From positions 3,701 to 67,700 of the forward strand of contig JAKZRT010000011.1 in the NCBI GenBank assembly GCA_047518005.1: DNA of 64,000 nt, in the 5' to 3' direction. Within the stretch, counting starts at the first letter, position 1. Each line of letters starts with the position of its first letter. This document shows positions 1 through 64,000 of this stretch, one piece after another. The notes beneath the pieces are model-generated. The model saw only the letters and a list, made by a program, of their open reading frames with translations, searched no databases and was not told the DNA's origin. This DNA is from Brevirhabdus sp. GTDB lineage: Bacteria; Pseudomonadota; Alphaproteobacteria; Rhodobacterales; Rhodobacteraceae. The position numbers and the translations under genes are program-made.

Positions 1-304
1 CCGTGCAATGGCCCGGTTCATGGACGTCGGTCAGCGTCGGCACCCCGACCGCGTCGCGTACACTTTCCAGAACCTTGAGGCCGGCGTCCAGGCCGGCTCC
101 GCGCTGGCCCGTCACCGATGTGCGGTTGGCCTTGTCGTAACTGGCTTTGAAAACATACCCCGCACCCGCGGCCTTGCAGGCCTCGGACATCGCGCCCGCG
201 ATCATCTGGGCATGATCGGCGCTTTCCAACTGGCAGGGTCCGGCGATCACCACCAAAGGACAATCGTTACCGAAAGTAACGCCCGCGACATCAACCTCGT
301 GCAT
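1..304 (-). CDS. kdsA: 2-dehydro-3-deoxyphosphooctonate aldolase (KDO-8-P synthase), N-terminal part. The gene runs off the left edge.
   Basis: Absent from the ORF track because it has no stop in the window. Manual minus-strand translation from the ATG at 304-302 gives MHEVDVAGVTFGNDCPLVVIAGPCQLES...GYVFKASYDKANRTS...LTDVHEP, which carries KdsA hallmark blocks. The ATG overlaps the upstream stop (ATGA). Confidence 0.8.
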   Translation of the reverse strand, partial: MHEVDVAGVTFGNDCPLVVIAGPCQLESADHAQMIAGAMSEACKAAGAGYVFKASYDKANRTSVTGQRGAGLDAGLKVLESVRDAVGVPTLTDVHEPGHCT

Positions 305-2007
305 CACGCGGATACCTGTTCGCGCAGGATTGACGCGGTGAGCGATAGCATCAGATAGAGGCCCGAAAATATCAGGAAGGCCAGGACGGTGTTCTCGAAC
401 GCGCGCGGATAGGCGGCCTCGTCCGGGGCGGTCGGACTCACCCCCAGCAGCAGATAGCGCACCTGGCGGTTGGCCTCGATCCGGGCGGTCTCCAACTGTT
501 GCAGCGATTGCGCGAACATCATCTGGCGCGTTTCAAGTTCGGATTCAGAAATGACCAGCTCGCCGGATATTCGCGCCAGCGACGCGCCGCCGCCAGTGCC
601 TTGGGTCATCTCGGCGCGCATCTCGGCGATCAGCGCTTCCAGTCGCCCGATAGTGCGTTTGGCGACATCGACCTTGGTCTGATTGGGACGGGCGTTGTCC
701 TGCAGCGATTGCAGCGAAAGACGCTGTTGTTTGAGTTGAACCTCAAAGGTTGAAATCTGCGTCATCAGCGAGCTCACCTCAGCCTCGGCTGACAAGACGC
801 CGCGTGCCTCTTGCAAGTCCAATACGCGTTTCTGGGCATCCAGCATTTTCAGTTCGGCATCGTCGTAGCTTTCCAGGGCCCCGGCCATCTGATCGTGTCG
901 AATTCTCTGGGTCAGCTGATCCACCTGTTCTTCGGCATAGGCGATCAGGGCAAGCGAATAATCACGGCTGACGTCCGGGTCGGCGGCAATGACTTCCATT
1001 CGCACGATGCCCTCGGTCGGGTCATAGCCAATGCGCACGCTGCGCTGATACCGTCGATAGGCGGCCTCGTTGGTGCCATCGGCGTCCAGCCTTTGCAGGG
1101 GGTCGATCTTTGGGTCGGAAAAATGCGCTTTGAACCCCAGGTCAGCGTCCAGCCGCAGCATCGCTTCGCGGGACTGGAGATAGCTCTGAACAGCAATCGA
1201 ATCCTGCGAATTCGCCAGGCTGGTGCCTGCCAGCAGGCTGCTGGCGGCGCTTTGTGCGGGGGCGTCGGCTTGTTGGATAAGAAATTGAGAATTGGTCGCG
1301 TACATCGGCGTCGCAATCGCCGAATAGTACACGCTTGCCGCAATGGTCGGGGCCGCTACAAAGGCAAATATCCGCGCCCCAAGGCCAATCAAATTGCGAC
1401 GCCTGCGCACCGCAATGTCCTGCTGCATTCGCATAATTTCGGCGGCGCGCCGGTCTTGGGCTTTTTCGGGTGCGCTCGGCACCGGGACCGGCGGCGACTT
1501 GGCAATCTGGGGCAGCACATTTGGAGCGACCGCCACGGCACCCGTGGCGCTGCCGCCCTCACCCGCGACAGGCAGTGTCTTGGGGGGTACGATTTGCAAG
1601 CGGTTTTTGCCAAATGGATCAACACCCTGCGCGCGCAGGGCCGCGACTGCTTCGGCGTCGGTGTTGGCCTTTATGCCACGGCGCGTCGCCAATCGGCGGG
1701 CCAATCGCATTTGGCGGGCCGTAGGTTCACCCGTCTTGGGCATTGGGGCCAATGGCTTTGCGGTGCCGTTACCCGGGGCAGGGGGCATGTCCGTTTCGCC
1801 AGACCCTGCACCAGGGTCGGTCCGAGCGGCAGCGCCCGCAGCCTTCGCAACCGACTGGGCGTCGGTCTTGCTGGTAACCGGCGCGCTGTTGCCGGTGCCA
1901 GCAGCCTTGGCGGGCTCTGGCACCGGCACGCCCGAAGCGGTCGTCCTCTCGGCCAGACCAAGCGACTTGCGCACCCGAAACTTTTTGGCTCTAGGCTTGG
2001 TATTCAT
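304..2007 (-). CDS. kpsE: Capsule polysaccharide export inner-membrane protein, KpsE/CtrB (Wzz-like) family, with a long Ala/Pro-rich N-terminal extension
   Basis: ORF 304..2115. The C-terminal two-thirds (SQFLIQQAD...IAVQSYLQSREAMLRLD...coiled coil...C-terminal TM) reads as KpsE-type. Start re-picked at MNTKPRAKK (2007), leaving a 17-nt overlap with the kpsT stop. Confidence 0.75.
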   Translation of the reverse strand: MNTKPRAKKFRVRKSLGLAERTTASGVPVPEPAKAAGTGNSAPVTSKTDAQSVAKAAGAAARTDPGAGSGETDMPPAPGNGTAKPLAPMPKTGEPTARQMRLARRLATRRGIKANTDAEAVAALRAQGVDPFGKNRLQIVPPKTLPVAGEGGSATGAVAVAPNVLPQIAKSPPVPVPSAPEKAQDRRAAEIMRMQQDIAVRRRRNLIGLGARIFAFVAAPTIAASVYYSAIATPMYATNSQFLIQQADAPAQSAASSLLAGTSLANSQDSIAVQSYLQSREAMLRLDADLGFKAHFSDPKIDPLQRLDADGTNEAAYRRYQRSVRIGYDPTEGIVRMEVIAADPDVSRDYSLALIAYAEEQVDQLTQRIRHDQMAGALESYDDAELKMLDAQKRVLDLQEARGVLSAEAEVSSLMTQISTFEVQLKQQRLSLQSLQDNARPNQTKVDVAKRTIGRLEALIAEMRAEMTQGTGGGASLARISGELVISESELETRQMMFAQSLQQLETARIEANRQVRYLLLGVSPTAPDEAAYPRAFENTVLAFLIFSGLYLMLSLTASILREQVSA

Positions 2008-2644
2008 AAAGCGATTGTGCCTCTTCCAGACTATCAAACATATAAAGTTTTCCGTCCCGCAGTACAGCCGCCGTCCGGCAGAATTTTTCCAGCGTTTCGG
2101 GCTGATGCGACACAACGATCACCGTGGTCTTTTCAAACCGCTCTTTCAGAATGGCGCCAGCCTTTTTGTTGAATTCAACATCCGTTGTCGACGGCATGCC
2201 TTCGTCGATCAGATAGATGTCGAAATCCAGTGCCAGCATCAGCGAAAAACAGAACCGTGCCCGCATGCCCTGGCTAAAGGTGCCGACCGGCATTTCAAAA
2301 TATTCGTCAAGTCCGCACAGCCAGCGGCTGAAGGCTTCGACATAATCCGGGTCAAGTCCGTACAGACGGGCAATATATCGGGCGTTTTCCTGGGCTGTGT
2401 GTCGATCGACGACACCGCCCATGAAGCCAAGCGGAAAAGACACGCGGCACCACCGTCGCACCTCGCCCTCGTCAGGTTTCTCCAGGCCCGCCATCATGTT
2501 GATTATCGTGGTCTTACCGGCACCGTTTGGCGCCAGAATCCCCAGCGAATTTCCAAGCTCCACGCGAAACGACGCCTGATCAAGAATGACCTTGCGCTGT
2601 TTGCCAGTCCAAAAGGACTTGCTGACGTTTCGAAACTCCAGCAT
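1991..2644 (-). CDS. kpsT: Capsule polysaccharide export ABC transporter, ATP-binding protein
   Basis: 217 aa with a Walker A (APNGAGKTT), KpsT-like length and a position next to kpsE. ATG verified at 2644-2642. Confidence 0.85.
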   Translation of the reverse strand: MLEFRNVSKSFWTGKQRKVILDQASFRVELGNSLGILAPNGAGKTTIINMMAGLEKPDEGEVRRWCRVSFPLGFMGGVVDRHTAQENARYIARLYGLDPDYVEAFSRWLCGLDEYFEMPVGTFSQGMRARFCFSLMLALDFDIYLIDEGMPSTTDVEFNKKAGAILKERFEKTTVIVVSHQPETLEKFCRTAAVLRDGKLYMFDSLEEAQSLYEYQA

Positions 2645-2737
2645 TCAAAAACTGATCCTGCCGACTGCACGCACCTGTTCTAGAGGTTTTTGGTTAACGC
2701 GTACTAATTGCCTCATCTACACTGTATTATGCGCGGA

Positions 2738-2771
2738 AAACCGCAACTTAATCAATCGCTCTGTGCGGTTT
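2738..2771 (-). terminator. Possible weak intrinsic terminator after nhaA
   Basis: 8-bp stem AAACCGCA/TGCGGTTT with an 18-nt loop. On the minus strand the 3' arm ends in UUU followed by UCC. The long loop and short U tract make it weak. Confidence 0.3.
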
Positions 2772-2824
2772 CGGCGCCGTCGCAGCTTCACCATTTCCAC
2801 CAACGCAGACCGCGAAAAATACAC

Positions 2825-4123
2825 CTAAACAGGTTGCCTTTCCACGCGGAACACCCGGCCAACGACAATTGCAATACCCGCAGCGAAGAAACTCAACAGC
2901 GCGCCCATTTTGGCGGCGTCCTGCACCTCGCCCGGCGGGAAGGCGACCGCAGCGAGGAAAAGGGCCACCGTAAAGCCGATTGCGGCCACGCAACCGATCA
3001 CAAACAAGTCCCTGACGCGCATGCCGTTGGGCAGTCCAAGTTGCAGCGGCACGGCGGCGATCCAGCCCAGGCAAAGCACGCCGAAAGGCTTGCCCACCAA
3101 CAGGCCCAAGAGAACCAGCCAGGTCGGCGAAGATATGGCCGAAAATTCAACCCCCGCATTCAATAGACCGAACATGAACAAAACGACCTCGACGGGGTAT
3201 CTCAGCATATGCTCGGCCTGGTTCAGAAGGTCGGTCAGATAGGTCTCGGCCTCTGAGAAGAAGCCGAATGCCCGATCCGCGTGGGGAATCGCCGGGATGA
3301 CCGGCAACAACCCAAGCGACGGGTGAATCCCGGCCTTGGCAAAGCCAAACCAGCTCAGCGCCCCGGCAACGGCGTAGGGCCAAACCGACAGGGTTTTGCG
3401 GAGCCTGGTCGAGACCGGCCGCAACTCGCGTTCGTCGTCCAGTTTTCGGGGCAGCCAGTTGAAGACCAGATAGACCGCAACTGCCGCGCCTACCGAAAGC
3501 AACAGCCACTCCAGCGCCAAATCACCGGTGGGATAGAAAACCGCAATGATGATCAGGCCGGCCGCGTCGTCGGCGATGGCCAGCAACAATAGGAACCGCA
3601 CCGCCGGGTGGCCGGCGCCAAAGACGATGCGCCCGACAAGATAGGAAAAGGCAATATCCGTCGCGGTCGGCACCGCCCATCCGCGCGCCACCGCGTCGTA
3701 AACGTCCGACCCAAGGAATGCCGCAAGACCAAGATAAACCGCCACCGGCCCCAACATGCCGCCGACCGTCGCGAAAAGCGGTGTGATGGCTTTTCTGCCT
3801 CGAAGCGAGCCGTTTTTTAGGATAATCGCTTCCCAAACCTCCTTGCCCGCGATGGCGAAGAAAAGCGCCATCAGCATGTCGTTGACCAAGTAGTGCAAAC
3901 TGATGACCCTTGTGGCCTCGCCAATTGCGAATTGCTCATAGCCGTGACCGAACGACGCTTTCCAATTGGTCACGTTCAGGCCGATCAAGTCGTTGAAAAT
4001 CAAGGGGTATTCAGCAAAGTGATGAAAGCTCTCGGCGTTCGAATTGGCCCAGACAAGCGCGATCAGCGCGCCAGAAATCAACATCAGCGAATAGTCGGTG
4101 ACAAAATTCCACACGCGGTACAT
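2825..4123 (-). CDS. nhaA: Na+/H+ antiporter NhaA
   Basis: 432-aa polytopic membrane protein that reads as NhaA family throughout (MYRVWNFVTDYSLMLISGALIALVWANS...). ATG verified at 4123. Confidence 0.9.
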   Translation of the reverse strand: MYRVWNFVTDYSLMLISGALIALVWANSNAESFHHFAEYPLIFNDLIGLNVTNWKASFGHGYEQFAIGEATRVISLHYLVNDMLMALFFAIAGKEVWEAIILKNGSLRGRKAITPLFATVGGMLGPVAVYLGLAAFLGSDVYDAVARGWAVPTATDIAFSYLVGRIVFGAGHPAVRFLLLLAIADDAAGLIIIAVFYPTGDLALEWLLLSVGAAVAVYLVFNWLPRKLDDERELRPVSTRLRKTLSVWPYAVAGALSWFGFAKAGIHPSLGLLPVIPAIPHADRAFGFFSEAETYLTDLLNQAEHMLRYPVEVVLFMFGLLNAGVEFSAISSPTWLVLLGLLVGKPFGVLCLGWIAAVPLQLGLPNGMRVRDLFVIGCVAAIGFTVALFLAAVAFPPGEVQDAAKMGALLSFFAAGIAIVVGRVFRVERQPV

Positions 4124-4236
4124 GCACGGGGCTCCCTGCCTCTGGTCCCTGGCCGGTGATTAGAGGATGCGCCAGCGCACCGCAAGACCGCTGCCGCGCT
4201 GTTGACACTGGGTGAACACTGCTGGATTTGAAGCCC

Positions 4237-4830
4237 ATGAGCCCGACGCTGACCCAGGAAATATCGCGCTGCACGCTCTGCGCCGAAAAGTTTGCGGCCA
4301 CCGCAACGGCGCACGTTCCGCGACCGGTGGTATGGTTCAGCGCCGAGGCGCGGATTTTGATCGCCGGACAGGCTCCCGGGCTGAAAGTCCACAACAGCGG
4401 GCGTCCGTTCACCGATCCCTCGGGGGATCGGCTGCGCGACTGGATGGGCATCGACGCCGATACTTTTTACGACCAGGGCCAGATCGCTATCGTCCCGATG
4501 GCGTTTTGTTTCCCTGGCTACAACGCCAAAGGCTCGGACCTGCCGCCACCGCCGATCTGCGCGCGCACCTGGCGCGACCGGGTGATCACCTCGATTGGCA
4601 CGGTCAAGCTGACGCTTCTGATCGGCGGCTACGCGCAACGTTGGCATTTGGGGGCGGCGGCCAAGGCTGGCGTGCATGCCACAGTCGCCCGGTGGCGCGA
4701 TTTTGGTCCGGCCATACTGCCGCTTCCGCACCCCAGCTGGCGCAACACTGCCTGGTTGCAGAAAACCCCCTGGTTCGAGGCTGCGTTTCTGCCCGAGCTC
4801 CGCGCGCGGGTCCTCAAGGCCTTGGCGTGA
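4237..4830 (+). CDS. Uracil-DNA glycosylase superfamily protein
   Basis: ORF 4228..4830 begins at a TTG, so I prefer the ATG at 4237. Contains CTLC..., the ILIAGQAPG motif and FCFPG, as in UDG family 4/5-like proteins. Confidence 0.8.
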   Translation: MSPTLTQEISRCTLCAEKFAATATAHVPRPVVWFSAEARILIAGQAPGLKVHNSGRPFTDPSGDRLRDWMGIDADTFYDQGQIAIVPMAFCFPGYNAKGSDLPPPPICARTWRDRVITSIGTVKLTLLIGGYAQRWHLGAAAKAGVHATVARWRDFGPAILPLPHPSWRNTAWLQKTPWFEAAFLPELRARVLKALA

Positions 4831-5660
4831 TGCAACAAACCCCGCTGGACATTGCGCACGCGGCAATGATTGCCTCGGGCGACGCCGCCGCGCCCCGCGC
4901 CGCGCTGTTGGCGTGCCTCGGCGATACCGAACTGATCCTGCTGCTGGCGGACCAGACGGGCGCGCCGGGTGTCACTCCCGAGATATTTGATACTTCCGAT
5001 GGCCGTTTTGCAATCGCCTTTGACACCCAAGAACGGCTTGCCGACTTTGCCAAAGCGGTTGCGCACTGCGTCACGCTTCCCGGTCGGGTGTTGTCGGCCA
5101 TGCTGACCGAGGCCGACCTAGGCCTGGCTCTCAACCCCGGTGTCGCGCCGTCGTCCCATCTTTTTTCGACCGCGTCGCTGGCATGGCTGAACGACACCCT
5201 GAACACCGCGCCCCGGATCCACGAGCGCACCGTCACCGAAATTTTTGCCCCCAATGTGGAAACCACCGATGTCCTGAGGGCTCTGGACCATAAACTTGCC
5301 AAGGCTGCGGGGCTGGCATCGCACGCAGCCCTCGCTCGCGTCGCCTTTAGCAACGGCGACACCGCTCATATCGTAGGGTTTCTTGATCCGGTGCCCGGAG
5401 CCGAAGGCGCGCTGGCCCGTGCGGTCAACCAGGCGTTGACCTTTGCCGACGCCGCAGGCACCTGGGAAGTTGGGTTTTTCGGTGCTGAAACAACGATCGG
5501 CAAAGCCTTGATACGAAACGGGATTGTTCTGAACCTTCCGCAACGATCGGACCCGGTTAGACCCGCCGCGCCCGGGTCCGACCCCGATAAGCCGCCGATC
5601 TTGAAATACCCTCTGGCATCAATAGCCCTGATCGCGGTCGACGAGGTTGACGAAAGGTAA
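4830..5660 (+). CDS. Conserved hypothetical protein, SseB-like
   Basis: In-frame distal part of ORF 4212..5660. The ATG at 4830 shares its A with the UDG stop (TGATG). MQQTPLDIAHAAM... resembles proteins annotated as SseB family. High third-position GC. Confidence 0.5.
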   Translation: MQQTPLDIAHAAMIASGDAAAPRAALLACLGDTELILLLADQTGAPGVTPEIFDTSDGRFAIAFDTQERLADFAKAVAHCVTLPGRVLSAMLTEADLGLALNPGVAPSSHLFSTASLAWLNDTLNTAPRIHERTVTEIFAPNVETTDVLRALDHKLAKAAGLASHAALARVAFSNGDTAHIVGFLDPVPGAEGALARAVNQALTFADAAGTWEVGFFGAETTIGKALIRNGIVLNLPQRSDPVRPAAPGSDPDKPPILKYPLASIALIAVDEVDER

Positions 5661-6551
5661 TCCGGCCTCGCCCCGGCGCACGTTTTCGGAAATCACCCGC
5701 GCCGCGGTCTCGGGACGGGTCGCCGAGGCAATGTGCGGTGTGACCGTCACATTTGGATGCGTCCAGAACCGGTGATCGGCTGGCAAAGGCTCGGTGCGAA
5801 ACACGTCCAATGTGGCCCGCGACACGCGACCGCTGTCCAGCGCCGCAAGCAGCGCACCCTCGTCGATCAATCCGCCGCGACCGGGGTTTAAAAGAACCGC
5901 GCCTGGTTTGATCCGGGCCAGCGTGCGCGCATTGATTACACATTCAGTGCGCCTCGTAAGCGGAAGCAAAAGAACCAGAAAATCAGCTCGGCCAAGAACC
6001 GAGCGAAGACCCTTGTCGCCACTATATGTATCGATCCCATCCATCTTCCTGGGTCGCCGAGACCACGCGGCGACTTGAAACCCAAGGCCCACCAGCATCG
6101 CGGCGCAGGCCGACCCCAGTGCACCGAGTCCCAGAAATCCAACAGTCCTTTCGCGCGCCAGCGACGGCACCCGGGGCGCCCACTCGGACCCAGTGTTCAA
6201 AATATCCGCGTCCAGCCCCAGATGGTACCGGAGAATGTGTCCGGACACCCATTCGGCCATTCCCGTTGCCAATCCGGGGTCGACCATCCGCGCCAACGGT
6301 TGGGTAAGGGTTTGATTGTGAACAATATCCTCGACCCCGGCCCACAGCCCCAGCACCGCGCGGGTGCGGATATACGGCGTGAAATCCGCCACCGGGCCGT
6401 TCGGTGCAAAAACGATGTAATCAACCTCCCCAGGCGCAAATCCCGACGCCCGCAGATCCGCGTTAACCCCAAATTCGGCCAGCGCCTGCGTCAGCGGCCC
6501 GCGATAATCGTCCCAAAGGCCGTCGCGGGCCGAGAAAAGGATATTGACCAT
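5619..6551 (-). CDS. D-isomer-specific 2-hydroxyacid dehydrogenase (glyoxylate/hydroxypyruvate reductase A-like)
   Basis: Contains the NAD-binding GFLGLGALG motif and a C-terminal catalytic region (TPHIAS). Start re-picked at MVNILF (ATG verified at 6551), 4 nt after the rodA stop. Confidence 0.8.
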   Translation of the reverse strand: MVNILFSARDGLWDDYRGPLTQALAEFGVNADLRASGFAPGEVDYIVFAPNGPVADFTPYIRTRAVLGLWAGVEDIVHNQTLTQPLARMVDPGLATGMAEWVSGHILRYHLGLDADILNTGSEWAPRVPSLARERTVGFLGLGALGSACAAMLVGLGFQVAAWSRRPRKMDGIDTYSGDKGLRSVLGRADFLVLLLPLTRRTECVINARTLARIKPGAVLLNPGRGGLIDEGALLAALDSGRVSRATLDVFRTEPLPADHRFWTHPNVTVTPHIASATRPETAARVISENVRRGEAGLPFVNLVDRDQGY

Positions 6552-6555
6552 CGAT

Positions 6556-7695
6556 CTATCTTGGCCGATGGACATGCGCCGACTGGATCAACCCGAAGGC
6601 CCCCAGCAGCACCAGCATCGCCGAGCCGCCATAGCTGACCAGCGGCAGCGGCACACCGACCACCGGGGCCAGACCCATGACCATCGACATGTTGACGGCA
6701 AAATAGAGGAAGAAGGTGGCGGCAATGCCCCAGATCAACAGCGACGAATAGCGCGACGGGTTCGCCAGTGCGCTCAGGATGCAAAACAAAAGGATCAGCG
6801 CATACAGCACCAACAGCGACATGCCTCCGACAAAGCCGAATTCTTCGGCCAGCGTGGTGAAGATGAAATCGGTGTGCTTTTCGGGCAGGAAATTCAGCCG
6901 CGACTGAGTGCCTTGCATAAATCCGCGCCCGCTCCACCCGCCGGACCCAAGGGCAATCTTCGACTGGGTGATGTGGTATCCGGCCCCCAATGGGTCGGTC
7001 GACGGGTCAAGAAACGTGTCGATGCGCCGAAACTGATAATCCTCCAGCAACTGCCATTCGGTGCCGCGCGACACGAAAACGCTGGTGATCAGGGCGCCGA
7101 CCATGGCGATGACGGCGGCAAAATAAAGGATGTGGACGCCGGCCAGAAACATCAGAATTCCGCCCCCTGCCAGCAGCAGAATGGCGGTTCCAAGATCGGG
7201 CTGTTGCAGAACCATCGCGGTCGGGATCAGGGTCAGCGCGATCGGCAGCGCCACCCACAAGGGGCGCGACACTTTGGCCATCGGCAACCAATCGTAATAG
7301 GCCGCCAGCGCCATGATCAGCGCAATCTTGGTCACTTCCGAGGGCTGAAACCGCAGGAAACCAAGATCGATCCAGCGCTGCGCGCCCATCCCGACGCTGC
7401 CAAAGAAATCAACCGCCAACAACAAGCCCAATGACCCCAGATAGGCCAGAAATGACATATTGCGCCAAAACCATATCGGCACCATCGCCACCGCGAACAT
7501 AATCCCCATGCCCACAAGAAACCGCTTGAACTGGGGTTCGACCCAGGGGCTGACCGACCCTCCGGCGACCGAGAAAAGCTGCACCAGCCCCATGAAAACC
7601 ACTGCCGTCAGCAACAGGATCAGCGGCCAGTTCAGATAGAGAACTTTTGACGCCCCGGCCGGGACCCGCTTTACGGTGTATTCCAGATAGGTCAC
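6556..7695 (-). CDS. rodA: Rod-shape-determining peptidoglycan glycosyltransferase RodA (FtsW/RodA/SpoVE family)
   Basis: 379-aa polytopic protein in the conserved position after mrdA. The GTG start at 7695 overlaps the mrdA stop (GTGA). Confidence 0.9.
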   Translation of the reverse strand: MTYLEYTVKRVPAGASKVLYLNWPLILLLTAVVFMGLVQLFSVAGGSVSPWVEPQFKRFLVGMGIMFAVAMVPIWFWRNMSFLAYLGSLGLLLAVDFFGSVGMGAQRWIDLGFLRFQPSEVTKIALIMALAAYYDWLPMAKVSRPLWVALPIALTLIPTAMVLQQPDLGTAILLLAGGGILMFLAGVHILYFAAVIAMVGALITSVFVSRGTEWQLLEDYQFRRIDTFLDPSTDPLGAGYHITQSKIALGSGGWSGRGFMQGTQSRLNFLPEKHTDFIFTTLAEEFGFVGGMSLLVLYALILLFCILSALANPSRYSSLLIWGIAATFFLYFAVNMSMVMGLAPVVGVPLPLVSYGGSAMLVLLGAFGLIQSAHVHRPR

Positions 7696-9641
7696 GCGCG
7701 CGACTTTGCGGGCGTTGACGCGGCGGGTGCCGGCGGCAGCAGGTCCAGTCCTTCCTGCATCTCGCGAATGGTCTCGCGCTGATAGGACGGATACGAGGTC
7801 AGCGGCGGCAGACGCCCGTGCAGCGCCTGCAGGATGATGTCGCGGGCAATCGGCGCCGCGGCGCGGCTGCCCGATCCGCCGTGTTCGACCACCACCGAGA
7901 CCGCAACCTTGGGGTCATCATGGGGGGCAAACGCCACAAACAGCGCGTGGTCGCGCCGGTCCCAGGGCAGGTCCGCGTTCGAGGTCACGCCGGCGGCGCG
8001 CTCGGCGACGGTCATGCTGCGCACCTGGCTGGTGCCGGTTTTCCCGGCCAATCGCGCACCTTCCTCGACAATCTGCGACCCACGCGCCGTGCCGCCTTGT
8101 TTGTTCGATACCGCGTACATGGCCTCGCGGACAGCGTTGAGGTGCTCGGGTGCCACGTCAATCGGGCTGGTTTCCGGCTCGCCACTTGGCTGCCCGCCAA
8201 TCGACCGAACCAGACGCGGGGTCAGATCGCGCCCCGACGCAATGCGCGCGGTCATCACCGCCAATTGCAGCGGCGAGGTCAACACGAACCCCTGCCCAAT
8301 TGCTGCGTTCAACGTATCGCCCGTGACCCAGACCTCGTCGTAACGCCTTTGCTTCCAGGCGCGCGTCGGAGTCAGCCCCTCGGCCACCGCCGACATCGGC
8401 AGCTCAAACTTCGTGCCCAGCCCGAACTTCCGCGCCATCGCCGTGATCGCGTCGATGCCCACCCGCTGCGCCATCTCATAGTAAAATACGTCGCAGGATT
8501 GTTTGAGGCTGTTGTGCAGGTCCATGTGCCCATGCCCGCCACGCTTCCAGCAATGAAACCTGCGCCGTCCCAATTGCGTGTAACCCGGGCACCAGACGGT
8601 TTCGTTGAAATCGATGTGACCGCCTGCAAGTGCCGCCATTGCCGTGACCAGCTTGAAAACTGATCCAGGCGGATAGGTGCCCTGAACCGACTTATTGGCC
8701 AACGGCACGAATTCGTCGTCGGTCAGCCTGCGATAATCGGCGACCGAAATGCCCCGCACAAACAGGTTCGGATCAAAGGCCGGGGCCGAGGCAATCGCCA
8801 GAATATCGCCGTTTCGGGTGTCCATAACCACCGCCGAAGCGCTTTCGCCCGCCAGACGCGCCTGGGCGAAGTTTTGCAGGCGGTGGTCCAGCGTCAGCGT
8901 CACATCGGCCCCCGGCGTGCCCTCGTCGCGGTCGATCTCGCGCATGATCCGCCCCGCCGCGTTGACCTCGATACGCTTGGCGCCCGCCTTGCCGCGCAGC
9001 AGAATTTCCAACTTCGCCTCGACCCCGATCTTGCCGACCTGAAACTCGGGGATCTGCAACAGCGGATCGGGGTCCTCGACCCGATCGAGATCGCTTTCAC
9101 TGACCGGGCCGACATAGCCCAGCACATGGGCCAGATCGCCCTTCAGGGGATAGCCACGGCTCAAGCCCACCTCGGGGGTGATCCCGGGCAGGGCAGGGGC
9201 GTTGACCGCGACGCGGCTGATCTCTTCCCAACTCAGCCGGTCGGCCAGCGTGACCGGCACGAACGGCTTGCGCCGCGCCACCTCGCGCAGCGCCTTTTCC
9301 AGCGCGTCCGGTTCCAGGTCGATCAGCTTGGAAAGGCGGGCCACAATCGCGTCCAGATCACCTGCATCCTCGCGGATCAGGACGATACGGTAATTCTGCT
9401 GGTTTTCCGCCAGCTTGACACCGTTGCGATCGAAAATGATCCCCCGCGGCGGCGCCAGCAGGCGGATGTTGACGCGGTTCTCTTCCGCCAGCATCCGATA
9501 CTGGTCGGCCTCGTTAACCTGCATGAACCGCATTCTCAGCGCCAGCGTTGCGATAACCGCGGCCATCCCGCCGCCCAGCAACAGACCCCGACGCGATACC
9601 CGGCGAATGCTCTCGGCGCGGTCCTCTTCGGCGCGTTTCAT
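7692..9641 (-). CDS. mrdA: Penicillin-binding protein 2 (elongasome transpeptidase)
   Basis: Reads as PBP2 (PBP dimerisation plus transpeptidase domains, SVFK and KTGT motifs). The ORF-track start (9854) lies inside mreD. I re-picked MKRAEEDRAES at 9641, which overlaps the mreD stop (ATGA). Confidence 0.9.
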   Translation of the reverse strand: MKRAEEDRAESIRRVSRRGLLLGGGMAAVIATLALRMRFMQVNEADQYRMLAEENRVNIRLLAPPRGIIFDRNGVKLAENQQNYRIVLIREDAGDLDAIVARLSKLIDLEPDALEKALREVARRKPFVPVTLADRLSWEEISRVAVNAPALPGITPEVGLSRGYPLKGDLAHVLGYVGPVSESDLDRVEDPDPLLQIPEFQVGKIGVEAKLEILLRGKAGAKRIEVNAAGRIMREIDRDEGTPGADVTLTLDHRLQNFAQARLAGESASAVVMDTRNGDILAIASAPAFDPNLFVRGISVADYRRLTDDEFVPLANKSVQGTYPPGSVFKLVTAMAALAGGHIDFNETVWCPGYTQLGRRRFHCWKRGGHGHMDLHNSLKQSCDVFYYEMAQRVGIDAITAMARKFGLGTKFELPMSAVAEGLTPTRAWKQRRYDEVWVTGDTLNAAIGQGFVLTSPLQLAVMTARIASGRDLTPRLVRSIGGQPSGEPETSPIDVAPEHLNAVREAMYAVSNKQGGTARGSQIVEEGARLAGKTGTSQVRSMTVAERAAGVTSNADLPWDRRDHALFVAFAPHDDPKVAVSVVVEHGGSGSRAAAPIARDIILQALHGRLPPLTSYPSYQRETIREMQEGLDLLPPAPAASTPAKSRA

Positions 9642-10177
9642 GCCCGGCCCCCGAAGCCCAGTCGCGCCGGCACGCCCTTGCGGCGCACGCCAAATCCGAA
9701 CCGGGCGATGACCATCATGACCGGATAAGCGGCAATGGTTCCCAAAAGTTTCAGCAACAGCATCCCGAGGCCGGGGGCGGCGACACCGAACAGCACCAGA
9801 ACCGCCGACCCGCCGATCACGATGGCCGCGGCAATGGCCGCCGCCACGCTCCACTCAGCGGCAAACGAGACCTCGGTCGTCAACACCGACCGCGACCGCA
9901 GGAACTCGGTGCCCAGAACCACCGCTGCGGTCATCAGGCCCGGCGGCCGCATCCACAGGAAATCGGCCAGCAAGAAGACCACAACGACCACCCCAAGCGG
10001 CACCACATCGGGCCGTCGGATGACCCAGACAAGCGTCGCGGCCAACAACAGATCGGGGCCTGGCAGCGCGCCGGGTATCCGGTCAAGCGGCAATATGGCA
10101 AGCAGGATAAGGGCCACGGCAAAGGCGATGAACCCTGCTGTTGCGGCGGCCTGGCGCAGCGGTGTCGTTTTAGCCAT
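9638..10177 (-). CDS. mreD: Rod shape-determining protein MreD
   Basis: Small polytopic protein between mreC and mrdA. The ATG at 10177 (MAKTTPLRQ) is verified and overlaps the mreC stop by 8 nt. Confidence 0.8.
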   Translation of the reverse strand: MAKTTPLRQAAATAGFIAFAVALILLAILPLDRIPGALPGPDLLLAATLVWVIRRPDVVPLGVVVVVFLLADFLWMRPPGLMTAAVVLGTEFLRSRSVLTTEVSFAAEWSVAAAIAAAIVIGGSAVLVLFGVAAPGLGMLLLKLLGTIAAYPVMMVIARFGFGVRRKGVPARLGFGGRA

Positions 10178-11087
10178 CGCCACCCTCCAACCCGACTGTC
10201 TCGGCACTTTCCGAGGGTCCAGGCGCTGCTAGGGGGGTCACCAGTCCACCCGGATCTTCGATCGGCGCGCTACGCTGTGACCGCAGCACACGCAAAAAAT
10301 CGAGCCGTTGCAGATCGGCGGCCAACGAAATGCGCAACCGGCCGGCGCGGTCCTGGGCCACCTGACCGACCAGAATATCGGCCGGAAAAATGCCACCGTC
10401 ACCCGACGAAATAACCCGGTCTCCGGGCCGTACAAGCTCGGGCGTTTCCAGAAAGTCCAGAATTGGATCCAGCGAGTTGTCACCGGTCATCATGGCCCGC
10501 TGGCCCGATGGCTGGATGGTGACCGGTATCCGGCTGCCCGGGTCGGTCAGCAGGATCACCCGGGCGGTGCTGGCGCCGACGCCGGAAATCCGGCCCACCA
10601 GCCCGATGCCATCCATCGTCGCCCAGCCATCCATGATCCCGTCGCGCGCGCCGATGTTCAAAAGCACTGACTGGCGGAACGGCGACCCGCTGTCAGCCAG
10701 AACCACGCCGGTCACATACGTCAGCTTTGGGTCGAGACGCACGTTGTTCAGGTCCAGAAGCTTGGCGTTTTCCTGTTCCAGCTGCAGGGCCGCCTCGCGC
10801 CAGGCTTTCATCGCCTGCAGCTCGCGTCTAAGCTCTTGGTTCTGCTCGTAGATACGAGCGTAGGACTGAAAATCATCCAGCATCCGGGTGACCCGCGTGA
10901 CGGGCACGGTTGCCCAGGCGAACGCCGGAACCAGTCGGTCGATCACGTTGGCTCTCAGCCGCTCAACGCGGGGGCTGTCGATGCGCCAGACCAGAAAAAA
11001 GACCACCAAAATGGCCACCAGAACCGCCACAACGATGCGCCGGACGGGTGCAAATGAAATGTCGCCTGTGTTTCGATCTCGTGCCAC
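10170..11087 (-). CDS. mreC: Rod shape-determining protein MreC
   Basis: N-terminal TM segment, a coiled coil (QELRRELQAMKAWREAALQLEQENAKL) and a beta-rich C-terminus, located after mreB. GTG start at 11087. Confidence 0.9.
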   Translation of the reverse strand: MARDRNTGDISFAPVRRIVVAVLVAILVVFFLVWRIDSPRVERLRANVIDRLVPAFAWATVPVTRVTRMLDDFQSYARIYEQNQELRRELQAMKAWREAALQLEQENAKLLDLNNVRLDPKLTYVTGVVLADSGSPFRQSVLLNIGARDGIMDGWATMDGIGLVGRISGVGASTARVILLTDPGSRIPVTIQPSGQRAMMTGDNSLDPILDFLETPELVRPGDRVISSGDGGIFPADILVGQVAQDRAGRLRISLAADLQRLDFLRVLRSQRSAPIEDPGGLVTPLAAPGPSESAETVGLEGGDG

Positions 11088-11116
11088 GGGTCCCCCGGGG
11101 CGATGCCTGTATTGCC

Positions 11117-12361
<1,245 letters not shown>

Positions 12362-12475
12362 TCATTCACGGTATCGGTGACGTGTGAAATATTTCGCCGC
12401 CCTTGTGCGCGGCGCGAAGGCCGAGGCGGCAGCGCCCCCAATTTCCGTCGTGGCCGACCTCCGGCGAGCAGGTGC

Positions 12476-14053
12476 CTAGCTTGCGTCCTTGTAGCTGACT
12501 TGTTTCACATCGGCGTTCGGGTCCGATTTTGTGCGCCGCACCAAAAGCCGGTTGAGCGCGTTCACATAGGCCCGGGCCGAGGCGACGACTGTGTCGGTAT
12601 CGGCGGCCTGACCGGTGACGATGCGCCCGGCTTCCTCCATCCGCACGCTGACCGTGGCCTGCGCGTCGGTGCCTTCGGTCACCGCATGGACCTGGTAAAG
12701 CTGCAAAGTCGCGTCGTGCGGGAACAGGGCCTTGACGGCGTTGAACGTTGCATCGACCGGCCCGTCGCCCTGGGCTGTCACTTGATGATCAACCCCGCCG
12801 ATCGTCAGCGTCAGATCGGCTGATTGCGGCGCTTGGGTGCCGCAGATCACGCGCAGGAATTTGACCTGCATGTGGTCATGCGCGGCCGAGGTCGCCTCGT
12901 CGGCCATCAGCGCCAGCAGATCGTCGTCGAAGACTTCTTTCTTGCGGTCGGCGAGCGCCTTGAAACGCACAAAGACATCCCTAAGCTGGTTGTCGCCCAG
13001 CTCATAGCCCAGTTCCTTCAGCTTGGCGCGCAGCGCCGCGCGGCCCGAATGTTTGCCCATCACCAGATTGGTGGCCGAAAGGCCCACGTCTTCGGGGCGC
13101 ATGATCTCGAAGGTCTCGGCGTTCTTCAGCATGCCGTCCTGGTGGATGCCGGCCTCATGGGCAAAGGCGTTCTTGCCCACGATCGCTTTGTTGAACTGCA
13201 CCGGAAACCCCGACACCGTGGCGACCCGGCGCGAGATATGCATGAGCTTGGTGGTGTCGATCCGGGTCGAGAACGGCATGATGTCATTGCGCACCCTCAG
13301 CGCCATCACCACCTCTTCCAGCGCCGTGTTACCGGCCCGCTCGCCTAACCCGTTGATCGTGCATTCGATCTGGCGCACCCCGGCATCGACCGCCGCCAGC
13401 GCATTGGCCGTCGCCATGCCAAGGTCGTTGTGGCAATGGGTCGCGAAGACAACGTCGTCCGCCCCCGGCACCCGTTCAATCAGCATCCGGATCAGTTCGG
13501 CCGATTCGACCGGTGCCGTATAGCCGACCGTGTCGGGGATATTGATCGTTGTGGCCCCGGCCCTGATCGCAATCTCGATCACCCGGCAGAGGTAATCCTC
13601 TTCGGTCCGCGTGGCGTCCATCGGCGACCATTGCACGTTGTCGCAATAGTTGCGCGCATGGGTGACCGTCTCGTGAATGCGGTCGGCCATCTCGTCTTTG
13701 CTCAGGTTCGGGATCGCCCGGTGCAGCGGCGAAGTGCCGATAAACGTGTGAATGCGCGGGCTGCGTGCGTGACGCACCGCGTCCCAGCATCGGTCGATGT
13801 CCCTGAGGTTGGCGCGCGCCAGCCCGCAGATGGTGGCACCTTCGGTCGCCTTGGCAATATCGGTGACCGCTTCAAAATCACCGTCCGAGGCGATCGGAAA
13901 ACCGGCCTCGATAATATCGACGCCCATCTCGTCGAGAAGCCCGGCGATCTCGAGCTTCTCGCCGTGGCTCATCGTCGCCCCCGGCGATTGCTCGCCATCG
14001 CGCAAAGTGGTGTCAAATATCAGGACGCGGTCCGGATCATCTGTCTTGGTCAT
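12476..14053 (-). CDS. leuA: 2-isopropylmalate synthase
   Basis: 525 aa. The N-terminus [14 protein letters not shown], the HCHNDLG motif and the C-terminal LeuA dimerisation/regulatory region are all present. ATG verified at 14053. Confidence 0.95.
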
Positions 14054-14130
14054 CTTGCTTATCTCTTTGTCTTGCTTAGCTTTTGCGAATGGCGCTGGTC
14101 ACCCCTAAGCGTCGCGCCGGTCGGGCACGC

Positions 14131-14184
14131 TCAGAGGCAGCTAAGAAGAAGCAGCGAAACGCCAACCGGGCCGCAAAGGCGCAT
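14131..14184 (-). promoter_or_regulatory. Putative leucine leader peptide ORF (17 codons) upstream of leuA
   Basis: Manual reverse complement gives ATG CGC CTT TGC GGC CCG GTT GGC GTT TCG CTG CTT CTT CTT AGC TGC CTC TGA, i.e. MRLCGPVGVSLLLLSCL. That is 6 Leu of 17 residues, four of them consecutive, ending 77 nt before the leuA ATG. Confidence 0.5.
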
Positions 14185-14279
14185 TTGATCCAGGCTATGT
14201 GCTGCAATCGTCATGGGACCCGATCATAAAGCGGGCCATATTGAATTGAAAGCGACAATTTGGGGTGTCAGGCGCTGGC

Positions 14280-15710
14280 TCAGTTTCCGTCGGTGGCCTC
14301 GGCCTGACCGGAATCAAGCTGACCATCGACCCAGGTGCCGGTGACTTCGCCACCGCGCGCATAGCGGATCGTGCCTGTGCCCTCGCGTTTACCGGCCTTG
14401 AAATTGCCGTCGTAGACATCGCCATTGGCATAGGTGGCCAGACCCCTGCCTTGGATCTCTCCCCCGAACCATTCGCCCTCATAGGTGAACCCGTCGGGCA
14501 GCACGATCGTGCCCTGCCCATGGCGCTGGCCAGCCAGGTATTCGCCTTCATAGACGGTGCTGTCCGAAAACGTGGTGGTGCCCCGGCCTTCGCGCTGACC
14601 GGCAAACCAATCGCCCTCGTACCGGTAGCCGTCGGAATAGGTCATCACCCCGTGGCCGTGGAACGCCGCGTTCTTGAATGTGCCCGCATAGATCAGGCCA
14701 TTGGAATAACGCGCCACGCCATCGCCTTCGATCACGCCTGCCACCCAGTTGCCATCATAGGAATTGCCGTCGGGGTACTCAATCGCGCCGCTGCCATCCG
14801 CGAGACCGTTCAGAAAATCGCCGTCATAGACCGACCCGTCGGGATAGGTGACCTTGCCCGACCCCTCAATCCGGCCCGCGACATAATCGCCGACGAAGGC
14901 ATAGCCGTCAGGCCCCGAAAAACTGCCCTTGCCGTGGCGCTGGTCGTTCTTGAACGAGCCCTCGTAAACCGAACCGTCGGCATAGATTTCCTGGCCCGAC
15001 CCCGACCGGGCACCATTGACCAGAAGGCCCTCGTAAACATCGCCATTGGGCCGCGTCAGGCGGCCAAAGCCGTTGATCTGTCCGTCTTTCCAGGTGCCGA
15101 CATAGGTCAGCCCGTCGGGCATCGTCAGCGATCCCTGACCCTCAGACAATCCGCGCACCAGTTCGCCCTCGTAAACCGCGCCGTCAGGATAGGTGATTCG
15201 GCCATCACCCTGTTTGACCCCATCCACCCAATTGCCGTCATAGATGTACCCGTTGGGGCTGGTCACCCTGCCCTGCCCATGGTGGATCGCGTTGCGAAAA
15301 TCGCCCTCATAGACGACACCGTTGGCGTAGCGGGCAATGCCGCGCCCGTTGATCTTGCCGTCGGTCCAGTCGCCCGAATAGGTTCCGCCATCGACAAAGG
15401 TTATTTTTCCGATCCCGCTCGGCTTGCCGGCCGCGAATAAACCTTCATAGACCGATCCATTGGCAAAACGGGCGATGCCCTGGCCGCGAATTTCGCCCTC
15501 GAACCATTCGCCCGAATATTCATAGCCATTGGGCAGGCGGTAAGTGCCGCGCCCGTGCTGTTTGCCGTTCCTGAACGTGCCCTCGTAGACGCCGCCGTCC
15601 TCGAACTGCTGCGTGACGATCCCGCCGCTTTCCTGTGCCAGACTGGCACCCGCGACCAATGTCGCGGCGGCCACGGTTGCGAAAAGCCGAATTCTAATCT
15701 GCCCGATCAT
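14280..15710 (-). CDS. Secreted MORN-repeat protein (signal peptide followed by about 19 tandem MORN units)
   Basis: The N-terminus MIGQIRIRLFATVAAATLVAGASLAQE looks like a signal peptide. The rest is back-to-back 23-residue units of the form Y-[ED]-G-x-[FW]-x-x-G-x-x-x-G-x-G. ATG verified at 15710. Confidence 0.85.
   Translation of the reverse strand: MIGQIRIRLFATVAAATLVAGASLAQESGGIVTQQFEDGGVYEGTFRNGKQHGRGTYRLPNGYEYSGEWFEGEIRGQGIARFANGSVYEGLFAAGKPSGIGKITFVDGGTYSGDWTDGKINGRGIARYANGVVYEGDFRNAIHHGQGRVTSPNGYIYDGNWVDGVKQGDGRITYPDGAVYEGELVRGLSEGQGSLTMPDGLTYVGTWKDGQINGFGRLTRPNGDVYEGLLVNGARSGSGQEIYADGSVYEGSFKNDQRHGKGSFSGPDGYAFVGDYVAGRIEGSGKVTYPDGSVYDGDFLNGLADGSGAIEYPDGNSYDGNWVAGVIEGDGVARYSNGLIYAGTFKNAAFHGHGVMTYSDGYRYEGDWFAGQREGRGTTTFSDSTVYEGEYLAGQRHGQGTIVLPDGFTYEGEWFGGEIQGRGLATYANGDVYDGNFKAGKREGTGTIRYARGGEVTGTWVDGQLDSGQAEATDGN
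14283..15587 (-). repeat. Intragenic tandem array of about 19 degenerate 69-nt (23-codon) MORN units
   Basis: I counted the units by splitting the translated protein at each YEG/YSG/YDG. The periodicity is also responsible for the long spurious antisense ORF 14265..15440. Confidence 0.8.
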
Positions 15711-15883
15711 GCGCTGTGCCCTGAAATCATTTCCGCCCGCCTCTTTGGGGAGCCTCCTGAGACGGGCTCAGGTTAATTCACCCAACCCCAAGTGACAACT
15801 GTGCGTACAGATTTTTGCACCCACCCTGTCTTTTCCTTTTAGTTTGTTCTGATAGAGATCGCTTTGATTGACGGGGGCAGGCC

Positions 15884-17542
15884 ATGGCCGAACGGTTTCG
15901 ACTAACTCTCGCGCAGCTCAACCCGACCGTGGGCGCGCTGGCTGGCAATTCAGCCAAGGCGGCGGCGGCCTGGTCCCAGGCCCGCGCCGCCGGTGCGGAC
16001 ATGGTGGCCCTGCCCGAAATGTTCCTGACCGGGTACCAATTGCAGGATCTGGTCTGGCGGCGGGCGTTCTTGAGCGATGTCGAGGCGGTTCTGGAGCGAC
16101 TGGCCAAGGACTGCGCCGACGGACCTGCGGTTGGTATCGGAGCGCCGGTCATGATCGACGGGGCGCTCTATAACGGCTATCACATCCTGCGCGACGGGCG
16201 CGTCGCGTCGCGGATGCTCAAGCACCATCTGCCCAACACCGAAGTTTTCGACGAAGAACGCTGGTTCGCGCCGGGCCCGGCTGCCGGCCCGTTCCGCATC
16301 GGCACCACCCGAATCGGCGCGCCGGTCTGCGAAGATGCCTGGCACGATGATCCGGCCGAGACGCTGACCGAAAGCGGCGCGCAGTTATTGCTGGTCGCCA
16401 ATGGCTCGCCTTACGAGCGGCAGAAACACGACCGGCGGATCAATGCAATGGTCCACCGCGTGATCGAGACCGGGCTGCCGCTGGTTTACCTGAACATGGT
16501 CGGCGGGCAGGACGATCAGGTCTTTGACGGGGCCTCGTTCATCCTGAACCCTGGCGGTGATCTGGCCCTGCAACTGCCCGCCTTTGACGAGGTGGTGACC
16601 CACGTCGATTTCGCCGCGACCGATGACGGGTTGCGCGCCGTGGTCGGTCAAAGGGAAATTCCACCCGGTGAATGGGCACTCGATTACCGCGCCATGGTCG
16701 AAGCGCTGCGCGACTATTGCGCCAAGTCGGGCTTTGGCAAGGTGATGCTGGGTCTGTCGGGCGGCGTTGACAGCGCGCTGGTTGCGGTGATTGCCGTCGA
16801 CGCGCTCGGGGCCGACAAGGTTCGCTGCGTCATGTTGCCGTCCGAATTCACCGCGCCCCAATCGCGCCAAGACGCCGCAGCGGTGGCGCGCGCCCTTGGG
16901 ACGCGGCTTGATGATGTGCCAATCGACGGGCCTCGGGATGCGGTCACGACCGCCTTGGTGGAAGTGTTCCAGGGGTCCGAGCCCGGCGTGGCCGAAGAAA
17001 ATATCCAGGCCCGTTTGCGCGGCCTTTTGCTGATGGCCATGTCGAACAAGTTCGGCGAGATGCTGTTGACCACCGGCAATAAATCCGAGGTCGCGGTTGG
17101 CTATGCCACGATCTACGGCGATATGGCTGGTGGCTATAACCCGATCAAGGACCTCTACAAGTCCCGCGTTTTCGAGACCTGTCGCTGGCGCAACGCCACT
17201 CACCGGCCGTGGATGCAGGGGCCTTCGGGCAAGGTCATCCCGAGCCGCGTGATCGACAAACCGCCCTCGGCCGAATTGCGCCCCGACCAGAAAGATCGCG
17301 ACAGCCTGCCGCCATACGACGTGCTCGACCAGATCCTTGACGGGCTGATCGACCGCGAAGTGTCGGTTGGCGAGCTGGTCGCCGAAGGCCACGACCGCGA
17401 CACGGTGAAGGCAGTCGAGGGACTGATCTATGCCAGTGAATACAAACGGTTCCAGTCGGCCCCCGGGGCCCGGATCACCAACCGCGCGCTCTGGCTCGAC
17501 CGGCGCTATCCGATCGTGAACCACTGGCGCGACGACGACTGA
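15884..17542 (+). CDS. nadE: Glutamine-dependent NAD+ synthetase (CN-hydrolase domain plus NAD synthase domain)
   Basis: 552 aa with an N-terminal nitrilase-like glutaminase domain and a C-terminal SGGVDSA PP-loop. ATG verified at 15884. Confidence 0.95.
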   Translation: MAERFRLTLAQLNPTVGALAGNSAKAAAAWSQARAAGADMVALPEMFLTGYQLQDLVWRRAFLSDVEAVLERLAKDCADGPAVGIGAPVMIDGALYNGYHILRDGRVASRMLKHHLPNTEVFDEERWFAPGPAAGPFRIGTTRIGAPVCEDAWHDDPAETLTESGAQLLLVANGSPYERQKHDRRINAMVHRVIETGLPLVYLNMVGGQDDQVFDGASFILNPGGDLALQLPAFDEVVTHVDFAATDDGLRAVVGQREIPPGEWALDYRAMVEALRDYCAKSGFGKVMLGLSGGVDSALVAVIAVDALGADKVRCVMLPSEFTAPQSRQDAAAVARALGTRLDDVPIDGPRDAVTTALVEVFQGSEPGVAEENIQARLRGLLLMAMSNKFGEMLLTTGNKSEVAVGYATIYGDMAGGYNPIKDLYKSRVFETCRWRNATHRPWMQGPSGKVIPSRVIDKPPSAELRPDQKDRDSLPPYDVLDQILDGLIDREVSVGELVAEGHDRDTVKAVEGLIYASEYKRFQSAPGARITNRALWLDRRYPIVNHWRDDD

Positions 17543-17586
17543 TCCTGCTTTTGATTGGATTTCGCGCGCCCAAGCAAACCGCGCCT

Positions 17587-17609
17587 CCCCTCTCCCAGTG
17601 GGAGAGGGG
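17587..17609 (+). repeat. REP-like perfect GC-rich hairpin, possibly the nadE terminator or an mRNA stabiliser
   Basis: CCCCTCTCCC-AGT-GGGAGAGGGG forms a 10-bp perfect stem 45 nt after the nadE stop. It is followed by CCGG-GGGAGAGG-CCGG, which repeats the GGGAGAGG word. No U tract follows. Confidence 0.55.
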
Positions 17610-17686
17610 CCGGGGGAGAGGCCGGAATAAATGCCGTTTCGACACCTTCAGGAGAAATTAAATTTAATAACAATGGCTTAACTGCT

Positions 17687-17704
17687 GTTTCAACCTTGAA
17701 ACCT
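17687..17704. repeat. 18-nt motif GTTTCAACCTTGAAACCT (7-bp inverted arms GTTTCAA/TTGAAAC), copy 1
   Basis: Exact second copy at 48196..48213. Both copies lie in AT-rich non-coding spacers. Confidence 0.5.
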
Positions 17705-17734
17705 TGTCGGAATCGCTGCGATGAGGCGCGATTT

Positions 17735-18628
17735 TCAGGGCAGGGCCCGCAAATAAGCGATGATCGCCCACACGTCTTCCTCGGGAATTTTCCCCAGGTT
17801 CTCGACCACCTCGGCCATTTGCGCGCCCGCCGTGTCGAACTCGGGCGTCAGCCCGGTGGTCAGAAAGAAAAATACATCCTGGTCCGACCAATCCAGTTTA
17901 TCCGGCGTCAGCGCCGGTATCGTCCCCTTGCCGGCCGGGTTCGGCGCGCCCGCCAGCCACCGCGCCCGGTCGAGCCCGCCCAGGGCATCGCGCGGCGTGT
18001 GACACTGACCGCAGTGGACCAAGCCCTCGACCAGATAACGCCCGCGCTCCAACTCGGCGCTCGCGACGTCTTGCACCACAAACGATCGTCTGAGGTAGAT
18101 CAGCTTCCACAATCCCAGCCCCCTGCGCACCGAAAACGGAAAGCCCACGTCATGCGCGCGGCTGGCGACAGCGGATGGCGGCAGGGTCATCAGATAGGCA
18201 TGAAGCGCGGCAATGTCGCCCTCGGTCATGTGCTGATACGAGGTGTAGGGCAGCGCCGGGTACAAATGCTGGCCCGCGCGCGACACCCCGTAGCGCAGCG
18301 CGCCCAACAGGTCAGCCGCGCTCCAGCCGCCAATGCCCGCCCCAGTGTCGGGCGAGATATTGGGGGCAAAAAATGTGCCGAAATCCGAAGCAAACGCCAG
18401 ACCCCCCGCCAGTATCAGGCGCGCCTCGCCTTGCGCACCCGGCGCCGCGTGGCACGAGGCGCATCCGGCGGTGGTGAAAACCCTCTCGCCAGCTTCGACC
18501 GAGGTCGCCGCCGCTTCCAGTGCTTCGATTTCTTCAACGCTTGGCACATCGGGCGCGCTCAGCCACAGCCCCAGACCGACGCCCAAGACACCCAGCCCCG
18601 CCGCATAGGTGAAAAGCTGGCGCTTCAC
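17735..18628 (-). CDS. Dihaem c-type cytochrome
   Basis: N-terminal TM/signal segment and two CxxCH motifs (CASCH, CGQCH). GTG start at 18628, 31 nt downstream of the cytochrome c' stop. Confidence 0.8.
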   Translation of the reverse strand: MKRQLFTYAAGLGVLGVGLGLWLSAPDVPSVEEIEALEAAATSVEAGERVFTTAGCASCHAAPGAQGEARLILAGGLAFASDFGTFFAPNISPDTGAGIGGWSAADLLGALRYGVSRAGQHLYPALPYTSYQHMTEGDIAALHAYLMTLPPSAVASRAHDVGFPFSVRRGLGLWKLIYLRRSFVVQDVASAELERGRYLVEGLVHCGQCHTPRDALGGLDRARWLAGAPNPAGKGTIPALTPDKLDWSDQDVFFFLTTGLTPEFDTAGAQMAEVVENLGKIPEEDVWAIIAYLRALP

Positions 18629-18659
18629 GGGCGACCCCGCCTATGGTTCGGCAACGCGC

Positions 18660-19127
18660 CTAACTTGGGACGCGATAGGCTTTGTGGCAGGCACCGCACG
18701 CGCCAAACACTGGCCCAAGCGCTGTTTTCATCGCGTCCTCGCCGTCACCCGCCACCGCGGCCAGCGCCGTCGTCGCAGCAAGCAACGCCGTCAATTTTTC
18801 CATCATGTCGGGAAAGTCTGCCCAAGCCGCCGGCAACGCGCGCGTGCCTTCAATCGAATCTGCGTCGGTTCCCTGCGGCCACATCCGACTTTGGTTTATC
18901 CCTGTCCCTGCCAAAGCCATCAGAGCATCCGCGGCACCCTGAGCGGTGTCCGCGTCATAATCGGCCTTGCCCTGCATCACCGCGCCCAGATAACCGGCGT
19001 GGAAGCTGTTTAGTGTCATGTGGGCCTGACGGGCCTTTACAGCCGGGTTGCCTCCGTGACTTCCAGCCACGACAGCACCGGCGGCGGCGACTGCCAGGAC
19101 AGCAGCCGGTATCAATAATTTCTTCAT
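18660..19127 (-). CDS. cycP: Cytochrome c' (class II cytochrome c)
   Basis: 155 aa with a signal peptide, four-helix-type sequence and a single C-terminal haem site (CGACHKAYR) typical of cytochrome c'. ATG verified at 19127. Confidence 0.85.
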   Translation of the reverse strand: MKKLLIPAAVLAVAAAGAVVAGSHGGNPAVKARQAHMTLNSFHAGYLGAVMQGKADYDADTAQGAADALMALAGTGINQSRMWPQGTDADSIEGTRALPAAWADFPDMMEKLTALLAATTALAAVAGDGEDAMKTALGPVFGACGACHKAYRVPS

Positions 19128-19193
19128 GAATCGCCTCCCTGCAAATCAAAGGTTGCTTTTGTTAGCCTATGCGCCATCTTCACGAAGTGAAGG

Positions 19194-19207
19194 TTGCAAT
19201 TTTGCAC
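19194..19207. promoter_or_regulatory. Crp/Fnr-type (FnrL/NnrR-like) half-palindrome candidate upstream of cycP
   Basis: TTGCA-ATTT-TGCAC (TTG-N8-CAC, one mismatch from TTG-N8-CAA), about 70-80 nt upstream of the cycP ATG in the cycP/LysR divergent spacer. Confidence 0.25.
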
Positions 19208-19222
19208 ATCGATTGATGATAA

Positions 19223-20092
19223 ATGCACGAACCGAACTGGGAAGATCTCAGATACGTCCTCGCGGTTGCCGATACCGGATCGGTTGCCGCTGCCGCAAAA
19301 AGCCTGGGCGTAGCACACACGACGGTGTTGCGGCGAATCGCGTCGTTTGAGGCTGATTCCGGTGCGCGGCTTTTCGAACGCACCGCGCGCGGCTACCGCA
19401 TCGTGCCCGACAGGGCCAAATCGTTCGAGGCGCTGCGCACAGCAGGCACGGCCATCGAGGCCGCCCGCGCCGAAATTGACGCCTCGGTTGTTGCTCCCGG
19501 CGAAATTTTGCGCTTGACGTCAACCGACATGCTCTGCGCGACGTTTCTGCCGAGTGTTTTGCAGGCCATGCGCCGCGACAATCCCGGTCTTCAGGTGGCG
19601 CTGCTGTCCAGCAACGCCTATCTAGACCTCGCCCACGGCCACGCCGATCTGACCCTTCGCCCGGCGCTTGATTTGCCCGCCGATCTGTTGGGCGATTGCG
19701 TGGCTCACTTGGGGATGTCGGTCTATGGCACGCCGGGGGCACCCGAAGAATGGCTTGGTGTCACCGGGCCGCTGACGCGCTCTGTCGCCGGGCAATGGCT
19801 GCGCGACAAATGCGCGGCACCTGCAACCGTTACGGACAGTTTCGTGGTTCTTGCAGAACTGCTGGCGACCGGAGCAGGTCGGTCGATTCTTCCCTGCCTG
19901 CTGGGCGACGCCGACCCGCGATTGCACCGTCTCAGCGGTGACGCGCCGATCCTGCGGGTGCCGCTTTGGGTGGCCGGTCACCGCGACCTTGGCGATAGCC
20001 GGCGCATTCGCAAGTTTCGCAAGGCGCTTGGCAAGGCCATTTCCCTGCGGCGCGCCGCGCTTTTGGGCGACCGAAGCGCCCGGCCGGCCTGA
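19223..20092 (+). CDS. LysR-family transcriptional regulator
   Basis: N-terminal wHTH (LRYVLAVADTGSVAAAAKSLGVAHTTVLRRI) plus a LysR substrate-binding domain. Divergent from cycP. ATG verified. Confidence 0.85.
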   Translation: MHEPNWEDLRYVLAVADTGSVAAAAKSLGVAHTTVLRRIASFEADSGARLFERTARGYRIVPDRAKSFEALRTAGTAIEAARAEIDASVVAPGEILRLTSTDMLCATFLPSVLQAMRRDNPGLQVALLSSNAYLDLAHGHADLTLRPALDLPADLLGDCVAHLGMSVYGTPGAPEEWLGVTGPLTRSVAGQWLRDKCAAPATVTDSFVVLAELLATGAGRSILPCLLGDADPRLHRLSGDAPILRVPLWVAGHRDLGDSRRIRKFRKALGKAISLRRAALLGDRSARPA

Positions 20093-20098
20093 ACCGGG

Positions 20099-21247
20099 TC
20101 AATTCAAAAGCGTCATCGGGTCAATCGCGTCAAACCCCCGGCGCGTCTCGAAGTGCAGGAAGGCTGGCCTGGTGTCGCGGATTACCGCGATCTTCTGACC
20201 GCGTTTGACCGCGTCGCCGCGCTCGACCGTGATGGCGTCGATACCTGCATAGACCGTCAGCAACCCGTCGCCATGGCGCAAGACCAATATTGGCACCCCG
20301 TCGGTATCGCGGGTAATGGCGGCAACGCTGCCGTCTGCGGCGGCAAAAACCGGGCTGCCTGCCGGCGCGGATATGTCGATACCGTCCGATTTTCCTTCCT
20401 CAAAATCGCGAATAATGCTGCCCTGAACCGGCATGGACAGAACGCCGCCGCCGTCGGCCGGCGTGGTTGACTCAGGGGCCGTCGCGTCTTTGGGACCTGC
20501 CGCAGGCTCGGGTGTTGGCGCAGCGCCTGTGGGCGGTTCGGGCGTCGCCGATCCCTGACCGGGGCGCGCAATCGCAATCGCTTTTGGGCCGTCATCAATG
20601 ATCTGCGGCCGGACGCGCGGGGCAACCGCCAAGTCAGGCGCCGGGATCAGAAGCACTTGGCCGGTCCGCAGCGACAGGTCCGGGCCAAGCCCGTTCCAGT
20701 CGATGAGTGCGCGCAACGAAACCTTATACCGGCGCGCTATTGCATTTGCCGTTTCCCCCTGCGTTACCCGGTGGCGCAGGGGTTCGTCGCGACGAATTTG
20801 CGGCGCGGATGCCTCGGCCTGGTCGATGGCCGCACCGGCGATAGCGGTGATGTCGACGCTGCCTGGCGAACGGATCGGGCCGCCGGTGATTTGCCCTGTC
20901 AGCGCACCGCCTCCGTGGCTGGCGTCGGGTAAGACCACCAGCTCGCCGTGCCGCAAAGGCGTGTCGGGGTGAATGCCGTTCAGCCGCGCGGTTCGGTCCG
21001 CGTCCAGTCCCAGCCGCGTGGCCACCATGCGCACTGTTTCGCCGTCGACGGCGATCGCAACCTCGTAACTGGCATAGCTGATCACCCCGCGCGCGTCGGG
21101 GTCGGGGCGCGCCTCCAACTGGGCCGCCGGCCGCGTAGTGCCAAAGCGGTCAAAATCCGGCAATGTTTCGCAGGCCGCCAAGCCAAACATACAGGCGACC
21201 ACAGCCAACCCGCCGCGTCCAAAGTTCACATCCACTCGATTGACCAT
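20099..21247 (-). CDS. nlpD: LysM-domain / M23 peptidase lipoprotein (NlpD-like)
   Basis: Lipobox FGLAAC, two LysM-like segments, a Pro/Ala-rich linker and a C-terminal M23 domain. Located after surE-pcm as in other proteobacteria. ATG at 21247 preferred over the track's GTG at 21265. Confidence 0.85.
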   Translation of the reverse strand: MVNRVDVNFGRGGLAVVACMFGLAACETLPDFDRFGTTRPAAQLEARPDPDARGVISYASYEVAIAVDGETVRMVATRLGLDADRTARLNGIHPDTPLRHGELVVLPDASHGGGALTGQITGGPIRSPGSVDITAIAGAAIDQAEASAPQIRRDEPLRHRVTQGETANAIARRYKVSLRALIDWNGLGPDLSLRTGQVLLIPAPDLAVAPRVRPQIIDDGPKAIAIARPGQGSATPEPPTGAAPTPEPAAGPKDATAPESTTPADGGGVLSMPVQGSIIRDFEEGKSDGIDISAPAGSPVFAAADGSVAAITRDTDGVPILVLRHGDGLLTVYAGIDAITVERGDAVKRGQKIAVIRDTRPAFLHFETRRGFDAIDPMTLLN

Positions 21248-21298
21248 TTCTGGTGCCTCCGCCACTGCGCGCCCTTTGCGGGCGTCGTTACTGCTTTG

Positions 21299-21943
21299 TC
21301 ACCCGTCATCGCCCAGCCCTTCGAGCAGCGGCACGAAACGGACTTCCTGGAATTCATCGTAGTCAAATCCCTCGGCCCCGCGGGTCACTTTGATCAGGCG
21401 TTGCACGGCGTCCGACTGCCCGACCGGCAGCACCATGATACCGCCCATCCGCAGTTGCGCCAAGAGGGGGCCGGGCGGGTCTTCGGCGGCGGCGGTGACC
21501 AGAATGCGGTCAAAGGGCGCCTGCGCGGGCAACCCACGGCTGCCGTCGCAATGCAGCGCGGTCACATTGACCAGACCCAGGGCATCGAACCGGGCGCGCG
21601 CTTCGTCGACCAATTGCCGGTGCCGGTCAACGGTATAAACGCGTCGCGCCAAGCGGGCCAGAATGGCAGCCTGATACCCAGAACCGGTCCCCACCTCGAG
21701 AACCTTGTCGCGTGGCTGGACGTTCAACGCCTGGGTCATCAGCCCGACGACTCCGGGTTGGCTGATGGTCTGGCCACAGGAGATTGGCAGCGGCGTATTG
21801 TCATAGGCGCGCACCGAAAAGACGCCGGTGACGAAAGCGCCACGATCAACGGCCTCCATGGCGCCGAGGGTCCTGGCATCGGTCACCCCGTGGCTGCGCA
21901 CGCCGTAAAGAAACCGCATGGTCCGCTCGGCCGCGTCGGTCAT
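21299..21943 (-). CDS. pcm: Protein-L-isoaspartate O-methyltransferase
   Basis: 214 aa with the [16 protein letters not shown]-binding motif. The ATG overlaps the surE stop (ATGA). Confidence 0.9.
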
Positions 21944-22725
21944 TCCAACCGGCCCCTCAGATCGGCCAGCATGTCGTGGGCGGTCAGATCAAGGCGCATT
22001 GGTGTGACCGCGATGTGGCCGTCAAGACAGGCCGCCGCGTCGGTTCCCGGTGCCGTCGGCGACTGCTGCGGTCCGCCGCTGATCCAGATAAATCGCCGAC
22101 CGGACGGGGCGCGGTGCGGCGTGACCCCAAACCGCGTACCCTCGCGAAAGCCTTGCGAAGATACGCGCAGGCCTTTGGTTTCTTCGGCCATGAAGGGCGG
22201 AAAATTGACGTTGTAAAACAGGCGGTAATCGGCGTCGTCCCAGATGCCGTGATCCAGCAGTTTGCGGACCGTTGCCACGCCATGCACCCGCGCGGCATCA
22301 AACGGGTCACCGTCGGCCACGGTGTTTCCGGGGCCGTAGTATTGCGATAAGGCAATCGCCGGGAGCCCTTGCAGAGCGGCCTCCATCGCGGCCCCGATGG
22401 TGCCGGAATAAAGCGTATTCTCGGCCGCGTTGTTGCCCCGGTTCACACCGGACAAAACCAAATCGGGCGGCGCTGGCATAATGTCGCCGATCGCGGCCAG
22501 AACGCAGTCCGCAGGCGAACCCTCGGCTGCGAATCGTCGGTCGCCAAGGTCGGCCAGCAGGGTAGGATGTGTGTAGCTGATGCAATGGCCCACGCCCGAT
22601 TGCTCGAAGGCGGGTGCCACGGTCCAGACCTCGCCCTTGAGACCGGCGATGTCGGTGGCAATCGCGGTCATGACCTCGAGACCGGGCGCATTTATGCCGT
22701 CGTCATTGGTGATGAGAATTCGCAT
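21940..22725 (-). CDS. surE: 5'/3'-nucleotidase SurE
   Basis: [16 protein letters not shown] is the canonical SurE N-terminus. ATG verified at 22725, so the ORF-track start at 22848 is too far upstream. Confidence 0.9.
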
Positions 22726-22871
22726 CCGACCCTTCCGCCTGCTCTTGATCGCTTGGTATCGCCGCGCCGATTGCAGAGCAAGGGCCAAGCGATTGCGCCG
22801 CGTGCCGCGCCGCCCCAAGCGAGGGGTTTCGCGCCTCGCGCATCCCAAGGTATTTCAATAACGATGCAGGA

Positions 22872-23525
22872 TCAGATCAGGGCCAGGCTGCGCAGAATCC
22901 GGTCCGCCTGGTCCGCCGGATCGGCGAGCTGGCTGCGGTCTTCTCCGGGAAAAAACCGGGCCCGCAGTGCGGTCGCCATAGGTGCCGGCGACAGGATGTC
23001 GACGTGCGGACCCGTGCGCAATGTCTCGGCCGCCCACGACCGGGCCAGCGCAATCTGGGCCCCCTTGGTCGCGCCGTAGCTGCCAAAGAACTTTTCGCCG
23101 GCGCGCAGATCGTCAAAGAACAAGGCCCGCGATCCCGGTCGCGCCCGCAAAAGCGGGGCGACAAAAAATATCAGGCGACGCGTTGCCTCGACATTGATGT
23201 CCCAGCTTTGTTGCCAATCGCGGGCGTCAATCTGGTCGGCAGGCGTCAGCGGCGCCGCGTGAATAGCGGTGTGCGCCCAAAGATCCAGTCCACCCCACCG
23301 GTCGTGGATATCGCGGCAGAGGTGCTGCATGGCACTCTCATTGCTGACATCCATCGGGGCCAGCGTGGCTGTGCCGCCCGTTGCATTGATGCGGTCGTCA
23401 AGCTCTTCCAGTCCACCGACGGTTCGGGCCACGGCGATCACGTGAAACTGTCCGGCCAGCGCCTGCGCAAGTGCGGCCCCCAGCCCCCGCGACGCACCGG
23501 TTATCAGGGCAATCCGTTCGCTCAT
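22872..23525 (-). CDS. Short-chain dehydrogenase/reductase (SDR) family oxidoreductase
   Basis: MSERIALITGASRGLGAALA is a TGxxxGxG-type N-terminus. ATG verified at 23525. Confidence 0.8.
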   Translation of the reverse strand: MSERIALITGASRGLGAALAQALAGQFHVIAVARTVGGLEELDDRINATGGTATLAPMDVSNESAMQHLCRDIHDRWGGLDLWAHTAIHAAPLTPADQIDARDWQQSWDINVEATRRLIFFVAPLLRARPGSRALFFDDLRAGEKFFGSYGATKGAQIALARSWAAETLRTGPHVDILSPAPMATALRARFFPGEDRSQLADPADQADRILRSLALI

Positions 23526-23760
23526 GGGCGATGCTTTTCGCAGGTCAGCGCGCGTGGTCAAGGGGCGCTGACCACTGCGTGACAAACTGTGTTGGGCAAA
23601 ATCAGCGGTTTGCGCGACGGCGTCGACTGCGCGCTCACTGCGAGCCCGATAAACGTGAGTGGTCGTGCGTAAAGTTTATTTTCCCCGCAACGCTTTCTCT
23701 GACCCCTATTGCGCGGGCGGATTTGGCCGCCCGCGAACTCAAGCCACAAAGGAACGAGTT

Positions 23761-24069
23761 ATGAGAATGCTTTTCAAAGTTACGCTTGCCTCTGCCGCCG
23801 TTGCGGGGGCCGTCGCGGTCCCATCGCTGGTCGCGGCGCAACAGGTGATCCAGCACACCGACGGCTTTGTCTGTCCGGTTTTCAACGCCGACAGCCAGGC
23901 CGGTGCCAACAACCCCAATGCGGCCAACATCGGCGGCGGTGACACCTCGATCATCGGGCCAAATGTGAGCGTGCCGACCCACGCCACAAACGGTGACGGT
24001 TCCGGCACGCCACCTGGCCCTCATTCATCAACTGGTGACAGTGACTATTCGGCGATCTGGTCTGGATAA
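23761..24069 (+). CDS. Small secreted hypothetical protein (102 aa)
   Basis: ATG at 23761 preceded by AAAGGAACGAGTT (SD-like). Has a signal peptide (MRMLFKVTLASAAVAGAVAVPSLVAA/QQ) and a Gly/Asn/Pro/Ser-rich mature part. I recognise no family. Confidence 0.55.
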   Translation: MRMLFKVTLASAAVAGAVAVPSLVAAQQVIQHTDGFVCPVFNADSQAGANNPNAANIGGGDTSIIGPNVSVPTHATNGDGSGTPPGPHSSTGDSDYSAIWSG

Positions 24070-24082
24070 GGACAGCGACGCG

Positions 24083-24103
24083 CCGGGGCGTGGTGCGCCC
24101 CGG
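24083..24103. terminator. GC hairpin between convergent genes (small secreted ORF and purF)
   Basis: CCGGGGCG-TGGTG-CGCCCCGG forms an 8-bp perfect stem. There is no clear U tract on either strand. Confidence 0.3.
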
Positions 24104-24105
24104 AG

Positions 24106-25617
24106 CTATTCCGCGGCGCGCAGCTCGAAGCCGCGCGCGATCATGTCAGAAGGCGCCACCGGATATTCGCCGGAAAAACAGGCGTCGCAATATTGCGGAG
24201 CGTCCGGGTCGCGCCCTTCGGCCTCGCCGACCGCGCGGTAAAGACCGTCAAGCGAGATATAGCGCAGGCTGTCCACGCCGAGGTGACGGCGGATTTCGTC
24301 TTCGCTCATGCTGGCGGCCAGAAGTTTTTCGCGATTCGGCGTATCGACGCCATAAAAGCAGGGCCAGGCTGTGGGCGGCGAGGCAATGCGGAAATGCACT
24401 TCGGCCGCACCTGCGTCCAGAATCATATCCTTGATCTTGCGGCAGGTGGTCCCGCGGACCACGGAATCGTCGACCAGCACCACTCGTTTTCCGGCAATCA
24501 GCGAGCGGTTGACGTTCAGCTTCAGCAAGACTCCCATGTTGCGGATCTGCTCGGTCGGTTCGATGAATGTCCTGCCCATATATTGATTTCGGACAATCCC
24601 CATAGCGAAAGGAATGCCCGATTGCTGGCTGAAACCAATGGCTGCGGGGGTGCCGCTGTCGGGTACCGGACACACCAGATCAGCCTCAGCCGGGGCCTCG
24701 CGCGCCAGCTCGACGCCGATCTGGTGGCGTGTCTCATAGACCGATCGCCCCCCCAAAAACGAATCAGGGCGCGAAAAATAGACGTGCTCGAAAATACAAA
24801 ACCGCGACCGTGCGGGCGCAAAGGGCCGGTGCGAATGGACTTCGCCTTTATCGATCACCACCATCTCGCCCGGATCCAGGTGGCGAATAAATTCGGCCCC
24901 GACGATATCCAATGCGCAGGTCTCTGAACTGAGCACCCAACCGGTTTCGCCGATGCGACCCAGAACCAGCGGCCGCACCCCCAGTGGGTCGCGCACACCG
25001 ATCATTTTGGTGCGCGTCATGGCCACAATCGAAAACGCGCCCTCGACCCGCCGCAGCGCGTCCTTGATGCGTTCGGGAATGGTTTTTTGCAAGCTTCGCG
25101 CCATCAGGTGGATGATGCATTCGCTGTCCGAGCCCGACTGAAAGATCGACCCCAGATCGATCAACTCGCGCCTGAGCGCCTCGGCATTTGTGATGTTGCC
25201 GTTATGAGCAATCGCGGCACCACCCATGGAAAATTCACCGAAAAACGGCTGCACATCGCGAATTTGCGTGTGGCCCTTGGATCCGGCGGTGGAATAGCGC
25301 ACATGCCCAATTGCCAAAGACCCCGGCAGGGTCTCCATCAGGCTGGCCTTGGTGAAACTGTCGCGCACATACCCAAAGCGCCGGGCGCTGTTAAAGCCGT
25401 GTTCCGGATGGTGGCTGACAATCCCGCCGGCCTCTTGCCCGCGATGCTGGAGCGCATGCAGCCCAAGTGCCACGAAATTCGCCGCATCGCTGACCCCGAT
25501 CACGCCAAAGACACCGCATTCTTCGCGCAGTTTGTCGTCGTCGAACGGGTGGGCAGGCGGCAACGCGGACACGGTATCGGTCAACGGGACGAATCCTTGA
25601 GGCGGCAGACGCGCCAC
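24106..25617 (-). CDS. purF: Amidophosphoribosyltransferase
   Basis: Catalytic CGVFGV N-terminal nucleophile region, Ntn glutaminase plus PRT domains. The exact start is uncertain: the track start is the GTG at 25617, which would put about 33 residues before the Cys. Confidence 0.9.
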   Translation of the reverse strand: MARLPPQGFVPLTDTVSALPPAHPFDDDKLREECGVFGVIGVSDAANFVALGLHALQHRGQEAGGIVSHHPEHGFNSARRFGYVRDSFTKASLMETLPGSLAIGHVRYSTAGSKGHTQIRDVQPFFGEFSMGGAAIAHNGNITNAEALRRELIDLGSIFQSGSDSECIIHLMARSLQKTIPERIKDALRRVEGAFSIVAMTRTKMIGVRDPLGVRPLVLGRIGETGWVLSSETCALDIVGAEFIRHLDPGEMVVIDKGEVHSHRPFAPARSRFCIFEHVYFSRPDSFLGGRSVYETRHQIGVELAREAPAEADLVCPVPDSGTPAAIGFSQQSGIPFAMGIVRNQYMGRTFIEPTEQIRNMGVLLKLNVNRSLIAGKRVVLVDDSVVRGTTCRKIKDMILDAGAAEVHFRIASPPTAWPCFYGVDTPNREKLLAASMSEDEIRRHLGVDSLRYISLDGLYRAVGEAEGRDPDAPQYCDACFSGEYPVAPSDMIARGFELRAAE

Positions 25618-25679
25618 ACTTACTGCCTGTCGACTTGGCTGTCACGGCTTGGGTTGGTGAAAATCGCTGGACTTGGGTG

Positions 25680-26294
25680 TTACTGGTCGGTCGAAGTTCC
25701 GCCGTCGGATTCAGGTGCTGTCTCGGGCACGATCAGCGATGAACCGCCTTCGCAATTCGCCATCAGGTCGGCGTAGCGGGCCAGAATCCATTCGGGCGCT
25801 TCCACAGGAATGCTCTCGTTCAGTTGGTCCAGGACGCGCTGGAAAATGCGCGCGGTCTGGCTGTCGTCGATCATCGGGGTGGGCTGGGTCGAAACGATCC
25901 GGTCATAGACGACCAGGGCAATAGCCACCAGAATAACGCCGCGTGCCACGCCGAATAGAAACCCGACCGCCTGATCCAGCCCGCTGACAGCCGACCTTTT
26001 CACAGCACTTGCAAAAAGTGGTGTGAAGATCGACAGCACCAACAGTCCGACGGTAAAGACCGCGGCAAAGGCGGCAACGGTTGCAAGTTCGCAGCTGTCG
26101 GTAAGAAACTCGCCGACAACGGGGATCTCTTTGACCAGAGGCTCCAGTTGCGGGGCAAAGTAATAAGCCGCAATCGCGGCGGCGATCCAGGCAAATATCG
26201 CCAGGGTTTCGCGAATGAATCCACGCGCATAGGCCAATATCCCGGAAACCAGAACAATGACTGCGACGCCTCCGTCAAGCGCTGTAAATTCCAT
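25680..26294 (-). CDS. cvpA: CvpA-family membrane protein (colicin V production protein homologue)
   Basis: Small polytopic protein immediately upstream of purF, which is the conserved cvpA-purF arrangement. ATG verified at 26294. Confidence 0.8.
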   Translation of the reverse strand: MEFTALDGGVAVIVLVSGILAYARGFIRETLAIFAWIAAAIAAYYFAPQLEPLVKEIPVVGEFLTDSCELATVAAFAAVFTVGLLVLSIFTPLFASAVKRSAVSGLDQAVGFLFGVARGVILVAIALVVYDRIVSTQPTPMIDDSQTARIFQRVLDQLNESIPVEAPEWILARYADLMANCEGGSSLIVPETAPESDGGTSTDQ

Positions 26295-26315
26295 TGGCCT
26301 ACTCCTTGGCTGGCC

Positions 26316-27680
26316 TCAACCCGCCCCAAATATTTCTCCGACCAATGCCGCGAGATCAGGGATTTCCTCAACCCTGATGCCCTTTGGCGCGCCGTTTTTT
26401 GCCGACCTCGGTGATAGCGCAACCGAAAAACCCAGTTTTCGGGCTTCTTTCAGCCTGCTTTCGGTTTGCGCAACGGGCCGTAACGCCCCTGATAAGCTAA
26501 TCTCGCCAAAAACCACAGTCTCTGCGGGCAGGGCTGCGTCTTCTCTGGCCGAAAGTAGCGCCGCGGCCACAGCCAGATCGGCCGCTGGTTCGCTGACGCG
26601 CAGGCCGCCGGCGACGTTCAGATAGACATCCAGCCCGGTAAACGGGATGCCACAGCGCGCCTCGAGCACCGCCAGAACCATCGCCAGCCGGCCAGCGTCC
26701 CATCCGACAACGGTGCGACGCGGCTGCGCGTGTGGCGTCGGCGCGACAAGCGCCTGAAACTCCACCAGAACCGGGCGCGTGCCCTCGATTCCGGCAAACA
26801 CAACCGAACCGGGCGATGGGGTGCCGCGTTCGGAAAGGAACAGCGCCGAGGGGTTCGGAACCTCGGCCAGTCCGGCGCCGGTCATCTCGAACACACCGAT
26901 TTCGTCGGCCGGGCCAAAGCGATTTTTGACCGCGCGCAAAATCCGGAACTGGTGCCCGCGTTCGCCCTCGAAATAAAGCACCGTGTCAACCATATGTTCG
27001 ATCACGCGGGGGCCAGCGATCTGGCCGTCTTTGGTGACATGGCCGACCAGCACCACCGCCACGCCGCGCGACTTGGCGAACCGCGTCAACTCGTGCGCCG
27101 CAGCACGGACCTGGGCCACCGACCCCGGCGCGCTTTCGATAGTGTCCAGCCACATGGTCTGGATCGAATCGATCACCACCAGGTCGGGGCGTTCGCGGTC
27201 AAGCGTGGTCAGAATGTCGCGTAGGGCGGTTGCAGTGGCGATTTGCACCGGCGCGTCTTTCAGGCCCAGACGCTCGGCCCGCAGGCCGATCTGGGCGCGC
27301 GCTTCTTCGCCCGAGATATAGATAACTTTTTGACCAGCCTCGGCAAATTTCGCTGCCGCCTGCAACACAAGCGTCGATTTGCCGATCCCCGGATCGCCGC
27401 CGACCAAAAGCGCCGAGGCCGGAACCAGCCCGCCGCCAAGCGCCCGATCAAACTCGGCGATACCCGAGGCGGTGCGCGGTGGCGGCGCGTCGTCGCCCGA
27501 CAGCTCCGCCAATTCGATGCCCGAACTGCGCCGCGTGCCCAGCCCCTTGCCCTTGGGGCCTTCGGTCAGCGGCGCCTCCTCGACAATGGAATTCCATTCA
27601 CCGCAACCCTCACAGCGGCCCGACCATTTTGACGAGGCCGCGCCGCAGGACTGGCAGACGAAAGTGGCGGATTTGGCCAT
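26316..27680 (-). CDS. radA: DNA repair protein RadA/Sms
   Basis: MAKSATFVCQSCGAASSKWSGRCEGCGEWNS zinc finger, Walker A (GDPGIGKST) and a Lon-like C-terminus. ATG verified at 27680. Confidence 0.95.
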   Translation of the reverse strand: MAKSATFVCQSCGAASSKWSGRCEGCGEWNSIVEEAPLTEGPKGKGLGTRRSSGIELAELSGDDAPPPRTASGIAEFDRALGGGLVPASALLVGGDPGIGKSTLVLQAAAKFAEAGQKVIYISGEEARAQIGLRAERLGLKDAPVQIATATALRDILTTLDRERPDLVVIDSIQTMWLDTIESAPGSVAQVRAAAHELTRFAKSRGVAVVLVGHVTKDGQIAGPRVIEHMVDTVLYFEGERGHQFRILRAVKNRFGPADEIGVFEMTGAGLAEVPNPSALFLSERGTPSPGSVVFAGIEGTRPVLVEFQALVAPTPHAQPRRTVVGWDAGRLAMVLAVLEARCGIPFTGLDVYLNVAGGLRVSEPAADLAVAAALLSAREDAALPAETVVFGEISLSGALRPVAQTESRLKEARKLGFSVALSPRSAKNGAPKGIRVEEIPDLAALVGEIFGAG

Positions 27681-27681
27681 T

Positions 27682-28125
27682 TCATATCTTCCCGGTGGGT
27701 TTGCTGGCCATGCCGATGGCAAGCGAGGCGAGAATGCAAAAGGTAAACAGATAAAGGCCCCAGGCGACCTCGACCCGGCCAATGCCGACGCCCTTGGCCA
27801 GGACAATGTAAAGCGCGATCAAGAAGATATCGGCCATGGCTAACCTTCCCAGCCAGCCCAGAACCGACACCACATCGCGGCGAACGAGTCCATAATGGAC
27901 CAGCGCCAGACCGACAGTTTTGACGTAGGGCGCGAAAATGGCGAAAACGGCCACGACAAGGGCCAGCAAGACGTCGGTCTCCCAAAGGGATTTCAGGCCG
28001 GAGATAACCGAGATTTCGCCGAGGCCAAAGAGCGGCAACAGCCCGGCCCGCATCAGCGGCGCGAACCACGAGATTGGGAAGAGGATGAGCAGGCTCAGGT
28101 TGGCCAACGTCAACGCGCGCTTCAC
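27682..28125 (-). CDS. PqiA-family (paraquat-inducible protein A-like) single-domain membrane protein
   Basis: Start re-picked at the GTG at 28125, which overlaps the mlaF-like stop (GTGA). LGRLAMADIFLIALYIVLAK resembles the conserved WGMAEIFL... block of PqiA, and there are about 4 TM segments. Confidence 0.65.
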   Translation of the reverse strand: MKRALTLANLSLLILFPISWFAPLMRAGLLPLFGLGEISVISGLKSLWETDVLLALVVAVFAIFAPYVKTVGLALVHYGLVRRDVVSVLGWLGRLAMADIFLIALYIVLAKGVGIGRVEVAWGLYLFTFCILASLAIGMASKPTGKI

Positions 28126-28868
28126 CGCACTGCCTCGATCGGCCCGTCCGCCGACCCCCGAATGAACTGTGCCAGATAAGGGTCTGACCCGCCTTCCATA
28201 TCTCCGACCGGTCCGGTCCATTGAATGACCCCGTCGTGCAGCATCGCCACGGTGTCGGCGATGGCGTGAACGCTGGACATATCGTGGGTTATGGTGACCG
28301 CTGTCGCGCCCATTTCGACCACGATCTCGCGGATCAGTTCGTTGATCACACCGGCCATGATCGGGTCGAGACCGGTGGTGGGCTCGTCGAAAAAGATGAT
28401 CTTCGGCTCGGCGGCAATCGCCCGGGCAAGGCCGACGCGTTTTTGCATGCCTCCGGACAGTTCGGCCGGGAAGAGGTCGGCGGCTTCGGGCCCGAGGCCG
28501 ACGCGGCGGAGTTTTTCGATGGCGATTTCACGGGCCTCACGCGGCGGACGCTTCAACGCCCCGCGCAGCAAGCGAAAAGCCACGTTCTGCCAGACCGGCA
28601 GGCTGTCAAACAGCGCGCCGCCCTGAAAAAGCATCCCGAACTGCGCCAGAAACGCCTCGCGGTCGCCGCTGGCCACGTCCTGACCGCCGACCGTGATCGT
28701 GCCTGCGTCGTGCCGGATCAGCCCCAGAATGCATTTGATTGTCACCGACTTCCCGGTGCCCGATCCGCCGATGATCACCAGACTGGTGCCCGCGTCCACG
28801 TCCAGGTCAACGCCCGCCAGAACCGGCGTGCCGCCAAACGCTTTATGGACTGCCTGAAGTCTGATCAT
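28122..28868 (-). CDS. mlaF: Mla-type ABC transporter ATP-binding protein
   Basis: 248 aa with Walker A (GGSGTGKS), signature LSGGMQKR and Walker B (IIFFDEP). MlaF-like length and paired with an MlaE-like permease. Confidence 0.85.
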   Translation of the reverse strand: MIRLQAVHKAFGGTPVLAGVDLDVDAGTSLVIIGGSGTGKSVTIKCILGLIRHDAGTITVGGQDVASGDREAFLAQFGMLFQGGALFDSLPVWQNVAFRLLRGALKRPPREAREIAIEKLRRVGLGPEAADLFPAELSGGMQKRVGLARAIAAEPKIIFFDEPTTGLDPIMAGVINELIREIVVEMGATAVTITHDMSSVHAIADTVAMLHDGVIQWTGPVGDMEGGSDPYLAQFIRGSADGPIEAVR

Positions 28869-28873
28869 AGTAA

Positions 28874-29521
28874 TTACTCGTTAGATTCAGGCGCAGGTAG
28901 AGCATGAATTTCCTCTGGAGCCGGTATTTGATCGTATTGAGAAATATTTTTCCGTGCAATTTGGTTCACTTCCGTCATGCGATCAACCAAAGGTTTGATA
29001 TCCTTTCCAAATTTTCCGAGAACCTCTCCTATGTCGCTAACGCCACCTCTTACAACGTCAAACATTCCCTTTGGTTTATGAACTTCAGACTCAATTGCAG
29101 CTATCCTATTAAGTAGTCGGCGACGATGCGGTTCATCGAATTCCGGAGTGCCAAATATGATTTTTCTCATCTGGTTGCATAGGTGAAGCACGCGTTCGCG
29201 GTCACCGGCGTCCAAGATGAATTTGGGCAAAAGCGCGTCTTCCGATAGTTCGGATGCTCCAGAATTCCTAAACTCTGCAGGGACGGCATCGTGAACGTTC
29301 AATATCCGAACGAGACGTTCAAAGAGAATGCGACGGCTATCTGATGACCCGTGAAATTTGAAATCATTGGCAACCGCTTGAAAATGCCTTGGAAACTCCT
29401 TCCACACTATGCCATATATGTAGGCCAACTCATCAAAATCTGCTTGCGAAAGCCTTGCGGGATCACGGCCTTCATAGGTTCGAATCAATTCGACTAACGT
29501 AGATGCAAGTTCAGAGTACAT
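28874..29521 (-). CDS. AT-rich ORFan, hypothetical soluble protein (215 aa), probably horizontally acquired
   Basis: The ORF-track start at 29533 is a TTG. The ATG at 29521 has GGAGAA 6 nt upstream. About 40% G+C by hand count with A/T-ending codons throughout. No family recognised. Confidence 0.7.
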   Translation of the reverse strand: MYSELASTLVELIRTYEGRDPARLSQADFDELAYIYGIVWKEFPRHFQAVANDFKFHGSSDSRRILFERLVRILNVHDAVPAEFRNSGASELSEDALLPKFILDAGDRERVLHLCNQMRKIIFGTPEFDEPHRRRLLNRIAAIESEVHKPKGMFDVVRGGVSDIGEVLGKFGKDIKPLVDRMTEVNQIARKNISQYDQIPAPEEIHALPAPESNE

Positions 29522-29553
29522 TAGGTTCTCCAATTAAGTCGCGAATAAATTGA

Positions 29554-30336
29554 TCAAATCGAGAAGAAAATCCCTGTTAGCAGATAGTTAGAGGCCAATA
29601 TTAAGACCGATGCCGAGACCACGGCATTGGTCGTGGCGCGCCCGACACCGCGCGCGCCGCGTCCCGAATGCATGCCGTGGTAACACCCCATCAGCGCCAC
29701 GATGAACCCAAAGACCGCCGCCTTGATCAGCCCCGAGGTAACATCGGCGATTTCCAGAAAATCGGCGGTGTTCTGCAAATAGGTGGACCCATTGAACCCC
29801 AGCCGCGTCACGCCCACCAGATAACCGCCCATGATGCCAATGATGTCGCCGACAAAGGCCAGCGCGGGCATCGCCAGCGTGGCCGCCAAAACACGGGGAA
29901 CTGTGAGGTATTTCATGGGGTTGGTGGACAAAGTTACCAGCGCGTCGATCTGCTCGGTCACTTTCATCGTACCAATCTCGGCGGCAATTGACGCGCCCAC
30001 GCGGCCCGCAACCATCAGCCCGCCTAGCACCGGCCCCAACTCGCGCACCATGGCGATGGCCACGACCGAGGGCACCACCGCCTCGGCCGAGAACCGCGCA
30101 CCTCCGTCAAAGATCTGCAAGGCCAGCGCGCCGCCGGTGAAAAGTGCTGTCAGGCCGACCACTGGAAGGCTGAAATATCCAATGTGCAAAAGCGCATGCA
30201 CGAATTCCTTAAAGTAGAAAGGCGGGCGCAGCAGGTGGCTGACCGCGTCGACGCCATAAAGCGTCACCCGCCCGATCGCCGCCACCAGCACCAGCGTCGA
30301 GCGGCCGATGGCGGCAAGGACGGCGACGGGGTTCAT
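29554..30336 (-). CDS. mlaE: Mla-type ABC transporter permease
   Basis: 260 aa that reads as an MlaE-family polytopic permease. The ATG at 30336 overlaps the alr stop (ATGA). The last ~15 codons switch to AT-rich usage. Confidence 0.85.
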
Positions 30337-31382
30337 TGCACGCGCCCGACATAGCGTCGGTCGTAACGCGCCCCGAGCGCCGTCAGCACCTCGTAACCGA
30401 TTGTCCCTGCCGCTTCGGCCAGCACATCGACGCCTTGCGAAGGGCCCAGAATTTCAACCGTGTCCGGCACGCGCTCCAGATCGCTGACATCGACGGTCAG
30501 AAGGTCCATCGACACCCGACCAACCAGCGGACAGGCCAGACCATCGGCAAAAACCCGGGCCGACGCGCCCATGGCACGGATCAGACCGTCGGCGTAACCG
30601 GCGGCCACCGTCGCAATTCGCGCCGGCGCTGGCGCTGTCCATGCGTTGGCATAGCCCACGGTCTCGCCGGTCTCGACCTCGCGTACCTGGATCACCGGCA
30701 GGTTCAGCGTGACAACAGTCCGGGCCTCGGTGAAGGGCAGGCCGCCATAAAGGCCGACGCCGGGTCGCGTCAGGTCAAAGTGATACTCCTCGCCCAGCAA
30801 AATACCCGCCGTTGCCGCCAGCGACCGGGGCACGGCGGTGTCGTCGGTCATGGCCCGGAAGGTCGCCAGTTGCCGGGCGTTCATTGGGTGGTCAGGGGTG
30901 TCGGCGCAGGCCAGGTGGCTGATGATCAGGTCCGGCCCGGCCTCCAGCGCGGTGCGGGCAACGGCCGTCCATTCCCCGGGTTCCATGCCCAGCCGGTTCA
31001 TGCCGGTGTCCAGCTGAATGCCAAACGCCGCCGATGAAAGCGATTCGAAGTGCCGCGTCAATTGCGCGATGGAATTCAAAACCGGCACCAGTCCGAGATC
31101 GCTGATGGTATCGGTATCGCCCGCCATATGGCCCGCAAAGACGAATATTTCCGGATCGGGTCCGATGCCCTGACGCAGACCGGCACCTTCTTCCACGGTG
31201 GCCACAAAAAAGCGCCGCGCACCGGCTGCGGCCAGTGCCCGACCAACCCGGCCCGCGCCCAGCCCGTATCCGTCGGCCTTGACCACAGCGCCGGTCTGGA
31301 CCGCCGTGTCCGACCGCTGGTCAAGCGCGCGCCAGTTCGCGCAGATCGCGTCGAGGTCGATTGTCAGGGTGCCACGGGCCAT
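30333..31382 (-). CDS. alr: Alanine racemase
   Basis: [20 protein letters not shown]..., the PLP-lysine region [11 protein letters not shown] and alanine racemase C-terminal domain features. ATG verified at 31382. Confidence 0.9.
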
Positions 31383-31433
31383 GTGGGTGGTTTTCCTGCA
31401 TGCGGGCTCAAGGTCAAGGGGCAACAGACCGCC

Positions 31434-32936
31434 CTATTCGAACCCACCGGGTGGCCGCGCCTGCCACGGCTTGGCCAGATTGCCGAACCGCGTGAACCGG
31501 CCCTCGAAGCTGAGCTCGACCGAACCTATGGGCCCGTGGCGCTGTTTGCCGATGATGACCTCGGCCTTGCCGTGGATCGCCGCCATCATCTCCTGCCATT
31601 CGGCCATCGCCTCAAGGTCGTGGTCGCCGGGCTTTTCGCGTTCGCGGTAATATTCTTCGCGGAAGATAAACATCACCACATCGGCGTCCTGTTCGATCGA
31701 ACCCGATTCGCGCAGATCGGAAAGCTGGGGCCGCTTGTCTTCGCGGTTTTCGACCTGCCGCGAGAGCTGGCTGAGGGCCAGCACCGGAATATCCAGCTCT
31801 TTGGCGATGGCTTTCAAACCCTGGGTAATCTCGCTGACCTCATTGACGCGGTTGTCCTTGGCTGACGCGGGGCGCACAAGCTGAAGATAATCGACGATCA
31901 AAAGATCCAGCCCATGCGTGCGTTTCAGCCGCCGCGCCCGCGCCGCCAGCTGGCTGATCGGCAGCGCCGGTGTGTCGTCGATATAAAGCGGGCAGGCCTC
32001 AAGGGTTTTGGCGGCCTCGACAAAGCGCCGAAACTCGCCCTCGGTCATGTCGCCGCGCCGGATCTGGTCCGACGGCACCTGGGATGCCTCGGACAGGACC
32101 CGCGCCGCCAGCTGTTCGGCGCTCATCTCGAGGCTGAAAAACCCGACCACGCCGCCGTTGACCGCGCCTTCGGTCCCATCGGGCAGCGCGCCGCGCTGAT
32201 AGGCCTTGGCCACCGCAAACCCGATGTTGGTCGCAAGTGCTGTTTTGCCCATCGAAGGGCGTCCGGCCAAAATCAGCAGGTCGGACCGGTGCAGCCCGCC
32301 CAGTTTGCGGTCGATATCGCTGAAGCCGGTTGCCAGACCGGCCAGACCACCATCGCGCTGGAAGGCGGCGTTGGCGACGTTCACCGCGTCGGTCACCGCC
32401 TTCAGGAACGACTGAAACCCGCTGTCGGTCACACCAGCCTCGGAAAGCTTGTAAAGCGCCGCTTCGGCCTCGACGATCTGCGCGGCAGGCTCGCTTTCGA
32501 CCTCGACCCGCGCCGCCTTGGCCGAAATATCGCGCCCCAGCCCGATCAGTTCACGCCGGATCGCCAGGTCATAGATCATCTGGGCATAGTCGCGCACCGC
32601 AAAGGCCGATATGGCCGCCCCCGCCAGGCGCGCCAGATAGGCGGGTCCGCCCAGTTCGGCCAGACCTTCGTCGTCTTCGAAGAAGGCCTTCAGCGTGACC
32701 GGCGAGGCCAGCGCGTTTTTCTGGATGCGCGCCGCCGCGACTTCGTAAATCTGTGCGTGTACCGGGTCAAAGAAATGCGCCGGTTTGATGATCGACGCGA
32801 CCCGATCGTACAGATCGTTGTTGGTCAGGATCGCGCCCAACAGCTGTTGCTCGGCTTCGATATTGTGGGGCTGGGTTTCAGCCTCCTGTGCCTCGGCCGC
32901 TGCCCCGCCGCCCGAAATTGCCGCAATCGTATTCAT
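31434..32936 (-). CDS. dnaB: Replicative DNA helicase
   Basis: 500 aa with PHNIEAEQQLLGAIL, Walker A (GRPSMGKTALA) and DnaB C-terminal motifs. ATG verified at 32936. Confidence 0.95.
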   Translation of the reverse strand: MNTIAAISGGGAAAEAQEAETQPHNIEAEQQLLGAILTNNDLYDRVASIIKPAHFFDPVHAQIYEVAAARIQKNALASPVTLKAFFEDDEGLAELGGPAYLARLAGAAISAFAVRDYAQMIYDLAIRRELIGLGRDISAKAARVEVESEPAAQIVEAEAALYKLSEAGVTDSGFQSFLKAVTDAVNVANAAFQRDGGLAGLATGFSDIDRKLGGLHRSDLLILAGRPSMGKTALATNIGFAVAKAYQRGALPDGTEGAVNGGVVGFFSLEMSAEQLAARVLSEASQVPSDQIRRGDMTEGEFRRFVEAAKTLEACPLYIDDTPALPISQLAARARRLKRTHGLDLLIVDYLQLVRPASAKDNRVNEVSEITQGLKAIAKELDIPVLALSQLSRQVENREDKRPQLSDLRESGSIEQDADVVMFIFREEYYREREKPGDHDLEAMAEWQEMMAAIHGKAEVIIGKQRHGPIGSVELSFEGRFTRFGNLAKPWQARPPGGFE

Positions 32937-33115
32937 CTCTGCCCCGCATCCCTAAACCGGGTATGTCTGATCGTTGAATTTCAGGCAATCTGGAAATCCC
33001 TGTGGACAGCCTGTGCATAGTTGGTTTTTCGCAACATAGCGCGGTCTCACGCCCAAGTGTACCTATATCTTGGGGGTCAGAGGGATCAGCGCTCGCCAAA
33101 AAAAGTTGCGCAAAC

Positions 33116-33805
33116 CTATCCTGTCTGACCGCCGCCGCGCGCCTCCTGCCAGGCGCGGGGTGCGCCGAGAAAGCTTTCGACCTCGGCCAGGGTTGTGTGC
33201 GCGAAGGCGGCGCTGGTGCGCGCCTCGGCCAGCACATCCCACCACGTGCAGAGCGAGATCAGTTTAACCCCATGATCGCCCAAAGTTTTCTCGGTCTCGG
33301 GAAAAATGCCATAGTAAAAGATCACCGCTGTCCAACCGCAGGTCGCGCCGGTTTCGCGGATTGCATCGACAAAACTCACCTTGGATCCACCGTCAGTGGT
33401 CAGATCTTCGACCAGCAACACCCGCTGGCCTGCGGTCATCACGCCCTCGATTCGCGCATTGCGGCCATGGCCTTTGGATTTCTTCCTGACATACGTCATC
33501 GGCAGGCCAAGCCGCTCGGCCACCAGCGCCGCAAACGGGATGCCGGCGGTTTCGCCGCCTGCAATGTTATCAAAGGCCTCGAACCCTGCCTCGCGCATGA
33601 TCGTCACGGCCATGAAATCCATCAGCGTTGACCGGATGCGCGGGTACGAGATCAGCTTGCGGCAATCGATATAGGTTGGCGACGGCAGGCCCGAGGCCAG
33701 GATGAACGGGTCCTCGGGGCGGAAATGCACCGCCTCGATCTCCAGCAACATCCGCGCGGTCAGCCGCGCAATTTCAGACTTTTCGGGAAAGCCAGACGGA
33801 ATCAT
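33116..33805 (-). CDS. pyrE: Orotate phosphoribosyltransferase
   Basis: PRPP-binding motif [16 protein letters not shown] verified at 33805, immediately after pyrC. Confidence 0.9.
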
Positions 33806-33857
33806 GCCGCGTCCCTTCTCCTTGGTGGTAAATATCCCCGCCGGAGCCATGAAATTA

Positions 33858-34892
33858 TCATTCCCCGACGCTCCAGTTCAACGCAAAGCCCGGATCAAAG
33901 ACCGTCACCGGGCCGTCGCCGGTGTCGATTTTGTCGGGATAAGTTGGTGGTGTCCTGTTCAGTGTTATCCGCGCCTCGTTGACGGGCAGCCGATAAAACG
34001 CCGGACCATTGACTGACGTAAAGGCCTCGAGCCGGTCGAGCGCACCCTCGTCCTCGAACACCTGCGCCAGACACGACAGTGAATTAGTGGCCGTGAAACA
34101 GCCCGCGCACCCGCAAGTGCTTTCTTTCAGCGGGTCGACATGCGGCGCACTGTCAGTGCCCAGAAAGAACGACCCGTCACCGCTGGTCGCGGCGCGGCGC
34201 AGGGCCTGACGGTGTTTCTCGCGCTTGGCCACCGGCAGGCAGTAATAATGCGGCCGGATGCCCCCGACCAGAAGGTGGTTGCGGTTGATGATCAGGTGAT
34301 GCGTGGTGATCGTTGCCCCCAGGTCGTCACCGCCCGAAGCCACATAATCCGCCGCCTCGCGGGTGGTCAAATGTTCCATCACCACCCGCAATCCGGGTGT
34401 GGCACGGCGGATCGGGTCCAGCACCCGATCGATGAAAACCGCCTCGCGGTCGAAAATGTCGATCTCGGGGTCGGTCACCTCGCCGTGGACACACAACGGA
34501 CAGCCGATCTCGGCCATCCGCTCCAGAACGCCGCGGACCCGGTCAAAGTCACGCACACCCAAGGCCGAATTGGTGGTGGCCCCGGCGGGGTAAAGCTTGA
34601 CCGCCTTGATCAGGCCGCTGGCGTGGGCCGCCGCCACATCGGCCGGATCGGTGGTTTCGGTCAAATAGAGCGTCATCAACGGCTGAAACGTCATGCCGTC
34701 GGGCAGGGCGCGCAAGATACGGTTGCGGTAGGCTGCCGCCTGAGCGCCGGTCACGACCGGCGGCACCAGATTGGGCATGATAATGGCGCGGGCAAAGTGG
34801 CGCGCGGTCTCAACCAGCACCGCCGTCAAGACCGCCCCATCGCGCAGATGCAGGTGCCAGTCGTCGGGGCGGCGGATCGTCAGCGTCTCCAT
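33858..34892 (-). CDS. pyrC: Dihydroorotase (homodimeric type)
   Basis: 344 aa with [10 protein letters not shown] and downstream metal ligands. ATG verified at 34892. Confidence 0.9.
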
Positions 34893-35070
34893 GCTCGCCG
34901 ATTACCGAATAACGGGGCCGATGGCCACCCGCGCGGTTTCGATCACGAATCAGATGGTGGCTAAGCTATTTTGAGGTGACCAGACGCGGCCAGGTAAAGG
35001 CGATACCGCGTTCGACCAGCTTTGCCTGGGCGTCGCGCAACCCGTCGTGAAAGCGCCGCCGGTTCAGCCG

Positions 35071-35940
35071 TTAAACCGCGTTGCGGCACAAAAGCGCCGC
35101 CAGATAGGGCCGGTCCGCAGCCTCGATCGTATCAAGAAGCCGGCGCAGATAGGTCGCGTGCTCGCGCCGCCGCCGGTAGAGAGTATAGAAACTGGCGCGG
35201 GTCAAACGCCCGTCGCCGGCAAGCTCGATCAGTTCCTGCAGAACGCCCATGTGGTCGAATTCCGCCTCGATCCGGCCGCCCATATGCGGGCAGGGAAGGA
35301 TCTCGGCGGGCGCACGGTCAAAAAGGCTCGCGTGCATCGCGTCAAACATCTCGTGCGGGTCGTAAACGACGAATGCCTGGCGTGCGCCTTCGATCATATC
35401 CGGGGCAAACCCATAGCGGGTCTCGAAATCCAATCGGCGCTTGTCGCGAAAGCGCGGCTCCCATGGACAGCGTGTCGCACTCAGGCTGGCCACCGGCTGG
35501 ATCGCCAGAACGGTTGCACCCGGTGCCGCCACCGAAAATGCCGTGGCCCCGTAGCCGCCCATTTCCGAGCCATAAAAAACGACCCGGTCGAAATCCTCGA
35601 AAAATCCGTCGTCGACCAGCCGGTCGAAATAGCCATAGACCGACCGGTCGCGGTACCAGGTATCGCCGTGCGCCAGCAGGCAAAGATGTGACCATTCCCG
35701 GTCAGCAGCCAGTTGAAAGCCGATCGGATGCCCGGCCGGATTGGCCAAACGCACCTGATCAAGCTCTTCAAAACTGACAACCAGCACTGCTGGGCTGCGG
35801 TCGATGAAAATGGCTGAATGGTCGGGGCCAACGGGCTCAAAATACCCGTCATCTTCGGCAATTTCCTCGACGCGGCCCAGCCAGACGTCGCGCGCAAGGC
35901 CGCCGAGCGGTTCGGTCAGCATGTCGGTGGCAAGGGTCAT
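35071..35940 (-). CDS. Conserved hypothetical protein
   Basis: 289-aa ORF with host-like codon usage and a plausible globular composition. ATG verified at 35940. I cannot place it in a family. Confidence 0.6.
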   Translation of the reverse strand: MTLATDMLTEPLGGLARDVWLGRVEEIAEDDGYFEPVGPDHSAIFIDRSPAVLVVSFEELDQVRLANPAGHPIGFQLAADREWSHLCLLAHGDTWYRDRSVYGYFDRLVDDGFFEDFDRVVFYGSEMGGYGATAFSVAAPGATVLAIQPVASLSATRCPWEPRFRDKRRLDFETRYGFAPDMIEGARQAFVVYDPHEMFDAMHASLFDRAPAEILPCPHMGGRIEAEFDHMGVLQELIELAGDGRLTRASFYTLYRRRREHATYLRRLLDTIEAADRPYLAALLCRNAV

Positions 35941-36206
35941 CGCCCGGGCTCCGGGGACGAACCAGGCGGGCAGTCAACGCCCGTGGCGACCGCCAAATCG
36001 ATCGAGAATTTGGAATACTCATACATCTTACACAGCCCTTGCATTTAAATAGCCACGGGTAGGCGCACAAAACAAGGGTTGATGGGCCTATAAATTATGG
36101 GCTTGATGTCCGATTGGCGACGATCGTCATGGGTTTGGGGTCATTGATGCACCCTTGCGAACAATTTGGCGGTCTGCGGGCATTTGCCGGGCACCGAAAT
36201 TCAGTT

Positions 36207-37205
36207 ATGAACCCAGACGAACGGAGCTGCTCCTTGTCTGACATTGCCGAGAAAATCCCCGAAACCGCGCTTGACTGGCATCGGTCCGGGCAGGGCGCGG
36301 CGCTGGCCACGGTGGTCGAGACCTGGGGCTCCGCCCCCCGACCCGTGGGTGCCCAACTTGCCGTTTCCGGCGCTGGCGCGATTGTCGGGTCGGTTTCGGG
36401 CGGCTGTGTCGAGGGCGCGGTGGTGATCGAGGCGCAGGAAACGCTGGCTGACGGCCAGACTCGCCTGCTGGAATTCGGTGTGAGCGACGATCAGGCCTTC
36501 GCGGTCGGTCTGGCCTGCGGCGGGAGCATCCGGGTGATGGTCGAACCGGTGGGCCAGGCCCTGCCTGCTGACCTGCTGGAAACGCTGACCGAGGCCCGCG
36601 CGGCGCGCACTCCGGTGGCCTATGTCGTCCAGACCAAAACCTGGACCCGGCGTTTGGCGGGCGTTGAGGATTTTCCTGACCGCTTCGCCCGCGACAAATC
36701 CGGGTTCGAAGACGATGGCGCGACCTTCATCGGAATTCACAACCCGCCGCTGCGCATGGCCATTGTGGGCGCGGGGCATGTCGCCCAGCCCCTGTCGTCG
36801 ATGGCGCTGCTTGCCGGCTACGACGTCACGATCATCGACCCGCGCGAGGCCTTTGCGACCAGCACACGATTTCCGGACCTGAAAATCAGCCACGATTGGC
36901 CCGATGCCGCCCTCTCTGCGCACGGTCTGGACAGTCGCACAGCCCTTGTAACACTGGCCCACGACCCCAAGATTGACGATCCCGCGATCATCGCGGCGCT
37001 CAATTCTCAGGTGTTTTATATCGGCAGCCTCGGGTCTTCGCGGACCCATGCCAAACGGGTCGAACGGCTGCGTGCGGCAGGGATCGACGACGCGGGTATC
37101 GCCCGCATTCACGGGCCTGTGGGTCTGGACATCAAAGGCCGGTCACCGGCCGAGATTGCCATATCAATCATGGCGGAAATCACGCAGGTGATGAGGGCTG
37201 GATGA
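36207..37205 (+). CDS. XdhC/CoxI-family molybdoenzyme maturation accessory protein
   Basis: ALATVVETWGSAPRPVGAQLAV...GSVSGGCVEGAV N-terminal domain plus a Rossmann-like C-terminal domain (MAIVGAGHVAQ). Start chosen at the ATG at 36207, since the track begins at a TTG at 36114. Confidence 0.8.
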   Translation: MNPDERSCSLSDIAEKIPETALDWHRSGQGAALATVVETWGSAPRPVGAQLAVSGAGAIVGSVSGGCVEGAVVIEAQETLADGQTRLLEFGVSDDQAFAVGLACGGSIRVMVEPVGQALPADLLETLTEARAARTPVAYVVQTKTWTRRLAGVEDFPDRFARDKSGFEDDGATFIGIHNPPLRMAIVGAGHVAQPLSSMALLAGYDVTIIDPREAFATSTRFPDLKISHDWPDAALSAHGLDSRTALVTLAHDPKIDDPAIIAALNSQVFYIGSLGSSRTHAKRVERLRAAGIDDAGIARIHGPVGLDIKGRSPAEIAISIMAEITQVMRAG

Positions 37206-37264
37206 TCGGCGACATATGGAATGACTTCAGAACCTTGCCGCTTTGAGTTCAGTGCTGGGTCACA

Positions 37265-37588
37265 GTGGTATTGGTGCCGGTCAATTTCGTACCGCTGGCT
37301 TTTCTGGACCAACCGGGTGCCTGGCTGGTCACATCTTTGGCCATTGGCGGTATCGCCCCCAACATAGTGATAATGTTCGCAAAACGCGGGTTTCCCAGCA
37401 TCATGGCGATCCCGCATCTGATCTTCTGGTTGCCACTGATCGCGGTGCTCGGCTGGCTGATCACCCGGGGCCAGGGCAGCGATGCTTGGCTGAGTGTTTT
37501 GTGGCTGCTGCTGGTCATAGACGTCATCTCGCTCGGATTTGTCACGCGCGATTTCCGGCACTGGATGCTGGGCGTTCACAGCCGGTAA
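37265..37588 (+). CDS. Small hydrophobic membrane protein (about 3 TM), hypothetical
   Basis: GTG start, coding-like third-position GC and clear TM segments. The competing antisense ORF 37109..37579 has a non-protein-like Gln/Asp/His/Pro-rich composition. Confidence 0.5.
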   Translation: MVLVPVNFVPLAFLDQPGAWLVTSLAIGGIAPNIVIMFAKRGFPSIMAIPHLIFWLPLIAVLGWLITRGQGSDAWLSVLWLLLVIDVISLGFVTRDFRHWMLGVHSR

Positions 37589-37632
37589 AAATACCTGATT
37601 ACAGTATGTTGTCCGGCGCAGCTAATGAAAAA

Positions 37633-38175
37633 TTACTTGCTCGGCCCGATCATCATGATCATCTGCCGGCCTTCCATCTTGGGCATGTTCTCGATCTTGC
37701 CAAGATCGACCACGTCGTCGGCCACCCGCTCCAAAAGTTCGCGCCCGAGGTTCAAGTGCGCCATCTCGCGTCCGCGAAACCGCAGCGTCACCTTGACCTT
37801 GTCGCCGTTTTCCAGAAACCGGAACACGTTGCGCATCTTGACGTCGTAATCGTGGGTGTCGGTGTTGGGGCGAAACTTGACCTCTTTGACCTCGATGATC
37901 TTCTGCTTCTTGCGGGCCTCGGATTCGCGTTTTTGGGTTTCGTACTTGTATTTGCCGAAATCCATGATCTTACAGACCGGCGGGTCGGCATTGGGCGAAA
38001 TTTCGACCAGGTCAAGCCCGACCTCTTCGGCCATCTCGATTCCCACTTGCGGAGTGACCACACCGGCGTTTTCGCCTTCTGCCCCGATGAGCCTGATTTC
38101 GGTTGCCCTGATCTTTTCGTTGACGCGCGGTCCGGTGTCACGGGTTGGCGGGGCGTTGTGTGGTCTGCGGGCTAT
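37633..38175 (-). CDS. infC: Translation initiation factor IF-3, non-canonical ATA start
   Basis: The ORF track reports only 37633..38061. The upstream frame stays open and reads (ATA)[39 protein letters not shown], which is the conserved IF-3 N-domain. AAGGA lies 8 nt upstream of the ATA at 38175. Confidence 0.85.
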
Positions 38176-38237
38176 GGTCGCTATCCTTAAAAGGTTTCAG
38201 GTGGCGGCAAACTATATAGGCAACGCGCGGCTTTCAA

Positions 38238-38262
38238 CCCGCCAAAAGACAATTTTGGCGGG
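38238..38262 (-). terminator. Perfect 10-bp hairpin after fpr (end of the sulfur operon), upstream of infC
   Basis: CCCGCCAAAA-GACAA-TTTTGGCGGG. On the minus strand it is followed by UUGAAAG (short U tract). It is symmetric, so it can fold in either orientation. Confidence 0.45.
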
Positions 38263-38309
38263 GGTCGTGGTTTGGCAATTCGCGGTGCGTATCGGGGGGC
38301 CTGCTGCGG

Positions 38310-39122
38310 TCAGCCCACAAAGGCTTTTTCCACCACATAATGTTTGGGGTCTGAATTCGCGCCTTCCGCCAGGCCGAGGCCTTCCAGGATCGCCTTCATA
38401 TCGGTGTTCAGCCCGATTGACCCGCAGACCATGGCGCGGTCATTTTCGGCACCAAAGTCCTTGATACCCAGTTCGTCAAACAGCGACCCGCCCTGCAATT
38501 TAAGCGTAACGCGCCCCATCCTGTCGCTTTTCTGCCGGGTGGTTGTCGGTAAATATGTCAGCTTGTCGCCCACAAATTCACCGATCAGCGGGTCCGCTGC
38601 CAAACCAGCCACCAGATCGCGCGAATAGGTCAGCTCGGCGACATCGCGGCAGGTGTGGGTGACGATCACCCGGTCAAAGCGCTCGTAGGTTTCGGGGTCG
38701 CGCAAGAGCGAGGCAAAGGGCGCAAACCCGGTGCCGGTCGCGAAAAGCCAAAGCCGCTTGCCGGGCAGCAGCGCGTCGTGCACCAGCGTGCCGACCGGTT
38801 TGAGACGCAAAATCACCTGATCACCGGGTTCGATATGCTGAAGCTTTGATGTCAGCGGCCCGTCGGGCACTTTGATCGAATAGAACTCAAGCTCGTCGTC
38901 CCAACTGGGCGAAGCGATGGAATAGGCCCGCAACAGCGGCTTGCCGGTGTCGCCCAATAGCCCGATCATCACAAATTCGCCGGACCGGAACCGCAAGCTT
39001 GCGGGCCGCGTGGTGCGGAACGAAAACAATCGGTCGGTGTAATGGCGCACCTGGGTGACGGTTTGCGCGTCGGGCAGGGCGGGCTTGGCTTTTGTTTCAG
39101 GCATGGTGGTCATCTGGTTCAT
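38310..39122 (-). CDS. fpr: Ferredoxin--NADP+ reductase (bacterial Fpr type)
   Basis: 270 aa with the FAD motif RAYSIAS and an NADP-binding region (LWLFATGTGFAPF). ATG verified at 39122. Confidence 0.9.
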   Translation of the reverse strand: MNQMTTMPETKAKPALPDAQTVTQVRHYTDRLFSFRTTRPASLRFRSGEFVMIGLLGDTGKPLLRAYSIASPSWDDELEFYSIKVPDGPLTSKLQHIEPGDQVILRLKPVGTLVHDALLPGKRLWLFATGTGFAPFASLLRDPETYERFDRVIVTHTCRDVAELTYSRDLVAGLAADPLIGEFVGDKLTYLPTTTRQKSDRMGRVTLKLQGGSLFDELGIKDFGAENDRAMVCGSIGLNTDMKAILEGLGLAEGANSDPKHYVVEKAFVG

Positions 39123-39182
39123 GCGTAATCGGCGGCATTCCGCCCCTTCTAACGACTGCGTTTGTCGGTGAGAAGCCCCGGA

Positions 39183-39602
39183 TCAACCCCGAAGCCGCGA
39201 CTGATAATCATGGCCGCGCCAGTTTGCGCGGCGAAGCCATTGCTCTTCGGGTTGGCGCGCGGCAAATGCGTCGTCGATTTCGACCTCGTCAAAGCCCGCA
39301 CGACGCGCCATCGCGTACTGGTCGGCGATCACGTGACCCGTCGCGCGCAGCCGCCCTTGAAAACCCATCAACCGCAGCCTCCGCGCAATGGTCAGGCCGC
39401 GCCCATCGGCGAACGACGGAAAATCGACCCGGATCAGGTCGATCTCGTGCAGCCGCGCGACCAGCGTACCGGGGTCGGCGTCCGAGGCCAGATCCACGCC
39501 AATCGCCGACGCCCTGTCGTTGGCGGGCAGGCTGTCGGGGCGATGAAACTCGTGCGTCCAATCGTCAGCCTGAAACCCGTCATCGGTGACAAGAACGCTC
39601 AT
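39183..39602 (-). CDS. DUF934-family protein (associated with sulfite reductase)
   Basis: MSVLVTDDGFQADDW...DLIRVDFPSFADGRGLTIARRLR reads as DUF934. The ATG at 39602 overlaps the cysH stop (ATGA). Confidence 0.8.
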   Translation of the reverse strand: MSVLVTDDGFQADDWTHEFHRPDSLPANDRASAIGVDLASDADPGTLVARLHEIDLIRVDFPSFADGRGLTIARRLRLMGFQGRLRATGHVIADQYAMARRAGFDEVEIDDAFAARQPEEQWLRRANWRGHDYQSRLRG

Positions 39603-40351
39603 GGGTGATCTTCCTGGGGCAGGGGTCCGCGCAGCGGCCGCCCGTTGACGAAATGGATGCCGCATTCGTCTTTGTCGGTGGTGCGCCACCGTCCAGCGCG
39701 CAGATCTTCATCCGGCGCGGCCTTGGTCGTGCAGGGCGCGCAACCAATCGACGGAAATCCCTGCGTGACCAGCGGGTGTCGGGGCAATCGATTGTTGAGC
39801 ATATAATCGGCCACGTCCGCGCGTGTCCAATGGGCCAGCGGGTTGATCTTGATCCGAACCGGGCCCGCCTCAAAGAAATCCAGCGCCTCGCGCTCGCCGC
39901 CGTGAAACCGCTTGCGACCGGTGATCCAGGCGTCAAAGCCGCTCAGGACTTTCTCCAGCGGCTCGGTCTTGCGCAGGGCGCAACAGGCGCCGGTGTCGGC
40001 CAGGTGCAAAATCCCGTCAACATCGCGTTCCAGAACGGCGGCGCGCTCGGGCCGGATGATCCGCACATCGGTCAGTCCGAGCGTTTCCGAAACTTCGGCC
40101 TGATAGGTCAGCGTTTCGGGAAACAGCATCTCGGTGTCTAGAAAAAGAACCGGCGTCGTGCGATCGGCCGTCGCGACCATGTGCAAAAGCACAACCGCCT
40201 CGGCCCCGAACGAGGACACCAGCGCCACCGGTCCCAGCATCGGGTCACTCAGCGTATGCGCGACAACATCCATCGCCGAATGGTGACGAAACTGCGCATT
40301 TAATTCCGCCGCGCGAACCCCAAGCGGTAATAGTCCAGCTTCAAGCGGCAT
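39599..40351 (-). CDS. cysH: Phosphoadenylyl-sulfate (PAPS/APS) reductase
   Basis: PP-loop-type ALVSSFGAEAVVLLHM and a C-terminal ECGIH motif. ATG verified at 40351, with an 11-nt overlap with the cysI stop. Confidence 0.9.
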   Translation of the reverse strand: MPLEAGLLPLGVRAAELNAQFRHHSAMDVVAHTLSDPMLGPVALVSSFGAEAVVLLHMVATADRTTPVLFLDTEMLFPETLTYQAEVSETLGLTDVRIIRPERAAVLERDVDGILHLADTGACCALRKTEPLEKVLSGFDAWITGRKRFHGGEREALDFFEAGPVRIKINPLAHWTRADVADYMLNNRLPRHPLVTQGFPSIGCAPCTTKAAPDEDLRAGRWRTTDKDECGIHFVNGRPLRGPLPQEDHP

Positions 40352-42005
40352 TGGCTTTCGCCTCCGGATAAAGGGCTGCCTTGAACGGGCTCAGGCCCAG
40401 ACGGCGATAGGTTTCAATAAATATCTCGTCCGCGTTGTCGCGCAGGTCGAGATAGGCAAAGACCAGACGCTCAACGGCGGGCACGATCTCGTCGGCCGAA
40501 AACCCCGGTCCGGCGCGTTCGCCGATGGCCGCAGTCTCGGTGCCGTCGCCGCCAAGCGTGATCTGATAGTTCTCAACCCCGGCCCGGTCCAGCCCCAGAA
40601 TGCCGATGTGCCCGACATGGTGGTGTCCGCAGGCGTTGATACAGCCCGAGATCTTAATCTTCAGCGCGCCGATGTCGTGTTCCAGCTTCAATTCGTCAAA
40701 CCGCGTCGCGATCTCTTGCGCGATCGGGATCGACCGCGCGGTCGCCAACGCGCAGTAATCCATTCCGGGGCAGGCGATGATGTCCGAGATCAACCCGACG
40801 TTCGCGGTGGCCAGTCCGGCCTTCAAAAGCTCGGCGTAAACCACCGGCAGATCAGATTTGTGGACATGCGGCAGGATCACGTTCTGTTCGTGGCTGATCC
40901 TCAGTTCGTCGTGCCCGTAGCGTTCGGCGAGACCCGCCAGCACGCGCATTTGGTCGGCCGACGCGTCGCCGGGCGTCGCGCCATGCGCTTTCAGCGACAC
41001 GGTGACAATCGCATAGCCCACGGCGCGATGCTCGGCCAGAATGGTGTCGGTCCACGACCGGAACCCGGCGCTGGCGGCGCGATTGGCCTCAAAAGTGATG
41101 GTCTGGGTGACCTTGAAGTCGGGTGCGGCGAAATCGGCCTCGAAACCCGCCAGCATGGCCTGATCGACGCCCGAATAATCGGGCCGTATCTCTTCAAAGC
41201 GCGCCTCGACCAGGTCGCGCACCGCCTCCAGCCCGTTCTCGTGCACCGTGATCTTGATGCGCGCCTTGTATTTGTTGTCGCGCCGCCCGAGCAGATTATA
41301 GACCGACACGATCGCCTCGACATAAGGCAGCAGGTCTTGGCGCGGCAGAAACTCGCGGATCACCTTGCCGATCATCGGCGTGCGTCCCAACCCGCCACCG
41401 ACGATCACCTCAAACCCCGGCTGGCCGTTACGTTCGATCATGCGCAGGCCTATGTCATGCGCCTTGGTTACCGCCCGGTCATTGGGTGACCCGGTGATGG
41501 CGATCTTGAACTTGCGCGGCAGGAACTGGAATTCCGGATGGTCGGTCGACCATTGCCGCAACAGCTCGGCCACCGGGCGCGGGTCGTCGATCTCGTCCGC
41601 CGCGGCACCTGCGAAATGGTCCGAGGTTATGTTGCGGATCGTGTTGCCGCTGGTCTGAATGGCGTGCATGCCGACATCGGCCAGTGCGGCCAGCATGTCG
41701 GGAACATCGCGCAGCTTGGGCCAGTTGTACTGGATATTCTGTCGCGTGGTGAAATGGCCGTATCCCTTGTCCCAGCGTTCGGCGATCATCGCCAGTTGCC
41801 GCATCTGGCGGCTGGAAAGCGTACCGTAGGGGATCGCCACCCTCAGCATGTAGGCGTGCAATTGCAAATAAAGCCCGTTCATCAGCCGCAGCGGCTTGAA
41901 TTCGTCCTCGGTCAGGCTGCCGTCGATGCGGCGTTCAACCTGTTCGCGAAACTGGGCCACGCGTTCGCGCACGAAGGCCGCGTCGAATTCATTGTACTTA
42001 TACAT
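40341..42005 (-). CDS. cysI: Assimilatory sulfite reductase hemoprotein (nitrite/sulfite reductase 4Fe-4S/sirohaem family)
   Basis: 554 aa with the Cys cluster CPGMDYCALA...SGCINACGHHH. ATG verified at 42005. Confidence 0.9.
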   Translation of the reverse strand: MYKYNEFDAAFVRERVAQFREQVERRIDGSLTEDEFKPLRLMNGLYLQLHAYMLRVAIPYGTLSSRQMRQLAMIAERWDKGYGHFTTRQNIQYNWPKLRDVPDMLAALADVGMHAIQTSGNTIRNITSDHFAGAAADEIDDPRPVAELLRQWSTDHPEFQFLPRKFKIAITGSPNDRAVTKAHDIGLRMIERNGQPGFEVIVGGGLGRTPMIGKVIREFLPRQDLLPYVEAIVSVYNLLGRRDNKYKARIKITVHENGLEAVRDLVEARFEEIRPDYSGVDQAMLAGFEADFAAPDFKVTQTITFEANRAASAGFRSWTDTILAEHRAVGYAIVTVSLKAHGATPGDASADQMRVLAGLAERYGHDELRISHEQNVILPHVHKSDLPVVYAELLKAGLATANVGLISDIIACPGMDYCALATARSIPIAQEIATRFDELKLEHDIGALKIKISGCINACGHHHVGHIGILGLDRAGVENYQITLGGDGTETAAIGERAGPGFSADEIVPAVERLVFAYLDLRDNADEIFIETYRRLGLSPFKAALYPEAKANAA

Positions 42006-42306
42006 CGCTCAACTCCACTTGCTTGCCGTGGGCGTAATTCGACGGCCCGCGACGGCGGAATTCTTCGCGGAAATGGGTGGGTTCGGGGCCGGATGCGCCG
42101 TCGGCTGCATCGGCGAGATAGGCGCCAACAGCAACGGCCGGTTCGGCCTCGGCGCGCGCAAGGCCCGCGTTTGCCGAAAGTTCATCGACAAAAAGTGCGG
42201 CACCATGCAGGTCGCGCGTCCAGGCGCCCTTGGCGTCCAGATAGATCACGTCGCCTTCCAGCAGATCGTTGGCGGTGACGACTTTCGGCGTAAAGCGGCG
42301 GGCCAT
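41998..42306 (-). CDS. DUF2849-family protein
   Basis: 102 aa (MARRFTPKVVTANDLLEGDVIYLD...) between cysG and cysI. Its start shares one base with the cysG stop (TAATG), and its stop overlaps the cysI start by 8 nt. Confidence 0.75.
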   Translation of the reverse strand: MARRFTPKVVTANDLLEGDVIYLDAKGAWTRDLHGAALFVDELSANAGLARAEAEPAVAVGAYLADAADGASGPEPTHFREEFRRRGPSNYAHGKQVELSDV

Positions 42307-43700
42307 TACGCAAGCTCCTGTTGGTTATCTGCTTCCAGCGCCTGCACAGCGCCGCGCGGGGCCAGCCCATGAAAGATCAACGCCGGTCCGCTCAGACCGG
42401 CGCGGCTCAGCGCTGGTTCCAGCTCAGCCAGCGTGGTGGCCAGAATGCGCTGATCGGGGCGGCTGGCGTTTTCGACAATGCTCACCGGCGTCGCGGGATC
42501 AGCCCCGTGCATCAGCATGCGCCCTTGCCAGAACCGCGCCGTGCGCTTGCCCATGTAAATCGCGGCCACTTCGCCGGGGCGCGCCAGGCCGCGCCAGTCG
42601 TGTTCGGCAAAGCCGCGCATGTCGTGGCCGGTCAGCATGCGCACCGAAGAATTGCGCCCGCGCTTGGTCAGGCTTTCGCCCAGCGCCGCCGCCGCCGCCG
42701 AGGCGGCGGTTATTCCCGGCACAATCGCCCAGCTGATATCGGCGGCCTCAAGGGCCTCGATTTCTTCATCAAGGCGACCAAAGACCGTCGGATCGCCCGA
42801 CTTCAGGCGCACCACTTGGGCACCCTTGGCCGCGTGCTCGACGAGCAGGCTGTTGATCGTGGCTTGTGGGGTCGAAGCGCCAAAGCCCGCTTTGCCGACG
42901 GATATGATTTCCGCCTCGCGGCGGGCAAGCTCCAGAATTTCCGGTGCCACCAGCCGGTCGTGAATGACCACATCGGCGGCGTCGAGCGCGGCGCGGGCTT
43001 TCAGCGTCAAAAGCTCGGGGTCGCCGGGTCCGGCACCGACCAGATCAACATGGCCGGGCCGGGTCGCCGTCCGGAATTTTTCGATTAGATCGGCCAGCGC
43101 ATATTTTGCCGCCGCCGCTCCGCCCCGGGCCAGCGCCCGTGGACCGTGTTCAAAGTAAAACGCCTGCCAGAACGCCCGGCGCAGTCCGCCTCCCGGCAAA
43201 GCCTCGGCCGCACCGCGCGCCGCTTTGCCGATGCGCGCCAGCAGCCCAAGCGTGGCGGGCAGGCGGGCTTCGACGTCGCGCTTGATGGCGCGCGCCAGAA
43301 CCGGGGCAGCGCCTTCGGTGCCGATGGCCACGGTCACCGGGTCGCGGTCGACGATCGCGGGCGTGATAAAGCCACTTTGGTCGAGGTTATCGACGACATT
43401 GACCAGAACCCCGGCGGCCCGCGCAAGGGCCGCGATGCGCCTGTCCTCGGCGTCGTCCTCGGTCGCGGCATAAACCAGGGCAGCACCGCCGATATCGGCA
43501 CCGGTCAACGGGCGGCCAAAAAGGCTAATCTGGCCCGCATCGGCCAGTGCCGCGATCTCGGCGCGCGGGGTGGGTGCAAAGACATCAACGCGCGCGTTGG
43601 TTTTCGCGATCAGGCGCACCTTGGCCAACGCCGCCGCGCCGCCACCCGACAAGACGACGCGCTGGCCGTCGAGGTCTATGAAGATCGGAAAATGTCGCAT
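42306..43700 (-). CDS. cysG: Sirohaem synthase (precorrin-2 dehydrogenase/ferrochelatase plus uroporphyrinogen-III C-methyltransferase)
   Basis: MRHFPIFIDLDGQRVVLSGGG N-terminal domain and a GAGPGDPELLTLKA methylase domain. ATG verified at 43700, so the track start at 43766 is too far upstream. Confidence 0.9.
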   Translation of the reverse strand: MRHFPIFIDLDGQRVVLSGGGAAALAKVRLIAKTNARVDVFAPTPRAEIAALADAGQISLFGRPLTGADIGGAALVYAATEDDAEDRRIAALARAAGVLVNVVDNLDQSGFITPAIVDRDPVTVAIGTEGAAPVLARAIKRDVEARLPATLGLLARIGKAARGAAEALPGGGLRRAFWQAFYFEHGPRALARGGAAAAKYALADLIEKFRTATRPGHVDLVGAGPGDPELLTLKARAALDAADVVIHDRLVAPEILELARREAEIISVGKAGFGASTPQATINSLLVEHAAKGAQVVRLKSGDPTVFGRLDEEIEALEAADISWAIVPGITAASAAAAALGESLTKRGRNSSVRMLTGHDMRGFAEHDWRGLARPGEVAAIYMGKRTARFWQGRMLMHGADPATPVSIVENASRPDQRILATTLAELEPALSRAGLSGPALIFHGLAPRGAVQALEADNQQELA

Positions 43701-43838
43701 GTCATTCGAGTCCTTGAACCTGATACAATATATAGAATAAAGTTCCAAATAACTGCTATACTTCACGACAAATAAGAACGTATGTTCTAAACACCCGAGA
43801 AAACGGAACGAAACAACGTGGAAATCAGAGGTTAAGGA

Positions 43839-44300
43839 ATGTCGATCCGTATTGATGACATAGACCGGAAAATTCTTTCGGAATTACAGGCTGACGCGGC
43901 CCGTTCGCTGGATGAGATCGCCAAACGCGTGGGGTCGTCGAAAACCCCGGTCTGGAACCGCATCCGCAAATTGCGCGAGGCCGGCGTGATCCGGCAGAAT
44001 ACGGTGCTGCTGGACGCCGATATGCTTGGGCTCGAGGCCTGCTTTTTCGTGCTGATCCGCACATCAGAACACGAAAAGGACTGGCAGGACAGGTTTCTTG
44101 ACGCCCTGAATTCACGTCCCGAAGTCATGGAGGCACACCGTTTGGCGGGCGATATCGATTACATTCTCAAGGTCCGGGTCGCCAATGCGCGCGCCTATGA
44201 CACATTCTACCAGGCGCTGATATCCGAAGTGCGGATTTATAACGTCACCGCGCTGTTATCGATGGAAGAGATCAAGTCGACGACAATGTTACCGCTTTGA
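43839..44300 (+). CDS. Lrp/AsnC-family transcriptional regulator
   Basis: 153 aa. IDDIDRKILSELQADARRSLDEIAKRVGSSKTPVWNRIRKL is the HTH, followed by an RAM domain. ATG verified, preceded by AGAGGTTAAGGA. Confidence 0.9.
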   Translation: MSIRIDDIDRKILSELQADAARSLDEIAKRVGSSKTPVWNRIRKLREAGVIRQNTVLLDADMLGLEACFFVLIRTSEHEKDWQDRFLDALNSRPEVMEAHRLAGDIDYILKVRVANARAYDTFYQALISEVRIYNVTALLSMEEIKSTTMLPL

Positions 44301-44350
44301 CCCTCCTCGCCGTGCTCTGCGCTGCGTCGCCTGAAACCAGGGCCGAATGC

Positions 44351-46816
44351 CTATTCCCCCGGTGGTGACAACCGCGTCACGCCGACTGCGGCGGCGCGCG
44401 CCAGCGCCGGGTCGAGGGTCATGGGAATGTATTCGCCGCGCCGCCACAGCGCGCCCAGGTCGTCGTAATAGCGCGACAGCGGGTGGCCGGATTGCCCGGT
44501 TGATATGATAAACACCGAACTTTCCGGATCGGCGAAATCATAAACCGCCCGGAAAACCGCCGCATGAACGTTCACGAACGGGTCCGGGTCCCGGGCCAGC
44601 GTCCGTCCGCGCATCAACGTGTTGTCGCCGCCGCTTGTCGATTGCCGCACGTTCACCAGCCAGCCCAAAAGCGGCACGCCTCCCAGCACCGGGTGATCGG
44701 CGCGGGTTTCGTGCGCGTCACCCCAGCGCAAGCTCTCCAGCGACCCGCCATGGCGCTGGCCCAGCCACTGCAACGCATCATCCAAAGCCGCGCGCGCGGT
44801 TTCGGTACAGGTCTCGACCGCCGCCGATTGCTTGACGTCGCACCAGGCGCTGGCGTTGTCGATATCGCGGAACACCCGTTCTATGAAAAGCGGCTGCAAA
44901 TGTGCGAACTCGTCGGTCACATCGGCCAGATCGTCGCGCAACAGCCGGTCCTGCAGGGCGCGCATCCAGGCCGCATAGATCAGCGGCTCGGGCAGATGTT
45001 CGTTCATCTCGCCGTTCCAGGCCGCCAGCAGTTCCAGCGCGCGCTTGCGCCGGCCCTGGGCACTGTCGGGCGCGGCGGCCGCTTCGGTAAAGAACAGATC
45101 GCCCCCAACCAGCGGCAACAGGGTGCGCGCCGTGACCGACACGGTATCAAGCTGCGCCTCGATAAAGCTTTCGCGGGTGTGGACCTCGCGCCCCTGCATC
45201 AGCCCCTGCCAGCGCTGCACGCGCTGGCTGTCGCCCCAGGAATGGCTGACGTGAAATGGGAACGGCCGGTCGATGATCTTGTTATTGGTGTTGCCCACAA
45301 TACCGCCCTCGGGGTCGATGAACCGCGGATTGGCGGAATACCTCAATCGTCCCTGCCAGCGGTTCTCGGGCAGCCATCCCGGCGCCGGAATTCGGCCCTG
45401 ACTTTGATGGCGGGCACTGCGCCGGGGCATCGCGCCCAGCACCACCATGCCAATCGATGTGCGGTCGGCGACGATCATGTTGTGGGCCGGTGCGAGGATG
45501 CCCGCGCCCGCCGCAATCGCGCCCTCGACGTCAGCCGCCTGCATGATCTTCAAGAACGCCGACATCGAGCCGTCGTCGGGGCTGAGCGCCGTCCAGGCCA
45601 GCACCGGCACATGTCCGGCTGGGGTGATCTTGTCCAGCCCCCAGTTGCCCTCAGGCAGGACCGGGCCGTTCTCGGACCACCGCAACGTGACCGTTTGCGG
45701 CGGCGCGCCCTTGATCTGGACGATGCTCTGGCGCTCGATGAACGGTTTGAAACCCTCGGGCGTCAGATATCGCGACGGGTCGTCAGGGGCCAGCTTTTCG
45801 ATCAGAATGTCCTGATCGTCCAGATAGGTGGTGGTCAGACCCCAGCCGATCTTGTCGGTGCGTCCCATCAACACCACGGGCATTCCGGGAATGGTGCCGC
45901 CGATGATTGGACCCGCCGCCAGGTCGAGACGTGCAAGATAGAACGAGGCCGGAGCGCTGAGGCCCATATGCGGATCGGTGGCCAGAAGCGACCCCTGTTT
46001 GGCCGAACGCGACGGGGCGGCGGCCCAGGCGTTCGAGGCTCCGGCAAGCCCGATACCGGGAACCGCCGGGGCCAGGGCCACACGGCTTGCGGGGGCCGAG
46101 AAATCAGGCATCACGCCCGGAAATAATGTCGCAAATTCGGGCAGGGCGGCGACCCCGGCGCTCGGGTCATCGGGCAACAGATCGGCCAGCCGCTCGGGCG
46201 TCAACACCAGCGACGCGCGCGCCCGCTGAACCTCGCGCTCAAGATGCGTGGCCAGTTGCAACGACAACAGCTTGCCCACGGCAATCGAATCGGCGGGCGT
46301 CCAGGGGGCGATGGCCGTGGGAAACAGGAAAAACTCAGGCGCGCCGCGGCCCAGGGCGGCGTCGTTCACCCGCGCGATCCGGGCGTTGACCCCGCGCGCA
46401 TAGGCCGCCAGCGCCGCGCGGCCATAATCATCCTGCGCCGCCACGGAAGCCACCGCGATATTGTAAAGATCCAGCCGCCGCAAAAGTCGGTCGACGGCCA
46501 CGGTACGGGTGCCGAACAGTTCGCTCAGCCGCCCCTGCGCGGTGCGCCGGAACATCAGCATCTGCCACAACCGGTCCTGGGCATGCACATAGCCCAGCCC
46601 GAAATAGCTGTCGGCATCGGTCGCACCGAAGATGTGCGGGACATTGGCGTTGTCGCGCACGATCTCAAGCGGCGCGTCAAGGCCCTCTGCGCTGTGCGCG
46701 GCGTCGTAATCGGGCAGCGACCGGGCCGCCAGATAAAAGGCCAGCGCCGCCGCCAATCCGGCCAGCACCAGCCCGGCGAAAAAGATCCTCAAAAGCCAGC
46801 GGAAAATCCAAGCCAT
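44351..46816 (-). CDS. Penicillin acylase-family Ntn hydrolase (possible acyl-homoserine-lactone acylase)
   Basis: About 820 aa with an N-terminal TM/signal segment and the GASNAWA nucleophile-Ser region typical of the family. The ATG at 46816 (MAWIFRWLL) is preferred over the track's TTG at 46846. Confidence 0.85.
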   Translation of the reverse strand: MAWIFRWLLRIFFAGLVLAGLAAALAFYLAARSLPDYDAAHSAEGLDAPLEIVRDNANVPHIFGATDADSYFGLGYVHAQDRLWQMLMFRRTAQGRLSELFGTRTVAVDRLLRRLDLYNIAVASVAAQDDYGRAALAAYARGVNARIARVNDAALGRGAPEFFLFPTAIAPWTPADSIAVGKLLSLQLATHLEREVQRARASLVLTPERLADLLPDDPSAGVAALPEFATLFPGVMPDFSAPASRVALAPAVPGIGLAGASNAWAAAPSRSAKQGSLLATDPHMGLSAPASFYLARLDLAAGPIIGGTIPGMPVVLMGRTDKIGWGLTTTYLDDQDILIEKLAPDDPSRYLTPEGFKPFIERQSIVQIKGAPPQTVTLRWSENGPVLPEGNWGLDKITPAGHVPVLAWTALSPDDGSMSAFLKIMQAADVEGAIAAGAGILAPAHNMIVADRTSIGMVVLGAMPRRSARHQSQGRIPAPGWLPENRWQGRLRYSANPRFIDPEGGIVGNTNNKIIDRPFPFHVSHSWGDSQRVQRWQGLMQGREVHTRESFIEAQLDTVSVTARTLLPLVGGDLFFTEAAAAPDSAQGRRKRALELLAAWNGEMNEHLPEPLIYAAWMRALQDRLLRDDLADVTDEFAHLQPLFIERVFRDIDNASAWCDVKQSAAVETCTETARAALDDALQWLGQRHGGSLESLRWGDAHETRADHPVLGGVPLLGWLVNVRQSTSGGDNTLMRGRTLARDPDPFVNVHAAVFRAVYDFADPESSVFIISTGQSGHPLSRYYDDLGALWRRGEYIPMTLDPALARAAAVGVTRLSPPGE

Positions 46817-46897
46817 CCGGGTGCCTGTGGTTGACGGGAAGGACAATGGCGGTACTTATCGCGATTGCGCGGGGAAGAGCAACAAGAAGGGTAAGTC

Positions 46898-47773
46898 ATG
46901 ACAAAACTGGCGTTTTTGGGTCTGGGCGTGATGGGCTTTCCGATGGCCGGGCATCTGGCAGCAACGGGGCATGACGTGACCGTCTATAATCGCACGCAGG
47001 CTAAGGCCCAGGCCTGGGTGGCTCAGCACGGCGGAAACCTGGCCGCGACCCCCTGCGCAGCCGCCGAAGCGGCCGACATGGTCATGGCCTGCGTCGGCAA
47101 CGACGACGATCTGCGCAGCGTCGCTCTGGGCGAGCGCGGCGCGTTCGCGGGCATGGGCGCGGGCAGTGTGTTTGTCGATCACACAACGGTTTCGGCCAAG
47201 GTAACGCGCGAGCTTTACGCCGCTGCCGACGCGCGTCAGATCAGTTTCGTCGATGCGCCCATTTCAGGCGGTCAGGCGGGCGCCGAAAATGCCGCGCTCA
47301 GCATCATGTGCGGCGGCGATCAGGGCGCCTTTGACCGCGCTGCCCCGGTGATCGGGATCTACGCCAAGATCTGCCGTCGCATCGGCAAAAGCGGTGCCGG
47401 ACAGATGACCAAGATGTGCAACCAGATCGCCATCGCGGGGCTGGTTCAGGGGCTTTCCGAGGCGCTGCATTTTGCCGAAAAATCCGGGCTTGACGGGCGC
47501 GCGGTAATCGAAGTGATCAGCCAGGGCGCGGCCGGATCGTGGCAGATGGCGAACCGGTACGAGACAATGCTCGACGACCACTTTGAACACGGCTTCGCGG
47601 TTGACTGGATGCGCAAGGATCTGGGCATCTGCCTGGACACCGCCAACGAAACCGGTGCCAGCCTGCCGGTCACCGCGCTGGTCGATCAGTTCTACAAAGA
47701 CGTCCAGAAAATGGGCGGCGGGCGGTGGGACACGTCCAGCCTTTTCAAAAGGCTGCGCGCGTTTGGTGGGTAA
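46898..47773 (+). CDS. NAD(P)-dependent oxidoreductase, 3-hydroxyisobutyrate/6-phosphogluconate dehydrogenase-like family
   Basis: MTKLAFLGLGVMGFPMAGHL Rossmann N-terminus, 291 aa. ATG verified, with AAGAAGG upstream. Confidence 0.85.
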   Translation: MTKLAFLGLGVMGFPMAGHLAATGHDVTVYNRTQAKAQAWVAQHGGNLAATPCAAAEAADMVMACVGNDDDLRSVALGERGAFAGMGAGSVFVDHTTVSAKVTRELYAAADARQISFVDAPISGGQAGAENAALSIMCGGDQGAFDRAAPVIGIYAKICRRIGKSGAGQMTKMCNQIAIAGLVQGLSEALHFAEKSGLDGRAVIEVISQGAAGSWQMANRYETMLDDHFEHGFAVDWMRKDLGICLDTANETGASLPVTALVDQFYKDVQKMGGGRWDTSSLFKRLRAFGG

Positions 47774-47846
47774 GCTTGTACAAATTCATTTACATGATGG
47801 CTCTGAGAACTGGGCGGACGGACCAATCTCGCATCCGCTGGTTTGG

Positions 47847-48116
47847 TCAGTGGAAATTAATCCCGCCGTCAACGACCACGCACTGCCCGGTCACCGATGA
47901 GGTTTTGCACAGATAGACGACTTGACCGGCCACGTCTTCTACCGAAGTCGTCGTGTTCAGCGCGGAACTGTTCTTCCACCTAAAGACAATTTCTGGCGGC
48001 CCGCCGCTCGCAAGGCCGGTTTCGACCATCAGGCCCGGCGCAACACAATTCACCGCAACCTTCGGGGCAAGCGCCGCGGCCAGGAACCGGTGGCGGCGCT
48101 GCCGCGTCAGACCGGT
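47847..48116 (-). pseudogene. 3' remnant of an SDR (FabG-like) gene, lacking the N-terminal ~150 codons
   Basis: The open frame begins right after an in-frame TAA (48119-48117). It reads TGLTRQRRHRFLAAALAPKVAVNCVAPGLMVET...VTGQCVVVDGGINFH, i.e. only the post-catalytic-Tyr/Lys part of an SDR. No Rossmann/TGxxxGxG segment lies upstream. Confidence 0.6.
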
Positions 48117-48195
48117 TTATGCGGAATCCTGGGCGAAAACAGTCGACTGCGCGGTCCAAGCCATTTTACCGTTATTAATCAAACACTTCCCCAGA

Positions 48196-48213
48196 GTTTC
48201 AACCTTGAAACCT
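48196..48213. repeat. 18-nt motif GTTTCAACCTTGAAACCT, copy 2
   Basis: Exact match to 17687..17704. Lies in the AT-rich stretch between the SDR remnant and the SYLF lipoprotein gene stop. Confidence 0.5.
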
Positions 48214-48235
48214 CGCGGTCCGTTCCCCGTCTTGG

Positions 48236-48787
48236 CTAAGGAATAATCCGGGTATATTTCGTGCCCTCAATCGTCGCCCCGGCGATCAACCCCGACTGGG
48301 CGAAAATCACCGCCTCGATCGGATGCTGCACCTCGTTGAGGTCAAGCCCAAATGAAACCGCGTCCGAATTCAGCGCATAGCGCGCGCCAGCCCCCGCCGA
48401 CCAGCCATCCGAGGCGCGGAAATCGGCCAGTGCCTGGTCGGTCATGAAAAACAGAACCTGGCTGTATTGCTGCGCTCCTAACTGGAGGCCGACACTGGCC
48501 TGCGCTGCCGAATAATAGTCGACCGATATGCCGTTGATCCGCAGCACCCCGCGCCCGAAACCGCCACCCAGCCCGAACCCGGCCTGGGTGATCAGCGGCA
48601 TGATCAGAACACCACTGGCGCGGTCGGCCAATTGCCGCGTACCCGGCGCAGTTCCCAAGAGAAAGTTCAGCGCTGCATCGGCCGAGGCGTCGATTTTTCC
48701 GCTGCCGTCACCGCCGATACCGTTGCCGCAGGCTGCAAGCGCCATCAGGCACAGGCCTCCAGCCAGGAATACGCGCCGCGATTTCAT
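48236..48787 (-). CDS. SYLF (DUF500)-domain lipoprotein
   Basis: Signal/lipobox MKSRRVFLAGGLCLMALAAC, then GVLIMPLITQAGFGLGGGFGRGVL...GATIEGTKYTRI, typical of SYLF/Ysc84-like domains. The start is 48787 or 48802 (both ATG). Confidence 0.7.
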   Translation of the reverse strand: MKSRRVFLAGGLCLMALAACGNGIGGDGSGKIDASADAALNFLLGTAPGTRQLADRASGVLIMPLITQAGFGLGGGFGRGVLRINGISVDYYSAAQASVGLQLGAQQYSQVLFFMTDQALADFRASDGWSAGAGARYALNSDAVSFGLDLNEVQHPIEAVIFAQSGLIAGATIEGTKYTRIIP

Positions 48788-48919
48788 TGATTTCAGCCCC
48801 ATGTGCTCACCCTCAAATGCAAGTTGATCCAACCTTTCATGGCCGGTTTGCGCGGCAGTATAGATGAGTTTCGCAGGTCCGTCACGGGGGCTTTGAAACG
48901 CGCCGTGGCGGCGCGAAAA

Positions 48920-50587
<1,668 letters not shown>

Positions 50588-50632
50588 ACTCTGCGGTTGA
50601 CTTGGGCGGCTGGCGCGCTAGGTCACGCCTCC

Positions 50633-53600
50633 ATGCAGGACACCCGGAAAATAACGGCCGGCGGTGCGCCCGAGGGCTTTGACGCGCAGCTGGTGCTGGC
50701 CGAACTGCGCCGCTCGGGTCGCGCCGTCCTTCACATCGCGCGTGACGACAAGCGTCTGGTGGCGATGCGCGCCGCGCTCGGGTTCTTTGCCCCCGAGGTT
50801 CCGGTGCTGGACTTTCCGGCCTGGGATTGCGTGCCCTATGACCGGGTCTCGCCCAACCCGGATGTCTCGGCGGCGCGCATGGCGACGCTGGCCGCCCTGG
50901 CGCGGGGGATGCCGGATGGCATTGTCGTGCTGACCACCCTGAACGCCGCGACCCAGAAAGTTCCCACGCGCGAAGTTCTGCGCGGGTCGGGGTTCACGGC
51001 GCAGGTGGGCCAACGGATGGACGAAGCGGCGCTGCGCATCTATCTGGCCCGCATGGGGTTTGCCCAATGCCCCACTGTCACCGAACCCGGCGACTTTGCG
51101 GTGCGCGGCGGGATCATCGACATCTATCCGCCCGGCGAGGGCGGCCCGGTGCGGCTCGATCTCTTTGGCGACGTGCTGGACGGTGCGCGACGGTTTGACC
51201 CGGCAACGCAACGCACCACCGAAAAACTTGATGTGGTCGAATTGGCCCCGGTCAGCGAAGTTATCTTGGACCAGGCCGCGATCACCCGGTTCCGCCAAAA
51301 TTACCGGATCGAATTTGGCGCGGCAGGCACCGACGACCCGCTTTACGAGGCGATCAGCGCCGGGCGCAAGCACGCGGGGTCCGAACATTGGCTGCCGTAC
51401 TTCCACGACCACCTCGAGACTATATTTGATTACCTTCCCGAAGCGGTGATAACTCTGGACGATCAGGTCACCCCGTCGCGTCTGGCCAGATGGGAGGCGG
51501 TCGCCGATCAGTATCAGACCCGGCTGCACGCGCTCGAGCAAAAAGGCCGGCATGACACAATCTATAAACCCGCAGCACCCGGGCTGATGTATCTTGATGA
51601 CGCGGCGTTTGCCAAAGCCACAGCCGGGCGCCGCATCGTGGCGTTCCACCCCTTGGCCCAGGCGTCCGGACCCGGGGTGATCGACGCGGGCGGGCGGATC
51701 GGACGCAATTTTTCGCCCGAACGGCAACTGGAGGGCGTGAACCTTTTTGGCACGCTGGCCGATCACATCCGCGCCCGCATGGCAGACGGGCCGGTTGTGG
51801 TCGCCAGCTATTCCCAAGGCGCGCGCGAGCGGCTCGAGGGGCTTCTGGTCGACCAGGACCTGACCGGCGGGCGCCGTGTTGGGCATGCAAGCGACGTGAG
51901 CGCTGGCCTGAACCTGGCGGTCTGGCCGCTCGAGGCCGGGTTCCAGACCAGCGATCTGACGGTGATTTCCGAACAAGACGTGCTGGGCGACCGCCTGATC
52001 CGCGCCCCCAAGCGCAAACGCCGCGCCGAGAACTTTCTGACCGAGGCCCAATCGCTTAGCCCCGGTGATTTGGTGGTTCACGTCGACCACGGTGTCGGGC
52101 GGTTTGGCGGGCTCGAGGTGATCACCGCCGCCGGGGCCGCGCACGAATGTCTGGCGCTGGAATACGCCGAAAAATCCAAGCTCTACCTTCCGGTCGAAAA
52201 TATCGAACTGCTCAGCCGCTTTGGCCACGACGAGGGGCTTTTGGACCGCCTTGGCGGCGGAGCGTGGCAGGCCAAGAAAGCAAAGCTGAAAGACCGCATC
52301 CGCGACATGGCCGACCGGTTGATCCGCGTCGCCGCCGAGCGCGCCTTGCGCACCGCCCCGGTGATGGCCCCGCCCGATGGCATGTGGGACGGATTCTCGG
52401 CGCGCTTTCCCTACGAGGAAACAGACGACCAACAGGGCGCAATAGCTGATGTTTTGGACGACCTTGCGCGGGGAACCCCGATGGACCGTCTGGTTTGCGG
52501 CGACGTCGGTTTCGGCAAGACCGAGGTTGCCATGCGCGCGGCCTTTGTCGCAGCCATGTCGGGCGCGCAAGTCGCGGTGATCGCCCCCACCACGCTGTTG
52601 TCGCGCCAGCACACCAACAGTTTCGCCGAACGTTTCCGGGGTTTTCCGGTCGAGGTTCGACAGTTGTCACGCTTTGTCAGCGGCAAAGAGGCGCAGGCCA
52701 CGCGCGATGCGCTGTCGCGCGGCACTTGTGACATCGTGATCGGTACCCACGCTCTGCTGGCCCAATCGGTGCGGTTCAAAAATCTCGGGCTTTTGATCGT
52801 TGACGAAGAACAGCACTTTGGCGTCACCCACAAGGAACGGCTGAAGGCCCTGCGCAGCGACGTGCATGTGCTGACCCTGACCGCCACGCCGATCCCGCGC
52901 ACCCTGCAACTCAGCCTCTCGGGCGTTCGTGAACTCAGCATCATCGGAACGCCCCCGATCGACCGACTGGCGATTCGAACCTATATCAGCGAATTCGACA
53001 GCGTCACCATTCGCGAGGCCTTGCTCCGCGAACACTATCGCGGCGGACAGTCGTTTTACGTGGTGCCGCGGATCAGCGACCTGACCAAGATCGAAGCCTT
53101 CCTCCAGGACCAATTGCCCGAACTGACCTACGTTGTGGCGCACGGGCAGATGGCGGCGCGCCAGCTCGATGACCGGATGAACGCCTTTTACGACGGCAAA
53201 TACGATGTGCTTCTGGCCACCACGATTGTCGAATCGGGGCTGGATATTCCGACCGCCAACACGATGGTGATCCACCGCGCCGATATGTTCGGCCTTGCCC
53301 AGCTGCATCAGATCCGCGGCCGGGTTGGCCGGTCAAAAATCCGCGCCTATGCCTATCTGACCACGCGCCCGCGCAAGCCGCTGACCGCCACGGCAGAAAA
53401 ACGCCTGCGCATTCTGGGGTCGCTCGACGCCCTTGGGGCCGGGTTCACGCTGGCCGCCCAGGACCTGGACATCCGAGGTGCTGGCAACCTCTTGGGCGAA
53501 GAACAATCGGGTAATATTCGCGAAGTCGGTTACGAGCTTTACCAATCGATGCTGGAAGAAGCGATCGCCAAGATCAAAGCAGGCGAGATCGAGGGCCTCA

Positions 53601-54070
53601 GCGAGGCCGACGGCCAATGGGCACCGCAACTGAACCTGGGCGTGTCGGTTTTGATCCCGGAAAAATACGTGCCCGACCTGGATGTGCGCCTGGGGCTGTA
53701 TCGTCGGCTCTCCGGGCTGGCCAAAAAGGTCGAGCTGGAAGGCTTTGCCGCCGAACTGATCGACCGGTTCGGGGCGCTGCCCAACGACGTCAACACGCTG
53801 CTGACGGTGGTGCGCATCAAGGCGATGTGCAAACGCGCCGGCATCGCCAAACTCGATGCTGGCCCGAAAGGCGCGACCATTCAGTTCTGGAACGATAAAT
53901 ACGCCTCGCCCAAGGGGTTGGTCGATTTCATCGAAGCCCAGCGTGGGCTGGCCAAGGTGCGCAACAACAAGATCGTCATCCGCCGCGACTGGAAGCAAGA
54001 CAGCGACCGGATACGGGGGGCCTTTGCGATTGCGCGCGATCTGGCGGTTCATGCCAAGGCCGCCGGGTGA
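50633..54070 (+). CDS. mfd: Transcription-repair coupling factor
   Basis: About 1145 aa with a UvrB-homology N-terminus, an RNAP-interaction domain, the DEAD/H helicase motifs GDVGFGKTEVA and DEEQHFG, and a TRG motif region. ATG at 50633 preferred over the track's TTG at 50597. Confidence 0.95.
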   Translation: MQDTRKITAGGAPEGFDAQLVLAELRRSGRAVLHIARDDKRLVAMRAALGFFAPEVPVLDFPAWDCVPYDRVSPNPDVSAARMATLAALARGMPDGIVVLTTLNAATQKVPTREVLRGSGFTAQVGQRMDEAALRIYLARMGFAQCPTVTEPGDFAVRGGIIDIYPPGEGGPVRLDLFGDVLDGARRFDPATQRTTEKLDVVELAPVSEVILDQAAITRFRQNYRIEFGAAGTDDPLYEAISAGRKHAGSEHWLPYFHDHLETIFDYLPEAVITLDDQVTPSRLARWEAVADQYQTRLHALEQKGRHDTIYKPAAPGLMYLDDAAFAKATAGRRIVAFHPLAQASGPGVIDAGGRIGRNFSPERQLEGVNLFGTLADHIRARMADGPVVVASYSQGARERLEGLLVDQDLTGGRRVGHASDVSAGLNLAVWPLEAGFQTSDLTVISEQDVLGDRLIRAPKRKRRAENFLTEAQSLSPGDLVVHVDHGVGRFGGLEVITAAGAAHECLALEYAEKSKLYLPVENIELLSRFGHDEGLLDRLGGGAWQAKKAKLKDRIRDMADRLIRVAAERALRTAPVMAPPDGMWDGFSARFPYEETDDQQGAIADVLDDLARGTPMDRLVCGDVGFGKTEVAMRAAFVAAMSGAQVAVIAPTTLLSRQHTNSFAERFRGFPVEVRQLSRFVSGKEAQATRDALSRGTCDIVIGTHALLAQSVRFKNLGLLIVDEEQHFGVTHKERLKALRSDVHVLTLTATPIPRTLQLSLSGVRELSIIGTPPIDRLAIRTYISEFDSVTIREALLREHYRGGQSFYVVPRISDLTKIEAFLQDQLPELTYVVAHGQMAARQLDDRMNAFYDGKYDVLLATTIVESGLDIPTANTMVIHRADMFGLAQLHQIRGRVGRSKIRAYAYLTTRPRKPLTATAEKRLRILGSLDALGAGFTLAAQDLDIRGAGNLLGEEQSGNIREVGYELYQSMLEEAIAKIKAGEIEGLSEADGQWAPQLNLGVSVLIPEKYVPDLDVRLGLYRRLSGLAKKVELEGFAAELIDRFGALPNDVNTLLTVVRIKAMCKRAGIAKLDAGPKGATIQFWNDKYASPKGLVDFIEAQRGLAKVRNNKIVIRRDWKQDSDRIRGAFAIARDLAVHAKAAG

Positions 54071-54137
54071 CACCGATACTGGTCATGCACGCACACGCGG
54101 CCTATAAGCGCGCCAGCAAGATTGCGGGCAGCAAGCG

Positions 54138-54830
54138 ATGACGTGGCTATCGAAATTCGGCTGGGGGATATTCTGGTTTCTCAGCTTTCTCGGCGCGTTG
54201 CTGGCGTTCCGGTTCGTTCCTGCCGGGTTTTCCAACGGCTTTTTGCCAAATCTTGACCAGGGCCTTGGACGGGCGCTTTACGATGGTGTCTTTGTCGGGA
54301 TCAGGCAGGATTTCAGCCACATCTTTTATCACGTGCAGGACCGGCTGACGCCTTTGCTGGTGCATATGCTGATCGGTGTTGTCGCGATTACCATCGTGCC
54401 GTTTCAGTTGTGGCGGCGGTTTCGCAACCGGCATCTGAACTGGCACCGCTGGATGGGGTGCATCGCGGTTATGGCGGTGATCTTTTCCGGCTTGGGGTCG
54501 ATGCGTCTGGCAGTGAACATGGATATTCCGGTCTGGGGGCAGGTCGGCTTTGTCACCGGCGCGTTTGTCTGGATCGGCTCGGTGCTTTGGGCGACCTGGG
54601 CGATCCTGCAGAATAACGTGGCGCGCCACCAATGGTGGATGGTCATTGTCGCCGCCATGACCTTCGGCGCGGTTATGATCCGGCTCGAGTTTCCAATCTG
54701 GCGCCAGTTCTTTCCGTTTCCCATCGCCTATGCATGTGTGGCCTGGTCAAGCTGGGTGCTGAACCTTGTCGCGGTCGCCCTCTGGCGCTTGGGTCGCGGC
54801 TGGTCGCGCCAGCGACGGGCGCGTGCTTGA
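54138..54830 (+). CDS. Polytopic membrane protein (possibly DUF2306 family)
   Basis: 230 aa with about 6 TM segments. ATG verified at 54138. The family call is tentative. Confidence 0.6.
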   Translation: MTWLSKFGWGIFWFLSFLGALLAFRFVPAGFSNGFLPNLDQGLGRALYDGVFVGIRQDFSHIFYHVQDRLTPLLVHMLIGVVAITIVPFQLWRRFRNRHLNWHRWMGCIAVMAVIFSGLGSMRLAVNMDIPVWGQVGFVTGAFVWIGSVLWATWAILQNNVARHQWWMVIVAAMTFGAVMIRLEFPIWRQFFPFPIAYACVAWSSWVLNLVAVALWRLGRGWSRQRRARA

Positions 54831-54844
54831 GAATTTCACCGTTG

Positions 54845-56062
54845 CTATACGAGCGTTTCAGCTTTTTCACCGCGCGTGAATTGCATCAACACTGCAGCGA
54901 CAACCGCAAAACTGAAAACACTGATCGCAAGTGGCAGCGGCGTGCCGTCAAAGGCCAGACCAATCGGTGCGGCCAACAGAACCCCGGCCACGGTCGAGAT
55001 CGACGAGATGAGCGAGGCCGCAAGCCCGGCGATATGCCCCATCGGCTCCAGCGCCAGCGCGTTGAGATTTCCCAGTGTCATTCCGGTCATGAAAAAGATC
55101 GAGGTAGTCCAGGTTATGTAGCCGGCAAAATAGAGACCGTCCGGCCAAAGCCCCAGACCTGTCACCAGCGCCATGGTGCCCGACAGGACCACTTGTGCGG
55201 CGAGCGCGGTGAAAACCATTTTGCGCATTCCAAGCCGAACCACCAGCCGCGCGTTCAGGATCGATGCGGTCGCGGCTATGAGCGCGATGATGGCGAACCA
55301 GCGCGGAAACGCTTCGCCCCGATCGAAGTGCAGATCAAAGATCGGCTGGGTCGAGACCAGCACTGCAAAAAGCATCCCGATACTCAAGGACTGAACCGCG
55401 ACCGTAACCATCACCACCCGGTTTCCCAGAACCTCGCGAATTCCCGCGCTGATGCGCCCGGCGCTCAGCGGGCGACGCGCGCCGCGCGGCAGCGTCTCAA
55501 CCTGGCGTAACCCCAGCCAGGTTGCGGTAATCAGTGCAAAGCCCACGAACGCCAGATAAATTGCGCGCCAGCTCCAGATGTCGATGATCAAGGCTCCGAC
55601 AAGCGGTGCCATGGCCGGGACAAGCGAAAAAACCAGCATCATGAATGACATTATCCGCGCCATTTCGCGGCCCGCGTAAAGATCGCGCACCATGGCCAAT
55701 CCGACCGTGCGCGGCCCTGCGGCACCCAGCCCTTGCAGGACCCGGGCGGCGATGATCAATTCCAGCGTCTCGGCGCGCCACGCCAACAGCGCGCCCAAGA
55801 CATAGATCGCCGCCGAAACCAAAATCACCGGCTTGCGCCCGAAATGGTCCGACAAAGGTCCCATGACCAGCGTGCCCAGGCCCATCCCCAGCACGAATGC
55901 GGTGATAATGTATTGGGCGCGATTGGGCGCATGCGGCGTCAGGCTCTGCCCGATCTCGGTCAGGGCGGGCAGCATCGTGTCGACCGAAAAAGCCACCATG
56001 GCGAAATGCATCGCCATCAGCACGATGAACTCGGGCTGCGAAAGGCGCTTTGGGCCGGTCAT
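54845..56062 (-). CDS. MFS transporter, Bcr/CflA-type drug-resistance subfamily
   Basis: 12-TM MFS with an N-terminus like Bcr/CflA proteins. The ATG at 56062 overlaps the upstream stop (ATGA). Confidence 0.85.
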   Translation of the reverse strand: MTGPKRLSQPEFIVLMAMHFAMVAFSVDTMLPALTEIGQSLTPHAPNRAQYIITAFVLGMGLGTLVMGPLSDHFGRKPVILVSAAIYVLGALLAWRAETLELIIAARVLQGLGAAGPRTVGLAMVRDLYAGREMARIMSFMMLVFSLVPAMAPLVGALIIDIWSWRAIYLAFVGFALITATWLGLRQVETLPRGARRPLSAGRISAGIREVLGNRVVMVTVAVQSLSIGMLFAVLVSTQPIFDLHFDRGEAFPRWFAIIALIAATASILNARLVVRLGMRKMVFTALAAQVVLSGTMALVTGLGLWPDGLYFAGYITWTTSIFFMTGMTLGNLNALALEPMGHIAGLAASLISSISTVAGVLLAAPIGLAFDGTPLPLAISVFSFAVVAAVLMQFTRGEKAETLV

Positions 56063-56715
56063 TGCGGGGTCTCGGCCTGGCCCTGCACCCCATGCGCGGC
56101 CTCTTCGATCACCCGGTCCCACAATTCGGGCGGCTGTGCGCCCACAACAACATGCTGGTTGGCGACAACAAAGGTCGGCACCCCGCTGACACCGCGTTCG
56201 CGCGCATTCCGGTCGCGGGCCTTGATGTCGTCGATGTCGGCGTCTGACCCAATCAGCCGCCCGGTCACCGCCCGGTCCAGCCCCGTCGCCGCGGCAATAT
56301 CCAGCAGCACCTCGCGATCGCCAATATCGCGGCCCTCGTCAAAATAGGCCTTGAACAGCGCCGAGACCACCGCCGTCTGCCGCCCGTCGAGCCCGGACCA
56401 ATGAACCAGCCGATGTGCGTCGATGGTGTTTGGCGTCGTCTTGATGGCTCCGAAGTTAATCGCCAGTCCGGCCGCTTCGCCAGCTTCGGCGATCCGGGCG
56501 TAGGTCTGGATCGCGGCCTCGCGCCCGCCAAATTTCGCCTCCAGATATTCGCGCCGGTCCATGCCGTCCGGCGGCATGTCGGGGTTCAACTGGAACGGAT
56601 GCCACTCAATTTCGAACGAATGTTCGGGGTGGCGTTCCAGCGCCCGGTCCAGATTTGCCTTGCCGATATAGCACCACGGGCAGATCGGATCCGAGATGAT
56701 ATCAAGTTTTATCAT
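56059..56715 (-). CDS. DsbA-family oxidoreductase (FrnE / 2-hydroxychromene-2-carboxylate isomerase-like)
   Basis: MIKLDIISDPICPWCYIGK CPWC motif. ATG verified at 56715, overlapping the ligase gene's 3' end by 14 nt. Confidence 0.85.
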   Translation of the reverse strand: MIKLDIISDPICPWCYIGKANLDRALERHPEHSFEIEWHPFQLNPDMPPDGMDRREYLEAKFGGREAAIQTYARIAEAGEAAGLAINFGAIKTTPNTIDAHRLVHWSGLDGRQTAVVSALFKAYFDEGRDIGDREVLLDIAAATGLDRAVTGRLIGSDADIDDIKARDRNARERGVSGVPTFVVANQHVVVGAQPPELWDRVIEEAAHGVQGQAETPQ

Positions 56716-58231
56716 GAGGCCCTCGGTACGCCTCGCGCAGCTGGCGGCGCAAGAGCTTTCCGTTGGCACCGCGCGGCAATTCATCGACCCGAATGAACAG
56801 ACGCGGCGTTTTATATCGCGCAAGCAACGCGCGCGAGTGTTTTCCCAAGGCATCGTCGTCAAGCGGCAACTTTGAGGTGCACCAGGCCGCAATAACGGTT
56901 GTTCCGGGCTTGATTTCCACCTCTGCCACGGCGGCCTCATCAATATCCGCGTGGCAAACCAGGGCTGCTTCAACCTCGAGGGGGGAAACCCGGTAACCAC
57001 CGGCGTTCATCATGTCGTCGTCGCGGCCAAGATAGGTGACCGCCCCATCACGCGCCACCGACACCGTGTCACCGGTCAGAAACCACCCGTTGATCAGCGG
57101 CAGGGATGTCGACCCATTCGCCTCGACATAGCCAAGCATCAGCCCGGGATCGGACCTGTGGATCGCCATATTTCCGGGCGTGCCGGGGGCAACCGACCGG
57201 CCATGCTCGTCCAGGACATCCACTTGCCGCCCGTGCTGGGCAAACCCAAGCGTACCGGCAGGGGCCGCGCGATCCGGCGAGCCTGAAACGAAAGTCGAAC
57301 ATTCAGATTGGCCATAGGCCTCGTGCAGCGCGGTCCCCGTCGCATCGCCCCACTCCTTGCGCGAGACTTCTGACAGTTTTTCACCAGCACTCAGCCCGTG
57401 GCGCAGATCTGGCAGAACAATCCTGGCACCCGCTGACCTCAGTATCCTGCGATAAACCCCCGGTGCTGCTGCAAAAATCGTTGCCTGATGCTGGGCCATC
57501 AGCTGAGGCAAGGCCTCGATCTGGGTGCCATCGGCTGGGATCAACGCCGTGGCACCGCAGGCCCAGGGGTCCATCAGCCCGGTGCCAAGCGTATAGGTCC
57601 AGTTGAACGCACCCGCGTGCATTAGCCGGTCGTCGGGCGTCAGCCCGTACCAACCCGCCCACATCATCCGCCGTGCCCAGACTGCGCGGTGCGCATGCAG
57701 AACCGCGCGCGGGGCTCCGCCGGTGCCCGATGTCAGAATGATATAGCCGGGCCGGTCAGCACCGCACATCTGATAGGACGCAGGCGGATATTTTCTCAGG
57801 TCGGCGAGGTCGGCTTCGCTGATGATCTTTGCGCCGTCGGGCAGCGCCACGCCGTCGCTGGCCAAGGTCAGATGCGGGCGCAGCATTGCCGCCACACGGG
57901 TTATTTCGGCGCTGGTCAACTGAACCGAGGTTGGAATGGGAATGATGCCCACAGCAATCGCTGCCAGATAGGCTATTGGAAAACCAACCCCGTCACCAAG
58001 CCGCAACAGCACCCGGTCGCCGGGCCTCAGCCCGGTCGCCAAAAGCCCTGTCGCGGTACCCAGAATCGCGCGTTCAAGGCGCGCATAGGACCACTTTTCG
58101 CTGCCGTCCGGCCGCACCAGCGCCAGCGCGACCTTGTCCGGCGTCGCGCGTCCGGCCGTCAGCACATAATCGGCCATGTTGAACGGTTCGGGCGGCAACG
58201 ATCGCGGGCCAATATCGACGGTTGACGGCAT
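56702..58231 (-). CDS. AMP-dependent synthetase/ligase (acyl- or aryl-CoA ligase)
   Basis: AMP-binding motif ILTSGTGGAPRAV and C-terminal GKLLRR. Start taken at the ATG at 58231 (MPSTVDIG), with an alternative ATG at 58177. Confidence 0.85.
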   Translation of the reverse strand: MPSTVDIGPRSLPPEPFNMADYVLTAGRATPDKVALALVRPDGSEKWSYARLERAILGTATGLLATGLRPGDRVLLRLGDGVGFPIAYLAAIAVGIIPIPTSVQLTSAEITRVAAMLRPHLTLASDGVALPDGAKIISEADLADLRKYPPASYQMCGADRPGYIILTSGTGGAPRAVLHAHRAVWARRMMWAGWYGLTPDDRLMHAGAFNWTYTLGTGLMDPWACGATALIPADGTQIEALPQLMAQHQATIFAAAPGVYRRILRSAGARIVLPDLRHGLSAGEKLSEVSRKEWGDATGTALHEAYGQSECSTFVSGSPDRAAPAGTLGFAQHGRQVDVLDEHGRSVAPGTPGNMAIHRSDPGLMLGYVEANGSTSLPLINGWFLTGDTVSVARDGAVTYLGRDDDMMNAGGYRVSPLEVEAALVCHADIDEAAVAEVEIKPGTTVIAAWCTSKLPLDDDALGKHSRALLARYKTPRLFIRVDELPRGANGKLLRRQLREAYRGPHDKT

Positions 58232-58297
58232 GGCATCGTGGCTATGGCAGCGCGAAAGCTGTTGCAAGAGGCCGAAAGGCAGGGACACGTTCACCAG

Positions 58298-58495
58298 ATG
58301 TCTGATGGCACCTTTCCGGCGCTGACCCTGGTCCGCACCGACGATGCGGCCCTGTCAGACGCGGGTGCGGGCCCGGTCGAACCCGTCGAACTGCGACGCG
58401 GCAAAAGCGCCTGTTGCGACGCCTCAATGGGGCATAACGTGATCTCGCTCAGTCAGGACGGCGCGACAATTCTTTGGGTCACGTCGATGACCTGA
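58298..58495 (+). CDS. Possible small protein (65 aa), hypothetical
   Basis: ATG at 58298 and TGA at 58493-58495. My hand count of third-position G+C is about 74%, which is coding-like. No clear SD and no recognised family. Confidence 0.35.
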   Translation: MSDGTFPALTLVRTDDAALSDAGAGPVEPVELRRGKSACCDASMGHNVISLSQDGATILWVTSMT

Positions 58496-58533
58496 GCGAC
58501 GGGCCGCAGCGACCGGTCACCGCCAAATCGCGA

Positions 58534-58653
58534 TCAGTTGCTGACCGCGCCTTCCACAGCGCCCGCGCCGCTTGAGATATCGGATTCAAAGCCTTCCCAT
58601 GTGGCACATCCGGCGAGTGCGGTCAGGACCAGCAATAATGCAATTTTCTTCAT
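58534..58653 (-). CDS. Entericidin A/B-family small lipoprotein (39 aa)
   Basis: Below the ORF-track length cutoff. Manual translation gives MKKIALLLVLTALAGCATWEGFESDISSGAGAVEGAVSN. It has the lipobox LAGC and a Gly-rich amphipathic tail like EcnA/B, with AAGGAAA 5 nt upstream of the ATG. Confidence 0.7.
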   Translation of the reverse strand: MKKIALLLVLTALAGCATWEGFESDISSGAGAVEGAVSN

Positions 58654-58695
58654 TCCGTTTCCTTTGCTCTTCAGGTTGCCTGCTAGATTCTCATA

Positions 58696-60510
58696 TCAGT
58701 CTTCATACCACCAAACGTCCGGTTGCCAACCGATCCAGTCGCCATACATCGGGATATGGTCAGGGAATTTCAGTTGCCGCGCGTGGGCGATGCGGCTGAT
58801 GTTCCACTGATAGATCGGGATGACATAGCGCCCAGACGTCAGCACCCGGTCCAGCGCCTTGGCGGCGGCCAGAAAATCGTCGCGGCTGGTCGAATTGACC
58901 AGCCGGTCGATCATCGCCTCGGCGGCGGGTGAATTCATCCCCATCCAGTTGCGCGTGCCCGGTTCTTCGACGCCCTTCGCGCCCCAGTAAAGATATTGCT
59001 CGTTGCCGGGGCTTAACGACAGACCGCGCCGGTAATAGGCCATGTCGAAATCATAGACCTGAGTACGTTCCTTGTATTGCGCGCTGTCGATCACAGCGAT
59101 GGTCGGCTCGATCCCGAGGCGTTCCAGCGCCTTTGCATAGATGTCGGTGATGGATTGGTTCTCGTTGGACCCCTGGCGCAGCAGAATTTCAAAGGCGAAG
59201 GGGGCACCGGAGGCATCGACAAGCTTGCCGTCAATTACCTGCCATCCGGCATCTTCCAACAGGGCGGCAGCGCGCGCCAGATTGGCCCGGTTGCGTTCCG
59301 ACCCGTCACCTTGGGGCAGGGCGTAGCCATCCATCGCACCCGGCAGCAACTGATCCGCGAAGGGTTCGAGAAATTCGCGTACGCGGCCTGCTGCCGCACC
59401 GCCGGACATGCCCAGAACCGAGTTCGAAAAATAGGATGAGATTCTGGGTTGAACACCGCCGTTCATCTTTTCGTTGATGAACTCAAAGTTGAATGCATGC
59501 AGCATCGCATCGCGCACCCGCCAGTCGGCAAAGACCGGGCGGCGCGTGTTCATCACAAAGCCGGTGATCCCGGAAGGCCGCTGGTGGGTGACGATCGATT
59601 TGACCACATCACCCGAATCCACCGCCGGAAAATTGTATTGCGCCTCCCATTTCGCGGCATTGAATTCGCGCTGCGTGTTGGTCGCGCCGGCCCGGAACGC
59701 TTCCAGCGTCACCGCCCCGTCGGCGAAGTAATCGATGCGAATTTCATCAAGGTTCGCGGTGCCACGCCGGAAGGCCAGATCTTTGCCCCAGTAATCGGGG
59801 TTTCGGGTGAACGTGATAAAGCGCCCCGGTTCAAAATCGCCGACAACATATGGTGCGCTGGCAATCGGAATGAAGTCAGTGCCGCTTTGATCAAATTCGC
59901 GCCCTTCCCATTGCGCTTTTTTCAGGATCGGTCGCAAGCCGATGATCAGGGCCAGTTCGCGATCTTCGACGTTGAAGGTGAATTTGATCGACTGCGGCCC
60001 AGTTATTTCGGCGGTCTCAACCTTGCCCCAGGCGCCGCGATAGCGCGGATGTCCAACAGTGCCGAGCGTCTCGTACGACCACAGGACATCCTCGATGGTC
60101 ACCGGCGAACCATCAGAAAATCGGGCCTCTTTTCGAAGCGTAAATTCCACCCACGACCGATCGTCGGGTGTCTCAATCGATTCGGCCAACAGTCCGTAAA
60201 GCGAAAACGGCTCGTCCCAGCTCCGGCCCATCAGCGATTCGTAGGCCAAGAACCTCAGCTGCCAGGGCACACGTCCCTTGCGGATGTGTGGATTGAGACT
60301 GTCAAAGCCGCCGGTCTCGCCAAAGATGATCCGTCCGCCTTTGGGCGCTTGCGGATTGGCATAGGGCAGGGACACAAAATCTGGTCCCAAGGCGGGGTCC
60401 CCATACATAGCTATGCCATGTTTGGGCTCGGCAGCGGCCAGATTCCCCAGGCTCAGCGCCACGATAAGAGGTCCAATCATCGCGCAGCGCGGGAAACATA
60501 TTGATGCCAT
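58696..60510 (-). CDS. ABC transporter substrate-binding protein, family 5 (peptide/YejA-like)
   Basis: 604 aa that reads as SBP_bac_5 throughout, with a signal peptide. ATG at 60510 with GGAGGA upstream, and an alternative ATG at 60480. Confidence 0.9.
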   Translation of the reverse strand: MASICFPRCAMIGPLIVALSLGNLAAAEPKHGIAMYGDPALGPDFVSLPYANPQAPKGGRIIFGETGGFDSLNPHIRKGRVPWQLRFLAYESLMGRSWDEPFSLYGLLAESIETPDDRSWVEFTLRKEARFSDGSPVTIEDVLWSYETLGTVGHPRYRGAWGKVETAEITGPQSIKFTFNVEDRELALIIGLRPILKKAQWEGREFDQSGTDFIPIASAPYVVGDFEPGRFITFTRNPDYWGKDLAFRRGTANLDEIRIDYFADGAVTLEAFRAGATNTQREFNAAKWEAQYNFPAVDSGDVVKSIVTHQRPSGITGFVMNTRRPVFADWRVRDAMLHAFNFEFINEKMNGGVQPRISSYFSNSVLGMSGGAAAGRVREFLEPFADQLLPGAMDGYALPQGDGSERNRANLARAAALLEDAGWQVIDGKLVDASGAPFAFEILLRQGSNENQSITDIYAKALERLGIEPTIAVIDSAQYKERTQVYDFDMAYYRRGLSLSPGNEQYLYWGAKGVEEPGTRNWMGMNSPAAEAMIDRLVNSTSRDDFLAAAKALDRVLTSGRYVIPIYQWNISRIAHARQLKFPDHIPMYGDWIGWQPDVWWYED

Positions 60511-60589
60511 TTTGGGAATAATCCTCCGGCTCCCTTATTTGTTTGGGCTACAGCCTAGCCATGGCCTTCAACGTTTTCAAACTTTTAAC

Positions 60590-60618
60590 TTGGCGGGCGG
60601 CGGGATGTTGCGTATAAA
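60590..60618 (+). promoter_or_regulatory. Sigma70-like promoter candidate TTGGCG-N17-TATAAA
   Basis: -35 TTGGCG at 60590-60595, a 17-nt spacer and -10 TATAAA at 60613-60618, counted base by base. It faces the orphan terminator. Confidence 0.4.
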
Positions 60619-60624
60619 CGTTTT

Positions 60625-60700
60625 ACTGCTCGATAGGTTTCTTGCCTGTATGAAACCTGCCTCAATAACTTAACGTCGGCTTCGTGCCGGCGTTTTTTTT
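60625..60700 (+). ncRNA. Candidate small RNA of about 75 nt, or an attenuating 5' leader of bdhA
   Basis: The predicted TSS is about 7 nt after the -10. Hairpin 1 is AGGTTTC-10 nt-GAAACCT (60635-60658). A single-stranded GCCUCAAUAACUUAA follows, then an intrinsic terminator. No plus-strand coding gene lies upstream that the terminator could serve. Confidence 0.45.
60674..60700 (+). terminator. Canonical Rho-independent terminator
   Basis: CGTCGGC-TTCGT-GCCGGCG forms a 7-bp stem (one G-U pair) followed by T8. This is the clearest intrinsic terminator in the window. Confidence 0.75.
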
Positions 60701-60823
60701 GCGCCGCCTCCGGCGTTGCGCCGCCGCCGCGGGATATATTCACCGCAAGGCGCAGGGATTGAACTGGTCCTCATTGCCGCACCCGCTATGCTGCGGTGCA
60801 ACATGAGGCTGGAGGATCGGGCA

Positions 60824-61597
60824 ATGTCGCTGAATGGGAAAACCGCAGTGGTCACGGGGTCGAATTCGGGCATCGGGCTGGGGACCGTACGGTCGTTGGC
60901 CGAGGCCGGGGCCGACGTGGTTCTGAATTCCTTCACCGACACCGCCAATGATCACGATCTCGCCGCCGCCATCGGTCGGGAATATGGGGTCGCCGCCCGC
61001 TATGTCAGCGCCGATATGTCCGACGCGAACGCGGCGCGCGCCTTGATCGACGCTGCCGGGGCCTGCGATATTCTGGTCAACAACGCCGGCATCCAGCACG
61101 TCGCCCCGATCGAAGACTTCGCGCCCGAGATGTGGGATCGGGTGATCGCCATCAACCTGTCTTCGGCCTTTCACACTACGGCAGTCGCGCTGCCGCGCAT
61201 GCGCGCCGCGCGCTGGGGCCGGGTGATCAATATCGCCAGCGCCCATGGCCTGACCGCTTCGCCGTACAAGTCCGCCTATATCGCCGCCAAGCACGGAATT
61301 GTCGGCCTGACCAAGACCCTGGGGCTCGAGACCGCAGAGGAAAATATCACCGCCAACGCCATCTGTCCGGGCTATGTGCTGACGCCTCTGGTCGAGGCGC
61401 AAATACCCGATCAGATGAAAGCCCATGGGATGGACCGCGATCAGGTGGTGCGCGATGTCATGTTGGCCCGCCAGCCGTCGAAGGAATTTGCAACGGTCGA
61501 ACAGATCGGCGGTACGGTCATATTTCTGTGCACGGACGCCGCCGCGCAGATCACCGGAACCACAATCAGCGTCGACGGCGGCTGGACCGCACTATGA
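60824..61597 (+). CDS. bdhA: 3-hydroxybutyrate dehydrogenase (SDR)
   Basis: MSLNGKTAVVTGSNSGIGLG..., YIAAKHGIVGLTK and ICPGYVLTPLVEAQI. The ATG at 60824 is preceded by GGAGGA. Confidence 0.9.
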   Translation: MSLNGKTAVVTGSNSGIGLGTVRSLAEAGADVVLNSFTDTANDHDLAAAIGREYGVAARYVSADMSDANAARALIDAAGACDILVNNAGIQHVAPIEDFAPEMWDRVIAINLSSAFHTTAVALPRMRAARWGRVINIASAHGLTASPYKSAYIAAKHGIVGLTKTLGLETAEENITANAICPGYVLTPLVEAQIPDQMKAHGMDRDQVVRDVMLARQPSKEFATVEQIGGTVIFLCTDAAAQITGTTISVDGGWTAL

Positions 61598-62296
61598 GGT
61601 GTCACCAGGCCGGCCGCGCCCGCCCGGGCGGGCTGGATCCGGACCGTTCGGATACACAAGTCCGGCCGAGATCACCAGTTTGGCGGCCTCTTCGATTGTC
61701 ATGTCAAGCTCGATCACATCGGACCTTGGTACGAACAACAGATAGCCCGAGGTCGGATTCGGCGTGGTCGGAAGAAACACGCTGACCAGCTGTTCGTCGC
61801 CGGCGCGTGCGTTGACCTCGCCCCTGGCCTCGGTCGATATGAACCCAAGCGCCCAGATGCCCTTACGCGGATATTCGATCAGACAGGCTTTCTCGAACGA
61901 CCGCTCGGTCTGGGCGAAAACGGTTTCGGCGATCTGTTTCACGCCCGAATAGATGGATCGAACCACGGGCATGCGTTCGACCAGCCCCTCGCCCCAATAG
62001 ATCAGCGACCGACCAATCAGCCCTTTGGCGACCCAACCGACAAAGATCGTGAAAAGCAGAAAAGCGATCAGACCAGAGCCGCGCAGATTCACGCCGAAAA
62101 ACCGCTCCGGCCGTATGTTATCTGGGATGAATGGCAGGACCCAACCATCGATCCAGCCCACAAATGTCCAGATAAACCACGCCGTCAGCCCGATCGGCGC
62201 AACGACGACCAATCCGGTCAGAAAACTGTTGCGCAGGCCCGCAAAAAGCCCACGCCGACGCGGCGCGGGCAGCGGTGTTTCCAGCGGGTCGTTCAT
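61592..62296 (-). CDS. DUF502-family membrane protein
   Basis: RRRGLFAGLRNSFLTGLVVVAPIGLTAWFIW is a typical DUF502 N-terminus. ATG verified at 62296. The 3' end overlaps the bdhA stop by 6 nt (convergent). Confidence 0.75.
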   Translation of the reverse strand: MNDPLETPLPAPRRRGLFAGLRNSFLTGLVVVAPIGLTAWFIWTFVGWIDGWVLPFIPDNIRPERFFGVNLRGSGLIAFLLFTIFVGWVAKGLIGRSLIYWGEGLVERMPVVRSIYSGVKQIAETVFAQTERSFEKACLIEYPRKGIWALGFISTEARGEVNARAGDEQLVSVFLPTTPNPTSGYLLFVPRSDVIELDMTIEEAAKLVISAGLVYPNGPDPARPGGRGRPGDTS

Positions 62297-62372
62297 GAAT
62301 GTGTCTCGCAAGCCATAGAGGTCTGATGTAGGCGAGCCGGGGCAGGCTGGCAAGTTTATTGGTGTATCCGCC

Positions 62373-63281
62373 TCAGCGCGCCAGGTCGGCGGCGATCAGT
62401 GCCCCAAGATGCGCATTGTTTTTCACCAGCGCGATGTTGGCCGTCAGTGAACGGCCCCCGGTTAACTCAAATATCCGGTCCAGCAAATATGGCGTCACCG
62501 CCTTGCCGCGAATATCATCGGCCTCAGCCTCGCCCATCGCCTGTTCGATCAGTGGCGCAAGCTCTTGGAATGGTATTTCGTGCTCCCCAGGGATCGGATT
62601 GGCAACCAATTGCCCGCCCGGCAGCCCCAGGGCGGCGCGCATTTGGTGCGCTTGCGCAATTTCGTGCGGGTGATCGGCCCGCAACGGGGCCGCCATGCCC
62701 GAAGAGCGCGACCAGAAAGCCGGCAGGTCGTTCTGCCCAAAAGCAAACACCGGGACACCAAGCGTTTCCAGAACCTGTAGAGTCGCGGGCAGGTCCAGAA
62801 TGGCCTTTGGTCCGGCCGAAACAACGGTAACCGGGGTCTGGGCCAATTCCTGCAAGTCCGCTGAGATATCGAAGGAAACCTCCGCCCCGCGATGCACCCC
62901 GCCGATACCGCCGGTGGCAAAGACAGCGATCCCGGCTGCGCGGGCAGCAATCATGGTCGCGGCAACGGTTGTCGATCCGGTGCCGCCACTGGTCAGGCAA
63001 TGGGCAAAGTCAGCGCGCGACAGCTTGGCGACATGTCTTGTGGCTGCCAGCGCGCCCAACCCGTCCACGCTCAGCCCGATATGAATCTGCCCCGCCATCA
63101 CCGCGATGGTGGCCGGAACTGCCCCCGAGCCGCGAACTTCGGCAGCGACCGCAAGCGCGGTTTCGACGTTCTCGGGCGACGGCATGCCGTGGGTGATAAT
63201 GGTGCTTTCCAGCGCCACAACCGGACGCCCTTCGGCCAGCGCATCCGCGACCTCGGGCAGAAAGGCAAGCGGCAGGTTCAC
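62373..63281 (-). CDS. psuG: Pseudouridine-5'-phosphate glycosidase
   Basis: VVALESTIITHGMPSPEN and the rest read as the IndA/PsuG family. The GTG start at 63281 overlaps the psuK stop (GTGA). Confidence 0.9.
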   Translation of the reverse strand: MNLPLAFLPEVADALAEGRPVVALESTIITHGMPSPENVETALAVAAEVRGSGAVPATIAVMAGQIHIGLSVDGLGALAATRHVAKLSRADFAHCLTSGGTGSTTVAATMIAARAAGIAVFATGGIGGVHRGAEVSFDISADLQELAQTPVTVVSAGPKAILDLPATLQVLETLGVPVFAFGQNDLPAFWSRSSGMAAPLRADHPHEIAQAHQMRAALGLPGGQLVANPIPGEHEIPFQELAPLIEQAMGEAEADDIRGKAVTPYLLDRIFELTGGRSLTANIALVKNNAHLGALIAADLAR

Positions 63282-64000
63282 GGCCCTTCGTCCTTTGAAA
63301 TAAAATCGGCGGCGGCATCCAGCGCGGCCTCAAGTGCGGCCTGTCCGCCCGCACCTGCGGCCTCGGCCGCGATGTGGGCCGCCATCAGCGTGTCACCCGC
63401 GCCGGTAATCCGGCGGACCTCAACCGGTGGCGGATCGGCCTCGAAAAGCCCGTCCGGCCCCGCAATAGCCGCCGTGTGCGCACTATTTGAAACCATCGCG
63501 GAGGAAAACCCAATTTCCTGCAATTTTTCAGCCGCTTGCGCGGCGGTGTCAAAGTCGCACCCACACAGCGTCTGGGCCTCGCCCCGGTTCAAATAAAGCG
63601 TCAACTTCGGGTGGTCCAAAAGCATCGAAAGCCGCTGCGCTTTGCCCGGCGACGCGGGCGCGACCCGCAGATCAGCCAGCCCAAATGCGGGACTTTCGGC
63701 AATCTCGGCCAACAGGTCCTGCGTCAGGTTTCCATCAAGCGCAATCAGGCCGGGGTAGGGGTTGGCGATATCCCCCAGGGTTCCGTCAAGCAGCGGCGTC
63801 AAAATGGCGTCACCGGCGGCCTCCAGCGAATGAGCGTCGGCGATTGCTGCAACCAGACCCGCGTCACCGCACTCAATCGCCATGTACCGGTCGGTCGCCA
63901 AATCAGCGCGGCGGTGGATCAGATGGGTGTCCAGACCCATGGCCTCGGCTGCGGCCGTCAGCTCGCGGCCCTCGCCGTCTTCGCCAATGACCGTCAGCAG
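63278..64000 (-). CDS. psuK: PfkB-family carbohydrate kinase (pseudouridine kinase-like). The 5' end runs off the right edge.
   Basis: C-terminal GAGDTLMAAHIA motif. The frame stays open upstream of the track's Met (…LLTVIGEDGEGRELTAAAEAMGLD…) to position 64000. Coupled to psuG. Confidence 0.8.
   Translation of the reverse strand: MLTVIGEDGEGRELTAAAEAMGLDTHLIHRRADLATDRYMAIECGDAGLVAAIADAHSLEAAGDAILTPLLDGTLGDIANPYPGLIALDGNLTQDLLAEIAESPAFGLADLRVAPASPGKAQRLSMLLDHPKLTLYLNRGEAQTLCGCDFDTAAQAAEKLQEIGFSSAMVSNSAHTAAIAGPDGLFEADPPPVEVRRITGAGDTLMAAHIAAEAAGAGGQAALEAALDAAADFISKDEGP

Follow-up and report, generated by a model that had tools for sequence, protein, structure and literature searches.

In silico analysis of a 64,000-nt stretch of Brevirhabdus sp. 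DNA (referred to below as the window) distinguished a 215-codon gene, here called gene X, which is placed between the mlaE- and mlaF-like genes of a housekeeping operon and is very probably a mobile accessory cassette of a real and widespread protein family. Gene X is neither an ancestral member of this operon nor an orphan. Taken as a whole, the observations are best explained, with somewhat better than even confidence, by mobile-element cargo that spreads via recombination in conserved flanks and is expressed by operon read-through.

Structure of the gene X locus

Gene X (28874-29521; minus strand, as for all features of the locus given below) extends from ATG to TAA over 215 codons, encodes a protein of 215 aa and has a GC content of 0.455; its span, strand and length, as first proposed, were reproduced in the list of open reading frames. 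The upstream neighbor is an mlaE-like permease gene (29554-30336, stop codon at 29554-29556; Pfam MlaE, 1.4e-75), and the downstream neighbor is an mlaF-like ABC ATPase gene (28122-28868, ATG at 28866-28868; Pfam ABC_tran, 5.5e-29), the Pfam matches upholding the identities originally given to both. The mlaF stop codon is overlapped (GTGA) by the GTG start of a gene encoding a pqiA-like small membrane protein (27682-28125; Pfam PqiA). The mlaE stop and the mlaF start enclose an insert of 685 nt in total (28869-29553; GC 0.448). Gene X is separated from the mlaE stop by a 32-nt spacer (29522-29553), identical in the strain-level relatives, and from the mlaF ATG by the 5-nt spacer TTACT (28869-28873), in agreement with the tight spacing (5 and about 30 nt) claimed before. 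The ribosome-binding site attributed to X was also found, a Shine-Dalgarno-like GGAGAA (29526-29531) measured at 4 nt upstream of the ATG. Neither promoter-like nor terminator-like sites were found on the minus strand between mlaE and mlaF, which bears out the view of X as a promoterless gene riding on the operon. Gene X would most likely share the read-through transcript of the alr-mlaE-mlaF-pqiA unit and use its own GGAG site for translation.

The reported absence of accompanying mobile features was upheld as well: (i) no integrase or transposase gene lies within 4 kb of X, (ii) no tRNA gene is found near it, the sole one of the window being located at 668-754, and (iii) no long repeats flank it. 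The only repeat is the 6-nt direct repeat TGATCA, whose left copy (29551-29556) consists of the mlaE stop TGA plus TCA, and whose right copy (28862-28867) lies within the mlaF start (ATGATCA). Gene X sits where mlaE and mlaF normally share an ATGA stop/start overlap, and the left TGATCA copy may be a duplicate of the ancestral ATGATC junction; this duplication is weak evidence, since TGA is required there as a stop codon regardless. Other loci with X between mlaE and mlaF have junction repeats of 4-6 nt around ATGA.

Base composition of gene X and the adjacent gene ends

No other 600-nt segment of the window has a GC content as low as the X region (0.452; mean 0.623, sd 0.034). Its GC3 is 0.416 (0.407 for the 215-codon ORF), compared with 0.74 ± 0.04 in 77 high-GC3 ORFs, and the eight A/T-ending or rare codons listed beforehand occur 228 times per 1000 codons in X vs. 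84 times in the five neighboring genes. Both the GC profile and the codon statistics differ from those of the flanks, which confirms the alien composition noted in the original prediction, whose hand counts of G+C in three 60-nt lines (24/60, 24/60 and 41/60) were exact.

The neighboring gene ends are affected to a lesser degree. The last 20 codons of mlaE (29557-29616) have a GC content of 0.42 and a GC3 of 0.55, as opposed to 0.79 in the rest of the gene, and are a candidate for a recombination tract that arrived together with X; in the first 12 codons of mlaF (28833-28868), GC3 is 0.29 below the rest. Compared with loci that lack X, the mlaE difference of 0.24 ranks at the 2.6th percentile (78 loci) and the mlaF difference at the 2.7th (74 loci). 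The suggested spill of AT-rich sequence into the gene ends stands as far as these modest GC3 dips are concerned, but not for the string CAT AAA .. TTT in the mlaF start, which is usual in loci without X too. The same dips, and more so the duplicated mlaF and pqiA pieces that flank cassettes at another locus, support the further suggestion of gene ends rebuilt by the incoming DNA.

At every locus examined, the GC content of X is 0.04-0.20 under that of its surroundings. The third codon positions of the X alleles are saturated, yet their GC3 is about 0.41-0.49, while that of the hosts is 0.74-0.93, so that diverged alleles lie 25-45 points below host GC3. The earlier use of AT-richness as a mark of recent arrival is not supported, as the alleles are anciently diverged and all retain low GC3; judging from these alleles, the family is AT-rich as a lasting trait and not through recent arrival. 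Accessory genomes have been described as less GC-rich than core genomes (PMC5303225), and X could be a rare accessory gene escaping whatever holds core genes GC-rich.

The X protein and its family

The X protein is predicted to be soluble and all-helical (AlphaFold2, pLDDT 88.7), with ten helices and just two 2-residue strand/bridge marks in the model, as anticipated from the helix-rich translation. The N-terminal half is variable in the family. It is followed by a C-terminal domain of four helices (about residues 97-191), which is conserved and has invariant polar residues (R, D, H, N, E, K), and by an acidic, Pro-rich tail (residues 192-215) that is conserved as well. Averaged over alignment columns, the commonest residue has a share of 0.31 in the N-terminal and of 0.75 in the C-terminal part. 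The signature of the ~95-aa domain is ..F.L...D..R...L...MR.I......FD..H..RLL.R....E..HK..G..D......D.G...GKFG.D.KP..DR..E...I, followed by the Pro-rich tail, and it is present in the X of the window (best representative E = 3.9e-55, phmmer).

A phmmer search with X yielded 616 clusters at E ≤ 1e-3 (278 at E ≤ 1e-10), and a profile search gave 701 hits, the named ones coming from Bacteroidota, Ignavibacteriota, Gamma- and Betaproteobacteria and Nitrospirota. With relatives in several phyla, the label of ORFan had to be abandoned; by homology, X is a member of a large unnamed family. No family match was obtained for X in Pfam, NCBIfam, PADLOC and PHROGs, in which 34 distant members produced coiled-coil noise only, and the profile search of PDB sequences gave no match below E = 0.03. 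Foldseek searches (PDB, BFVD) with the whole model and with the C-terminal domain retrieved only generic four-helix bundles (best E 0.4-0.5; none at E ≤ 0.001). Among the PADLOC 2.0 defence models, X had no match at E ≤ 10, and distant members reached merely 10-17 bits.

Distribution and exchange of gene X among Rhodobacteraceae

The comparison set consisted of the best 80 matches listed for the mla loci, one per related species, and is a sample, not a complete census. Within these best 80, the mlaE and mlaF matches are no more than 20 nt apart in 75 species, mostly with an ATGA stop/start overlap, and an X-family gene is present in 2. The comparison supports the original view that X was inserted at a junction which, in this sample, is normally empty. 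In the window's species X is fixed, and all 14 contigs with an identical MlaF also have X. Culturable candidate carriers of X include the Phaeobacter inhibens strains of GCA_025142795.1 and GCA_025142775.1, Ruegeria sp. SCP11 and Roseovarius indicus.

Across genomes, X was found (i) between mlaE and mlaF, (ii) between mlaF and pqiA, an alternative site used in other genomes, (iii) directly before radA, and (iv) directly after parE, where the copies belong to the same subfamily and have no mla genes nearby. Many X copies are translationally coupled to their neighbors by ATGA overlaps. Records of Roseovarius indicus contain X alleles that are 48% identical and occupy differing junctions, the flanks being 90.5-97% identical. 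In two Roseovarius loci (L026 and L097) with flanks of 91-94% identity, the same junction holds X in one and an unrelated 160-aa gene in the other. Locus L007 has two tandem cassettes, linked by duplicated fragments of the mlaF 3' end and the pqiA 5' end, and includes a very distant X-family member at the mlaF-pqiA junction. Flank identity is mosaic across the compared loci, the pairwise identities of X and MlaF are uncorrelated (Mantel r = -0.04, p = 0.59), and X alleles are partly grouped by junction position.

The other cargo at the X junctions looks envelope-like (a putative lipoprotein and small membrane ORFs). A palindromic element follows X in three loci (L004, L098 and L091); by eye, its alignment has an RYYYAAC-like start without a proper GTTRRRY partner, and no Rfam match was found for it. 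An apparent distant mla operon with X (L108) was rejected, since it proved to be a noisy version of the L090 type, with X cut by an insertion sequence.

The occurrence of X at two junctions of one small operon, together with the distant member in L007, is not predicted by chance insertion and calls for either a hotspot or a functional tie to the transporter; the use of these junctions by other cargo supports the hotspot. The comparisons of loci show that, among Rhodobacteraceae, the cassette travels from genome to genome along with short pieces of its neighbors, through homologous recombination in the strongly conserved genes on either side. Our guess for the vehicle is allelic replacement of the gene-transfer-agent type, which fits the size of the cassette, given that RcGTA is described as carrying fragments of ~4.5 kb that are integrated by allelic replacement (PMC9690577).

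Distant family members and mobile elements

Distant members of the family are lone genes or mobile-element cargo, with an upstream spacer of ~300 nt and no mla genes nearby. A scan of viral contigs, performed with a tighter alignment (A4) as the alignment of distant homologs (A2) was too diverse, revealed the X family in 11 IMG/VR contigs. X lies between a cI/LexA-like repressor gene and an integrase gene in L122, adjoins integrase genes in L124 and L131, inovirus Zot genes in L125 and L127 and a gene for an AAA_25 protein in L129, and in L112 is part of an island that also encodes a resolvase and an integrase. Integrative-element neighbors were thus seen for L122, L124, L125, L127, L131 and L112, whereas the window copy has none; in several predicted elements X is close to the contig edge. 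Away from the mla operon, the X family would be cargo of integrative elements encoding integrases, cI-like repressors and inovirus Zot proteins. Since a tblastn search of sequenced phage and plasmid records with X and one distant member gave no match, the link to mobile elements is based on predicted integrative elements. No conserved partner gene of X was found, its neighbors being different in every context, and no relationship was seen for the AT-rich ORFs that precede X in L122 and L126. X does not have the constant adjacent partner expected of a toxin-antitoxin module.

Putative function and alternative explanations

The status of mobile-element cargo and the combination of a hypervariable N-terminal half with a conserved C-terminal domain and tail are the reasons why we think a conflict function most likely. 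Tentatively, X may act as a stand-alone conflict protein, in superinfection exclusion, defence or another interplay between mobile element and host; its variable half would recognise something, and the conserved bundle and tail would dock onto a conserved cell component. For the defence or addiction role considered at first, such support as there is comes from the placement of distant family members in integrative elements. The more specific proposal that X founds a new single-protein conflict family, whose Rhodobacteraceae branch is a promoterless cassette swapped with unrelated cargo at a few core-operon junctions, is speculative and rather unlikely to hold in full.

It is also conceivable, if improbable, that X is a cytoplasmic accessory subunit or regulator of the MlaFE-type transporter, i.e. 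a functional analog of MlaB, whose place in the operon would reflect joint action with MlaF or MlaE. This would suit its presence at two junctions of the same three-gene operon (including the very distant L007 member), the ATGA coupling of many copies and the envelope-like nature of the other cargo. It agrees poorly with the sporadic distribution, as X shows no consistent co-occurrence with mlaF and mlaE and is present in just 2 of the best 80 related species listed, with the same subfamily after parE away from any mla gene, and with distant members that are solitary or on mobile elements. Moreover, the predicted protein is all-helical, without a STAS match in Pfam, and the characterised MpcEFDA operon of Alphaproteobacteria comprises, as described, four genes, no cytoplasmic accessory among them (PMC12436622). 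An MlaB-like subunit was rejected for its lack of STAS, its sporadic occurrence and its copies outside mla loci.

Still less credit can be given to X as an ancestral operon member that was lost in most lineages and owes its odd composition to selection on X. The partial clustering of alleles by junction, their ancient divergence with saturated third codon positions, and the fixation of X in the window's species could be read this way, but X occupies several different positions, allele and position both vary inside one species, an unrelated gene replaces X between flanks of 91-94% identity, and X and MlaF distances are uncorrelated. Given its presence in 2 of the best 80 species listed, dozens of independent losses would be needed.

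Equally slight is the chance that X is a selfish gene that drives its own spread into gene junctions and co-converts the flanks, much as free-standing homing endonucleases do. The junction-precise insertion and sporadic distribution, the GC-depleted flank ends in the window, the short direct repeats around ATGA and the invariant polar residues of the C-terminal domain might point to this. No nuclease family or fold was detected, distant members occur at unrelated sites as ordinary cargo, and the unrelated cargo at the same junctions means that the behavior of the site is independent of X.

It is highly improbable that X has no function, either as a decaying remnant or as a spurious ORF. Its codons fit the host poorly, and in one lineage (L090, L106 and L108) an insertion sequence interrupts it; however, all copies at strain level have an intact frame, the fold is predicted confidently, and conservation across phyla is accompanied by a selective pattern of codon positions, with identities between alleles of 0.54-0.81 at positions 1 and 2 and 0.26-0.40 at position 3. 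A 215-codon open frame would be very unlikely to arise by chance at 45% GC (about 5e-6 by our own estimate), and the homologs confirm that X is truly coding. Among the window's relatives (L115-L120), dN/dS is uninformative, as their X sequences are nearly identical (99.5-100%). Finally, an HEPN-type RNase toxin, hinted at by a single R-x4-H string (RILNVH, residues 72-77), can be practically discarded, since it is refuted at motif level by a string that lies in the variable half and is not conserved (histidine kept in 2 of 44 close, A1, and 3 of 34 distant, A2, homologs), no partner gene is present, and neither Pfam nor Foldseek gave an HEPN match.

Significance

A mobile accessory cassette at this locus adds to the map a family of 616 clusters in several phyla that has no match in the family, structure and defence libraries searched. 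Its variable N-terminal half, conserved C-terminal domain and mobile-element neighbors make it a reasonable candidate for a new function in phage or mobile-element conflict. The comparisons show that tight ATGA junctions of a housekeeping operon can serve as exchange points for small promoterless genes and, in one case, that the transfer unit takes in bits of the flanking genes. Should the speculative proposal above hold in full, the mlaE-mlaF and mlaF-pqiA junctions and the parE 3' end would be so far undescribed sites for miniature cassettes in housekeeping operons, with allelic replacement as by gene transfer agents or transformation as the route of exchange, and would offer a natural test bed for the AT-richness of accessory genes in GC-rich genomes. 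Alleles that are anciently diverged yet AT-rich provide a clean test case for biased gene conversion vs. selection.

Comparison with known systems

One PADLOC candidate model, PDC-M14B, is matched at profile positions 169-228 by three distant X members (E 0.005-0.013), but with scores of just ~13-14 bits and no match to the X of the window; no mention of PDC-M14 was found in the literature, and we treat the model as a lead only. Free-standing homing endonucleases of phages (seg, mob) resemble X in their location between conserved genes, patchy occurrence and altered flank ends, features which are not specific to X, as unrelated cargo shares its sites; unlike them, X has no detectable GIY-YIG, HNH, LAGLIDADG or PD-(D/E)xK signature or fold. 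Integron cassettes are likewise promoterless single ORFs, often AT-rich and expressed from an upstream promoter. An attC site is impossible at X, however, with only 5 nt downstream and 32 nt upstream, and no integron integrase is encoded nearby (none within 4 kb), so this candidate was rejected. MlaB, described as the STAS-domain partner of MlaF (PMC7367683), is like X a small cytoplasmic protein encoded in the mla operon, whereas X is all-helical without STAS, is found in ~2-3% of related species (best 80 listed) and also occurs off mla.

The single AT-rich gene, sporadic and inserted between conserved genes, is reminiscent of prophage morons and other lysogenic-conversion cargo, and relatives of X adjoin those modules of predicted prophages or islands that encode integrase, repressor or Zot. 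In contrast to morons, the X of the window has no detected promoter or terminator of its own and is surrounded by a chromosomal housekeeping operon, not by a prophage, and the tblastn searches with X and one distant member found no sequenced phage that carries the family. Capsule and O-antigen switching involves flexible islets that are swapped by homologous recombination in conserved flanks. Conserved flanks enclosing non-homologous alternatives, as in L026 and L097, relate X to such islets and to gene-transfer-agent allelic replacement as described in PMC9690577, as do the mosaic flank identity, the duplicated flank fragments and the uncorrelated identities of X and MlaF. The X unit differs from flexible islets in being tiny (~0.65 kb, one gene), in lying inside a translationally coupled stop/start overlap, and in recurring at three or four defined junctions.

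Genetic context and composition of X

The ORF X (28874-29521), encoding a protein of 215 aa, is located on the minus strand within the gene order dnaB (31434-32936), alr (30333-31424), mlaE (29554-30336), X, mlaF (28122-28868), a pqiA-like gene (27682-28125), radA and cvpA, all in the same orientation. Its start lies 32 nt from the mlaE stop, its stop is 5 nt from the mlaF ATG, and a GGAGAA motif is placed 4 nt upstream of its own ATG; no promoter-like or terminator-like site was found on the minus strand of the mlaE-mlaF interval. In the region 25680-30336 the mlaE-mlaF-pqiA-like cluster is directly followed by radA and cvpA and, unlike the Brucella MpcEFDA operon (PMC12436622), has no MCE-domain (MlaD/PqiB-type) gene beside it.

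The low GC content of X noted in the original prediction, including its hand counts, was reproduced exactly: the value of 0.452 is the minimum of the window over 600 nt (mean 0.623, sd 0.034; 64 kb). GC3 of X is 0.41-0.42, vs. 0.74 ± 0.04 for 77 high-GC3 ORFs, and the A/T-ending or rare codons listed in that prediction are 2.7 times commoner in X than in five neighbouring genes. The region also lacks mobile genes, as had been claimed, with no integrase or transposase within 4 kb; the sole tRNA of the window is 28 kb away, and the sole flanking repeat is the 6-nt TGATCA, one copy of which is present at each end of the insert. A spill-over of AT-rich DNA into both neighbouring genes was seen in the window, where the ends of mlaE and mlaF are GC-depleted (approximately the 2.6th-2.7th percentile of loci without X). 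In the mlaE tail this depletion is absent from the other loci with X between mlaE and mlaF. The depleted ends are compatible with recombination that broke within both genes. The second deepest GC trough of the window (43600-43900; 0.395 over 200 nt) corresponds to the intergenic space separating two divergent genes named from their translations, one cysG-like (42306-43766, minus strand) and one for an Lrp/AsnC-like regulator (43839-44300, plus strand), and looks like an ordinary promoter region.

Distribution and insertion sites of X

The best 80 species loci fetched with the MlaE protein of the window (62-79% identity; Rhodobacteraceae/Paracoccaceae) were compared as a sample, not a census. 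The mlaE-mlaF junction is normally empty, with matches to the two genes no more than 20 nt apart in 75 of these 80 loci, most of which have an ATGA stop/start overlap. Only two of the 80 contain an X-family gene: L072 (Tabrizicola) between mlaE and mlaF, and L007, with a very distant 242-aa member between mlaF and pqiA. The mlaF-pqiA spacing in this set ranges from overlap to >2 kb, and several of the loci carry other AT-rich inserts there. In the species of the window X is fixed, being present on all 14 contigs with identical MlaF, in copies of 99.5-100% identity. In three other species, non-coding, GC-rich (0.68) mlaE-mlaF spacers of 82-136 nt replace the ATGA overlap (L022:5763-5880, L056:5754-5889 and L079:5769-5850), and could represent scars or repeat elements.

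Across genomes and metagenome contigs, X occupies four positions: (i) between mlaE and mlaF (the window, L003, L072, L087, L097 and L101, with L088 and L090 carrying it directly before mlaF where the upstream gene is off the contig or displaced); (ii) between mlaF and pqiA (L001, L004, L094, L096, L098, L133-L135 and L007, with L091 carrying it directly after mlaF on a contig that ends before pqiA); (iii) directly before radA (L105); and (iv) directly after the stop of a GyrB/ParE-type topoisomerase subunit gene. The last position was confirmed in L103 (653 aa; 1957-3918, same orientation) and is probably shared by L089, L092 and L100, judging from a common gene end (...QYIQENA.FVEELDV-stop), of which only the last few codons are visible in L093. 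This gene end is a second recurrent home of X. X is always oriented like its upstream gene and in many cases overlaps the stop or start codons of its neighbours.

In one clade with X between mlaF and pqiA, the gene is followed by a conserved non-coding element of approximately 170 nt with a long GC-rich palindrome (L004:5628-5830, L098:4523-4700 and L091:787-960). It has no Rfam match and could act as a terminator or represent a REP/MITE-like element travelling with the cassette. In one further lineage (L090:1-170, L106 and L108, the last an error-rich copy of this arrangement), X is truncated on its 5' side by the end of an insertion-sequence-like gene.

Turnover and probable recombination of the cassettes

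Four comparisons show cassette turnover directly. Within Roseovarius indicus, L003 carries allele P0015 between mlaE and mlaF, whereas L133-L135 carry allele P0048 between mlaF and pqiA and have an empty mlaE-mlaF junction. The two alleles are 48% identical, while the species label and synteny are the same and the flanks form a mosaic (90.5% identity upstream, 96% in mlaF and 97% downstream). L003 additionally contains an IS110-family transposase gene between mlaF and pqiA. In a second pair of Roseovarius loci, with flanks of 91-94% identity, L097 has X at the mlaE-mlaF junction, where L026 (a MAG) instead has an AT-rich 160-aa ORF (L026:2602-3084) that is unrelated to X, carries a lipoprotein-like leader and shows ATGA overlaps at both ends. 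A further AT-rich insert, containing a membrane-like ORF of 123 aa, lies between mlaF and pqiA of L026 (3827-4198); neither ORF gave a credible Pfam match.

In L007 the mlaF-pqiA junction (6438-7996) holds a tandem pair of cassettes, a 104-aa ORF with three hydrophobic segments and the X-like 242-aa gene, joined by a chimeric ORF (6919-7197) composed of a second pqiA 5' start (58 nt, 90% identity) and a second mlaF 3' end (91 nt, 89%). The cassettes therefore travel with fragments of neighbouring genes. Between pairs of loci, identity in X does not track identity in MlaF (Mantel r=-0.04, p=0.59); L003 and L097, for instance, share 92% identity in MlaF and 46% in X. The alleles of X form a star-like tree in which they cluster partly by position.

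The X protein family

The description of X as an ORFan does not stand, since X is a genuine member of a large gene family. A word-indexed search gave 56 homologues at 44-68% identity (the named ones from Roseovarius, Ruegeria and Phaeobacter), an exhaustive phmmer search of 1.84 billion representatives gave 616 clusters at E≤1e-3 and 278 at E≤1e-10, and a profile built from distant members matched 701 proteins, with named matches in Draconibacterium, Melioribacteraceae, Marisediminitalea, Burkholderiales and Candidatus Manganitrophus. The N-terminal half is variable (the commonest residue per column averages 0.31), and conservation is found in residues 97-191 (0.75) and in the tail 192-215 (0.68; consensus YDQIPAPEE.K.LP.P). 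When alleles are compared, identity is 0.54-0.81 at codon positions 1 and 2 and near random at position 3 (0.26-0.40), a sign that the alleles are old and have long been under purifying selection.

The protein is soluble (maximum 19-residue hydropathy 0.61; pI 5.7). Its AlphaFold2 model is confident (pLDDT 88.7) and comprises two helical domains and, after them, a tail that lacks regular structure; the C-terminal domain modelled by itself is a four-helix bundle (pLDDT 85, pTM 0.74). Searches of Pfam, NCBIfam, PADLOC and PHROGs with X and 34 distant members, a PDB profile search, and Foldseek against PDB and BFVD (best E 0.04-0.5, generic helical bundles) gave nothing informative. The R-x4-H string, taken in the original prediction as a hint of a HEPN RNase, falls within the variable half, and 2 of 44 close homologues retain its H; this identity was dropped. 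Three distant members weakly match one common region of the PADLOC candidate PDC-M14B (E 0.005-0.013), a similarity that may serve as a lead only.

Distant members in L006, L109-L111 and L113 stand alone in unrelated neighbourhoods, each preceded by a spacer of its own, and that of L112 is part of an island that also contains a resolvase and an integrase. Scanning IMG/VR with a tighter alignment gave 11 contigs, in which the family gene is placed between a cI/LexA-like repressor and an integrase (L122), adjoins integrases (L124 and L131) or an AAA_25 protein (L129), or lies immediately downstream of Zot, the inovirus assembly ATPase, and beside small HTH genes on inovirus-like contigs (L125:4037-6739 and L127:3528-6903). 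The 7.1-kb contig L125 could be a whole filamentous-phage genome. No conserved partner gene was found across the contexts compared. Sequenced phage and plasmid records gave no family match, and the link to mobile elements is therefore with predicted integrative elements only.

Maintenance of low GC content

X is GC-poor throughout. In four genomes its GC is 0.44-0.46 and its GC3 0.41-0.49, vs. approximately 0.63-0.93 for GC3 of neighbouring genes (mlaE and mlaF 0.74-0.93). In all 22 metagenome loci its GC is approximately 0.05-0.20 lower than in the remainder of the locus, and distant members lie 0.04-0.17 below their surroundings. The alien composition does not mean recent arrival: the alleles are saturated at synonymous sites yet stay GC-poor, and low GC is therefore a maintained state. 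Mutation is AT-biased, and GC-biased processes act on core genes. On the simplest reading, X sits near mutational equilibrium because, as a rare accessory gene, it finds a homologous partner only infrequently. Core genomes are more GC-rich than accessory genomes (PMC5303225). Selection for rare codons or constant re-seeding by AT-rich elements are alternatives.

Origin and possible role of X

X is under selection as a protein-coding gene and belongs to a widespread family. In Rhodobacteraceae it forms a sporadic cassette at a few core-operon junctions; this cassette varies within a species, can be replaced by other cargo and is transferred together with fragments of its flanks. It would be expressed through operon read-through and translated from its own ribosome-binding site in the window, and by translational coupling elsewhere. 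The cassette probably spreads via homologous recombination in the conserved flanks. RcGTA-type particles, described as carrying fragments of approximately 4.5 kb that integrate through allelic replacement (PMC9690577), would be a conjectural vehicle suited to a 0.7-kb insert between conserved arms.

As to its role, we tentatively favour a stand-alone conflict protein of mobile-element origin, whose variable N-terminal half would serve recognition and whose conserved bundle with the Pro-rich tail would act as an effector or docking part. That X is an accessory subunit of the transporter is unlikely: this would account for its repeated use of the mla operon, but leaves its rarity, the parE site and the mobile-element contexts unexplained, and an insertion hotspot is directly supported because unrelated cargo occupies the same junctions. 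The other readings fit the data worse than a subunit does: an ancestral operon member lost many times and a self-mobilising homing-type gene are both very improbable, a dead remnant more so, and a HEPN toxin hardly credible.

The original reading of X as an insertion was right. No library searched contains a match to the protein family, and the junction-cassette behaviour is unusual; as a horizontally exchanged accessory cassette, X belongs to an already known kind of element.
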